A stretch of 64,000 nt of DNA from Octopus sinensis (Eukaryota). The position numbers and the translations under genes were made by a program. Location of the stretch: the NCBI RefSeq assembly GCF_006345805.1, contig NC_043021.1, positions 9,300,001 through 9,364,000 on the forward strand, read 5' to 3'. The notes below the pieces were generated by a model, which was given only the letters and a program-made list of their open reading frames with translations, did no database searches and was not told where the DNA came from. Shown here one piece after another: positions 1 to 64,000 of the stretch (position 1 is the first letter of the stretch; each line of letters begins with the position of its first letter).

Positions 1-247
1 ACAATCAACGAAAGGTGTTTTGTGGGTGATGGGTGGACGACAGAACTGGAAGACTGTTAAACTTTGCGTATCATCAGTTCGGAGTGCGGCGATGAGTGAT
101 GTTGGTGAAGAATGAATGGGAGGTCGCCGAAATCAGTATGGAGTCGAAGACTTTGAGATCGATCTGATTATCAGACCATCCCTTTCTTCCAAACTATGTG
201 ACTGTGTGCATGTGTTTGAAATCAATTATACACAAAGGATATGTATA

Positions 248-281
<34 letters not shown>

Positions 282-781
282 GGGGAGAGATATGCAGAGA
301 CAGAAGTACTTTGAAAAACCTTTAAACTGACCTGTTATACATGTCCGCCATCATTTCCATTTCTAAATCCACAACTAGTTTCATTTGAGCTTCGTTTAAC
401 GCCATCTTTCAATCAGTCAAATTTTTTTTTTTAAAGAATATTTGGGGAAAAGTGAAAACAAAATTTTAAACAAACGTAATAGCTGTCGACTGAAAGGAGC
501 AGGAGGTGAATTATGGAGCAGGAAGTGTATGTTTTGTTGTGTGAGGGGCAAGAAGGGGGCAGGACCGCCGCGTTACTGAAATATCAAGGTGTTTCTCGAT
601 AGAGGTGTGTAACTCAGTATGTACACGTGCTTTTGTGAGGAACTTCGCTGCTAAACTGTCGTAACTGGGAAACAGAAGGGCAGATAACTCTCTTTTACTG
701 GCGAGAACGAGGGCACTTCTTACCCGGTCATTCCACCCGACTTGCTAGAAATAGCAGTCAATTTTGCCTTCATATGCCCCA

Positions 782-1100
782 TTCATCATCATCATCATTG
801 TTTAACGTCCGCTTTCCATGCTGGCATGGGTTGGACGGTTCAACTGGGGTCTGGGAAGCCAGAAGGCTGCACCAGGCCCAGTCTGATCTGGCAATGTTTC
901 TACGGCTGGATGCCCTTCCTAACGCCAACCACTCCATGAGTGTAGTGGGTGCTTTTTACGTGTCACCGGCACAGGTGCCAGACGAGGCTGGCAAACGGCC
1001 ACGATCGGATGGTGCTTTTTACATGCCACCTGCACAGGTGCCAGATGAGGCTGGCAAACGGCCACGATCGGATGGTGCTTTTTACGTGCCACCGGCACGG
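782..1100 (-). mobile_element. Family C non-autonomous retroelement (RTE-like 3' end with (GAT)n tail)
   Basis: ggatgcccttcctaacgccaacc core, (CAT)n at 782-798, internal 63-bp tandem units; many copies elsewhere in the window. Confidence 0.75.
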
Positions 1101-1204
1101 ACTGGTTATTATAATTCCTTGATTTATGAATCGACTGGATGTTCACTACAGGGACGCCTATCATCATAGGTCTTTTCGATCAAAGTTAACCCATGCTTAA
1201 ACTA

Positions 1205-1410
1205 TAATTCTTTCTATTATAGACACAAAGGTTTGACATTTTGGAGGAGGTGGGTTACTCGATTACATCGACCCCAGTGCTCGACTGGTACTTAGTTTAT
1301 TGACTCTTAAAGGATGATGGCAACGGAATTTGAACTCTGAACGTAAAGACGGAATAAATGCCGCTGAGAATTTTGTCCGGCGTGCTAATGATACTGCCAG
1401 CCCGTCGCCT
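1205..1410 (-). mobile_element. SINE family B, diverged
   Basis: atcgaccccagtg...aatttgaactctgaacg motifs shared with 5757-5985. Confidence 0.7.
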
Positions 1411-1679
1411 TTCGGGGTTAAACAATAACAGCTCTCTTTCGCAGATATAAACGAATAAACCAGCGAAGAACCTCCTATGTGATCGTTCGACCTGCTTAAA
1501 AAGTAACCAAATTCCCTCAAATTACACCATGCCGGGATTAGATGGTACCCAGTGCACACAAACATACATACACACAATCTCAGTGCATAGCTGAACACTC
1601 ACATACCCTCACACAATCTAGTACAGATCTGTGCTCCAGTACGCACATCACGAGGGAGCTTCTACGTAATCACTGGCTT

Positions 1680-2400
1680 TTCTAGAACTTGCAACCAAAT
1701 CTCCAAAGAGAGGATCGAATCATCGGTCTTCTCGAAGACCAAGGGGAACTGGAACTGTATTTTAAACTCGTGAAATGACTTTGTAGGGCCAGCACATGAA
1801 AGAGGAGGGTGCAAAAGCCTTGAAAATCTGTTTCGGAGTTCCCAGATGTTTGAAAGGTACCGACTAGATTTCCTTGATGTGTCAACAACTACAGTGGGAC
1901 TACAGAGTTTGTCAGGTCACTGAATAAGGTCGGTTCATATTTCAAACTGATCGGTTACAGAGACAATTCATTTGTGATCTGCGCGGTGACATATTCAGGG
2001 AGCGGATTAGTGACTTAGTTGATGGGAGCAATCGTCAGATATCGGTGAGGAGAGTAATTAGATCAGAATCGATTGCCTTTAACAAAGAGCGAGCGATAGT
2101 GTGAAATAAATATGAGAGGGTGACTATTTAGCAATCTAGAAGAGGTGGTAAGTAAAGTCATTGTGACCACCGTACTAGCGGTCATTCTGCGTTGTCAGAG
2201 CTAAGGCCCATGTGCTAAATGCAGGAGATCAAAAACCGTAAGGCGGAGTCGTGACAAGGAAACAAATACACAATCAAGTCTTTGACGGAACTGGCATCAG
2301 CTACTCTGTTCTGAGCATCTTTGTGTAGCTTTGCAGCAATGCTGCTCTTTATTGTTTGGGACAGGCAATGGGTTAGATACGCAGCGGACTTTATTTGCTA
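1680..2400 (-). mobile_element. Possible heavily decayed Ty3/gypsy integrase fragment
   Basis: Broken minus-strand frames give RLTVFDLLHLAHG (cf. zinc-binding ..VFD.LH..SHPG), NPLPEYVTAQ and VVPL*LLTHQG (cf. GVP..ITTDQG); many stops. Confidence 0.3.
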
Positions 2401-2684
2401 TCGTGCGGCTCTTAGCAGATGTGAGGTGCTACGGAATACCGATAACGGTAGCTGAAATACGGGACGCGATAAGCACAAGGCGCGAATCGCCTGCTTTGAG
2501 TGATCTGCTCTTCGACTTTAAAGAAGCCTTGATAGACTTTTTGGGATGCCTCTTGGCAAATGTGCACCGCAACTGGGAGCAGAAGAGGAGAATTCCTAGC
2601 ACTGTGGACTGGCGAGTGGTACGATGCTGAAAATGACAACGATAACGGGGATGTCGTAAACACAATGTTTAATCTATCTGTCCG

Positions 2685-2715
2685 CCCGTCCGTCCATCCA
2701 TCCGTCTATCCGTTC

Positions 2716-2780
<65 letters not shown>

Positions 2781-2840
2781 GCTAGCTAGCTAGCTGTCTG
2801 TCTGTCTGTCTGTCTATCTATCTGTCTGTCTGTCTATATA
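2685..2840. repeat. (TATC)n / (TGTC)n microsatellite
   Basis: Direct reading. Confidence 0.95.
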
Positions 2841-3103
2841 TCTTCTGGGAAAACTGGCTAATGGTGGTGGTCGTGGTGGGAAGAACGAGAGGAGCATTGG
2901 CTGAATCAGGTAAAAAAATCTCTAAGGTACACCATTTGTCACGACGGCGCTCTCTACGACTCAGTGAATGAATTGAGGATCTAAGACGGTAGGGCTCCCT
3001 GAGGGTGTTGAGAGTTCATACAAGGGTATTAGGGAGGCGTTAAATGTTTACAGGGATCGTGATCTTTCTTGGAAACAAAATATTTATAACAGGTACAATA
3101 TTA

Positions 3104-3256
3104 GGAATGAGAACTCAGGTTCGAAATTTTCCCCAAGACACCTGATGAAGGCTGGAGGGTTTATCAGCCGAAACGTTGTGTTAGTAACAAACAAGATGAG
3201 GACAAATATCCGTCAAATGTAAATAATGTACATAATTCCTAATCTCTTAAATATAG
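3104..3256 (+). mobile_element. 5'-truncated copy of SINE-like family E (hammerhead-bearing)
   Basis: Near-identical to 46920-47067; flanked by direct repeat aacaggtacaatatta at 3088-3103 and 3257-3272 (TSD). Confidence 0.8.
3137..3182 (+). ncRNA. Minimal type I hammerhead ribozyme motif (Penelope type)
   Basis: gacac-CTGATGA-a-ggctg(gagggtttat)cagcc-GAAAC-GTT-gtgtt: intact core boxes, 5-bp stem II, stem I gacac/gtgtt, palindromic loopless stem III (AACGTT). Confidence 0.7.
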
Positions 3257-3399
3257 AACAGGTACAATATTATATTTAAACATATTTTCAAATAAATAAA
3301 TAAGATAATAATAATCCTTGTAGAATTTCGAATATAACTGGGACATTGGTACAGGAGAATATATCACAACTGTTGACATTCCAGGTGAGCGATTTATCC

Positions 3400-4190
3400 C
3401 ACTTCTCGTTCGAACGGGAAAAACGGGTTATCCTGTCCGAATGCCTCCTGATGCGGCGGTCGAGACCACAGGTTCAAGTTGTGTTGGAAAATCAGCAACC
3501 TCGAGGTTACGAAGTCTGAGTCATTCACGGACAGATTTTTTCCCCACATACATCTGCCGTTGATGAAAACCCTGACGTCTTCAGTTTCTGGAATATATGC
3601 ACTTCTTCAAATTGTGATGAAGGTGTCTGTGCATCGGTGATTCTCTGAAGTTTGGCTTCCAGATCTGTGAGACTTTTAAATGCTGCTGCGGATCCGTTGT
3701 GAATTCTTCCGGCTTCCACTCACTGCCATGTCGTTGTAGTCTTGGCAGTCTTCCATGCCATGCTGCTCTCAATAAAGTATAATCTAGACACTGCAGGCTT
3801 CCCTTCCCAGATTGAGCCAGTGGAGGATAGACCGAGGGGACTGTAAAAGACCTGACAGCATGACAATTTTCTTGTTCCGCAGTGATAAGCCCCTCACCTG
3901 AAATTCCACACGCTGTGACACCTTTTCCAACGGCAACCTGGTGTGTTCAGCTGCTGGCCCAGGTCGAGATTGGCAAACTGTCAAAGTATCGACTGCTCTC
4001 TAATAGATTTGTGGTCGAGCCCGTGACAGTGAAGACCTCCGACGTTCTCGGCCCCCAGGACCACATCCCTGCTTACTGCTATCGGGTCGGAGGTGGCTGT
4101 TCCAGTGCATCTACCTCGTTATCTCCAGGAGCAACGCCTTTTCCATTTTGTCCACTGGGACCGAGAGGCAGATTGACAAGCCTTTTTAGA
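3400..4190 (-). mobile_element. Possible decayed L1/Tx1-like LINE ORF2 fragment
   Basis: GC-richer block; broken frame RLPLEKVSQRVEFQVRGLSLRNKKIVMLSGLL resembles the post-RT LSL.G...INS motif; weak. Confidence 0.25.
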
Positions 4191-4901
4191 TATTACTTCT
4201 TGTTTTATATAACCAATCATAATTTAATGAAGAGCACAATATGTAATTTAATTATTACATATATAAATAATACAGGTAGCCAACCAGAGGGTAAAAAAAA
4301 AGAGACGAAAACCAGTGAAACAGTAACTGAGTCAATGGATATCGCTGGCTGCTCGGGGCAACGCTGTTGCCATATTCTCCGCGGAACATAAATGAAACAA
4401 TATATTCAAAAAAAATGCTGAAATTTGTCTTCACTCCTTTTCCTCGCCTTACCAAGAATAGATTGGATCGAGATATATTGAAGAAAGCTAATTCTACAAC
4501 ATGTTTATATAAGATATGAATCCCCGTCAAGAAAGTTTTACGCGAGGAATTATGACTTAATACTTATACGTAAATAAGATTTGAAGATTTTAATCCCATC
4601 TCTCAGCATACCGATAACATTAATTGTTTATTAATTCCACATTACTTTCTTTTTTTTTTTTATTATCTTCCTATCGGTCTTCCTTTCTTTCCATAATTTT
4701 TTTCTTTGTGCATATGATGGAGCGATTGATCGACTTGTTTAATTCATTTATCGATTTAAATACGTATTTGTTTTATTTTAATTGATTTACTAATACTTTT
4801 ACCAGTCAAGCGTTCCTTCCTCCCTACCTCCGTCATTTTCTTCTTTAATTTCTTCATTTCTTTGTTTATCGTTTGTTTTTGTAAGGTTGAAAAGCATTCA
4901 A

Positions 4902-5555
4902 ATGTCGTTGTCATCATCGCCGTTGCCTCCAGTAAGTCGGGCAGGACGCCAATCCAACGTCTTTTCTCGGACCAGACGTTGTTTCAAGAGGTTGTTTGGG
5001 AGTTGTACTAGCAGAAGAAATTCTGTCGGCCCCGATCCCGATTCCAACCCGGTTACAGAAAGAGTATTTAGTCATCGTGTTCCTCGTAATCTCTTCATAA
5101 ACGCAGAACCAATAGCAGTTACTCTCAAAGACATCGAAGAAGAGAGGCTGACGGGGGAAGAAGAAGAAGAAGAAGAAGAAGAGGAAGGAGAATCTGAAGA
5201 GGAAGTGGAGGGTGGCGAATATGAAGAAAAAGCTGATGAGCAGGGAAAGGAAAAGGAAGAAGAAAAGGTCGAAGGAAAAGAAGTAGAGACGAGACATCGG
5301 AGTGAATTAAAAGAGGTGGGGATGATGAGAATGACAGAAAGAGAAGGCTTAGGAAAACTAGAATTAGCAGGGCTGAAGGAACTGGAAGACGAGGTGATGC
5401 AGGAACTGGAAGAGTTGGACTGGCTAGTAAAACGGAAGAAACAGCTAAGTGAGAAATCGAAATCTGAGAAGTTGGCGCAGATGATGGAGAATCCTGAGTT
5501 GGTGAAAGAGATAGAGTTCTTGGAAAGGTGGAAGGTTTGGATGTTTCACCATTGA
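4902..5555 (+). CDS. Candidate orphan ORF: basic N-terminus, Glu-rich coiled-coil-like C-terminal half (about 217 aa from ATG 4902)
   Basis: Open frame of 222 codons; non-repetitive N- and C-terminal parts; possible acceptor TTTTTGTAAG| at 4885; A-rich tract right after the stop. No homolog recognised. Confidence 0.4.
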   Translation: MSLSSSPLPPVSRAGRQSNVFSRTRRCFKRLFGSCTSRRNSVGPDPDSNPVTERVFSHRVPRNLFINAEPIAVTLKDIEEERLTGEEEEEEEEEEGESEEEVEGGEYEEKADEQGKEKEEEKVEGKEVETRHRSELKEVGMMRMTEREGLGKLELAGLKELEDEVMQELEELDWLVKRKKQLSEKSKSEKLAQMMENPELVKEIEFLERWKVWMFHH

Positions 5556-5756
5556 AATACCAAAAAAAAAAAAAAGAAAGAAAAAAAAGAAAAGCCTCCA
5601 AGAAACATTTACAATCAGTTTAAATTAGTAACGATAATATAAACTACTACGATTGGTATGATTCAAAAATACATATACTTCAGCATATAGTTAGTGTATT
5701 TAATGTTTAAAGTATACGCGCGCGCATACGCACACACTCATTCACAAACTATATAT

Positions 5757-5985
5757 TTCTTTACTACCCACAAGGGGCTAAACACAGAGGGGACAAACAT
5801 GGACAGACAAAGGGATTTAAGTCGATTGCATCGACCCCAGTGCGTAACTGGTACTTAATTTATCGACCCCGAAAGGATGAAAGGCAAAGTCGACCTCGGC
5901 GGAATTTGAACTCGGAACGTAACGACAGACGAAATACGGCTACGCATTTCGCCCGGCGTGCTAACGTTTCTGCCAGCTCGCCGTC
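5757..5985 (-). mobile_element. SINE family B, full length
   Basis: Minus strand: ggcgagctggcagaaacgttagcacgccgggcg...gagttcaaattccgccgaggtcgactttgcctttcatcctttcggggtcgataaa (tRNA-like head plus conserved core). Confidence 0.9.
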
Positions 5986-6409
5986 ACAAACTATATGTAC
6001 CTTTTAATCCTTTGAGATTAACTGCACCCAAACAGAGTTTAAGGCCTGGGCTAAACTGTATAGAAGAAGACCCTTAGCTTGCCCATGCAGCTGGTCTCTA
6101 CCAACCGTGTTCTCCAATAGAAGTGAAAAGGCCACTACAGATTGGCACCAGTCCTGTGTCAGAGATTTCTAAAACGAAGTTGAAAGACAGCTTTAGACTA
6201 CTTTAGAGACTCCTCTTATTTATCGTTGATTTAAACGAACCCAATGTTTGACTGGTATTTGTATTTTTTCCCTTCTATTGACCCCAGAAGGATGAATAGC
6301 GAAGTTGATCTTCGTAGTCATCTGACATTATACTTAACTGTTTGATTATCAATCTCTAAGATATTGTAGTTTATTTTAATTTAACATTTATCACGACTCT
6401 TTCTGGCAC

Positions 6410-6441
<32 letters not shown>

Positions 6442-6798
6442 AAATTGCGTGTATATTTTAGCTCAGAGGCTCACAAACTTTTTTTTCATTCCATTCACCT
6501 CCTTTCAACTTTTTCCTACTTTATTTTTGTTCAATAATTTGAGTTTACACTTCTATCAATAAAGCAAGAAAGAAAACAAATGACGAAGAAGAAATTTACT
6601 ATTTTTAAACAATATTATTTCAAGTTCAAATAACAATTACAATAAAAATAGCACATTAACACTGTTCTTTCACTTGTTTTTTAACTAATTAAGAACGGAG
6701 CCAAACACTATTTTGATTTAATTCGTAACATGGTAATTAAGAAGTATACATACAATACAGATGGTTAAATCCAAAGTGATAGAAAGAAAAGAAAACAG

Positions 6799-7276
6799 GG
6801 ATCTTTTTCCTTTTGAACGGCACTCTGTAACATAATTTCTAGGTAACTAAAAAGTTTTAAACTTCGTATACTGGTAGAATGTGTTTATAAAACATCATTT
6901 TCTCTTGGTTTTATTGAGAAAATTCTATATGTTGCAACATATTTCGTCTAAAATTTCTTGCATTTCGGCAATTTTAGCCAATCACTTACCTCCATTGACG
7001 TAAATAACATTCTGTGCATAATGAATATGTCCCTCCTTTAAGAAACAGATTGGGTTTATTTACATTTGTGAAGAAAAATGATACCCTTCCCCAACCCCTA
7101 ACCCTAAATCTAAAATAGATTGAAATGCAATAGATCGATACTAGGGTTATAATTATGGGTGACAATTTCATATGACACCGCTACGGAAAATGGGATTTTT
7201 TTCTAGTGGTGTCAAATGAAAATGTCACCCATAATTATGGCCCTAGTATCGATCTATTGCATTTCAATTTATTTTA
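6799..7276 (+). mobile_element. GGATC-ended MITE copy whose right end is replaced by an inverted partial copy
   Basis: Left TIR ggatctttttccttttgaacggc; body shared with 35561-35966; arms 7111-7179 and 7208-7276 are inverted repeats. Confidence 0.75.
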
Positions 7277-7555
7277 AGGTCACACATATGTAGACATATA
7301 AAGTGTGTCAGTATGTATGTGAACTCACCAATGTTTTTGGTTTTTTTTTTTTCAATATATTGAAGAGGAGGAGAAGATAGAGACTTGTAACCTAGAGGAC
7401 AAGAAGTTTCTATGACACAACCTGCACCAAGTCACAGACCAGATTTGTGGATGGAGCAAGGTTCAAATGGAAGTGACAGCGATAGGAAGGTAGAATGCAG
7501 ACAGTGATAAAAGTTATGGGATGGGGTTGGAAAGAATAGCAAAAAGTGGGGAAGG

Positions 7556-8212
7556 AAGAATGGCTGTGTGGTAAGTAGCTTGCTTACCAACCACATGGTT
7601 CCGGGTTCAGTCCCACTGTGTGGCATCTTGGGTAAGTGTCGACCAATGCCTTGTGAGTGGATTTGGTAGACGGAAACTGAAAGAAGCCTGTCATATATAT
7701 GTATATATATATATGTTTCTTTATTACCCACAAGGGGCTAAACATAGAGGGGACAAACAAGGACAGACCTAGGGATTAAGTCGATTACATCGCCCCAGTG
7801 CGAAACTGGTACTTTATTTATCGACCCCGAAAGGATGAAAGGCAAAGTTGACCTCGGCGGAATTTGAACTCAGAACGTAACGACAGACGAAACACTGCTA
7901 TAGCCCCGGGCCGACCAATGCCTTGTGAGTGGATTTGGTAGACGGAAACTGAAAGAAGCCTGTCGTATATATGTATATATATATATGTATGTGTGTGTGT
8001 ATATGTTTGTGTGTCTGTGTTTGTCCCCCTAGCATTGCTTGACAACCGATGCTGGTGTGTTTACGTCCCCGTCACTTAGGGGTTCGGCAAAAGAGACCGA
8101 TAGAATAAGTACTGGGCTTACAAAAGAATAAGTCCCGGGGTCAATTTGCTCGACTAAAGGTGGTGCTCCAGCATGGCCACAGTCAACTGACTGAAACAAG
8201 TAAAGAGTGAGA
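7556..8212 (+). mobile_element. SINE family A interrupted by a family B fragment (about 7722-7893, minus)
   Basis: A head gtggctgtgtggtaagtagcttgcttaccaaccacatggttccgggttcagtccc; A tail resumes at 7895 with about 75 bp of A duplicated around the insert. Confidence 0.85.
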
Positions 8213-8481
8213 GTAATATCAAATAGTTATGAAGGAGAATAGGAGAAAATCAATGATTTGTCTATGTTTTAAGATGCGAGGATCAGAATGTGAAATGTTG
8301 GGAGACTGTAAAATGGCCTACAAATCAGGATGTTATTGGAGAGAATTGTATACACGATAACACCTCATTTGTTTTCACTGATACCAAGAAATAAGAGGCA
8401 TGGAATTGTGATGAAAGGTTAAAAAATGGGGAATGTTTGACAGAGAGAGTGGTGGGGAAGAACTAATCTAAGTCAATCCAA

Positions 8482-8900
8482 CATGGCCACAGTCAAATGA
8501 CTGAAACAAGTAAAAGAGTAAAAGTATGTTTAAATAAACCCATTTCAAGAAAGTATTAAGTGGGCCGCAAGATAAAAGTCTGCAGGCCACATTCAGCCTG
8601 TGGGCCTCAGGTTGGCCAGCCCTGAACAAGACCATTAACCCTGACAATGCACCCTAGAGTTAGCTTCTATATTCATCAAACAGTCCATTCTCTCCCTTTC
8701 AAGAGGAATATACTTTGATCATTGTAAACACAACTGTGTTCCATTCACCCTAACCTTTCTAAACTGTCATAGACAAACTTCTAATATCTCAAGGGTAATG
8801 GTAATATCCATCATCTTGAATCTATTTCTCTCATTAAGGGTCCTCAGTATGATTTCTCCAGTGAAAGCTGCCCATCTATGGGCTCTGTTTACCTCTCATA
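8482..8900 (+). repeat. Local duplicated segment, paralog at about 11187-11650
   Basis: Shared unique text ...ccagccctgaacaagaccattaaccctgacaatgcaccctagagttagcttctatattcatcaaacag... Confidence 0.85.
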
Positions 8901-8974
8901 TCTTGGGTCAATAGTTTCCTGTCAGATCATGCTGTTGTTGCAGTTGCTGATAGAACTCTCTCTATTAAAGACCT

Positions 8975-9190
8975 GGGCAACGACGATAAAGGAGGACCTT
9001 TCCAAAGTCTCAGGTTCGCAGGTGGTTGGTCTGCGCAGATGGAACCGCAAATGGCTCGCTATCTCCAGTGACCTCGCACAGGACCGTTGAGTGTGGGCCG
9101 CCATGGTTCGTGATGCCGTCAGGATCAGTGAAGAAGCTGGCTCAACTCACCCTGGGTGAACGCTGTCACAAGTACATTTACAAGTAAGTA
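8975..9190 (+). mobile_element. RTE-clade LINE 3' terminus
   Basis: KTWATTIKEDL...RWNRKWL...DLAQDR*VWAAMVRDAV followed by caagta-type tail. Confidence 0.75.
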
Positions 9191-9318
9191 ATCCAACAGC
9201 AGGGACCAGCTATCGAAATTTACAATTATACAATCAAAAGTAGGCAAAGAAGCTAGATCATCAGTCTGATCATTGTTGGCAAGCAAGGGTCAACTATGGA
9301 CATGCTTTAGTCTAACCC

Positions 9319-10012
9319 AGTGTTTCTCAACTGGGGGCCATATAAGATTTTTGGGGGTCCCCTCAATGAAACTCCACCTGTCTAAAACCCGTGGACATAT
9401 TTACAAAGTCAGAAAACAGCACAGCTCCCATGACTTTAGGAAACATTTTTTCACGCTGAGAGTTGCTGAAGCATGGAACAAACTGCCAGCATCAATTGTT
9501 AGTTGTCGGAGCACTGCATCCTTCAAAACTTCCATGCTTTCTGAGATTCACCAACACTACACCTGATTTTCTCCTCTCCATACACACACAAGCATGTATC
9601 TGACTCATACATTGTTCGCTTTCCAGACATTAGTACATTACTGCATATACTTTATACGCACTTTCTGACAAGTTGTGGTGCACCTGAGCACTGCATACAA
9701 TAATTTCATTATTATTATTATTATTATTATTATAGAAATAGTAAATTGGGGATCCACAATATTATTTTAAGGGCCCCTGAAAAGTTTTGCTTTAGATATA
9801 TGTGTTGGTATGTATTGCAAGAAACTTCTAGGTTTCTTTCTCTAACATTTTACATAGTTCAATCTATACAGGTTAGTGTGAAAAACAAAATAAGAATTTT
9901 GTAAGAAGTTTCTATAAAACTAGTTTTTAAACAGCGAAAGACTATGAGGGTCCACCAGAATAAAATAGTAATCAAAGGGGTCCTTAATTAAAAAAATGGT
10001 TGTGAACCCATG
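9319..10012 (+). mobile_element. hAT-like non-autonomous element interrupted by a CR1 fragment
   Basis: Starts cagtgtttctcaactgggg, degenerate right end ggttgtgaacccatg. Confidence 0.5.
9362..9733 (+). mobile_element. CR1-clade LINE 3' end
   Basis: TRGHIYKVRKQHSSHDFRKHFFTLRVAEAWNKLPASIVSCRSTASFK is the typical CR1 ORF2 C-terminus; 3' UTR ends in (ATT)n. Confidence 0.85.
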
Positions 10013-10834
10013 GTCCAACCAAATATTCTGCACCCTTTTAAATAAAATGCACTAAGGGAGATAACTCAAATAAATCAATACTTTTGGAAAGGACAATTTG
10101 ATCTTTGTCAGCAAGGAACAACTATGGACGTGTTTTGTTAATATATGCCTTTTGCCTCCAATTGCAGCTCAAAAAAAAAAAAAAAAAAAAAAAAACACTG
10201 CCTGCAACACCTGGAAAAAAAATCATTCACTCCAAAGTTGGGTGGCATTTATCCAGCATTGCAACTCTTGTGGTGCCACCATCCAAACTACAAAGGATGC
10301 TTCAATGTATTGTATAACTTTCAAGTTCTTCCATTTCCCAAATTGCAGCTGATCCTTCTGGTTCCTTAGCCGAAAGGATCCCTACCAATTTTGTAGAATC
10401 CCCCTTTCTCCATTGCTCAACCATGATGGCTTTGTTAGCAGTATTTCTGCAGAAGAAAATCTACACTTTTGTTACTGCACAACTGCATACATTTGGTAAA
10501 TAATCTCCAAATCTATTCCCTTTCTTTTCGCTTGACTTACTATCATGTATCCATTCCATATATGGCCAAATATATGGATGCATGTATTGTTGCTTTACAC
10601 CAACAAGACCAGGCCTGGCCAACTTGAATTACATTGCAGGCCACTTTAATCACATCAAGTTTTTCAAGGGCCACTTGTATATTGACAGAATTGAAAGCAT
10701 TTTGCTTTCTCATGCTATTATTACAATAATGAATGAACAATCATTGATTCAACATGAAATATTATCGTTGCAAAAACGGGAGTATCTTTCTTTTTTACTT
10801 TTTGTTACAAGCTTTAATTTTTGATAAGAGTTTT

Positions 10835-11222
10835 TGGCTGTGTGGTAAGTCGCTTGCTTCTCAATCACATGGTTCCAGGTTCAGGCCCACTGCATAGCAC
10901 CTTGAGCAAGTGTCTTCTAGTACAGCCTCAAGCTGACCAAAGGCTTGTGAGTGGATTTGGTAGAAAAAAACTGAAAGAAGCCCGTCATATATATGTATAT
11001 GTATATATATGTGTGTCTGTTTGTGTGTCTGTGTTTGTCCCCTCAACATCGCTTGACAACTGATGCTGGTGTGTTTACATCCCCGTAACTTAGCAGTTTG
11101 GCAAAAGTTACCGATAGAATAAGTACTCGGCTTACAAAGAATAAGTCCTGGGATAGATTTGCTCGACTAAAGACAGTGCTCCAGCATGGCCACAGTCAAA
11201 TGACTGAAACAAGTAAAAGAGT
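10835..11222 (+). mobile_element. SINE family A
   Basis: Head, central (TA/TG)n, tail ccagcatggccacagtcaaatgactgaaacaagtaaaagag. Confidence 0.9.
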
Positions 11223-11895
11223 AAATGCTTGTTTAAATAAACCCATTTCAAGAAAGTATCAAGTGGGCCGCAAGGTAAATGTCTGCTGGCCACATTTGGC
11301 CAGCCCTGAACAAGACCATTAACCCTGACAATGCACCCTAGAGTTAGCTTCTATATTCATCAAACAGTTCAATCTCTCCCTTTCAAGAGGAGTATACTTT
11401 GATCATTGTAAACACAATAGTGTGTTCCATTCACCCTAACCTTTCTAAACTGCCAACTGTCATCCTATTAGACAAATTTCCAATATCTCAAGGGTAATAG
11501 TAATTCTCAATCATCTTGAATCTATTTCTCCAGTGAAAGCTGCCCATTTATGGGCTCTGTTTACCTCTCATATCTTGTATCAATAGTTATCTGTCAGATC
11601 ATGCTGTTGTGACATTTGCTGATAGAAGTCTCTTTATTAAATCTGGTGTGTTCCAGGGTTTGGTTCTATACCCAATATTTTCCCTTCTATACATCAGTTG
11701 TCTACTTGTCATCATCATGTCTAGCTGCAGTCACTTCATTCTTTCCTAACCTTTCTTCTCCAAAAGTCATCCACATGCAACCTAGACATCTCACAACAAA
11801 CCTACACTGACTCCATCACAGAAACTGTGAAAACGTTTTCCTGTGAAGTCATACGAATATTTTCTCCTTCAACAGTAAAAAAAACAACAAAATCT

Positions 11896-12165
11896 GCGCA
11901 GGAGTGGCTGTGTGGTAAGTAGCTTGTTTACCAACCACATGGTTCCGGGTTCAGTCCCACTGTGTGGCACCTTGAGCAAGTGTCTTCTACTATAGCCTCG
12001 GGCTGACCAAAGGCTTGTGAGTGGATTTGGTAGACGGAAACTGAAAGAAGCCCGTTGTATATATGTATGTATTTGTGTCTGTGTTTGTCCCCACAACATC
12101 GCTTGACAACCGATGGTGGTGTGTTTACGTCCCCGTAACTTAGCGGTTCGGCAAAAGTGACCGGA
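11896..12165 (+). mobile_element. SINE family A, 3'-truncated
   Basis: Same head and core. Confidence 0.88.
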
Positions 12166-12571
12166 AGGTGCAGCTGCACACATATTCTAGCCTGCATGCA
12201 GAGAAAGGCCACTCAACTAGTTGGTACCGAATCACCCTTGGACAACCAACGACCCATCATCACGCTTTGTCTTCTATTCAGCTACTCTACATAAGTCTCT
12301 ACTTCTCGGAGCTGGTAGTCTCATATCCCTGACACTCCCTATTCCCTCGTCTTTCTTTCATTACTCATGCAGTGTCTTATCCCTTCCCAGGTTTCTCATT
12401 AAGTACTACCCTCTGTTTTTCCTTCTCAGAATGTTGGCTGAAATTTTCTCCCTATTCATGTCTTTTCTTTACTGCAGCCATTGCCTTGAAATAGTTTAAG
12501 CAAAACGTTGACAACATCAATCCCCGGTTTTTTTGAGGATCGGCGAAAGCCATGAACACTGTTCTTTTCTC

Positions 12572-12731
12572 GGATCTTTTCCTTTTGAACGGCACTTCAA
12601 CACAATTTCTAGTTAACTAAACACTTTTAAACTTCGTATACTGGTAGAATGTGTTTATAAAACATCATTTTTTCTCTTGGCTTTATTGAGAAAATTCTAT
12701 ATGAAGTGCCCCGTTCAAAAGGAAAAGATCC
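12572..12731 (+). mobile_element. 160-bp MITE, GGATC TIRs, perfect 8-bp TSD
   Basis: TIRs ggatcttttccttttgaacggcacttca / tgaagtgccccgttcaaaaggaaaagatcc; TSD cttttctc at 12564-12571 and 12732-12739. Confidence 0.85.
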
Positions 12732-12929
12732 CTTTTCTCTACTGGTTGCAAGAACAAACCAACTAACAAACAAAAAAAATCATTGTTTAGCGCCAAATTG
12801 AAAAATGAGCAAAACCAAGCTTAAAATGAGAATCGCTTTTCCCCTCACTACATTAAAAATGATGCTCCTCTTCCCACCCAAATATTACAGTAATTATTTT
12901 CTATGATAATGGGTATCTTAATTTCCCTT

Positions 12930-13450
12930 CAGATATTTCGCGACGCACTTGCCTACTCTAATTTCTGTCATTCCATCACTAAACCAAGCGGAGCGCCACC
13001 GTTTGTGCAGGGGGAGAGAACTCTTGCTTCCAACTGTCAACAAGAACATGGCGATTGCCAAATCGAGTCGATGTTGTAGATTGTCCATAACTGCCCAGAT
13101 CGACTGCATTTGCCAGCCAAATATCTTGCCGATGGCCGATGATCATTGAGTTCGTTTCCCGGTCGACGTCCTGGCATCGTTCTTCTTCACCGCTCGACAA
13201 GCAGTTCGCCATGGCTTAGAAGCAAAGGACGACGCTCGCCGTAGTCCTTGCTTCTTCTTTTTTTTCTTTTTTTTTTTTCTTAATGTAAATCCTTGAATGT
13301 TTCGCCACTTGTTTCTCACTTGTTAAGAGTGGAGAGTTGAGTGGAGAGTTGAGTGGAGAGTGGATTGGAAGCTGAGGGAAGCTGTCAACTCCTTCTCGTA
13401 GGCTATACAGACTCTCTTTCTCTCACTTACTCTGCCTTTCCTTGTACATT

Positions 13451-13482
<32 letters not shown>

Positions 13483-13681
13483 CTCCACCTGGAATGAACA
13501 TTAGACATTTACTTAGAAATTTGGTTTTTAGAAATTATTCATCGTCGAGACGTTTACAAATTACTCAACTCCACCAAGCACCACCACATATACATGCACT
13601 GTTTACTACACTCCATCACTATCATCTCCGTTATCAACAGTCAATGCTTGTTGAATCTTCAATCTCCACATGTTGAAAAAG
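12930..13681 (+). promoter_or_regulatory. Candidate promoter and non-coding first exon of FRY
   Basis: Locally CpG-rich, YY1-like aacatggcg near 13027, ends in a strong donor AAG|GTAAGT (GT at 13682); next plus-strand gene is FRY. Inference only. Confidence 0.4.
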
Positions 13682-13699
13682 GTAAGTCGAGTTTACATT

Positions 13700-14090
13700 T
13701 TTAAAGAATTTTACCTCTCTCTCTTACACTTTCTCTTCCTCTCTCTCTTACAGTTTCTCTTTCTCTTCCTCTCTCTATCTTTGCTTTCTACTCCTCTCCC
13801 TCTTTTACTCCTTACTTTCTCTTTCTTATCTCTAAGTCTCAATATTTCTCTCTTCTTCTTTATCTGTCTCTCCCCCTTCCTCTTCTTGTTGCTTCTCTCT
13901 CTTTCTTCGTCTCTATTCTTCACTCACTCTCCCCCTCTCTCTCTCTCTCTTCGTCTCTATTCTTCACTCACTCTCCCCCTCTCTCTCTCTCTCTCTCTCA
14001 CTTTTTATCTTTCTCTCCCGAAACTCTATTACCTTCATTTTCTTTATATCTACTCATTCTGCATAACAGCTCTCCCTTTCTCTTGTTCCG
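13700..14090. repeat. CT-rich low-complexity tract
   Basis: Direct reading. Confidence 0.9.
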
Positions 14091-14739
14091 AGTTCAAAAT
14101 GTCACAACGACCGAATTTGCCATTTATCTTTTCGTTGGGGGCTGCAAAATGCGAGATCGAGACCACTCATCTTTAACACATCCGCTAAACAAGAATGTTT
14201 GGCTCTGACTCAACTTCTCAAACGGTCACTGGGTATGTTATAGATAACGACTAAAAAAAAACTCCCTCGAATTACATTACACAACTCTTTTATATCACAA
14301 AAAGAACCAACCATAGATACCCTGTGTCTAAATAAAATACAAGATGGTTACGACTGAAATATCTTAGGTCATATCTGGATCCGGTCAACTCGGAGCTAAA
14401 CAACAAACAAACATAGACACCATTAACGATTGCAGTATATATTGGAGAATGTAGTTCTAAGTATACAAATGTCTGAATACATTACAAGACTATCACAGAA
14501 CACCTTTGATCGTAGGTCTACTGTATCAAGACTGACCCAAAGCTACAATCTCATCCCCCCAAACGTAACTATAAACACTATAAATGTTAATTCTTATTAC
14601 AAGACATTTGATGCAAAGAGTCTAAATAAAATATGGGATAGCCACGGCTAGAAAATGTTTGATCAGATATCTGCTGGATCAGGGCAGACCTGGGGCTACA
14701 CAACATATTTGCTTATGTTACGTTCGAAATATATCTTTT

Positions 14740-15038
14740 CTCATATAAAGTGTATGTGTGTATGTATGTATGTATAGGGTGGTGTAAGTGGTTTATGTGT
14801 GTGTATGTGGCTATATATATATATATATATATATTTACACACACACACATATATATATATATATTACATACATATATATATATATACATACATATATATA
14901 TATATACACACACACACACACCACACACACACACATATATATATATATATAAGTATAAATAATATATATATGTTTACATAAATAAATATATATAAAAATA
15001 CATAAATAAATAAGTATATATATATATATCTATTTCTT

Positions 15039-15092
<54 letters not shown>

Positions 15093-15181
15093 ATAGTAGG
15101 TAGTAGGATAAATCCCAGCTATGTTTACATAAATAAATATATATAAAAATACATAAATAAATAAGTGTATATATATATATC

Positions 15182-15235
<54 letters not shown>

Positions 15236-15462
15236 ATTATATACACATATAATATGTGTATATAGTAGGTAGTAGGTTAAGTCCCAGCTGTTTCCTCTTG
15301 AAGCACATCTGCTTATCCAATTTATTACAATCCAATATGTATCTCAAAATACATATCAAACTTGAGAAATATGGGAATATTTGTAGAGCTATTGTAAAAC
15401 AAAAACAGGAAATTGGAAAGTTTTTTTGCAAATGAAACGCATGTAATGCTGAATGAATACTA

Positions 15463-15520
<58 letters not shown>
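14740..15520. repeat. (TA)/(CA)/(CT) microsatellite cluster with an internal 150-bp tandem duplication
   Basis: tatgtttacataaataaatatatataaaaatacataaataaataag occurs at about 14969 and 15120. Confidence 0.85.
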
Positions 15521-15521
<1 letters not shown>

Positions 15522-15523
<2 letters not shown>

Positions 15524-15684
15524 TGCAGGAGTGGCTGTGTGGTAAGTAGCTTGCTAACCAACCACATGGTTCCGGGTTCAGTCCCACTGCGTGGCACCTT
15601 GGGCAAGTGTCTTCTACTATAGCCTCGGGCCGACCAAAGCCTTGTCAGTAGATTTGGTAGACAGAAACTGAAAGAAGCCCGTCG

Positions 15685-15732
<48 letters not shown>

Positions 15733-15915
15733 CGTGTGTTTGTGTGTCTGTGTTTGTCTCCCTAGCATTGCTTGACAACCGGTGCTGGTGTGCTTACGTC
15801 CCCATCACTTAGCGGTTCAGCAAAAGAGACCGATAGAATAAGTACTGGGCTTACAAAGAATGAGTCCTCGATTAAAGGCGGTGCTCCAGTCAAATGACTG
15901 AAACAAGTAAAAGAG
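15522..15915 (+). mobile_element. SINE family A
   Basis: Head and tail motifs. Confidence 0.9.
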
Positions 15916-16159
15916 TATAAATAATAATAATAATATTATCTCAACTGATACTGCGGAATTCCTGAAGTAGATCCAAAGGAAATATACCCGAACTACGGAT
16001 GACACCATGTAGCCCAAACTGTATCAGTGCTTTATTCGGCACATCAGCACACTAACTGTAGCAATTCAACAATGATATAATTAAATCAAAATATATAGAA
16101 AAAAATTAAATATACAATAAAACATATACCTATAATTAAGTAAAATACACAATAATATA

Positions 16160-16549
16160 GGCACAGGAGTGGCTGTGTGGTAAGTAGCTTGTTTACCAAC
16201 CACATGGTTCCGGGTTCAGTCCCTCTGCGTGGCATCTTGGGCAAGTGTCTTCTGCTATAGCCCCGGGCCGACCAATGCCTTGTGAGTGGATTTGGTAGAC
16301 GGAAACTGAAAGAAGCCTGTCGTATATATATATATATGTATGTGTGTGTTTGTCCCCCTAGCATTGCTTGACAACCGATGATGGTGTGTTTACGTCCCCG
16401 TCACTTAGCGGTTCGGCAAAAGAGACCGATAGAATAAGTACTGGTCTTACAAAGAATAAATCCCGGGGTCGATTTGCTCGACTAAAGGCAGTGCTCCAGC
16501 ATGGCCGCAGTCAAATGACTGAAACAAGTAAAAGAGAAAAGAGTAAGAG
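16160..16549 (+). mobile_element. SINE family A, full length, 33-bp flanking direct repeat
   Basis: tatacctataattaagtaaaatacacaataata at 16125-16157 and 16550-16582. Confidence 0.92.
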
Positions 16550-16917
16550 TATACCTATAATTAAGTAAAATACACAATAATAAATAAATAGTATATAATT
16601 AGTATATATATATATATATATATATGTATATAGTTAATAAATGAGATTGAGAGAATCTCTCTATAGAAAACACTTTGTAGTGCTCAAGAGACTTGAACTG
16701 ATGCTCTGCAATCTTTACCAAGGACTGAGTCTGATGTATAAAGAGTGGCTACAAGGGGAATCCAAGGGAGCAGATATGGAGACAATGATCACATATATAT
16801 ACATGTATATATATATTCTGTATATCAGACCCAAGGAGTTTTATCTGTTTATTTGCATCATTGCCTCTCTCTATATATATACATATGCATGCAATCTGTG
16901 TATATGATCAAGTGATT

Positions 16918-17752
16918 CCGAGCTGGCAGAACCGTTAGCACACCGGGCGAAGTGCTTAGTGGTATTTCGCCCGTCGCTACGTTCTGAGTTCAAATTCCGG
17001 CGAGGTCGACTTTGCCTTTCATCCTTTCGGGGTCGATAAATTAAGTACCAGTTACGCAATGGGGTCGATGTAATCGACTTAATACCTATGTCTGTCCTTG
17101 TTTGTCCCCTCTATGTTTAGCCCCCTGTGAGTAATAAAGAAATAGATTCTGGCCGTGACCATCCTGTCTGTTATTTAGACATTGTGTGCACCATCCGAAC
17201 GTGGTCGATGCCAAGTCAGCCTGACTGGCTCCTCTGCTGGTGGCGTGTAAAAAGCACCATCTGAATGTGATCGATGCCAGGGTCGGCTGACTGGTGCTCC
17301 TGTGCTGCTGGCACGTAAAAAGCACCCACTACACTCTCAGAATGGTTGTCATTAGGAAGGACATCCAGTTGTAGGAACATTGCCAGATCAGATTGGAGCC
17401 TGGTGTAGCCACTGGCTTTCCAGACCTCAGTCAAACTGTCCAACCCATGCCAGCATGGAAAACAGACTTTAAACGATGATGATGGTGATGATGAGTGTAC
17501 CTAGATCTACATTAGGCATTGTTCTGCAGCTGGATATCCTTTATACTCTTTACTCTTTTACTTGTTTCAGTCATTTGACTGCGGCTATGCTGGAGCACTG
17601 CCTTTAGTCGAGCAAATCGACCCCCAGGACTTATTCTTTGGAAGCCCAGTACTTATTTTATCGGTCTCTTTTGCCGAACCACTAAGTGACGGGGACGTAA
17701 ACACACCAGCATCGGTTGTCAAGCAATGCTAGGGGGACAAACACAGACACAA

Positions 17753-17783
<31 letters not shown>

Positions 17784-17950
17784 CATATATACGACAGGCT
17801 TCTTTCAGTTTCTGTCTACCAAATCCACTCACAAGGCATTGGTCAGCCCAGGGCTATAGCAGAAGACACTTGCCCAAGATGCCACGCAGTGGGACTGAAC
17901 CCAGAACCATGTGGTTGGTTAGCAAGCTACTTACCACACAGCCACTCCTG
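16918..17950. mobile_element. Cluster: SINE B (+, 16918-17140), family C (+, 17150-17492), SINE A (-, 17540-17950)
   Basis: Diagnostic motifs of each family. Confidence 0.85.
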
Positions 17951-18514
17951 CATATTACATGACCAAACTCCTGCACTCTTTCTTTTTATCATGCTATATC
18001 TGGTTCCTGTTACACTCAATTTTTCTCTCTACCCATTTACACATTGTTATAAATGCACACGGATGTTGCACATCAAATGTAGCATACTAGCTTCGTCCCT
18101 TTCTAGTCTTTCGATGTTCTCCGCATTCAGGGCCCATATCACACAGAATTGCTGTACATGCACGAGCATCATACAATCTGCCTTTCACTCTGAGAGAGAT
18201 AGATAGATAGAGAGAGAGAGAGAGCTAACAGAGGTAATAGCTCTGAATTTTCTCCAGCTAGTTCTTATTCTGAAAATAATACTTCCAGCACATTCTCCTC
18301 CACTGCTGATTAGGTCACCTAGATAACAGAAACCATCTACTATCCCTAAGGAATCTTGTGGGCATTTGAGAAATTTAATTCCTGTATATTCTTAGTGTTA
18401 TTTGCTTCTGCCTTTTCTGCTAACTTTTCCTGTAATTTCACGTCGTCTCTTGTTTGTCCATAGCTTGTACTGAGTATTCTACATGGAATTTCTACTTATA
18501 ACTTCCCCATATAG

Positions 18515-18930
18515 GCACAGGCATGGCTGTGTGGTGAGAAGTTGCTTCCTGGCTACATGATTCTGGGTTCAGTTCCACTGTGGGGCACCTTGGGCAAGTG
18601 TCTTCTCATATAGCCTCAGGCCAACCAAAGCCTTAAGAGTGGATTTGGTAGATGGAAACTGAAAGAAGCTTGTCGTATATATATATATGTGTGTGTGTAT
18701 TTGCATTTGTGTTTTCTCCACCACCACCATCACTGCTTGACAACCAGTGTTAGTTTGTTTATGTCTCCATGACATAGTGGTTTGGTAAAAGAGACTCATG
18801 GAATAAGTACCAGGCTTAACAAAATTAAGTACTGGGGTCGATTCATTCAACTAAAATTTCTTCAGAGTGGTGCCCCAGCATGGCCACAGTCTAATGACTG
18901 AAAGAGATTAAATATAAAAGATAAAAGACA
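18515..18930 (+). mobile_element. SINE family A, diverged
   Basis: Head ggcatggctgtgtggt..., tail ggtgccccagcatggccacagtctaatgactgaaa. Confidence 0.8.
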
Positions 18931-18984
18931 GGAAGCAAGACCATTTTCCTGAAGGTAGTAGAATCCTGTCTTTATTTCCCCAGT

Positions 18985-19110
18985 TCTTAGAACTTTGGTC
19001 TTTCTTAAGTTAACTGTAAGGCCCTCTGATTCCAGGTTTTGCTTCCACACCTGCAATTTCTTCTCTACAGCTTCCACCTTGAGAATGAAGTCATTGGTAT
19101 TGTCCCCAAG
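18985..19110 (-). mobile_element. RTE-type reverse transcriptase fragment
   Basis: TNDFILKVEAVEKKLQVWKQNLESEGLTVNLRKTKVL (degenerate YADD region followed by GL.VN..KTKV). Confidence 0.65.
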
Positions 19111-19169
19111 AGAGCCATGACTGGGTTCTTCTGCTTGTGTTGCATGGTGCAGTATCCTGTTGCCAGACA

Positions 19170-19340
19170 TGGGGTCCTCTTGACCCAGGGCAGTACTACC
19201 TCCTCAAGGCACTTGATGTAGGCCGGCCTCCATGTTAAATCTGAATCTGTGTGGGAAGATGAATAGAGGCATAACTTCACCATCACTAGTGATCACCACA
19301 GACACCATGATGTTGACTGGATGTTTGATTTTTATCACTC
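19170..19340 (-). mobile_element. Tc1/mariner (maT/DD37D-like) transposase fragment
   Basis: KHPVNIMVSVVITSDGEVMPLFIFPH...(frameshift)YIKCLEEVVLPWVKR. Confidence 0.7.
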
Positions 19341-19644
19341 TTGATACATGTCCTCAGATTGACACCTAATCACTCTGAAATGTTTGTACTGGAGCCTCTG
19401 GTGTGAATGCCAAGCAACACAGCATGTCATTTCCAAATTTCTGGCAGAGTGAATTGCATCATGGTGCTGTTTTTTCTCACAGACGGTGCCCGACTGACCC
19501 TACTATACTGTGTATTCGACAAAATCAAAAACAAACAATGCTCATGTGCAAAATGAAAAGTATATAAAATGGCGACAATTTATCCATTGCACCCTGTGTG
19601 TGTGTGTATATACATACATACATACGTACATACATACATACATG

Positions 19645-19790
19645 TGGGTGCTGAAAAGTTCCTGGCTTGGGTAAATGAAAATACAGCAGTTAATTATGAT
19701 TTTATTGAATACATTCCACTCTCAGATTCACACACTTATTGTAGCAGCCCTTCAGTTTTTGTAAGGCCTGTTAAAAAAATTTGGAAGGTT
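19645..19790 (+). mobile_element. Mariner-like terminal fragment
   Basis: gggtgctgaaaagttcctggctt resembles a mariner TIR. Confidence 0.45.
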
Positions 19791-19824
19791 GGGCTTGCAA
19801 CCAGGCCTTTTGCAATACCCTTAA

Positions 19825-20045
19825 CCCTTTCGTTACTGTATTTATTTTGAGATGTTCTGTGTTTCTTTCAATTACTTTAAATATAACAAAGAATTTAATA
19901 AGATAACTTAGTTATCATTCAGCTAGTGTTAGGAATATAAATTGTGACTAAGGTTTGGTGGAAGATTTTAATTAAAACCTTAAGTAAACAAGACATTTGT
20001 ACAACAGAGCCAGAGCCGGTTTCGGCCGGGTTGGTAACAAAAGGG
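19825..20045 (+). mobile_element. piggyBac-type MITE
   Basis: TTAA|ccctttcgttac ... gtaacaaaaggg|TTAA. Confidence 0.85.
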
Positions 20046-20394
20046 TTAAAGCAAAGAACTTTTTAACATATCCCTCATAATTATTTTCTGAAATTATTGA
20101 ATGGAGGAAACTGAAGTAGATAGTGCCTGTGAGTCATGTAGGTTATTTGTGTGTTGGGTGAGAGATCAAGGTAAAACTTGTAATGAATAAGATGATTAGA
20201 TATGGACAGATGGCATTTCTTATCATGAAGGAAATAACGTATTAAAATTTCATAGAGGAAAATGAATATTTATTTGTAAGTTTTCTTGAGAAGCATTTAA
20301 AGAATGGAAATTCGTCGTTTTCTTTCCATTTTGCAATAAACTTCTTTTAAAAGAAAGTCTTTTTTATTGTTGAAAGTATGTTGAGAAATATATA

Positions 20395-20797
20395 TTTCTT
20401 TACTGCTCACAAGGGGCTAAACATAGAGGGGACAAACAAGGGCAGACAAACAGATTAAGTCGATTATATCGACCCCAGTGCGTAACTGGTACTTAATTTA
20501 TCGACCCCGAAAGGATGAAAGGCAAAGTCGACCTCGGCGGAATTTGAACTCAGAACGTAGCGGCAGACGAATACCTATTTCTTTACTACCCACAAGGGGC
20601 TAAACATAGAGGGGACAAACAAGGACAGACAAACGGATTAAGTCGACTATATCGACCCCCGTGCGTAACTGGTACTTAATTTATCGACCCCGAAAGGATG
20701 AAAGGCAAAGTCAACCTCGGCGGAATTTGAACTCAGGACGTAATGGCAGACGAAATACGGCTACGCATTTCGCCCGGCGTGCTAACGTTTCTCCCAG
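20395..20797 (-). mobile_element. SINE family B head-to-tail dimer
   Basis: Two B bodies joined at gaatac|ctatttctttact near 20574. Confidence 0.88.
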
Positions 20798-21159
20798 CTC
20801 GTGTGTGTACATGCTTGCTGCATTCATACATAATTTATTCATAGCAGTCTTGGGGAAACGACAGTGGGCTGACCTATGCAAATTACCTAGGCTATCAATG
20901 TGTTCTATTTTTTCTATACCTCTTCAGGATAATGTTGGACACTTGTTATGCTGATGATTCCTATTGAGGCAGAAACACATGTCCATGATTGTCCTCTTAT
21001 CTCCAGACAATAAACCTGTCCTTTTCTGTAATGGCATGTCAGCTTTGGAGAATGTGAGTCTTGAGATTATCTCCCTTCCTCGTATGACAGGGATCTCAAT
21101 TGCCATTTTGGAATTATGATATATTTTCTAGAAAAAAATAAATAAATAAATGCGCCCTT

Positions 21160-21400
21160 TTAAAGCCTAGCCAGGCTCATGGGCCCAGTTTCCCGGTTTC
21201 AATGGCATATGTGTTCCCCAGTTGGACGGGATGCCAGTCCATCACAGTGTTACTCATTTTTGTCAGCTGAGTGGACTGGAGCAATGTGAAATGAAGTGTT
21301 TTGCTCAAGAATACAACGCGTCGCCCGATCAAGGAATCGAAACCACAATCTTATGATCATGATGCTGACATCCTAACCACTAAGCCACGTGCCTCCACAT
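21160..21400 (-). mobile_element. tRNA-derived SINE family F
   Basis: Minus head gtggaggcacgtggcttagtggttagg...gtttcgattcc; tail related to 34720-34810. Confidence 0.7.
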
Positions 21401-21910
21401 ATTTTCTAGAGGCAGAAATAATTTCAATAAATCAAGAATTTATGCTGTATGGTATTGAATATACTTGAATTTGTCTATGTTGTTTAAAATGTTTAAAATA
21501 ATAACCTTTGTTTGTGTTAGTATGTATAATTATATATACATATATATATATATATTTTCCGTTTTTTTTCTCTCTCTCTTTCACAGCCAAATCACTTCAC
21601 CTTCAATGTGCTGCATATCTTCACTGCGTATCACTGCAACCGCGCTTGAACACAAGTCCTCACAACCTCTCTTTAGTAGTATACTCAATCCTCCTACATT
21701 TGTGTTTGCTTCTTTAAAAAAAAAACAAAAACAAAAAAAGAAACTCTAAGAAAAGATTCATTCCTTCTCATTTCTTCAGACCAACCTTGAGAGTTTATAA
21801 TTTCCAAAGTAATGGTCGGAGAAAATGTAGAATCTATTTATTTATTAATTTATTCAAGTTTTACTTCAGCTGCTTCACCAAATCTTAATATTTCTCTTAC
21901 ATAGTTGGGA

Positions 21911-21960
<50 letters not shown>

Positions 21961-22866
21961 AAATACTCACACATACACAAAGATCTGATTCCCTCTGTCT
22001 TTCTTAAAAATCTCTTGAGATTGTCTGCGTACAATAATTAATTGAATCTCTGTGATAAGAACTTCTTAATTACTTCATTAAGGCAATGTTGTGTATACAC
22101 TTTAATTGTACCAAGCCTATGCATTCTAGTCACGTACTCCCCCACTTTGTTTTAAACCAAAGAGTAACACTCTAGTCAATTATTTTGGTTTTATAAATCC
22201 TCCAAGCTTTACTTCAACCATAAAAGTCACTATATTATATTTGAAAACAAAATTCTGCATTTACTTAAAAACAAATCCTCCCCCACAATTCAAAAACGAA
22301 GTATCATTAAATACTATTATTAGTAAATATTAAGAGATTTAATATCCTTAAGAAAATCCATATTATAATTTGTCATGTTCATTTCCCCTTGAAAATCCAG
22401 GACCCTTTTGTCCAATGTAATATCATTATCACTGTTGTCTTCCTGAAAAGGAAGGGAGATAAATGTTTTTTTATGTTCCCTTTGAAATTTGTAAAATCAA
22501 ATTTTCCCTAAGATATATTAGCTACACTTTACTTATGTAGTACTCCTCTTTTTAGGTGTAATTAGTCTTAGACGGGTTAAGTATGGATAATTCAAAATAG
22601 CTCAGAATATTCTAATATAGTAATTTGTTTGTGTGCATTTAGAATTGTGGAGATTGAATTTGAAGTCATTTAATTAAACTGTAAGATAGTTTTTACAAAA
22701 GAAAAGAAGCATCATCGTCATGTTAATTAACACTTAGAATATAACGACATACTTTAGATGCTCGACACTAACAAGGCTGCAGGTCTTAGCTGTAGCATTG
22801 TGTCAGATTTTAGTGAGGCTCTTGTGTTTGGAAAAGTGTGTTTGTCTGTGTAACTAAGTAGGAGAT

Positions 22867-25800
22867 ATGCAGATGGCTGAAGAGAAGAAGGTGTCCGGAA
22901 ACCATGCAAGTTTGGAGAACTTACAGCAAGTACCACTGTCACAGAAAAGTGTTGAGCAGATCATTACATTTCCTTGGAGTCGTGACCATTCGTTGAGCTG
23001 CTACCATGGCTTGGACCAGAATGTCAAACCCGGAGAATACGTCCTTCTCACACTCTTCATGGAGTTCTGTTCAATTACTGAACACAAGATTGAACAAGTC
23101 CTTGCTGAACCACTTAAAAACCATTTTTCTAAATCTCTACAAAGAAATGAGGACCCCCAGTTTGACCAGCTGCTTGCCTCCCTCGGCTGTGTGGCCGAAC
23201 AAGGCCTGCCATCTCTCCTGCATTCCTTTCTTAAATGGTATGAAAAACAGTCACTTGTTGACAACAGTCACCTCCTTGATCGTTACCGTATACGAAATAA
23301 AGGAGAAAAAAACTTCCTGTGCGAGCGCCGTGAACTGGCTGTTGATTATGTTTATTGTTTGGTGCTGATTGAGATCTTACCGAAACTCTCATACCACCCA
23401 GGCCATGATGAACTTGTCACATGCATTATCAACCAGGGGTTCCGGCATTTCAAGTATAAAGATGGTTTACAGGCAAATCCAAATGCTGGCAATATCAAAC
23501 TGATTTCTAGTCTGTATGCAGAGGTGATCGGTGTTCTGGCCCAGTCTCGGTTCCCACCGATTCACAAGACTTTTCTCAATGAGCTGAAAGAACTGAAGCT
23601 CCGTGACCAAACACCATTCACGGCACAAAGTGTTATTAGCCTGTTGATGGGCCTGAAGTTCTTCCGTGTCAAAATGCACCCAATTGAAGATTTTGAAATG
23701 TGTGTCCAGTTCCTGCACGAGTTGGGTCAGTATTTTCTCGAAGTAAAAGACCGGGATATCAAACATGCCTTAGCCATGTTGCTTGTGGAAATCCTACTGC
23801 CTGTTGCTGCCCAAGCGAAAAATGAGGTAAACGTCCCAGTTTTGAAGAATTTTGTCGAGATGCTCTACTCAACCACCATTGATATGACCACGAAAAAGAA
23901 ACACACTCTTCATTTATTTCCTCTGGTCACGTGTCTGTTGTGTGTTAGCCACAAACAATTCTTCCTTAGTAACTGGCCATACTTTCTCACAATGTGTTTG
24001 TCTCAGTTAAAGAACAAAGAAGCAAAGATGTCACGTGTTGCCCTTGAATCTCTCTACCGCTTGCTCTGGGTCTACATGGTGCGGATTAAATGTGAAAGTA
24101 ATACAGCCACCAGGAGTCGACTTCAAAGCATTGTGAACAGTCTCTTTCCAAAAGGCTCAAAGATGGTAACACCACGCGACACACCGCTTAATATTTTTGT
24201 CAAGATCATTCAATTTATTGCTAAAGAAAGACTGGATTTTGCTATGAAAGAAATAATTTTTGACTTACTCTGTGTTGGAAGACCAATCAAATTCTTGACA
24301 CCAGAAAGAATGAGTATTGGTTTGAGAGCCTTCCTAGTTATTGCCGACAGCTTACAGCAGAAGGATGGTGATCCTCCGATGCCTCAGTCTGCAGCAACAT
24401 TACCTTCTGGCAGTACAGTCCGTATCAAGAGAACATTTTTGAACAAAATGCTGAGTGAGGAGACAGCCAAGGACATTGGTCTATCATGCTACTATCCTCA
24501 CATCCTGAAAACCTTTGATTCAATCCTTCGTGCTTTGGATGTGCAAGTAGGTCGTCCATTATTACAGACAAACTCTGAAAACACGGGGAAAGAAGTTGAC
24601 GAACTCATCACCAGTGACCGTAAACCTAAAATCGACTTATTCCGCACATGCATAGCTGCAATTCCCCGCTTGATACCCGAAAACATGTCAAGCCAAGAAC
24701 TTGTCGAACTGCTTACCCGTCTGACAGTACACATCGATGATGAATTAAGAGGTTTAGCATTTCAAGCTTTGCAGAACCTGATGCACGAATCTCAAACTTT
24801 CAAAGAACAGGTCATTCGAGGTTTTGTGCAGTTTATTCAGCGTGATGTCAGCGACACAGCATCTCAGCCACTGGACGGTGTTCTCCGTATGTTAGTGCAG
24901 CTGCTAGTCCAGTGGAAGAGCAACCCTGGTCAGCAGCAGAGCCTGACCTCGGTACCAGGTCAAGGAGCAAATAAACTGGACGGTAGTAATGGTGCTACTG
25001 GTCGTGAATCAGTCGAACTTGTTGTACTTCACGATGTCGAAGGGTTGGCTCTTGTCATGCTGTGTAGCATTCAACTCGTCATCCGCAAATTGGCTCTGCT
25101 TCTACTCAAGGAGGTGCGCAACATCTTTACTAGTTGCCAACATGGTTCATCGACGACTTGCAGCAACTGCACTACATCACAGCAATCTAATCATCATCAA
25201 CACTATAACCACCACAACATAACTCGCCATCACCAAAACCTTCTCCAACATCATCACCATCACCATCACCTCCATCAGCCACAGTTGCAGCAACTAAACA
25301 AGTCAGACGGTAGTAAAACCTGTTTAATTGACCAGATGGAATGTATGTGTCTGCCAGTCATGACTAAAATGCTTGCAATTCTTCCACCAGATGAGAAGGC
25401 GTCTCTGATTGCCTGTTCCAACATTGATCTGAATTGGATAATCGATCGAGCAGCCAGTACCTGGCTGTCTGGTGCCAGCCAGGACAGCCAGGACATGCAC
25501 CAGCTGATGGTCAACTCCTCGTTTAACCAACCGGACCCCTGGATACATCGTCTCGTTGGACTTATTGCATCTGAGGAATCGTTCAAGAAGTGTAGTCATG
25601 CTGTCAACTGTGCGTGGATGATTGTCTATACTCGATTGCAAATGTTGTTTCCATTGGTTGATGCCAGTTCCCAAACCAACGAATATCGGTCGTCAATACT
25701 ACGTTCTGGAAGCAAGAAAGTCACAAATGACTATGATCTCTACCTACGTCTTTGGCAAAACTACGTGATCCTTGCTTGTTGTTTAGCTCAACAAGGTACA

Positions 25801-28800
25801 GTTTTACCATATCATCGGTGTGCTTCTCCGGATCTTGGATTTTCCCCAGAAAGTTTTCCACCATTGTCTTCCGATAAAACAGAGAATAAACAAACAGCTC
25901 AGAGCAGTAACCTCTTCCGTTTGCTTGTACCATTGATAAAGTGTGAAAGTGCCGACATGAGGGATTCCGTTGTTAACGGTTTGGGTTACACCAATCCCAC
26001 CGTTTTTAAAGAACTCCAGGAAGAACTACTCCCGTACTTAAAGGAAGCCAACGATAAGAAAGTCGATAACATCAAACAAAGGCGCAAACGTAACAACCTG
26101 AGGGTTCAACTGACTCGACTGTTCAAACTAATGGCTGAAAACGGGACGTTTGGACTTCACAATTCTGGAGTCATCGATGCTGATAAGAACTGCCTGAACT
26201 CCATGTTCCTTGACTACATCGACGGTGCTCGTGTTTACTTAGAAGGTGAGAATGAAAGAGATTTGCCAAATATTCAAGAAGTGAGATTACATTTTAGTAG
26301 TTTTATTCGTCTGTTGATCCAAAACACTCCGTTGAAACAGAGGAACACTCTACTCTCGAAAGAAACCCGTCACAGTCTATTCCATCTTCTTGCCATCTGG
26401 AGTGGCCACTTCAGTTCATCGTTCGTGCATCTTGAGAGGAAGCTGTCTAAGGAGGAGGTCAGTCCAGAATTGGAGCTGGCCACTGTCAGAGCCATGTCTT
26501 CAGTATTGACCTGCGGTCCAGTTTTTGACTCAAACGGCCTGAATGAAGATGGCTATGTTTATACTTGGCTCGACGCTCTGTGGAATTGTCACGAGACGGA
26601 GATGCAGGAACAGATTCTGAGCTTGGCCAAAGAGACTGTGATTCTACTGTTGGACTTCAACCCAGATGTACAATATTTACTGGACTGGGTCATTGACCAC
26701 TGCTATACTGCTAACATGGAAGTCGCTGACCATTGCTTAAATGCCTTGGCTGCTGTGTTTCAAACTAAGGAGTATTCTTGTGATCTGATTGCCATGTTGA
26801 ATCTAGTCGTGTTGAATGTCGGCTGCACTCGCATTGAAACTCATGACACGGCACTCCAGTTACTGCGACTTCTCGACAGTTACTTCTTCCAAGACAAACC
26901 TGTCTTTGAAGAATCTACTCTAGACGCATCCCAACAACCGAATACTCTCAATGATATTTTGTTGACCGTGAACTATGGTCAGTCTCAAGTAGTCTTGTCT
27001 GACCAGTTGGTCAAATTACATCCAGACATGACCGTGCCGATGTTTTCTGAAATCACCCATCGGTTCCAGACTGCACGTCCAGCATTGCGAGAGGTTCTAC
27101 TCAAATGTCTGTTGCCGTGGTTACACAACATCGAACTTGTTGACCCCTCTCTGCCATCTTCTACTGCTATGTCAAGTTTCTTGACCAGTGTCCAGGACAG
27201 CCAGACCGATAAGGTAACCAAGTCGTACCTGGAAGGTGAAGGCTGGGGGTCTGCTCAGGCCACAGAAATGGTACTAAATAATCTGCTGTATATTACTGTG
27301 AAATTTGGAGATAGTCACCCGAGTGAGATTGAACACCTATGGGCTGCTTTGGTAAAATACTGGGCCAACAATTTAAGGGTAGTCGTACGATATTTAGTTA
27401 TTGTCACCAATATGTCGCCAACAGTGTTACTGCCCTACGCTAAACGTGTTATCAGTTATCTCGGCCGAGCTAAACCAGAGAAACTTGTCGATGAATTAAT
27501 GAACGAATTACAAACAGTGGAAACTTTGAACCAGACCATCGAACGCACCCAGACTCCACCATTCTATCGGTTGTCATCTTTGAAGAAGTCAGCTACAAAC
27601 GCCAACACCACAGACGATGAAAAGCTTGGCCGTACACAGGCTCCGGAGAATTCCCTAGAAAAGGGGGTACTCCACACAAAGCGGCACAGTACGTGCGAAG
27701 AGATCACAACTGAAGGCACCCCCTGTACCGATTCCACTACGTTTCTCTGTAGTATATCAAGCATGTCCAGCTCTTCTTCGGTCAGCAGCAGTCATGACTT
27801 AATGGAAGAGAACTGTGCAAGCCCCACCAATACTCCGGTACCTTACCCGCTTCCTATGCCAGCTTACGGCGGATATTTTGCCCCAATGTCTGAGCTTCTA
27901 CCAGATACGTTTGTTCCTACTGCTGGACTACATCGCAGCTATCTTGGTATAATGTTTCTGTCTGATCTTGTGCTTGATGGCCTCGATATAGACTGGACAC
28001 CTCATCTACCTTTGCTACTGCACATTGTCTTTTTGGGACTTGACCATTCTCGAGCGATTGTCTACGAACACTGTAAGAAAATATTTCTCAACTTGTTACT
28101 CTTCCAAGCTTCAGTTCCTGAGCACCAGTACATTGCACGCCTTTTGATCTCACGAATGCCACGACTGAAGTTGCTGAGCGATAACCGCAAGACTTTTACT
28201 GCAGACAGCCCAGCTGTTGAAGAAGATAATTTATTGTGTAATCAGTTAACGAGCACTACACGAACCACTGCTGACCTCACCAAAGACTCTTCTCAACATG
28301 ACTCAGTGGAAACAACTGTGGACAGTCTGTTGTGCTTTCTGGCCAGTAAAACTGGGAAACCACTTTGGAATTATGAAGATATCACTCCTAAGACTCTTAC
28401 AACTATCAGTTCTTCATCATTGGACTATTTCTTAAAGTTAGTGGTGAGGGTGTTTGAAGAATTGGTACCCTTGGCCCTTGTTGAACAACGATGGTCACAG
28501 ATAGCCCTGCAAATGGCATTGTCCTGCTCTTCCAGACATTATGCCGGCCGTTCCTTCCAGGTCCTACGGGCTCTTCAAGTGCGTCCATCTACACAAATGC
28601 TGTCTGACATTCTGTCGAGACTTGTGGAAACGGCAGCCGAACAAGGTGAAGACATGCAAGGGTACGTAACAGAAATTATGTTAACCCTGATTGCTTCTGT
28701 AGACAACCTTGACCTGGAGTTGAGGCCCACTGACATGATGCGGGAACTATTTTTATCGACACCAAACCTCGCGAAAGAAAGCTCCACTGAAGTTGCTCGT

Positions 28801-31737
28801 GGTTCTGTAGTTAATGCAAACTCTGGCCCTGCACACACACGTAGCACTAGCTACACTGTATCCGTCCTGTCACGCCTGACTGCTTGTGTTGCAGCTGGCA
28901 TGCCACGTGTGCGTTCGCCATCAGAAGTGCACCGGTCATGTTTGGCCAAATCCCACAGTGCTCAGTCTCTGAAGAACTTTGACGAAGCCAGCACTGAAGA
29001 TAAACTAACGATTGTTACTCAGATGTTCTGGATGGCCGTCTCTATGTTGGAATCAGACTACGACTACGAATTTCACCTTGCTATCAAACTTCTGGACAAG
29101 ATTCTGAAACACTTGCAGCCCGAAAGACCTGAATGCCGGGAGAAGCTTGATAAGATCTTGCAACAGATAAAATGGAATAATTTCCCTGGTGTGCAGATTC
29201 TTCTGTTAAAAGGTTGCACTTCACATGCATTAGCAGAGCCAACATGGCTCCTTTTATCTCAATTGACCCTTTGCATCAATGCTCCAGTGATGGACCCCAG
29301 CGGAGCCCTTGGTTTCCCCATTAACGTCATCGCCTTACTGCCTTATTTAATACACCACTACGAGAACCCAAGCTCAGAATGTCGTGAGGCTGCTGATCGA
29401 ATTAGTCAGATGTGTGGTCAGCAGTCTGAGAAACTTCACAATCTTGCAACTGTAATGTCTCTTTATAGCCGAGGGACTTTCAACAAGGACAGTTCGCAGT
29501 GGACCAAATGTGTAGTGAAATACTTGCTCGACGTGTATGCGTGCACCAGTCTGAGCATGATTACATTCCTTGTTGAAGTTTTGGAACGAGGACCAATTAA
29601 TTATCAACCAGACATTCTCCAGATTCTTCACTGCATTGTCCATTACGTTGATTTCAACACAACATGTAAAAAGGTTTTGAACCAGCAACTGTTCTGCCCT
29701 GTGTCACGCCACACCAAAGGGATCCACTGGAAGGAAGCCTTAAAGATCCTCAAGCTCGCAGTCACTCGATCATCTACCCTTGCTGCTGCCTTCCCAAGTG
29801 GCGGTGATGCAGGAGGTCCACCTGGAAACCGTTCGTCCTTTGTGGCAGATACCGGCATCTTCCGTAAGAAGGAGTTACCAGGACTGACGCTAGACTTCAC
29901 AGTAGACTTGTCCAATCGAGCGTTGATTGGTCACAAGTATCTGGGTATTGATCTGTACCCGAAAGAAGACAACAAGAATGTCAGCCTTCTGTCCGTTAGT
30001 CGGAAACATTCTGGTAACCAAGATTACGAGTCATCCTGGAAGAAGCCAATGATGTCACAGACGCGTACACGGGAACGATTGATCAGCCTGCTGAACTATT
30101 TCGGACAGCGCATTGGGCTGCCCAAGAGCCCTTCGGTGATATTCAGCCAGTCCAGTGACCAACAACACAGTGTAACATCCAGTGGTGAAGAAACATCTAT
30201 TCCAGAAACCCCATCAAACGATGCTCTGTTGAGCGATACTAACAGTAGTGACCTTATGATGACCTTCAAAAGGTTTGATTTTCTTGACAACGAACTGGAG
30301 AAAGATGAACAAAACGACGACTATTTCTCATTGGGCGATCGGTGCCAGTCGTTTAATCTTCACAGCTCCGAGATTTCCTCAAAGACCACATTTGGAAGCT
30401 CCCCTGAATTGAAACTACAGGACAGTATAGAAGACCTGAAGGGTATAATGTCAAGCGATATTAACTGTTTACTTGAAGTGTCAACGTCCGATGAAGAATC
30501 GCAAACCCCTGGAGCCGATGAGGATGGAATGCCTCGTGACCTTCCATCCAGTAATTCATCAGCCATGCTACAAAACGATACATTGATTGAACGGGATACA
30601 TCTAGCCCTGTCCTAGTGGCCACCTCGTCCAACAGTTCTCCCAGTGAAATAGATCTTATGGTGCTCAGTTCCAGCACATCCCGTGCACTAAGTCTTGCAA
30701 GTCTTGGTGCCATCTATTTCACTATACCTCCTGATGAAGCATGGCAAACTCATCTGCACCAAGTTCTCACAGATTCCTCAGTATCGTTGACCAGTGCCAC
30801 TTGCCTCATCTTCCCTCGTCTTTATAACGAGCATAAGAAATGCATAGCTAACCTGACGCAGGAAGCGTGCTCATACATAGGCGAACACGACAACTTGCAA
30901 GAACTCACCACCAAATTCATGCATATCCTTGACACGCTGTTTTCCCAGATGGAATGTCCGTATGTGTTTGTCCAACCAGAGTCTCTGTTGGAGAACAGTA
31001 TTATTGACCGACATAAGTTCTGTGTCCTGGAAATTCAGGAGTGTTTAGAAATGCTAAGCATGCGACTCACTCAAGCCGAACAGTGTCTCGAGACAATGAA
31101 GTCCATGGCATTTCTCGAGCCTCTAAATGAAGGTGCAGCCTCGGCCGATGCGAGGAATTCCAGTATTGATGACCAGAAGGGGGAGATGTGTCGACAGCTC
31201 TACAAACTGCTTTTCCAGCTGGTGTTACTCTTCGAAAGTTTCATTAAGGTCGTCGATATCTTCCAGAACCTGACTTTGACCGGCCAAGCTTTAGACATGT
31301 CCAGCCAACTGGCAACGATAAAGCAGGAGCTTGCTGCCAGCCTGTCGGAGCTTCAGACCGGTCACACGTCACCATTGTACTTTGATACGCAAATCACACC
31401 AAAGCAGGAGGCCATTGCATATCTGCTGGAGTACCTGCAAGGAAAGCAACATCTTAGTACTCTGCAGCTCTTGCGGATGTTCCGATACCAGTGGCCATCA
31501 GACGTCTTTGGAACAACCGAAGATGACGACATCATAGCTTTACTAAACATTTATTGCAGCTGCGTTGCCCAGACGACAGGCATATTTGTGCTTATACATC
31601 CAGAACCGGACTTTGGCCAAGTGTATAGCTTACTGATGGAAGTAAACAGTCTTTTGTCTTCCAGATGGCCTCATTTAGTATGTCACATTCACAGAAATGA
31701 AATTAGTATTAAACCATCAGATTCTAGTACATTCTAG
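22867..31737 (+). CDS. FRY: Protein furry homolog (FRY/Tao3/Mor2 family), 2956 aa, coding region in one exon
   Basis: Uninterrupted ORF with recognisable Furry motifs throughout: KPGEYVL..LF.EF, KSLQRNEDPQFDQLL, KDRDIKHALA, KNEVNVPVLKNFVEMLY, RLLWVYMVRIKCESNTAT.SRL.SIVNSLFPKGS, RERMSIGLRAFLVIADSLQQKDGDPPMP-like, GEGWGS.QATEMVLNNLLYIT, SRHYAGRSFQVLRAL, RTRERLISLL. An in-frame TAA at 22855-22857 precedes the ATG. Confidence 0.97.
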   Translation: MQMAEEKKVSGNHASLENLQQVPLSQKSVEQIITFPWSRDHSLSCYHGLDQNVKPGEYVLLTLFMEFCSITEHKIEQVLAEPLKNHFSKSLQRNEDPQFDQLLASLGCVAEQGLPSLLHSFLKWYEKQSLVDNSHLLDRYRIRNKGEKNFLCERRELAVDYVYCLVLIEILPKLSYHPGHDELVTCIINQGFRHFKYKDGLQANPNAGNIKLISSLYAEVIGVLAQSRFPPIHKTFLNELKELKLRDQTPFTAQSVISLLMGLKFFRVKMHPIEDFEMCVQFLHELGQYFLEVKDRDIKHALAMLLVEILLPVAAQAKNEVNVPVLKNFVEMLYSTTIDMTTKKKHTLHLFPLVTCLLCVSHKQFFLSNWPYFLTMCLSQLKNKEAKMSRVALESLYRLLWVYMVRIKCESNTATRSRLQSIVNSLFPKGSKMVTPRDTPLNIFVKIIQFIAKERLDFAMKEIIFDLLCVGRPIKFLTPERMSIGLRAFLVIADSLQQKDGDPPMPQSAATLPSGSTVRIKRTFLNKMLSEETAKDIGLSCYYPHILKTFDSILRALDVQVGRPLLQTNSENTGKEVDELITSDRKPKIDLFRTCIAAIPRLIPENMSSQELVELLTRLTVHIDDELRGLAFQALQNLMHESQTFKEQVIRGFVQFIQRDVSDTASQPLDGVLRMLVQLLVQWKSNPGQQQSLTSVPGQGANKLDGSNGATGRESVELVVLHDVEGLALVMLCSIQLVIRKLALLLLKEVRNIFTSCQHGSSTTCSNCTTSQQSNHHQHYNHHNITRHHQNLLQHHHHHHHLHQPQLQQLNKSDGSKTCLIDQMECMCLPVMTKMLAILPPDEKASLIACSNIDLNWIIDRAASTWLSGASQDSQDMHQLMVNSSFNQPDPWIHRLVGLIASEESFKKCSHAVNCAWMIVYTRLQMLFPLVDASSQTNEYRSSILRSGSKKVTNDYDLYLRLWQNYVILACCLAQQGTVLPYHRCASPDLGFSPESFPPLSSDKTENKQTAQSSNLFRLLVPLIKCESADMRDSVVNGLGYTNPTVFKELQEELLPYLKEANDKKVDNIKQRRKRNNLRVQLTRLFKLMAENGTFGLHNSGVIDADKNCLNSMFLDYIDGARVYLEGENERDLPNIQEVRLHFSSFIRLLIQNTPLKQRNTLLSKETRHSLFHLLAIWSGHFSSSFVHLERKLSKEEVSPELELATVRAMSSVLTCGPVFDSNGLNEDGYVYTWLDALWNCHETEMQEQILSLAKETVILLLDFNPDVQYLLDWVIDHCYTANMEVADHCLNALAAVFQTKEYSCDLIAMLNLVVLNVGCTRIETHDTALQLLRLLDSYFFQDKPVFEESTLDASQQPNTLNDILLTVNYGQSQVVLSDQLVKLHPDMTVPMFSEITHRFQTARPALREVLLKCLLPWLHNIELVDPSLPSSTAMSSFLTSVQDSQTDKVTKSYLEGEGWGSAQATEMVLNNLLYITVKFGDSHPSEIEHLWAALVKYWANNLRVVVRYLVIVTNMSPTVLLPYAKRVISYLGRAKPEKLVDELMNELQTVETLNQTIERTQTPPFYRLSSLKKSATNANTTDDEKLGRTQAPENSLEKGVLHTKRHSTCEEITTEGTPCTDSTTFLCSISSMSSSSSVSSSHDLMEENCASPTNTPVPYPLPMPAYGGYFAPMSELLPDTFVPTAGLHRSYLGIMFLSDLVLDGLDIDWTPHLPLLLHIVFLGLDHSRAIVYEHCKKIFLNLLLFQASVPEHQYIARLLISRMPRLKLLSDNRKTFTADSPAVEEDNLLCNQLTSTTRTTADLTKDSSQHDSVETTVDSLLCFLASKTGKPLWNYEDITPKTLTTISSSSLDYFLKLVVRVFEELVPLALVEQRWSQIALQMALSCSSRHYAGRSFQVLRALQVRPSTQMLSDILSRLVETAAEQGEDMQGYVTEIMLTLIASVDNLDLELRPTDMMRELFLSTPNLAKESSTEVARGSVVNANSGPAHTRSTSYTVSVLSRLTACVAAGMPRVRSPSEVHRSCLAKSHSAQSLKNFDEASTEDKLTIVTQMFWMAVSMLESDYDYEFHLAIKLLDKILKHLQPERPECREKLDKILQQIKWNNFPGVQILLLKGCTSHALAEPTWLLLSQLTLCINAPVMDPSGALGFPINVIALLPYLIHHYENPSSECREAADRISQMCGQQSEKLHNLATVMSLYSRGTFNKDSSQWTKCVVKYLLDVYACTSLSMITFLVEVLERGPINYQPDILQILHCIVHYVDFNTTCKKVLNQQLFCPVSRHTKGIHWKEALKILKLAVTRSSTLAAAFPSGGDAGGPPGNRSSFVADTGIFRKKELPGLTLDFTVDLSNRALIGHKYLGIDLYPKEDNKNVSLLSVSRKHSGNQDYESSWKKPMMSQTRTRERLISLLNYFGQRIGLPKSPSVIFSQSSDQQHSVTSSGEETSIPETPSNDALLSDTNSSDLMMTFKRFDFLDNELEKDEQNDDYFSLGDRCQSFNLHSSEISSKTTFGSSPELKLQDSIEDLKGIMSSDINCLLEVSTSDEESQTPGADEDGMPRDLPSSNSSAMLQNDTLIERDTSSPVLVATSSNSSPSEIDLMVLSSSTSRALSLASLGAIYFTIPPDEAWQTHLHQVLTDSSVSLTSATCLIFPRLYNEHKKCIANLTQEACSYIGEHDNLQELTTKFMHILDTLFSQMECPYVFVQPESLLENSIIDRHKFCVLEIQECLEMLSMRLTQAEQCLETMKSMAFLEPLNEGAASADARNSSIDDQKGEMCRQLYKLLFQLVLLFESFIKVVDIFQNLTLTGQALDMSSQLATIKQELAASLSELQTGHTSPLYFDTQITPKQEAIAYLLEYLQGKQHLSTLQLLRMFRYQWPSDVFGTTEDDDIIALLNIYCSCVAQTTGIFVLIHPEPDFGQVYSLLMEVNSLLSSRWPHLVCHIHRNEISIKPSDSSTF

Positions 31738-31924
31738 AAAACATTATTTTAAACATTTCTTCAAAAACACATACACAAACACACATCCCACAAAAAACAA
31801 AACAAAAAAACAAAAACAAACTTGAATCCATTTTTACAGGTAAACCAAATGAAACAGTCATTAAAAAATTCATTTTTTTAATTTAAAAATATATTAACAA
31901 GACATTGTTTTTAATTTTAAATTC

Positions 31925-31930
31925 AATAAA
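31925..31930 (+). terminator. Candidate FRY polyadenylation signal AATAAA
   Basis: First AATAAA, about 190 nt after the stop. Confidence 0.4.
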
Positions 31931-32744
31931 AGATTTAACATGTGAAAAGAATTTTAAATAATGTAAAATAATTAAAAATCTAAATACATAATAAATTAAA
32001 AAAAAAAGAAGTGAAACTGTTGTGAATCTCAATGAGATGTGGTTTGGGATTGAAACCTGAACCTTTGAGACCAAACTGAACTGAATATCTTTGTACCTTT
32101 TTGACTCTGAACAACTGCTGCTTAATGCATTTATTGAAGATATAAAAGTTTACCAAAATGATTTATCATCACCGTGTTTTCAACAGTTTTATGTGTTTAT
32201 ACTTTTTCATCAACATCATCGTCAATGTCATCTTCATTATCACCATCATTCATTGATTTACATCCATTTTCCATATTGGCATGGCTTGGACAGTTATGCC
32301 TGCTCTCCTGAATGGGTCAAGGGACTACCTTTCATTCATGGGTTTTATTTTTGGTTAGGTTTCTTCAGCTCGGTATATATGCTTCCTAGTGCCGTCCACT
32401 TTACACAGGAGTACTGGGTGCATTTCATTTTGTGGTACTAACACCAGAAAAATTATTGTCTCTTCAATAAGCCTAAAGCTCCTTGCAACCCTACACTTAT
32501 ACAGAGTAGACTAGGCACATTTTTTTGTGGCATCAGCATGAGAAAGACTAGGAGTGAGAGAATGATGGCTAGCAAGAGGTAAGAGTGAGTGATGACTGTC
32601 AATGTCAAATGGCAAGTTGAGTGTGTAAGTAGAGTTTGTGAGGCATGTTCATGTCTAATGAGATCCCTTAAGTATTTTTCTCAAGATGGTGAGAGAGTTA
32701 ATGGGATATGGACCAGGCTCAAGGTTTAGTGGCTAGCGATCTAC

Positions 32745-33120
32745 ACATACTGGGCGCCACTGCATAGTGCCAAGGACTCCAAATTTGCCATCAAGATGTA
32801 GGACAAGATACTGTGATAGCCTGGGCTTCAGAGGCCCACAGCTCTTCAATATCCTCCCGAAGAACCTGAGAGACCTGCATGGGGTGGATGCAGATGTCTT
32901 TAAAATAAAACTGGATCTCTTCCTGTCAGGTGTCCCAGATGAACCAACTTCACCGCAGGAGGTGCAGATGAGGGCAGCTGCATCGAACTCTCTCATGCAC
33001 CAAATGGCAATTGCTAAAAAGCATTCGTGAAGTAAAATCATGTAGCAACACCAAATGATGGCGGTGCCCCAGCATGGCCACAGCTCGTGAGCTGAAACTA
33101 GATAAATTAAAAAAAAAAAT
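32745..33120 (+). mobile_element. CR1-group (CR1/L2/Crack/Daphne-like) LINE 3' end with 3' UTR and A tail
   Basis: GPQLFNILPKNLRDLHGVDADVFKIKLDLFLSGVPDEP...RAAASNSL-stop, then a UTR stem-loop and poly(A). Confidence 0.8.
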
Positions 33121-33384
33121 ACTTAAACACAAACACATAAATACACACACATACACATGAATAAATTGACTGCTATCTTTAGTTCCATCAGCAGCAAAAT
33201 AGAGTGAACGGTCAAGAGGTGAGCAGTGGGAGCATGGGCGATAAAACAAGGCTGATAGAGACTGGAGAAGATAATAGGGAGACGAGATAGGTGTGTTACA
33301 GAGACGAGAAGCTGCCAAGGACCCCAAAAACAGATACACATGTACTCATATATATGTAAATCAGAAGTTATGAACCAATATTCT

Positions 33385-33572
33385 CTCTTTTACTTGTTTC
33401 AGTCATTTGACTGCGGCCATGCTGGAGCACCACCTTTACTCGAGCAAATCGACCCCAGGACTTATTCTTTGTAAGCTTAGTACTTATTACATCGGTCTCT
33501 TTTGCCGAAAAGCTAAGTTACAAGGACATAAACACACCACCAATGGTTGTCAAGCGATGCTGGGGGGGACAA

Positions 33573-33606
<34 letters not shown>

Positions 33607-33772
33607 GACGGGCTTCTTTCAGTTTCTGTCTACCAAATGCACTCACAAGGCTTTGGTCGGCCCGAGGCTATAGTAGAAGACACTTGCCCGAGGTGCCACG
33701 CAGTTCAGTGGGACTGAATCCGGAACCATGTGGTTGGTAAGCAAGCTACTTACCACACAGCCACTCCTTTGC
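33385..33772 (-). mobile_element. SINE family A
   Basis: Reverse complement of the A consensus. Confidence 0.88.
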
Positions 33773-33899
33773 CTATAAATATAATACATGCCTTTTATCT
33801 TCTACATGTTTCAGTCTGTACAGACTGTAGCCATACTGAGGCACTGCCTTCAGAAATTTTAGTTGAAGTAACCAACCTCAATACATATATTCTCTTTAA

Positions 33900-34292
33900 C
33901 CCTTTTGATAGCAGCCTGGCTGAAACTGCTTCTGGCTCTGTAGTACAAATGTCTTGTTTTCATAAGTTTTGAATTAAAAATCTTCCACCAAACCTTAGTC
34001 ATAATGTTCCTGATACTAGCTTAATGGTAACTAAGTTATTTTACTAAATTCTTTGTTATATTTAACCCTTTTGATACCAACCTGGCTGAAACTGCCTCTG
34101 GCTCTGTAGTATAAATGTCTTGTTTTCATAAGTTCTGAATTAGAATTTTCCACCAAACCTTAGTCACAATTTATGTTCCTAACACAACACTAGCTGAATG
34201 ATAACTAAGTTATTTTACTAAATTCTTTGTTATATTTAAAATTAATTGAAAGAAACACAGAGCATCTCAATTGAAATATGGTAACAAAAGGG
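33900..34292 (-). mobile_element. piggyBac-type MITE, partial copy (33900-34061) plus full copy (34066-34292)
   Basis: TTAA at 33896, 34062 and 34293; same family as 19825-20045. Confidence 0.8.
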
Positions 34293-34299
34293 TTAAGTC

Positions 34300-34998
34300 T
34301 GGTACTTAATCTGTTGGTCACTTTAGCTGAACTGCTACATTATGGGGATGTAAACACACTATCACCGATTGCCAAGCAGTAGTGGGGACAAACACAAAGA
34401 CATAAGCACACACACACACACACACCATTCATATAACCACACATGTATGATAAGCTCTTTCAGATTCTGTCTACCAAACCCACTCACAAGGCTTTGGTCA
34501 GCCTGAGGCTATAATAGAAGACACTTGCCTAAGGTGTCAGGAAGTGGGAATGAACTCCGAACCACGTGGTTGGGAAGCAAGCTTCTTACCACACAGCCAC
34601 ACCTGCGCCTATATACATATGTAAACATATACATGACCTTTGTTTCACTATGCCCGGAGAGTATAACTGGAGGAAGAACAGGTTGGATAAAGTTCAAGGG
34701 GCTATTTTTATTTATTTACGCACCCTTTTCAAGCCTGGCTAGGCTCATGGGCCTGGTTTCTGCGGCATATGTGTGTCCCCCAGCTGGGCGGGACGCCAGT
34801 CCATCGCAGCGTTACCCAAGAAACAGGAAGATGAGTAAGAGAAAGTTGTGGCGAAAGAGTACAACAGGGGTTGCCACCACTCCCTGCCGGAGTCTCGTGG
34901 AGTTTTAGGTGTTTTCAATCAATAAACACACAGAACGCCCAGCCTGGGAATTGAAGCCGCGAGTCCACTGCCCTAACCACTGGGCCATTGCGTCCTCC
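34300..34998 (-). mobile_element. Diverged SINE A (34300-34610) and SINE D/F chimera (34720-34998)
   Basis: Family motifs. Confidence 0.7.
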
Positions 34999-35560
34999 AC
35001 ATATTACCAGTTTACAAAAGTGAAATAGCCATTTGTAGCGATCCCAAGTTGAGGGAAACCACTCACTATTTAGTACCCGATAAAAACTGATCTAGGATTA
35101 GAAGTGTTCCATTCGTGACCCTCCCATATTTCTAGTGGTCCTAAGATTGCACCATCCGGTGTCTCCACTTTTTTTTTTTTGTTTTAAGGTGGTAGGTGAT
35201 TTGAGGAGAGATTTCAGATCTTATTAATTTCTAGGGAAAACGAATGCGATTTTCCTTTTCAACATGCAAAACTACATCAGAACTATATTTGTTGAAAACA
35301 ATCTGGCGAAAATTCAGAAAAATTAAAACGGTTGGAAGAAATTTAACAAGATACGATTTGAGGGGGAGATTTCGTTGTTAATTCTAGTAAGTTGAAGGAT
35401 TACGGAGAAGCTCCCTCGTTGGCGAAGGTAAAGAATATACACATCACCCGTTTTCGGCGTTTAGGGTTAGGGTTAGCCCCAAAACGGTGGTGTGCGTATT
35501 CTTTACCTCCGCCCCTTCGTTATCTAAGGAGGAATTTTAAATGTTTCATATACATAGAAT

Positions 35561-35966
35561 GGATCTTTTTGGTTTGAACGGCCGTTTTAAAAAATAATTT
35601 CCACATAACTAAACACTTTTAAACTTCGTATACTGGTAGAATGTGTTTATAAAACATCGTTTTCTCTTGGCTTTATTGAGAAAATTCTATACTTTGTAAG
35701 ATATTTGTTGTTGTTTTTTCTGCAATTTCAACCAATCAATGACGTCTATTGAGGTGAAAATATTCTGTGCCGTATGAATATGTTCCTAGTTTAAGAAACA
35801 GATTGGGTTTATTTACATTTGTGAAGAAAAAAAGATACCCTTCCTCCACCCCTAACCCTAATCCTAAAACATTGAAATGCAATAGATCGATACTAGGGTC
35901 ATAATTATGGGTGACAATTTCATATGACACCGCCAGAAAAAATTGCCGTTCAAACCGAAAAGATCC
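35561..35966 (+). mobile_element. Full-length GGATC-ended MITE, 8-bp TSD, in the LENG1 upstream region
   Basis: TIRs ggatctttttggtttgaacggc / gccgttcaaaccgaaaagatcc; TSD catagaat / catggaat. Confidence 0.85.
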
Positions 35967-36064
35967 CATGGAATTATAGAATCTATGTAAATGAAATCAT
36001 AGGATGTATGTATAAACGGGATGGTTTATTTCGAATTTGCTTTCAGAAATGGAAATTAAGAGAA

Positions 36065-36201
36065 ATTGAAAACCGGAACGATCTATAAAAATACACCATT
36101 TGTAATTTTTTAACAGTGAAGAGTTCGTTGCCAACCGGAAGTGTTGCCAAGTGTTGTCAAACTTTCTTCGCGAAGTTTATTTTGATCAAATCTCGAGTAA
36201 A
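36065..36201 (+). promoter_or_regulatory. LENG1 proximal promoter / 5' UTR
   Basis: ETS-type ccggaagt near 36134 and CpG-containing ttcgcgaa immediately upstream of the ATG. Confidence 0.45.
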
Positions 36202-36224
36202 ATGAATATTTTACCCCATAAAAG
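36202..36224 (+). CDS. LENG1: LENG1 coding exon 1 (MNILPHK-S)
   Basis: ATG AAT ATT TTA CCC CAT AAA AG|GTAAAT; matches the conserved MNILPKKSWHV start of LENG1 (CIR/Cwc25-like N-terminus); phase 2 joins exon 2. Confidence 0.9.
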
Positions 36225-36416
36225 GTAAATAGCTTGTTTTTTTTTTTACCTTAATTAATCTTTTGTGACACATTAAAGGTATACGTATAAAAGAACGTTG
36301 ACAAAACTGAAAGCTTTTGGATAAAGCGAGAGCTTCGGGTTTTAATATTAAAAGATTATTGTGTGTCTATGTTTGTTGTAATTATGTGAAAAGTTGAAGG
36401 AATTAAATGGTTTCTT

Positions 36417-36836
36417 GGCAATCTTTCGTCTCTAGTAGACCTTTCCGTCGATTTCCGTAAAAAAATATTTTTTTTTTACATATGGGCTTGCGGGAACTTT
36501 TGAAGTAATATACATACATATACACATACACCGAGTAAAAAATTTCAGTTATCTCTTTCCTTCACACATTACTCTGTCTCTTCACACACACTAACAGAAG
36601 CACTTCACTTACACAACATACTGTCTGTCTCCCACACCCCATCAAACACACACACACACATGTACATCAATGCTTCCCCTGGACGGTAACTTCAAAAGAA
36701 CTTCCCTCGTCATAAAATCGCTTTCTCTTAGTCTCTTTCGCTCTCATTACTTCAAAAGTTCCCGCAAGCCCATATGTAAAAAAAAAATTTTTTTACGGAA
36801 ATCGACGGAAAGGTCTACTAGAGACGAAAGATTGCC
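36417..36836. mobile_element. Foldback/MITE with about 92-bp near-perfect TIRs in LENG1 intron 1
   Basis: Arms 36417-36509 and 36746-36836 are reverse complements. Confidence 0.85.
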
Positions 36837-37304
36837 GTTTTTTTTGTTGTTGTTGATTTTTTTAATAAATATATATATAGCAGTCCCTGTATGTCTTTCC
36901 GCTAATAATTTCTACTTCTAGAATTACTGTTTTTAGAACAACCGTCTTCAACTGAGTAAAAAAATATTGAAGAGGGGCCGGGGCTAATGCAGACAAACCG
37001 TTGCAGAATATAGAAATAATGGTCATAATTTAGGAGGTGAATTTATGTCGATATGTGGCAATTTGTGCATATTCTTTAACCAACAAAAATTTCGGTATCT
37101 TAATTATGCTGACTGTCTCGTACTGCACTTTAAACAGTGTAGTATTTCTCTTACCTGATGGCATATACGATGGGACGAGGCAAAAACTTGGTTAGCATCG
37201 AACCTTAATGCCATGGTTTGTTCTTGCGTAAGAAACATATTTAGCAAGTTCACGAACTGAAAGATAAACAAGTCATCCTGTCGCTCATTCGTTTTACGTG
37301 CATA

Positions 37305-37615
37305 TGTGGCGGTGCCTGGCTTAGTGGTTAGGATATTTGACTCATTGTCGGTAAGTATTGAGTTCGATTCCTGGCGGCGCGTTGTATCCTTGAGCAAGAC
37401 ACTTCACTTCACATTACTCCAGTTCACTCTGCTGGCAAAAATGAGTTAGTACCTGTTTTTCAAAAAGAGCCAGCCTTGTCACATCCTCTGTCATGCTGAA
37501 TCCCTCTTAGAACTACGACTATGTCTGTGGAGTACTCAGCCACTTGCACGTTACTTTCATGAGCAAGCCGTTCCGTTGATCGGATCAACTGGTACCGTCG
37601 TCGTCGTAACCGAAA
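37305..37615 (+). mobile_element. SINE family D, diverged
   Basis: Head gtggcggtgcctggcttagtggttagg, tail gttccgttgatcggatcaactgg...cgtcgtaacc. Confidence 0.7.
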
Positions 37616-37937
37616 CTGGAAAAATGAATTTCTTTAAATGCTGAAAGTTACTTACATCTGTGTATTTGTTTTTAGTAAATATTTCATTGACTGATATAGT
37701 TACAAATTTATTAGGTCCTTTTGTTTAATTAAGGATGAGAATATCATTTTAGAATAAGCATATGGTTTGTAGTGTTCCTTAAGGGGACAGCCTATCAGCA
37801 GGCTGACCTGAAACCCAGCTGTATTAAAACCTGTAGTGCCTATAAAGTCTGACTGGTCCTTTATTAAAATTTTTGTTATCTGTATTAAAACCGGTCTGTG
37901 GTACCTAAAATAAACCCAAACTGTGGTACCTATAATA

Positions 37938-38985
37938 AAATCAAACTGTGGTATGTATATTAAAACCTGGCTGCTGTAGAACTGAATTGTGGTACCTATT
38001 ATAATACACTTGGTACTTGTGTAAAATCAACTGTGGTATGTATATTAAAACCTGGCTGCTGTAGAACTGAATTGTGGTACCTATTATAATACACTTGGTA
38101 CTTGTATAAAATCAAACTGTGGTATGTATATTAAAACCTGGCTGCTGTAGAACTGAATTGTGGTACCTATTATAATACACTTGGTACTTGTATAAAATCA
38201 AACTGTGGTATGTATATTAAAACCTGGCTGCTGTAGAACTGAATTGTGGTACCTATTATAATACACTTGGTACTTGTATAAAATCAACTGTGGTATGTAT
38301 ATTAAAACCTGGCTGCTGTAGAACTGAATTGTGGTACCTATTATAATACACTTGGTACTTGTATAAAATCAAACTGTGGTATGTATATTAAAACCTGGCT
38401 GCTGTAGAACTGAATTGTGGTACCTATTATAATACCTTGGTACTTGTATAAAATCAAACTGTGGTATGTATATTAAAACCTGGCTGCTGTAGAACTGAAT
38501 TGTGGTACCTATTATAATACACTTGGTACTTGTATAAAATCAAACTGTGGTATGTATATTAAAACCTGGCTGCTGTAGAACTGAATTGTGGTACCTATTA
38601 TAATACACTTGGTACTTGTATAAAATCTAACTGTGGTATGTATATTAAAACCTGGCTGCTGTAGAACTGAATTGTGGTACCTATTATAATACACTTGGTA
38701 CTTGTATAAAATCAAACTGTGGTATGTATATTAAAACCTGGCTGCTGTAGAACTGAATTGTGGTACCTATTATAATACACTTGGTACTTGTATAAAATCT
38801 AACTGTGGTATGTATATTAAAACCTGGCTGCTGTAGAACTGAATTGTGGTACCTATTATAATACACTTGGTACTTGTATAAAATCTAACTGTGGTATGTA
38901 TATTAAAACCTGGCTGCTGTAGAACTGAATTGTGGTACCTATTATAATACACTTGGTACTTGTGTAAAATCTAACAGTGGTACCT
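37938..38985. repeat. 86-bp minisatellite, 12 near-identical units
   Basis: Unit aaatcaaactgtggtatgtatattaaaacctggctgctgtagaactgaattgtggtacctattataatacacttggtacttgtata. Confidence 0.95.
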
Positions 38986-39615
38986 GTCATCATCATCATC
39001 ATCATCATATAATGTGCACTTTCTATGCTGGCATGGGTTGGATGGCTTGAGAGGAACTGGCAAGGCCAGGGGTCACATTGGGTTCCATAGTCTGTTTTGG
39101 CATGGTTTCTACAGCTGGATGCTCTTCCTAACGCCAACCACTCCACAGAGTGTACTGGGTGGGTGCTTTTTACATGATACCATCACTAGTGTATTTACAT
39201 GGCACCAGCACCAGTGCTTTTTATGTGGAACCTTGGTTTTAGGATCACAATTCTGTTGTGGTGGGCAGGTTTTCTGGAGTACAGCCATGTATCAGATATC
39301 TTGGTCTTCCCTCCACATGGTACATTTATTAAAACCTAATTGTGGTACTTCTATTAGAACCTGAGTCGCAGTGGTACGTTCTTATTTCTTTACTGTCCAC
39401 AAGGGGCTACATACAGAGGGGGAAAAAAAACGGACAGACAAAGGGATTAAGTCAATTATATCAACCCCAGTGCGTAACTGGTATTTAATTTATTGACCCC
39501 AAAAAGATGAAAAGCAGAGTCGACCTTGGCGGAATTTGAACTCAGAATGTAGCGGCAGACGAAATACCGCTAAGCATTTCACCCAGCGTGCTAACGGTTC
39601 TGCCAGCTCGCTACC
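38986..39615 (-). mobile_element. Family C (38986-39230) and SINE B (39385-39615)
   Basis: Family motifs. Confidence 0.8.
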
Positions 39616-39704
39616 TTATCAATGGTACATTCTTGTTATATTGAAACCTGTCTGTGGTACCTTTTTGTATCCTAAATGACTGGTCCCTGTTTCTCTCTCT
39701 TCAG

Positions 39705-39804
39705 TTGGCATGTTCGAACCAAGAAGAACATTGAACGCGTGCGACGAGATGAAGAAAAAGCTGCCGAAGAAGAAAAAGAGAAGCAACGGAGGGTTGCTCT
39801 AGCT
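39705..39804 (+). CDS. LENG1: LENG1 coding exon 2 ([33 protein letters not shown])
   Basis: Pyrimidine tract plus CAG acceptor at 39702-39704, GTAAGT donor at 39805; conserved WHVR..N..RVRRDE motif. Confidence 0.93.
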
Positions 39805-40631
39805 GTAAGTATTAGGGTTATCTTAGTTTTGTTATTGTTTTAGTATATCTTATCACAACTCTGAACAGTTGTGATCAGAGACATTCCTAACATGACTATA
39901 CTATCTTTTATTTAAGCATAGTGTAGCCTTGGACACACCTGTAATAACAGACCTGTGGCAAAGGAGATGTTGGTTAATGCAGGGTCCCTATTTGAATTAG
40001 TGCCTGTCAGAAGGCTTGTAACATTTAAATATGTGTTTGCATAAAAGGCACAATAAAATACCAGGAGACAATGTTCCCTCTTGGTTAACAAACCTGAGAA
40101 TTTATTCTGGTGCAATCAAGATATTACCGGAGCTTTACAGGTAAGCCTTCCCGATAATCGGGAAGGAATCAAGTGTTTATTCATTAATAATTGTTCAATC
40201 TGTGTATCGTAGATATCAGCCTTCCCGTCAATCGGGAGCAGTAAACAAATGTTTATTCCTTAGTATTTTCCCATGGGTTGGAAAAAAAAAATCAGTGCAT
40301 TAAAGTAGAAGTCCTTCCGTCGATGAGTGCTAATTTCTGATCAAAGTCCTGCCAGGCCGAAGCTCATCTAACCTGCTTACCGTGTCCAGTCTACTCGACT
40401 ACTGGCCTTTCTTTTTAAAACTCGCGCTTCACTGCCCGGGCTGCATGTATCCTAACCCTAACTCTAACACACACATCGCCTGGTCTGAGATTCGAACCCG
40501 CGATCCCTCAAACGTGAGCCCACTGCTCTAACCACTAGGCCATGTATCTCCACACACACACACACACATAATCTCCTATATATATATATATATATATATA
40601 ATAATCTCCATAATATTTTCATGTTTATCAG

Positions 40632-40769
40632 GAACAAGAGGCAAGGACTGAAATTTTACGAGCAAAAGTACGACAAAAGGGTATTGAAGAAAATCCAGAG
40701 AACACAGTTTCTGAAGCTGTACCAGGACAGAGACACATCAACTTTTTCTCTGCCATACAAAATGAAGAG
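40632..40769 (+). CDS. LENG1: LENG1 coding exon 3 (EQEARTEILRAK...HINFFSAIQNEE)
   Basis: CAG acceptor, GTATGT donor, 138 nt phase 0-0; EQEARTE.LR matches LENG1. Confidence 0.9.
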
Positions 40770-40796
40770 GTATGTTTACAAAAATATTTTTCTCGG

Positions 40797-40943
40797 GGTG
40801 GTTGGCATTAGGAAGGGCATTCAGCTGTAGAAACTCTGCCAGATCAAGATTGGAGCCTGGTGCAGCCATCTGGGTCGCCAGTCCTCAGTCAAATCGTCCA
40901 ACCCATGCTAGCAAGGAAAGCAGACATTAAACAATGATGATGA

Positions 40944-40980
<37 letters not shown>

Positions 40981-41517
40981 GTTCACTCTATAAGGTGGTT
41001 GGTTTTAGGAAGGGCATCCAGCTGTAGAAACTCTGCCAGATCAGACTGGAGCCTGGTGCAGCCATCTGGGTCGCCAGTCCTCAGTCAAATCGTCCAACCC
41101 ATGCTAGCAAGGAAAGCAGACATTAAACAATGATGATGATGATATATATATATATATATATATATAGATATATATATTTATAGTTCACTCTATAAGGTGG
41201 TTGGTTTTAGGAAGGGCATCCAACTGTAGAAACTCTGCCAGATCAGATTGGAGCCTGGTGCAGCCATCTGGTTAGCCAGTCCTCAGTCAAATCGTCCAAC
41301 CCATGCTAGCATGGAAAGCAGCCGTTAAACGATGATGATATATAGATATATATATATTTATAGTTCACTCTATAAGGTGGCTGGTTTTAGGAAGGGCATC
41401 CAGCTGTAAAGACCCTGTCAAAACAGACAGTGAAGCCTGGTGCAGTCTTCTGCTTAGCCAGCCCCTGTCAAACCATCCAACCCATGCCAACCAGACTTTA
41501 AATGATGATGATGATGA
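40797..41517 (+). repeat. Tandem array of about 190-bp family C 3' fragments (3 similar units plus 1 diverged)
   Basis: Repeating aggaagggcat.cagctgtagaaactctgccagatc...gatgatgat(at)n...tttatagttcactctataa. Confidence 0.88.
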
Positions 41518-41651
41518 CCTTATTGTTCTGGGTTCAAATCTTACCAGGATCATTGTGATTGTGGTGTATGTGTGTGGTAGTTTATTTATTTTGGTTTGCT
41601 GCTGGAATTTTGGTCCATCAGTTAACGTTTATTGATTGTTGTTTGTTGCAG

Positions 41652-41769
41652 GAATCCAGTAATAGGAAAAACAAAGAACATGAAGCTGAGGAGAAGAGCA
41701 AGAAAGAGGAATGGGAGAAGAAAATCGGTTTGCTCACCTACCTTGGTCAAAGTGCTGTGGAGTCTCAGA
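41652..41769 (+). CDS. LENG1: LENG1 coding exon 4 (ESSNRKNKEHE...KIGLLTYLGQSAVESQ)
   Basis: TTGCAG acceptor, GTAAGA donor; G.LTYLGQSA.E.Q motif of LENG1. Confidence 0.92.
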
Positions 41770-41999
41770 GTAAGACACTTTCGACTCTCCCCTAACTTGT
41801 GGGTTCTGGTTAGAGGGTGGAATGCTCTGTTCTATGCCAAATATACATTATACATTTTGCTGTTCACCTCCTTGTTCTTTAAACCCTTCGTACCCCTCCA
41901 ACTCTCCATCACCCTATTTTTGTCTTCTGTCTTTTACTTGTTTCAGTCATTAGACTGTGGCCATGCTGGGGCACTGCCTTGAAGAATTTTTAGTCGAAT

Positions 42000-43200
42000 G
42001 AATTGTGGCCGTTGCCAGCCTTGTCTGGTCTCTGTGCCAGTGGCACGTAAAAAGCACCATCTGATCGTGGCCGTTTGCCAGCCTCGCCTCGGCCCCGTGC
42101 CGGTGGCACGTAAAAAGCACCATCCGACTGCGGCCGTTTGCCAGCCTCGTCTGGCACATAAAAAGCACCCACTACACTCACAGAGTGGTTGGTGTTAGGA
42201 AGGGCATCCAGCCGTAGAAACACTGCCAGATCAGACTGGGCCTGGTGCAGCCTTCTGGCTCCCCAGACCCCAGTTGAACCGTCCAACCCATGCTAGCATG
42301 GAAAGCGGACGTCAAACGATGATGATGATGAATTCTTTAGAACTAGCAAACATTTATTTACAATCATTTCTGTTTTACCAATGCATTGGTTCATTAAGCC
42401 CCTCATTCATTAATTCTTGTATCTACTTCTGCAGCCGTACCACCTTGGTATCTTGACAAGAAACTTAAGAAGCAGGAAGCAATATGGTAAGTCAGATGTT
42501 TTGTAATATTGCACTCTAATATAGTGTTAACCAATTGCAAACCACTTCCTGTCCTCTTCATTGCCTAGTACTTATTCTAGTACAGAACCACCAAGTTACA
42601 GGGGTGTAAATGCATGAGCATCAGTTGTCAAGTGATGTGGGGAGGGGACAAACACAGACAAACATATACTCACACACACATACACAACGGACTTCTTTAA
42701 TTTTTTGTCTACCAAATCCACTCACAAAGCTTTGGTTAGCTCGAGGCCAGTGACACGTAAAAGGCACCCTTTCTAGTTACACATTAAAGGGCACCTGTGC
42801 TGGTGACACGTTAAAGGCAAAGGTATACTCTGTGGGGTGGTTGACATTGGGAAGGGCATCCAGCCATAGAAACCAAGCCAAATCAGACTGGAGCCTGGTG
42901 CAGCTCCCCAGCCTACCAATTCCACTCAAGCCATCTAACCCATGCCAGCATGGAAAACAGACACTAAATGACGATGATGACATCATTGAAATCTAGAAGC
43001 TACAAGATAATGGGTGATTAATTTAACACAATGTAGGCACGGGCATGGCTGTGTGGTTAGGGAGCTTGCTTCCTAGCTACATGGTTTCGGGTTCAGTCCC
43101 ACTGCGTGGCACTTTGGGTAGGTGTCTTCCACTATAGCCCCGAGCCGACCGGAGCTTTGTGATTGAATTCAGTAGGTGGAAGTTACTGCCGTGTGTGTAT
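42000..43200 (+). mobile_element. Family C copies (42000-42330, 42750-42980) and SINE A fragments
   Basis: Family motifs in LENG1 introns 4-5. Confidence 0.75.
42435..42486 (+). CDS. LENG1: LENG1 coding exon 5 (TVPPWYLDKKLKKQEAI)
   Basis: CTGCAG acceptor, GTAAGT donor, phases 1-2 consistent with neighbours; PPWY motif. Confidence 0.88.
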
Positions 43201-43393
43201 GTGTGCGTATAGCTGCTCAGTGCCTCTCCGAAAGAGAGAGAGAGGGAATGTGAAATAATAGGTAATACATTTGACAAAGAAATCTGTGTGCTAAGGGATT
43301 AACATTTTAAACGCTCTGGCAGTTCCTTCTGCAGTGATGTTTAGAATCTTAAAATTTTCAGTCAATTGAATATTTGGTTTGTTTTGTTTTCAG

Positions 43394-43484
43394 TTCAGAC
43401 AAAAAACAGAAGCTTAGTGATTTAGCCGACCCATTACACGAAATGGAGAAATACTTGAAACACAAACATCACAAGAAGCACAAG
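43394..43484 (+). CDS. LENG1: LENG1 coding exon 6 (SDKKQKLSDLADPLHEMEKYLKHKHHKKHK)
   Basis: TTTTCAG acceptor, GTGAGT donor; DPL.EM.K.L motif. Confidence 0.9.
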
Positions 43485-43506
43485 GTGAGTGCATTTATAT
43501 ATTGTG

Positions 43507-44113
43507 GGAAGCACTCCGTCGGTTACGACGATGAGGGTTCCAGTTGATCCGATCAACGGAACAGCCTGCTCGCATTTCGCCCGGCGTGCTAAAGTTTTTG
43601 CCAGCTCGTGTGTGTACATGCTTGCTGCATACATACATAGTTTATTCATAGCAGTCATGGGGAAATGACAGTGGGCTGACCTATGCAAATTATCTAGGCC
43701 ATCAATGTGTTCTATTTTTTCTATAAGGAAGCACTCCGTCGGTTACGACGACGAGGGTTCCAGTTGATCCGAATCAACGGAACAGCCTGCTCGTGAAATT
43801 AACGTGTAAGTGGCTGAGCACTCCACAGACACGTGTACCCTTAACGTAGTTCTCGGGGATATTCAGCGTGACACAGAGAGTGACAAGGCCGGCCCTTTTG
43901 AAATACAAGGTACAACAGAAACAGGAAGTAAGAGTGAGAGAAAGTTGTGGTGAAAGAGTACAGCAGGGATCACCACCATCCCCTGCCGGAGCCTCGTGGA
44001 GCTTTTAGGTGTTTGCGCTCAATAAACACTCACAACGCCCGGTCTGGGAATCGAAACCGCGACACTACGACCGCGAGTCCGCTGCCCTAACCACTGGGCC
44101 ATTGCGCCTCCAC
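43507..44113 (-). mobile_element. SINE family D, full length (43727-44113), with chimeric 3' extension (43507-43725)
   Basis: Minus head gtggaggcgcaatggcccagtggttagggcagcgg...ggtttcgattccc; tail duplicated around a 155-bp foreign segment. Confidence 0.88.
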
Positions 44114-44474
44114 TTTATATATTGTACTAGCACTACAACCCGGCGTTGCCTGGTCTAGTGCTAGTGCTTGTTGTTCATTGCCGGGTCGCAGTAAAAATTT
44201 CTCACTAAATGAAGAGCTAAGTTTCTTATCACATTTCTGCCCGGGCTACTTACCACACAGCCATTGTGGAATTTCTTTTGACACTTACATTCTGAGTTCA
44301 AATTCCACTGGGGTTGATTTTGCCACTTATCCTTTTGGGATTGTACCAGTTCAATACTGGGGTTTATATAATCGGTTAGAGTCCCTTCTCCAGATTTCAG
44401 GTCTTGTGTATATAGTAGAGAGAATTATTATTAATTCAACTCAGAAATTTAAATAAGAGAATTCCTTTATTTAT

Positions 44475-44679
44475 TTACTCTTTTACTTGTTTCAGTCTTT
44501 TGACTGCGGCCATGCTGGAGCACCGCCTTTAGTCGAACAAATCGACCCTGGGACTTATTCTTTTGTAAGCCCAGTACTTATTCTATCGGTCTCTTTTGCC
44601 AAACCGCTGAGTGACGGGGACGTAAACACACCAGCATCGGTTGTCAACCAATGCTAGGGGGACAAACACAGACACACAA

Positions 44680-44732
<53 letters not shown>

Positions 44733-44895
44733 TACGACAGGCTTCTTTCAGTTTCCGTCTACCAAATCCACTCACAAGGCATTGGTCGGCCCGGGGCTAT
44801 AGCAGAAGACACTTTCCCAAGGTGCCACGCAGTGGGACTGAACCTGGAACCATGTGGTTGGTTAGCAAGCTACTTACCACACAGCCACTCCTGTG
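44475..44895 (-). mobile_element. SINE family A, full length
   Basis: Reverse complement of the A consensus. Confidence 0.9.
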
Positions 44896-44963
44896 CCTAT
44901 ATTTATTTATTTTTTGCTAAAATAAAGGATCAAATGTTTCACACTTTTGTTTATATTTTGCAG

Positions 44964-45224
44964 CATGACAAGAAGAAAAACAAGAAAAGCAAGACGAAAT
45001 CATCATCATCATCATCCTCGAAATCTTCTTTAGAACAGCTCCGAGCGGAACGCCTACGAAGGGAGAACAAAGAGAAGGAGAAAGCTAAAATGTTGTTTGC
45101 TAAGATGAACAAGGGATCAGTCCCCGAAAAGAGCAGTGAGACTATCGTTGACCCCGACAGAGACAGACGATACAGTAGCCAATATAACCCTTCTTTTGCA
45201 CGGCAGAATAAACCCAGGAACTAA
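44964..45224 (+). CDS. LENG1: LENG1 terminal coding exon 7
   Basis: TTTGCAG acceptor; SLEQLRAERLRRE and RRYSSQYNPSFAR motifs; TAA at 45222-45224. Spliced total 783 nt = 260 aa. Confidence 0.93.
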   Translation, partial: HDKKKNKKSKTKSSSSSSSKSSLEQLRAERLRRENKEKEKAKMLFAKMNKGSVPEKSSETIVDPDRDRRYSSQYNPSFARQNKPRN

Positions 45225-45264
45225 CGGCAGTGGTGGTGGTCGTTTAACCAACCAGATCAGCCCC

Positions 45265-45517
45265 GATTCCAGTGATGACCATCCCTTCGTATTTTTTCAG
45301 GGATGGTGTACCTTGGACTCTATTATCCAAAGGGTTCTCTTTGTTTTTTGATTCCAGTGATGACCATCCCTTCATATTTTTTTAGGGATGATTTACCTTG
45401 GACTCTATTATTCAAAGGGTTCTCTTTGTTTTTTGATTCCAGTGACGACCATCCCTTCGTATTTTTTCAGGGATGGTGTTCTTTGGACTCTATTATCCAA
45501 AGGGTTCTCTTTTTTTT
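45265..45517 (+). repeat. 85-bp tandem repeat x3 in the LENG1 3' UTR
   Basis: Units start at 45265, 45350 and 45435. Confidence 0.93.
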
Positions 45518-45815
45518 AAAACAGATGAGTGTGTGCTTCGAGAAACATTTGACTGCTATTTCTAGCAGGTCAAACACCCACATCTATACTGATCTATGGA
45601 CTTCAAATTAAAAAGTTGATTGTGTAGCCCTGATGGAGTGGGCCTTTGGTCAGTGGTTTCCTAGCTGGAAGCATATCCATTCTATCCTTCTCTTTTGTCA
45701 AAACAGTAAGGTGTGATTTGGTTGCTATTTTTAGCAAGTTGATCAACCACATACAATTTGTAGACCCCTTTGGCTCCAACTTGACTGGGATGGACCCTCT
45801 TAGCCATTCACTGTT

Positions 45816-45821
45816 AATAAA
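45816..45821 (+). terminator. Candidate LENG1 polyadenylation signal AATAAA
   Basis: First AATAAA downstream of the stop. Confidence 0.45.
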
Positions 45822-46597
45822 CATTTTTTTTTTTAAATATTAGGTGCAGGCATGGCTGTGTGGTAAGAAGCTTGCTTCACAACCACATGGTTACAGGTTC
45901 AATCTCACTGCATGGCACTTTGGGCAAATGTCTTTTATTATAGCCTTGGGCTGACCAAAGCCTTGTGAGTGGATTTGGTAGACAGTATTAATGTCTACCA
46001 AATCTGCTCACAAGGCTTTGGTCATCATTTTACAATTTGGAGCATGCTCTTGGGGTCACTGGAGTGGCGAAGAGATAATATATTTAATTTTTGTCTTTGG
46101 TTTGCAAGATTCTTGATGTGGACTTGTGTGTTGAAACAGGTTTCGTTGTACTGTGGGTGGGTTATTATGCCAATAATAAACACATGCGCTGTTTCAATTT
46201 CACTTCTTTATTATTTGTCAATTGGCTAATTTTTTAACTAACTAATCAATTGTTTAATTATTTGGTTAATCAATCAGCTATGATTGTCAAAGACCTTTCA
46301 TCACCATTCATGATTTCATCAACATGCCCTCTGGTAGGAAGCCATTTTCCTAATAGTTGAAAGAATTAAAAAAGCTATTTTAGTAGATACATGACTACTA
46401 AACTGAGTATTGTACTATATGGTTCGTCTGTTAGAGCATAGAGGACAAGTCAATGAAGAAGCTGCAAATGGCAACAAAAAGGATCTAGACAAACAATCGA
46501 TTAGATAAGTGGCTAAATAACTAACCAATTGACAAAATGAAAAGGAACCAGTGAGTGTGTTGTTATTGGTGTAATGAACCTCCCAAGACAACAAGGT

Positions 46598-47067
46598 AAT
46601 ACATTTGATGGATATTTGTCCTCATCTTCTTTGTTGTTAACACAATGTTTTGGCTGATAAACCCTCCAGCCCTCATAAGGTGTCTTGGGGAAATTTCAAA
46701 CCTGGGTTCTCATTCCTAAGGCATTTTTCAATGTTATTATTATTCAGGTCATTGCCTAGAATTGAACTCGGAATCTTGGGGTTAGTAGCCCACGCTCTTA
46801 ACCACCACGCCATATGCCCGTGGACATAGTGGGCGTAGTGGTTAAGAGCGTGGGCTAGAGTTCGATTCCAAGCAGTGACCTGAATAATAATAATAATAAT
46901 AATAACATTGAAAAATACATTAAGAATGAGAACCCAGGTTCGAAATTTCCCCAAGACACCTGATGAAGGCTGGAGGGTATATCAGCTGAAACGTTGTGTA
47001 ACAACAAACAAGATGAGGACAAATATCTGGCAAATGTAAATAATTCTTCATCTCTTAAATATCGAAC
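46598..47067. mobile_element. Head-to-head pair of family E elements (minus copy about 46598-46812, plus copy about 46832-47067)
   Basis: tRNA-like heads (ggcgtagtggttaag A-box, gagttcgattcc B-box), (AAT)n linker, shared tail with hammerhead motif. Confidence 0.8.
46955..46999 (+). ncRNA. Minimal type I hammerhead ribozyme motif, second copy
   Basis: gacac-CTGATGA-a-ggctg(gagggtatat)cagct-GAAAC-GTT-gtgt; core intact, closing stem II pair is G-U. Confidence 0.6.
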
Positions 47068-48192
47068 TGGACAAAATAATAATTTATTACCAGTAATATT
47101 CTCCAAGACATGGCAAAAATGTTACAGCTGTGATACCATCTGGAAGTGTAGTTATCTTTCATAAAGTTGGTAAAAGAAATAAATTCAAAAAAAATAAAAT
47201 TTATAAAATATTTGTTTATTAATTTTTGGTAAAATTTCATTGTTGTAACACTTAGGGTCAGAACAGTTCTAGAGATTTTCTTTTGACTGAAAATATCAGA
47301 AGGATCCACATAGTTTCTTTTAAGAGGAGTGAGACTGTGTGTTTTAAAAACTTTTGTACCTTGCCAAAATTTAGATTTAATAATATTCAGTCAAATGCCT
47401 TCATGAATAATAACCTCGTCAGTTCTGAAACAATCCAAATAATACTGTGTGACAAAATTTTTATTTTATTTCTGTCTTTTGGCAGTAAGTGTCGTTTCTT
47501 ATTTGCTTCTATCTAGAAATCAAAGGAAATGGTTACTATTCCCTTCAAACTTTGCTTTTGTCATCTGGACATCGATGTTTTGAAGCTGATATATTTTCCA
47601 TTACATATCAGGCAGATTCAGTGCCGAGTTGCTGAAGTAGAAATATCGTTATAGCAAATATTCTGCTCAATGCCACAGATTTGCTTGTCAGTTGCTTGAC
47701 CGTAACCACTTGAGCATGTCCCTTAGTGGTTGACAATATGTGCATCGCTGATGATGAGCAGGTATAGAAGGGGAGTATCATAGCCATGTGTTGAGAGGAG
47801 GGATTCTTTGGAGTTTGAATAAATATTGTAACAAAAGCAAAGTTTGAAGGAAATAATTAGCCATTTTTCATATCTTCTAGCAGTAAGCAAAATAGGAAAT
47901 AACAGTTGCTGTCCAAAGACAAAAACCGTGTTACACAGTGTAATTAAATGGCAGAATCTATGCTTCACTGCAACTCAAATATTTATGAAAAATTCTACTT
48001 GACCAAACATGGATAGGTGGTTCGTTAACACTGACATTTCTATTATGCAACCCAAGGGTTGTGTAATGGAATGGGTTTGATAGAATTATTATTCATAAGT
48101 GCTCTCTCACACATGGTTTTTTTTTTTCACTGTTCTGAGATTCAGGAGAGGACCAGACAAGCTTTGAATAACTAACTAATGACAAAAATGTG

Positions 48193-48228
<36 letters not shown>

Positions 48229-48325
48229 ATATTAAAATGGGGGTAAAAAATTGGATATCAATTTGAAAACATCAATTTAACACCAGTGGTCTAGCATATT
48301 AAAAAACTGAGGTTCAGTAAATAGT

Positions 48326-48520
48326 ATTACATACATAAGAGGGAATTACCACTATGTGGAAACCCTAATGCTAGAAATAGATCCGCTATGGTCTTACCAC
48401 TACGTTTTTGGTGTTTGCTAAATTTTCTAGAGAACAATTCTTAGTGGTAAGACCATAGCGGATCTATTTCTAGCTTTAGGGTTTCCACATAGTGGTAATT
48501 CCCTCTTATATGTATGTAAT
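48326..48520. repeat. Long inverted repeat, about 77-bp arms, 39-nt spacer
   Basis: 48326-48402 is the reverse complement of 48442-48520. Confidence 0.9.
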
Positions 48521-48528
48521 ATATATAT

Positions 48529-48922
48529 ATCAAAATAAGCAACAAGAATAACTCTGGTAATTTGGTACGATCGTTTTGCACTACATCATTTTATTAAATG
48601 TTGTAAGTATTACAACAGTTTTAAAATACTGAGCACTCATCAGCCATTAATAGCGGTTCTCCATTAATACATAATTTTCATATCAAGTGGTAACATTATC
48701 GAGAAGGTAGATATATAGACAAAGATGTGGATTTAAATTTTAAGAACATTTGAGGTAGTGGAGCTTATCAACTGACTGACTAATATATGAAAATTATGTA
48801 TTAATGGCTGATGAGTGCTCAGCAGTTTAAAACTGTTGTAATACTTACAACATTTAATAAAATGATGTAGTGCGAAACGATCGTACCAAATTACTGGAGT
48901 TATTCTTGTTGCTTATTTTGAT
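48529..48922. repeat. Long inverted repeat, about 138-bp arms, 100-nt spacer
   Basis: 48529-48683 (with a 17-nt internal duplication) versus 48785-48922. Confidence 0.9.
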
Positions 48923-49347
48923 TATAATCACCCCATGGATTTATATGGATAACACCATACAGAATTCTGGTGCATGTAACTTAAGTACCATATTCATTTG
49001 AATCTAAATTTTGCTATATATATATATATATATATATTTATTATATATATGTTATGCATACATACACATATGTATACACACACACACACACATTTAAGAT
49101 AAATATGCACAATCCCATTAAAACACGGGCACAAAGGTTTGCCAACAATGTGTGGTTGCTGGATGTTTGCAAAGAAAAAGGGAAACAAACCTTATGATTA
49201 AACTATTCATGTGAACAGTGGAAACAGGTGAGGGTTGGCGAGAGGGAGGGCAATCTGGCCATAAAAATATCTGACCCCTATAAGCATGGAAAAGTAGACG
49301 CAATATAAAGATGATGTGAGAAGAGAGGGGGTATCAACAGTAGTATA

Positions 49348-49757
49348 TATTTCTTTACTGCCCACAAGGGGCTAAACATAGAGGGGACAAACAAGGACAG
49401 ACAAAGGGATTAAGTCGATTGCATCGACCCCAGTGTGAAACTGGTGCTTTATTTATCGACCCCGAAAGGATGAAAGGCAAAGTTGACCTCGGTGGAATTT
49501 GAACTCAGAACGTAACGAGACGAAATACCTATTTCTTTACTACCTACAAGGGGCTAAACATAGAGGGGACAAACAAGGACAGACAAAGGGATTAAGTTGA
49601 TTGCATCGACCCCAGTGCATAACTGGTGCTTTATTTATTGACCCCCGAAAGGATGAAAGGCAAAGTTGACCTCGGCGGAATTTGAACTCAGAACACAACG
49701 ACAGACGAAATACCGCTAAGCATTTCGCCCGGCGCACTAACGTTTCTGCCAGCTTGC
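49348..49757 (-). mobile_element. SINE family B head-to-tail dimer
   Basis: Junction gaaatac|ctatttctttact near 49528. Confidence 0.88.
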
Positions 49758-50199
49758 CGGTTTGTAACAGTCTGGGAACATGTTTGAAGTGAGAAAGGAA
49801 CAGATTAACACTAAACATCCAGAGATTTATTACAGTCTGGTGGTGGTGGTGGTGGGGCATGTTTTATATACTTTGATGATGGAATTCTGGCTTAAGCACT
49901 CCATATAACCCCTCAGAACTTTTATATTTTTTGGAATTTTCAGAAAATTCTTACGATTTTGTGAGAATTCATATGCAAAAAAAAAAAAAAATTGTGTGAT
50001 TTAAGGGTGACATAGCTGTTATTTTTAGCACATCTCACGACCACCTGATACCTTCCTTGTTCCTTTGTCACTCTGACATGTATTGATATTTTTCAATATT
50101 TTTCTCATATCATTTAATGGAATGATGATAAACCCAATGATCATAACCAAATACTCGGTTGTGAGCTGTATCTAACCAGGTAAATTACTCTTGCCAGGT

Positions 50200-50613
50200 C
50201 ACTAAAAAGATCCAAGTATAGATAGTGGCCTTTTCCTGGAAACGTACAAGTTACTTGCCAAATATGACATAGTTACACCAATCAACATCACCATGAATTT
50301 CCACAGATAGGACATATGTCCCATCTCTCTTTGCAGAGCCAGAGTAAGTTTGTCAACCAGCTTGGTGATCATATTAGAGGAGCCCTCTTACAAAAAGATT
50401 GAAGAGATCTAGTATTTTGCTCATGTTTGATAGCAAAATTAAACATTATAGGCATAGGAGTGGCTGTGTGGTAAGTAGCTTGCTAACGAACCACATGGTT
50501 CCGGGTTCAGTCCCACTGCGTGGCACCTTGGGCAAGTGTCTTCTACTATAGCCTCGGGCCGACTAAAGCCTTGTGAGTGGATTTGATAGATGGAAACTGA
50601 AAGAAGCCCGTTG

Positions 50614-50648
<35 letters not shown>

Positions 50649-51524
50649 CTGTGTTTGTCCCAACATCGCTTGACAACCGATGCTGGTGTGTTTATGTCCC
50701 CGTAACTTAGCGGTTCGGCAAAAGAGACCGATAGAATAAGTACTAGGCTTACAAAGAATAAAGTCCTGAGGTCGATTTGCTCGACTAAAGGCGGTGCTCC
50801 AGCATGGCCTCAGTCAAACGACTGAAACAAGTAAAAGAGTATTCAGTTAGTATGAGAACTGTGCAGTGTGCTATTAAAAAATATATGAGCACTCTGGCTA
50901 TTTCTCACTGACTAAATGTCCCAAGTGATTTGGTATGTTCACACCGAAGATAGAGAAGTCAGTTTGGTAAGAGTCTTTCATTGACTTGCATTTAGTTATA
51001 TGGAAAACCAGCTGATGACATTGGAAAGCAGATATGTGACCAACTGCAAGTAAATGGCCTTAAGCTGAAGCACCGCTGAAACTGGACAGAAATGTATTTT
51101 GGATAAGAACCCAAGCAGTGTTTGTGCCATGTAACAATCATATGCTTGGCCTTGCCGCCGTGTATGCAGCCGGTGTTGGAGCAGTCTGTGACTTCGGCAC
51201 TATATACACATTCTTCTCACAGGAAAGACAATCTCTAGGAAATATGTCCTAATTCACAATAAGTAAATGCATGGGACAAGGTGGAATTCAAAGCATGAAA
51301 CTGTACACGTATTTGCTGTGTAGATGAGGAAATACCAGAAGTTTTAGGATGTGTTGAGAGATGAGCCAGAAGTGGCTGTGTGGTAAGTAGCTTGTTTACA
51401 AACCACATGGTTCCGGGTTCAGTCCCACTGCGTAGCACCTTGGCAAGTGTCTTCTACTATAGCCTCGGGCCGACTAAAGCCTTGTGAGTGGATTTGATAG
51501 ATGGAAACTGAAAGAAGCCCGTTG

Positions 51525-51559
<35 letters not shown>

Positions 51560-52960
51560 CTGTGTTTGTCCCAACATCGCTTGACAACCGATGCTGGTGT
51601 GTTTATGTCCCCGTAACTTAGCGGTTCGGCAAAAGAGACCGATAGAATAAGTACTAGGCTTACAAAGAATAAAGTCCTGAGGTCGATTTGCTCGACTAAA
51701 GGCGGTGCTCCAGCATGGCCTCAGTCAAACGACTGAAACAAGTAAAAGAGTATTCAGTTAGTATGAGAACTGTGCAGTGTGCTATTAAAAAATATATGAG
51801 CACTCTGGCTATTTCTCACTGACTAAATGTCCCAAGTGATTTGGTATGTTCACACCGAAGATAGAGAAGTCAGTTTGGTAAGAGTCTTTCATTGACTTGC
51901 ATTTAGTTATATGGAAAACCAGCTGATGACATTGGAAAGCAGATATGTGACCAACTGCAAGTAAATGGCCTTAAGCTGAAGCACCGCTGAAACTGGACAG
52001 AAATGTATTTTGGATAAGAACCCAAGCAGTGTTTGTGCCATGTAACAATCATATGCTTGGCCTTGCCGCCGTGTATGCAGCCGGTGTTGGAGCAGTCTGT
52101 GACTTCGGCACTATATACACATTCTTCTCACAGGAAAGACAATCTCTAGGAAATATGTCCTAATTCACAATAAGTAAATGCATGGGACAAGGTGGAATTC
52201 AAAGCATGAAACTGTACACGTATTTGCTGTGTAGATGAGGAAATACCAGAAGTTTTAGGATGTGTTGAGAGATGAGCCAGAAGTGGCTGTGTGGTAAGTA
52301 GCTTGTTTACAAACCACATGGTTCCGGGTTCAGTCCCACTGCGTAGCACCTTGGGCAAGTGTCTTCTACTTGGGCCGACCAAAGCCTTGTGAGTGGATTT
52401 GGTAGACGGAAACTGAAAGAAGCCCGTCGTATATATGTGTATATATATATATATATATGCATGTGTGTGTTTGTGTGTGTGTTTGTCCCCCTAGCATTGC
52501 TTGACAACCGATGCTGGTGTGTTTATGTCCCCGATACTTAGCGGTTCGGCAAAAGAGACCGATAGAATAAGTACTGGGCTTACAAAAGAATAAGTCCTGG
52601 GGTCGAGTTGCTCGATTAAAGGCGGTGCTCCGGCATGGCCGCAGTCAAATGACTGAAACAAGTAAAAGAGTAAGAAACCTATGAAACCAAGAGTGATGCA
52701 GAAAATTTACGTTTGTTTCCTTATTGCATTTTTGGAGCCCAGAATTAACCAAAGTGGATGATGTTCAGATGTACCTGCAGCAAGAAGGACTTGCACTTGA
52801 TCAATGTGCGTATAAGTTAAAAGCATTCGATTTGTTTTGCAAAGAAAAATGAGAATGTCTAGTGCGAAAAGCAACTGAAAAAGATCTGAAGATGGGCAAA
52901 ATGTTTTGTGCTTTTGGAAGAGGGAAGGGTTAGAAGATACTTGGTGAGCAGGGTTGTCAT
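50200..52960 (+). mobile_element. Decayed hAT-superfamily transposase, split by SINE A insertions and a tandem duplication
   Basis: Broken frames in the correct order: LFLETYKLLAKYD, QSQSKFVNQLGDHIR, ESFID, GKPADDIGKQICDQL, AVFVPCNNHMLGLAAVYAA, GTRWNSKHETV, FW..LTKVDDVQMYLQQEGLALDQC. Confidence 0.7.
50452..52672 (+). repeat. 911-bp tandem duplication bounded by three SINE A copies
   Basis: Unique text tattcagttagtatgag... starts at 50840 and 51751; duplicated ORFs at 51235 and 52146 are 911 bp apart. Confidence 0.93.
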
Positions 52961-53039
52961 GTTGGTTTGCCTTAGTACAAGAAAAGATGCTTGTAGTATC
53001 ATCTTCACATACGATGCTGAATTCAAGTATTTGTTACTT

Positions 53040-53590
53040 CATGAAGGAATTAACTACTACAACCCAACAAGAGTCTAACAAACGTATACACAACCCAACA
53101 AAGGTCACAGACAACCCAATGAGGGCCAAACAATCTAATGAAGGTCACAATTTGATGAAGACTACACAACCCAACAAAGGTCAAATACATAACCCGATGA
53201 GGGCCAAACAATTCAATGAAGGTCACAATTTGATGAAGGCTATATACAACCCAACAAAGGTCAAATACATAACCCAACAAAGGTCACATACACAACCCAA
53301 CAAAGGTCACATACACAACCTGATGAGGACCAAACAATTCAATGAAGGTCACAATTTGATGAAGGCTATACACAACCCAAGAAAGGTTACATACAGAACC
53401 CAACAAAGGTCACATACACAACCCAACAAAGGTCACATACACAACTTGATGAGGACCAAACAATTCAATGAAGGCTATACACAACCCAAGAAAGGTCAAA
53501 TACACAACCCAACAAAGGTTACATACAGAACCCAATGAGGACCAAACAATTTAATGAAAGTCACAATTTAATGAAGACCATACTGAACCC
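53040..53590. repeat. Compound minisatellite (acacaacccaacaaaggtcacat and gatgaggaccaaacaattcaatgaagg subunits)
   Basis: Direct reading; lies just downstream of the CD2BP2 stop. Confidence 0.85.
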
Positions 53591-53798
53591 AACATTTTCA
53601 GGTTTCTGGAGGGATAATCAATCTCACCAACGGCCACAGCAGTTAATAGTTTGAGACACCTGACACAGGTTAAGAGATCGTTGTAAATATCAAAGATGGG
53701 TTATTTACAATAACAACAACAACAACAACCAAAGAGAAATGTTAAAAATAACGTCAGCCGTTTTGTAAAATGGTTGCGAGAAGTGTGTTTCCAGGGTT

Positions 53799-54001
53799 TT
53801 AAATGTAAAGATCAAAGTCAATTCTCCTTGAACTGTAGAACTGACCGGTGCTGTCGGCTTTTTTTACGTAAACTCCATTTGGGAAATATCCTTCTGTTGT
53901 CCAATGTAACATCTGCGAACTGGTGTAAGGGCCATAGACATCCGAATCAGCATCCTGCCATTTATACAACCACAGGACTTCCTCAACACCCGTAGAGGTT
54001 T
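53799..54001 (-). CDS. CD2BP2: CD2BP2 terminal exon 4, GYF domain
   Basis: CCAG acceptor; [36 protein letters not shown]...[13 protein letters not shown]-stop. Spliced total 1239 nt = 412 aa. Confidence 0.95.
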
Positions 54002-54639
54002 CTGGAAAAATGAAATGCAACACATTAATAATAAAAATGTATGTATGTATATCAAACGAGGCACAAGCATTTACACACACACACGATGGACCTTCCACCA
54101 ACCAAATTCACACACAAGCCATTTTAGATTTATAAATTTCTCAAAATTCTCAGCGGTGGTGCCCCAGCATGGCTGCGGCCTTCGGGCTCAAACATTTTTA
54201 AGGATTCTATGTTGATGGAATTATTTTTGAATTTATGGAGTGGTTTACTATTTGTGGTTCCTACTTTTACTCTAGCCATGCTAGAGCACCGCCTTTAGTC
54301 GAGCAAATCGATCCCAGGACTTATTCTATACATCAGTATAGAAGGATGGAATATTCCGATAAAGGAAATGGGGATCAGTAGTAGAATATTCTACATTAGG
54401 ATCTTTGACATAAGCTGTAGGCCACAGAGCAGTGGCAAAAAGGTAGAAGAACCACTTATTTTATCTTCTCCGTAGTCCACTTAAGAATGAAAATCAAACT
54501 TTGATTTTGATAGGATTAGAACTCGGAACAGTCCAAACCATAAGTAACTATCACAATGTCATTGTGGCATGGCCTTGCTGGGTGGGACACTTGCTACTAG
54601 GGTACAGATGACTGCATTGACCTTGAAACAATGACAGGC

Positions 54640-55205
54640 CGAGTTAACCTAGCTAGGATTTATGCATGCCTTTCCTTCCTTGGACACACGAAGACCTGTT
54701 GAGGGAAGCGAAGTCGAAATCGAATTCAAAATTGAACCAATCCTATGACTGGCACCCAGCAATTGCCAGGGCCACTGGACTGACTCCTGTGCAGGTGGCA
54801 AGTAAAGAAACAGTTTTGACCCTGTGCTTGAGGAGATCCATTGAGTCAAGGACACCAACATCAAAAATCAATGGAAACTGCAGTTGTGATCCCTGTGCTG
54901 GTGGCACGTAAAAAGCACCAATCCAATCGTGACTGTTACCAGCGCCGCCTTGACTGGCTTCCGTGCCGGTGGCACATGAAAAGCACCATCCGAACGTGGC
55001 TGTTGCCAGCTTGCCTGGCACGTAAAAAGCACCCACTACACTCACGGAGTGCTTGGCGTTAGGAAGGGCATCCAGCTGTAGAAACACTGCCAGATCAGAC
55101 TGGAGCCTGGTGCAGCCTCCTGGTTTCCCAGATCCCCGGTTGAACCGTCCAACCCATGCTAGCATGGAGAACGGACGTTAAATGATGATGATGATGATGA
55201 TGATG
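54640..55205 (+). mobile_element. Family C, long copy
   Basis: Core motif and (GAT)n tail. Confidence 0.8.
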
Positions 55206-55424
55206 AAAGTGACGTAATCAAATACCACAAAGTATTCTGTTTGGTGTTCTACTGATTGTTTACACTTACTTGACTGCTGCACACCCCAAATCTAAGCTTT
55301 ATGATAACGTATGATTAATTCAAAACAATGTGAATAAATAAGCATTAGATTTGACACAATAATCTGAATGTTAATGGGTTAATTCTTGATAAGCACTGTC
55401 CACCTAGCAGTGAATAGGTAGGTA

Positions 55425-55685
55425 GGTAGGAAGGTAGGTATGTATATATGTATGTATGTGTGTGTATGTGTGTCTGTCTGTATGTAGGTATGTGCATGTA
55501 TGTATGTATATATGTGTATGCATGTATGTATGTATGTGTGTGCATATGTGTGTATGTATGTGTATGGGTGTGCATATGTTTGTGTGTCTGTCTGTATGTA
55601 TGTGTGTGTGTCTGTCTGTATGTATGTGTGTATATGTGTGTGTATCTGTCTGTCTGTCTGTATGTATGCGTGTGTGTGTGTGTGC
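55425..55685. repeat. (TG/TA)-rich microsatellite
   Basis: Direct reading. Confidence 0.92.
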
Positions 55686-55889
55686 ATCTCGCTTGTCGCA
55701 GGGAGGGAGCCTGTCTCCCTTTTCAGTTGTTAGAAAAATGCTCTCACGTAGCAAAGAGTTGTTTTGACTCTTATTTCTAGCAATGCTGTTGCTTACTAGC
55801 ACCCTTCCGTCGTTTTAGTGACAACTATACTAAATTACAAAAGTTTCTAAATAACAAAAAGCCACCTTAATAATTCATTTATATACTCT

Positions 55890-56097
55890 GTTTGCTTGTT
55901 TCAGTCATTTGACTGTGGCCATGCTGGAGCACCGCCTTTAGTCGAAAAAAAATCGAACCCAGGACTTATTCTTTGTAAGCCTAGTACTTATTCTATCGGT
56001 CTCTTTTGCTGAACCGCTAAGTTACGGGGATGTAAACACACCAGCATCGGTTGTCAAGTGATGTTGGGGGAACAAACAGACACTCACACGTACATAC

Positions 56098-56130
<33 letters not shown>
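55890..56130 (-). mobile_element. SINE family A, 3' half
   Basis: Tail motifs. Confidence 0.8.
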
Positions 56131-56135
<5 letters not shown>

Positions 56136-56303
56136 ATGGCATTGTTCAGCTTATTTCAAGATTTCTTGCTAATAGAGGAAGGGCTGCTTTCTAACCAAGA
56201 TTCAAGGCTCTTTCATTGGAATTTCAACATCAACAAGGTATTTTTGTATATATGTATGTATTCTCATGCATATAGTTACATATCTAGACATGCTCATTTA
56301 TAT

Positions 56304-56690
56304 TTAAATGATAAACTTCTGGAAAGTTTTACAGATATTTACAGTTCCTGTGATGGATTGGATCTGTAATCTGTGAATTGACTTTCTCCTTTCTGGTATT
56401 GTGAAGCCTAATTTCTCAAGATTGGTATTTATGCAGTGTGTTACATATCCCAGGGCCCCAATAATTACAGGTATAAACCTGAACTTGTAATCTGGATAGA
56501 GTAACTGCAGATTTCTCAATAGTTCAGCATAGATGTTGTCTTTTTCACTGATCTTCAGTTTTATGTTAACATCAGATGGGCAGCTAATTTCCACAACTAA
56601 GCACAGTTTCTCTTCTCTATCCCAAATCATTATATCAGGTCTGTTGTGCTTACATTTTATTGAGGTCTTCACTGGAACATTCCATTCACA
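56304..56690 (-). mobile_element. 3' end of an RLE-type (R4/Dong- or NeSL-like) non-LTR retrotransposon
   Basis: HNRPDIMIWDREEKLCLVVEISCP.D.N..LK.SEK...Y..L...IPVIIGALG...GTVNICK: PD-(D/E)xK restriction-like endonuclease domain running to the stop. Confidence 0.85.
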
Positions 56691-56699
56691 AGTGAGATC

Positions 56700-57105
56700 A
56701 TTACCAGAGCAACAAGCTGGCCTTCATACTGATGGCACGTTAAAAACACCATTCGAATGTGATCGTTACCTGCGTCACCTTACTAACATTTGTGCTGGTG
56801 GCACGTGGGAAGAAACATTCGAGCGAGGTTGTTGCCAGTGCCACAGGACTGGCTCCTGTGCAGGTGGTACATAAAAAGCACTATTTGAGCATGGCCGTTG
56901 CCAGTACCACCTAACTTGCCCTCATGCCGGTGGCACGTAAAAGCACCCACTACACTCTCGGAGTGGTTGGCGTTAGGAAGGGCATCCAGCTGTAGAAACC
57001 CAGATCAGATTGGTTCGCCAGACCACAGTCAAATCGTCCAACCCATGCTAGCATGGAAAGCGGACGTTAAACGACGACGACGACGACGATGATGATAATG
57101 ATGAT
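56700..57105 (+). mobile_element. Family C copy
   Basis: Core motif and (GAC/GAT)n tail. Confidence 0.75.
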
Positions 57106-57162
57106 GTATTTATGTATGTATGTATGTATGTATGTATGTAGCAAAATGAGAAACAGCCTTAC

Positions 57163-57850
57163 CTTTTGAGGTTCCATTCTTATTATCAGCCGATTTGTCT
57201 GTAGACTTGGCACCACTGACTGTTGCCGTGGTTACTTTATTGTCCTTATTATCAATCGTGTCTGCAAACATATCCAACATGCTGTTGCTATCTTCTGTTG
57301 TTGTCTTTCCTGTCAACATGCCACCAACGCCAGCTGACGTAGCAGAGTCTTTCTTCAGAATATAGTTCAGTTTCTCAAAGGTCATCTCGTACACCTCCAT
57401 CTGACCGGTGGAGAGCAGATGGTCAGCGTAACCGGTCAACTCCAGCATTTTCTCTTTGTTCTCCTCTTCCAGTTGCTGCTGTTGCTGTTGGATCTTCTTA
57501 CTTTCTTCCCCAACATCTTCTGGCGTCTCCTTTTCCTTCTCCTCGCCTTCGCTCTTTTTCCTCCCCATCTTTGTTTTCCACCGGTTCGCAGCGGAAGCCT
57601 TCTGCCGGCTCTTTACCCCTCCGCCCAGGCGCCGTATCGCTCTCAGCACAGTTTCGCCCGGCAACATCAGCTTCACCATCTTCTCATAGATTGAATTACT
57701 TTCGACGCCACCCCCAAATTCATACTCGTCGTCATCCTCATCATCGTCGTCATCATCGTCATAACTCTTCCTTGCAGACGAATTCTGCTTACTTGTGTGT
57801 TTCACATATTGCCAGTCAATGTTGTCAATCCAGTTGTCACGGATCTCATC
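57163..57850 (-). CDS. CD2BP2: CD2BP2 coding exon 3 (DEIRDNWIDNIDW...LPGETVLRAIRRLGG...YEMTFEKL...)
   Basis: TTCCAG acceptor, G|GTAAGG donor; IRD.W.DNIDW, PGETV..A.RRLG and VYE.T.EKL motifs. Confidence 0.93.
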
Positions 57851-58264
57851 CTGGAAATAAAATTAAAGAAATTAGTTTTTAGACAAAAACAACAAATGCG
57901 TAGGAGTGGCTGTGTGGTAGCCAGGGGTTGGTTAACCTTTTCAGTTACCACCTCGGTAGTAAGATCAGGCTGGAGAAGAGGTGTCTGTCACGAGATATGT
58001 TTGCGAAAAGATGGAAGTCTGTAGCATGCAAGCTAGGTATATCTGGCACCAGGTAAGTGTGGCCGGATCAAGAAGTAAAGGTTCTACTCAGATGGCTGGG
58101 ATCCATGCCCTACTGTATAATACCAAATTTTAAAAACTTTTTATTGTAAATATTATATATATTTTATTGTAATCACCAATGTTTTAAGCTACTACACCCT
58201 ATATGTTTGTCTGTATTTGTATGTCCCCTCTATGTAACGCCTTAATGGCGAATCTTTCATGAAA

Positions 58265-58860
58265 TAAAGTAGCTTGCTCACAAACCACATGGTTCCGGGT
58301 TCAGTCCCACTGCGTGGCACCTTGGGCAAGTGCCTTCTACTATAGCCTCGGGCCGACCCAAAGCCTTGTGAGTGGATTTGGTAGACGGAAACTGAAAGAA
58401 GCCTGCCGTATATATGTATATATATATGTATGTGTTTGTGTGGCACATGTGTGGCAGGTGGCACGTAAAAAGCACCCACTACACTCACGGAGTGGTTGGC
58501 GTTAGGAAGGGCATCCAGCTGTAGAAACATTGCCAGATAAGACCGGAGCCTGGTGCAGCCTTCTGGCTTCCCAGATCCCCGGTCGAACCGTCCAACCCAT
58601 GCTAGCATGGAGAACGGACGTTAAACGATGATGATGATGATGTGTATATGTTTGTGTGTCTGTGTTTGTCCCCCCAACATCGCTTGACAACCGATGCTGG
58701 TGTGCTTACGTCCCCGTTAACTTAGCAGTTCGGCAAAAGAGACCGATAGAATAAGTACTAGGCTTACAAAGAACAAGTCCCGGTGTCAATTTGCTCGACT
58801 AAAAGGTGGTGCTCCAGCATGGCCACAGTCAAATGACTGAAACAGGTAAAAAAGAGTAAT
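58265..58860 (+). mobile_element. SINE A with family C nested at about 58455-58640
   Basis: A head and core, then C, then A tail. Confidence 0.85.
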
Positions 58861-59489
58861 CCAGGCCAAAATGTCAGAGGTCAGTAATAAAATGGCTGAG
58901 CATCAAACAAAACATTTCATACCATATGATTACATCACTTCATGCCCCGAGTTCACATCTCCATATAATCTGCCTGTCACAAGATTTGGATCTTTACAGT
59001 TTGACCGACAGATTTAGAAAATAATTTTTTGTAACTAAGCACTTTCAAAGTTTGTATACTGGTAGAATGTGTCATATAAAACATCTTAGCATTTTTGTGC
59101 AAAGTTTATATTTATAAAGTTATTTCACGTTAAAGTTGTAGTATTTCGGTAATTTCAACCAATCAATGATGTGTATGCAGCTGAATAAAATTACTGCCGT
59201 TGTTTGTCAACAACAACTTCTGGTAGTATATACTTCTTATGACATATTTAATCTGAGTTACGTTTGTATGAATAAATGAGTGTATCTGAAGCATGTTTAC
59301 TTCATCACACCACCATAATCGTTTGTGCATTTCTACTGCTTTTAGTTCCCCACCCCTGTTTTTCAGCTACTATTTTTGCCGTCCACACTACCTCATTTTT
59401 TTCCGTAACTCTAACCCTAAAACCCCAACACCTTAAAGCTAAAACCAGTACAAATGCATGAATGATGTCATAAATAACAGTGACAAACG

Positions 59490-59869
59490 AAATATACATA
59501 CATATATACATATGTGTACATACATATATACATATGTGTACATACATATATACATATGTGTACATACATATATACATATGTGTACATACATATATACATA
59601 TGTGTACATACATATATACATATGTGTACATACATATATACATATGTGTACATACATATATACATGTGTACATACATATATATATGTGTACATACATATA
59701 TAGATGTGTACATACATATATAGATGTGTACATACATATATAGATGTGTACATACATATATAGATGTGTACATACACATACAGATGTGTACACACACATA
59801 CAGATGTGTACACACACATACAGATGTGTACACACACATACAGATGTGTACACACACATACAGATGTGT

Positions 59870-59900
<31 letters not shown>

Positions 59901-59935
59901 CATACACACATATACAGATGTGTACATACATACAA
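59490..59935. repeat. 22-bp minisatellite (catatgtgtacatacatatata and variants)
   Basis: Direct reading. Confidence 0.92.
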
Positions 59936-59987
59936 GTAATAGACCTAGTCATGTCGTTAAGAGGAGAGGTAGAAAGAATAGACTCAC

Positions 59988-60106
59988 CTGTTTGTCAAAG
60001 ATGTACGTCCCCTGTTTGTCAAAGTGGCCAGTCTCCAGCTCCTCCTTCATGTTGAAAGGGGTTATCTTTATACCTTCATCATAATCTATTGTGGCATCTT
60101 CTTGTC
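59988..60106 (-). CDS. CD2BP2: CD2BP2 coding exon 2 (GQEDATIDYDEGIKITPFNMKEELETGHFDKQGTYIFDKQ)
   Basis: CAG acceptor, GTGAGT donor; ITPFN..EE.E.GHFD..G.Y is the conserved CD2BP2 motif. Confidence 0.95.
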
Positions 60107-60351
60107 CTGTGTTCAAAAAAGGAAGGTGTGTATATATCATCATCATAATCATCATCGTTTAAAATTCATTTTTCCTTGCTGCCATGGGTTGGATGGTTCA
60201 ACAGGAGCTAGCAGGCAAAAAGACTGCACCAGGCTTCACTGTCTGTTTGAAACCCGGTGCAGTCTTCTGACGTGGTGGCTCCCATCCAACTGTCCAACCC
60301 ATGCCAGCATGGAAAACGGACGTTAAACATACATACATACATATATATGTG

Positions 60352-60651
60352 TGGAGGCGCAATGGCCCAGTGGTTAGGGCAGCGGACTCACGGTCGGAGG
60401 ATCGCAGTTTCGATTCCCAGACCGGGCGTTGCGTGTGTTTATTGAGCGAAAACACCTAAAGCTCCACAAGGCTCCAGCAGGGGATGGTGGTGACCCCTGT
60501 TGTACCCTTTCGCTCCAGCTTTCTCTCACTTTCTTCTGTTGGCCTGCTCGCTTAGCCAACGGGGTGGCATCATTTGAAGGCTAAAACAATGCGAAGCGCA
60601 TTGTGACCAGCGATGTGTAGCAACATCTGATAGCCTGGTCGGTCACGTGAT

Positions 60652-60660
<9 letters not shown>
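60352..60660 (+). mobile_element. SINE family D variant
   Basis: Head gtggaggcgcaatggcccagtggttagggcagcgg. Confidence 0.82.
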
Positions 60661-60689
<29 letters not shown>

Positions 60690-60897
60690 ATATATTACAA
60701 ACACATATTCATACACACAAACATGTCGATACATCTTCATATACCCATATGCCTATTCACGCATGTATGTATATACATATAGACACAAATATAAACACAC
60801 TTTTCCATTTTGCATTGTAGAGCACATCAGTCTGTCCTTGGAGAGTTTCAGATGCCAATACTCCTTTCTAAGGGCCCCTTGCTCAACCCTCCTCTAG

Positions 60898-61107
60898 CAT
60901 AGTCGTGCTAGCTAGCTAGTCTTGACTAGTCGATCCTACAACGACTACATAGCAAAGTAAATAAAACAAAAAAATTTTTTTTACACAAAGTAAATAGTTT
61001 TTTTTAAAACAAAGTAAATAAAACACAAAAACACAAAGTAGGGATCGACTAGTCACGACTAGCTAGCGCGGATGCGCGCACTGGGACCACTCTACGTAAA
61101 TAGTACC
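60898..61107 (+). mobile_element. GGTAC-ended MITE, left end truncated
   Basis: Same body and right TIR as 62760-63026. Confidence 0.75.
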
Positions 61108-62511
61108 GGGAAATGAATTAAAATGTTACAGAAACAAAAGTTTCGGATTTTGTGAAATTTCTTTCAACTACTTAAAGTATTTCGAATATTCTCTGGGATT
61201 CTTTTAAAATATTTTCTACATGCATTTTCGAAAAGCATTTAAAATTACGTGACAGTATTATTAACAAATTCTAGAAAACGAAAACAAAAATTGAGGTGAT
61301 TTTCGTCGTGTTTAATATCTACATGCAGAAACTACAACAGAGTAGAGAATTTTAAAAAAGCCTTAAGTGGTTGGAGACAATTTTAACAAGATCAGAAGTT
61401 CGATATAACATCCAAGGAAAAAAAACTGCAAAATAGCTGACCGAAGCGAAATAGCGCTACATTCAAATATCTCATTGTTGCAAACTAATTGTTTTGCTTG
61501 CAAATTTTAAGTGGAACTGGCGGAATCGTTACAGCGCCGGGTTAAATACTTAGCGGCATTTCGTCAGTCTTTACGTTCTGAGTTCAAATTCCGCCGAGGT
61601 AGACTTTGTCTTTTAATCCTTTCCAGGTCGATAAAATCGATAAAATCGACAAAATCAAAACATTTGACTTCGGGTATTTCCGTCTGTTGTGGAGTATAGA
61701 TATAACGAAATTATGCCAGCAATGTCTCCTTTTTAAACTTGAAGAAAAAAAAAAAGCCTTGCATATTTGTTCTTACCCGTTTCATGTGTGTATGTAAAAT
61801 CCGCAAATTTCCAAGGAGAAAACAAGAATCGAACTGTCATTTGCTTCCACGGAAATACCCGAAGTGAAGTGCTTTGATTTTGTCGAGTTATATCGAAAGA
61901 ATGCCAAATATTGAAAACCTCAACACATGTATAACGCCAAAAAAAAAAAAAACATGAGGAGGGTTATCTTGGGATATGCTAGAAACAACAGCCAAATACT
62001 ATCATTTGCTTCCACGGAATTACCCGAAGTGAAGTGCTTTGATTTTGTCGAGTTATATCGAAAGAATGCCATAAAATAACTAACTACCAGTTGAGCACTG
62101 GGGATCGATTATTCGACTTTCCCCGTCTTCCGAAATTGCTGGCCATGTGCTATAAACTCTTACATTTTTACTACTATATTTACAACCAACGAGAGAGAGA
62201 CAGTTTATACGTTTTCTCGTGTAGGAGTAAACTGTACGAAAATACTATGAGATTGATACGTGAAACAACCAAAACATCAAAGACTAATAAAAATGTTATT
62301 TCAAGAATAACTTCAACTTTTTTGCGTCGAAATCTTTTGTTGTTCGAAAATGTGTGAAGGTGTTTTTAATTAATGTTAAATCGCTTTCGCTTTGCATCGA
62401 AGGTCAAGGCCGTTTTGCAAACGTGCGTGTTCAGCCACATTACTTATATGTGTGTGTGTATCTGTTGCTCTCACTCTCTCTTTATATACATACATACATA
62501 TATATATAATA

Positions 62512-62553
<42 letters not shown>

Positions 62554-62590
62554 GAATGGAGCTGAACGACGAATTAACAAATTTACTTTA

Positions 62591-62671
62591 TTTTCTACAT
62601 GTTTCGAAGGCTGCGTATTCCTAATTGCGAAGGAATAAGGAGTACATTATGCCGCTTTCTCATCAGGAAAA
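62591..62671 (-). ncRNA. Type I hammerhead ribozyme motif with palindromic stem III, unrelated sequence family
   Basis: Minus strand: ttttc-CTGATGA-gaaagcggc...tattcct(tcgcaatt)aggaata...gcagccttc-GAAAC-AT-GTA-gaaaa. Stem I ttttc/gaaaa, G10.1-C11.1 pair, GUA cleavage triplet, ACATGT palindrome. Confidence 0.7.
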
Positions 62672-62759
62672 GCAAGGAACTTATGTCAACATCAAAATGC
62701 ACAAAAAACTTTTAGATGATTGCTCACACGGAGCCCATAGCGATATATAAATATATATA

Positions 62760-63026
62760 GGTACTATTTAAGAAGAGTGGACCCGGTGCGCGCACTCGCG
62801 CTAGCTAGTCGTGACTAGTCGATCCTACGGACTACCTAGCAAAGTAAATAAAACACGAAATAGTTTTTTTTTACACAAACTAAACAATTTTTCTTAAACA
62901 AAGTAAATAATCTTTTAAAACAAAATAAATAAAACACAAAAACACGAAGAAAGGATCGAATAGTCACGTCTAGCTAGCGCGGATGCGCGACTACGCGCAC
63001 CGGGACCACTTTTGTTAAATAGTACC
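62760..63026 (+). mobile_element. GGTAC-ended MITE with long CpG-rich TIRs
   Basis: ggtactatttaagaagagtggacccggtgcgcg... / ...cgcgcaccgggaccacttttgttaaatagtacc, inserted in (AT)n. Confidence 0.85.
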
Positions 63027-63112
63027 ATATATATATATATATAACACACACATATATATAAATATATAGTAAAGCAAATAAAAAGGGCTAGCAGCAGGCT
63101 ATACATACACAC

Positions 63113-63145
<33 letters not shown>

Positions 63146-63328
63146 TATATCTATCACACACATATATATATATATACACACACACACACATATATATATA
63201 CACACACACATATATATATACACACACCACACATATATATATACACACACACACACCACCATATATATACACACACACACCACATATATATACACACACA
63301 CACACACATATATATACACCACACACAC

Positions 63329-63363
<35 letters not shown>

Positions 63364-63430
63364 TATATATACACACACACACATATATATATATACACAC
63401 ACACACATATATATATATACACACACACAC

Positions 63431-63461
<31 letters not shown>

Positions 63462-63476
63462 TATATATATACATAT

Positions 63477-63523
<47 letters not shown>

Positions 63524-63550
63524 TATATACACACATACACACACACACGT
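63027..63550. repeat. (CA)/(TA) compound microsatellite
   Basis: Direct reading. Confidence 0.95.
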
Positions 63551-63566
63551 ATTGTGTTATTCTTAC

Positions 63567-63795
63567 CTTCTATGTCATCTTCGTCTAACGCTTCGCCTTC
63601 TGCCTGGTCTTCCTCGTCGCTGTCCAACGAATGCTTCTCCTTAAACCTCCGGCTACTCGCCTCCTTCGACGCCACCACGCCGTCGTCGCATTCCTGTGCC
63701 GTCTCCAGGCACATCCTCTTCGGCGCTCCGGCGAGGATCTCTCCATCACCGTCCACCAGTTTCCTCCTCATCGTTTTGTGCGCGCTCGAAGCCAT
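63567..63795 (-). CDS. CD2BP2: CD2BP2 (U5 snRNP 52K / Lin1) coding exon 1
   Basis: ATG at 63795-63793; KHSLDSDEE motif; donor G|GTAAGA at 63566. Confidence 0.92.
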
Positions 63796-63814
63796 GTTTA
63801 TCGAAACGTCTGCG

Positions 63815-63822
63815 TGACGTCA
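63815..63822. promoter_or_regulatory. Palindromic CRE (TGACGTCA) 20 bp upstream of the CD2BP2 ATG
   Basis: Perfect CREB/ATF consensus in a CpG-rich context. Confidence 0.5.
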
Positions 63823-64000
63823 CACGTCGGAATCCGCGAGAGTAGGCACACGCCGACGACCACTGTCACACAACGGGCCATCACTCGGCTTACAGGTTGC
63901 CTGCCTGCCTGGCTTTCGCTCTGACCCAATTGTTGGTGGCGTCGCTGCCGTTGCTGCTGCTGCTGCAACACCACCACTACTACTACTACTACTACCTTTT

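Follow-up and report, generated by a model that had tools for sequence, protein, structure and literature searches.

Retrogenes are a well-known kind of gene, and retrocopies are normally short, 5′-truncated and dead. The amphioxus AmphiSYCP1 retrogene has a coding exon of about 3.2 kb, its parent having been lost (Garstang & Ferrier 2018, PMC5803294), while human TAF1L, a retroposed copy of TAF1, encodes 1826 aa on a 6.2-kb transcript and is about 95% similar to its parent (PMC11423858). The 'orphan' or functionally dominant retrogenes are retrocopies that have turned into indispensable, conserved genes (Ciomborowska et al. 2013, PMC3548309). The gene considered here belongs to the Furry family, of which Drosophila Fry binds and activates the Tricornered/NDR kinase together with Mob, acting in polarised growth and dendrite patterning (PMC2868802).

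The furry gene of Octopus sinensis termed copy A in this work is already annotated as 'protein furry' in several species, and full-text searches of the literature yielded no publication dealing with a furry retrogene or, more generally, with retrogenes in cephalopods. From the window (a stretch of 64,000 nucleotides, positions 9,300,001 to 9,364,000 of contig NC_043021.1) and its comparison with other molluscan sequences, we propose, with a probability of roughly 80%, that copy A is a functional, very old and unusually large retrogene of the coleoid cephalopods. As such it would resemble AmphiSYCP1 in consisting of one coding exon that goes back to a large multi-exon gene, in being ancient and functional and in lying at a locus unrelated to that of its parent, but would differ from it in the length of the coding exon (8.9–9.05 kb), in the removal of about 60 introns and in the persistence of the parent. 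It would be like TAF1L as an unusually long intronless retrocopy encoding an intact large protein; however, TAF1L is young and primate-specific, whereas copy A encodes 2956–3016 aa, has about 60% identity to its parent and occurs in octopods and cuttlefish. With the orphan retrogenes it shares the status of a conserved gene and no pseudogene, and is in octopods the more conserved paralog, although, unlike theirs, its parent is intact and spliced. Copy A is 1.6–2.8 times longer than the AmphiSYCP1 and TAF1L yardsticks, would be far older than both while coexisting with its parent, and appears exceptional among retrogenes in size and age.

The furry reading frame and its orthologs

The single-exon coding sequence of copy A occupies positions 22867–31737 of the forward strand of the window (2956 codons plus stop, with an ATG start), and the ORF listing thereby confirmed the 2956 codons without a stop or intron reported in the first-pass annotation of this DNA; no other ORF longer than 150 aa occurs in the interval from 20 to 35 kb. 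In DNA of about 38–46% GC an open frame of 2956 codons cannot be of chance origin. An in-frame TAA is located 9 nt upstream of the ATG (22855–22857, forward strand), so the ORF is not extendable upstream and the N-terminus is fixed within the exon. The blastn alignment with Argonauta opens at both start codons (window 22867 corresponding to position 10001 of contig L001), with the two proteins alignable from residue 1, and in Sepia the reading frame begins about 15 codons ahead of the first residue aligned by tblastn.

The protein has a complete Furry architecture comprising all four Pfam domains, encoded in order on the forward strand along approximately 3000 aa: MOR2-PAG1_N, the Furry N-terminal domain (PF14222; aa 153–683, window 23323–24915; E 4.4e-156, 521 bits); MOR2-PAG1_mid (PF14228), found as five stretches in total with the best-scoring at aa 1788–1908 (28228–28590; E 5e-39, 134 bits); MOR2-PAG1_C (PF14225; aa 2052–2303, 29020–29775; E 5e-65, 220 bits); and the animal-type Fry_C (PF19421; aa 2623–2928, 30733–31650; E 6e-81, 273 bits). 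The N-terminal, middle and C-terminal regions had been recognised previously from the letters alone and all three MOR2-PAG1 domains scored far above the gathering cut-offs. By analogy with other Furry proteins, copy A presumably serves NDR/Tricornered-type kinases as a large scaffold and as an activator, with presumed roles in cell polarity and neurite morphogenesis.

Although the four-domain architecture is shared across the whole length with the Furry/Fry/FRYL/Mor2/Pag1/Tao3 family, copy A differs from other genes of this family in its lack of introns, in insertions of its own at aa 757–814 (window 25135–25308, forward strand) and in 15 fixed substitutions at alignment columns where every other sequence, B included, has the same residue, a count that is biased by the low divergence within the A clade. 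The insertions are Cys/His/Gln-rich, low-complexity and specific to copy A; they differ in length between Octopus and Argonauta, and the blastn alignment is interrupted in this region (window 25183–25208 against L001 12357–12510). Their identification as remnants of retained introns was considered and rejected, as they are of low complexity and do not lie cleanly on ancestral intron sites.

An identical protein is annotated in the assemblies of O. sinensis (GCA_006345805.1, on CM016883.1) and O. vulgaris (GCA_951406725.2, on OX597838.1; contig L009), in both as a gene with a single range of 8871 nt. The annotated O. sinensis locus agrees with window positions 12867–41737 at 100% identity, and copy A shares 99% identity with the O. 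bimaculoides protein XP_014783664.1. Uninterrupted ORFs were also found in Argonauta hians (3016 aa, P0002; L001 10001–19051) and in the cuttlefish Sepia (Acanthosepion) pharaonis (3009 aa; L004 37904–46933), where the annotated protein (CAE1283514, P0121, in the 90% cluster P0003) aligned to L004 as one tblastn HSP spanning aa 17–2974. Amino acid identity of copy A was 94–95.3% between Octopus and Argonauta and about 83–86% against Sepia. Copy A has no introns in each of the four genomes (O. sinensis, O. vulgaris, Argonauta and Sepia) and no intermediate was seen; the Sepia gene model extends to 43 kb solely through tiny terminal exons added by annotation. Public annotations of O. bimaculoides, A. 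hians and S. pharaonis include copy A, and gene calls for it also exist in the assemblies of O. sinensis and O. vulgaris. Our comparison flags the Argonauta and Sepia models at this locus as truncated, or as extended by spurious terminal exons.

The cuttlefish ortholog was additionally found on transcript-sized Logan contigs (9.2–13 kb), one of which (L003) is colinear with the genome, as fits either a DNA or an RNA origin. Full-length homology searches gave no named Nautilus or squid furry among their matches, and a search with the N-terminal domain for furry proteins of Nautilus or other cephalopods listed short proteins only; the best unnamed match to this domain (P0167) proved to be a fragment from a heterodont bivalve.

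The intron-rich paralog and the ancestral introns

Homology searches revealed two classes of cephalopod furry, A and B, the latter comprising O. sinensis isoforms X1–X8 (P0020 and others), O. vulgaris proteins and O. bimaculoides fragments, together with Argonauta P0028 and the Sepia cluster P0006/P0152. Protein identity between A and B is about 53–63%, and that of copy A to other molluscan furry proteins is 55–63%. The multi-exon paralog that the first-pass annotation had proposed to search for is thus copy B: Argonauta P0028 is encoded in 63 exon blocks across 67.5 kb, with at least 62 coding introns, and Sepia P0152 has 30 introns in its first 1486 aa (the first half of the gene; 67 kb). 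A transcript-sized copy B contig (Logan L007) breaks up into 30 separate segments when aligned to the Sepia genome, which indicates that copy B is genuinely spliced. In O. sinensis copy A is located on CM016883.1 (28.9 Mb) and copy B on another record of 59.36 Mb, while in Argonauta and Sepia the two are on separate contigs; separate loci in three species fit insertion at a new site. The intron-rich parent persists in every coleoid examined, and of the two relationships first suggested, a copy beside the parental gene or one replacing it, the former holds and the latter does not.

In the oyster Saccostrea echinata the coding sequence of the furry gene (38.9 kb) is interrupted by at least 60 introns, so that molluscan orthologs are not equally intron-poor. 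Intron positions were compared in a multiple alignment that took in Argonauta B, Sepia B and this one oyster. Forty-nine of the 61 resolved Argonauta B introns coincide exactly with oyster introns, both in phase and in alignment column, and another five are no more than five columns away from one. These matches imply a molluscan ancestor with about 60 introns, which copy B has retained, and all 49 shared ancestral sites are read through uninterrupted in copy A. Since the positions have been stable from before the divergence of bivalves and cephalopods, independent loss of every intron is implausible, and the loss of the roughly 60 introns is explained most economically, by a wide margin, as a single step that passed through spliced RNA.

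Phylogeny, age and rates of evolution

A distance-based neighbour-joining tree (24 taxa, 2694 columns, Kimura distances, 200 bootstraps) placed A and B as sister clades, with bootstrap values of 100 for the A clade, the B clade and the cephalopod-specific A+B clade, the last being sister to gastropods plus bivalves. A tree from the N-terminal domain only had an identical topology. Strict shared-derived characters for A+B numbered three substitutions and two small indels, against 0–1 for alternative groupings, although these counts are small, are biased by the unequal divergence within the two clades and do not form the main evidence.

A and B are each present in octopods as well as in a cuttlefish, and the duplication consequently predates the split between Octopodiformes and Decapodiformes, which published clocks put in the order of 250–300 Myr. 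Distances between A and B (0.50–0.58) are almost as large as those from either copy to other molluscs (0.55–0.65), which means either that the event took place early in cephalopod history or that fast evolution followed right afterwards.

Comparison of the copy A coding sequences of the two species O. sinensis and O. vulgaris gave 44 differences, every one of them synonymous and none nonsynonymous. Between two Sepia species dN/dS (omega) is about 0.03–0.05, in agreement with the selection suggested in the first-pass annotation, which had proposed a dN/dS analysis; between genera synonymous sites are saturated and the ratio is undefined by NG86, so that omega is given from close pairs only (for Octopus and Argonauta, dN was 0.032 with dS saturated). 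On these sequence comparisons copy A is clearly a functional gene under strong purifying selection and no processed pseudogene.

Copy A was also the less divergent of the two paralogs between genera, with dN between Argonauta and Sepia of 0.112 for A vs 0.272 for B, and protein identity between Octopus and Argonauta of 95.3% for A vs 88.8% for B. Tajima tests with abalone as the outgroup gave 228 unique changes in A vs 364 in B in octopods (p = 2e-8), while in the cuttlefish pair the difference (255 in A vs 295 in B) was not significant. Judged by these rates, copy A is the slower-evolving paralog in octopods and the acceleration of B appears mainly an octopod feature, a pattern from which we infer that the retrocopy may have taken over the ancestral role.

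Origin and significance of copy A

The proposed history would begin with an ancestral intron-rich furry gene, of roughly 60 coding introns, whose fully spliced mRNA of about 9 kb was reverse-transcribed and then inserted at a new locus, while the ancestral gene would survive today as copy B. The insertion would postdate the divergence of cephalopods from gastropods and bivalves and predate that of octopods from decapodiforms, and the retrocopy would subsequently have gained expression and stayed intact for hundreds of millions of years. The mechanism of reverse transcription and insertion is inferential in this account, as are the transcription of copy A, its biochemical function and its absolute age. 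In outline this agrees with the original suggestion of a retroposed full-length mRNA kept under selection; the recency which that suggestion implied does not stand, as the gene is shared by octopods and cuttlefish.

The A-rich stretch previously noted near 31996–32007 does contain a run of ten A residues (31998–32007, forward strand), 261 nt after the stop codon and with ATTAAA 27 nt upstream of it, which could be a poly(A) relic or a present-day polyadenylation region. Comparable runs follow the stop codon in Argonauta (11 residues, at +291) and in Sepia (13 residues, at +208). For a random non-coding point, the probability that ten or more consecutive A residues occur within 300 nt was 0.046, 0.076 and 0.146 at the three loci; for just the two genera in which the A-run prediction is put to the test, the joint probability is about 0.01. 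These regions are A/T-rich and otherwise unalignable, and blastn gave no alignment between genera of the 3′ flanks past the stop codon. The A-runs, 208–291 nt past the stop, could at best be taken as a hint of a tail relic or of conservation at the 3′ end, and at the age proposed for copy A a target-site duplication would not be expected to survive. Comparison of the CDS-masked window, with 10-kb flanks, against Argonauta and Sepia (blastn and tblastx) recovered dispersed repeats and low-score noise only, and the ten longest other ORFs of the window had no Pfam match. The one annotated neighbour within 10 kb, downstream of copy A, is a gene for a 260-aa Cir_N-domain protein, spanning more than 5.5 kb.

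An alternative that we consider unlikely is that furry was duplicated at the DNA level (by a segmental or chromosomal event) in an early cephalopod and that one duplicate was later converted in place by a full-length cDNA. Conversion by homologous recombination would explain the same intron pattern and erase all introns without an insertion of the retroposition type, would fit the absence of demonstrable poly(A) or target-site hallmarks, and would have given the copy a working promoter from the outset. However, in each of three species A and B are assigned to separate chromosome records or contigs, and no paralogous neighbours were seen in the short flanks examined. Intron loss mediated by cDNA in animals usually takes a few adjacent 3′ introns; a complete conversion in one step, across about 9 kb and 60 introns, has, to our knowledge, not been documented in animals, which further counts against it. 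The gradual, independent loss of all of the approximately 60 introns from one DNA-level duplicate is very improbable: beyond the same missing insertion hallmarks nothing specific speaks for it, whereas the identity of 49 of 61 intron positions between the oyster and copy B across the history of the phylum, and the zero introns of copy A in four genomes with no intermediate, speak against it.

The intronless structure, taken alone, would be equally compatible with a recent retrocopy specific to Octopus or with an assembly artefact caused by cDNA contamination. Both are refuted, and we assign them next to no probability. A recent origin conflicts with the intronless orthologs in Argonauta and Sepia, with the saturated synonymous sites and with an A–B identity of only about 60–63%. 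The incorporation of cDNA, which the first-pass annotation had named as a risk, conflicts with those orthologs too and with a gene structure that is identical in two independent Octopus assemblies amid genomic dispersed repeats, and the ORF is present in the independent assemblies of all four species. An ancient retroposition of a spliced furry mRNA continues to be the reading we prefer.

A more ambitious form of the retrogene interpretation, which we advance tentatively and regard as possible rather than probable, is that copy A, with its single coding exon of 9 kb and some 60 introns removed, ranks among the largest functional retrogenes known from animals, arose before the nautiloid–coleoid split and has become the principal and most constrained Furry of coleoids, with the parental copy B released from constraint, strongly so in octopods. 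If this were true, a retrogene takeover would have been caught with both partners still alive.

As a retrogene, copy A would stretch the range of size and age known for functional retrogenes and would show that very long mRNAs were reverse-transcribed at full length in the early cephalopod germ line. Coleoids hold two Furry scaffolds of very different gene architecture, one of which (A) is a compact single exon without alternative splicing, while the other (B) spans 67 kb, has about 62 introns and is expressed as numerous isoforms. Because Furry–NDR signalling shapes dendrites and cell polarity elsewhere, a division of labour between A and B becomes a concrete question for cephalopod neurobiology.

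Copy-A coding sequence and its public gene models

The intronless furry gene (copy A) carries low-complexity insertions rich in Cys, His and Gln (window positions 25135-25308, residues 757-814; for example, HHHHHHH), which were found only in copy A and differed in length between Octopus and Argonauta, where the alignment was broken at 25183-25208 of the window versus 12357-12510 of the Argonauta hians copy-A locus (L001).

The annotated gene models of copy A in Argonauta (L001 10001-19051) and in Sepia pharaonis (locus L004, 10001-53145) are flawed. The Argonauta protein P0002 is labelled 'partial' at 2871 aa, while the underlying ORF (L001 10001-19051) reaches 3016 aa. In the Sepia pharaonis model (L004 10001-53145), small distant exons stand in for the first 15 and the last 37 codons of the ORF, and these exons account for the 43 kb span of the gene.

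The 3' flank and downstream neighbour of copy A

An A-run of 10-13 nt lies 208-291 nt past the copy-A stop codon in all three genera (Octopus, 31998-32007 of the window; Argonauta, L001 +291 past the stop; Sepia, L004 +208 past the stop), despite the flanks of copy A being otherwise unalignable among them. The end of the Sepia Logan contig L003, which contains the copy-A ortholog, falls exactly within the Sepia A-run (L004 +208). Judged by eye, window positions ~32790-32990 translate on the forward strand into a peptide that looks like the C-terminal end of a LINE ORF2 protein, and this segment may represent a young retrotransposon fragment closely 3' of the furry gene.

The downstream neighbour of copy A, ~4.5 kb past the furry stop, is a multi-exon gene on the forward strand (~36202 to beyond 41737) encoding a 260-aa protein with a Cir_N domain (PF10197). 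Two tandem arrays are located inside this gene, one of 86 bp x 12 (37935-38982) and the other of 202 bp x 3.6 (40797-41487).

Tandem and dispersed repeats of the window

Further tandem and microsatellite arrays were located at 14812-15264, 53086-53594 (units of 23-212 bp), 59495-59932 (a 20-bp unit x 21) and 63100-63548, with AC/TA-rich tracts also among them, and such arrays account for most of the long spurious ORFs outside the furry gene. A large share of the non-coding DNA of the window belongs to a dispersed repeat family of ~400 nt, whose copies (10835-11225, 16156-16545, 17544-17950, 33381-33777, 44463-44893, 50456-50841, 51367-51752 and 52278-52673) are 85-92% identical to one another.

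A SINE-like dispersed repeat of ~110 nt is present in at least 11 copies within the window (11945-12055, 15572-15684, 16210-16322, 17790-17888, 18565-18675, 33604-33702, 44733-44831, 50501-50611, 51413-51522, 52324-52429 and 58295-58403). These share 80-87% identity with the copies at the Argonauta locus (L001 1296-1405, 4007-4119 and 22397-22494), and the family is therefore common to octopod genera.
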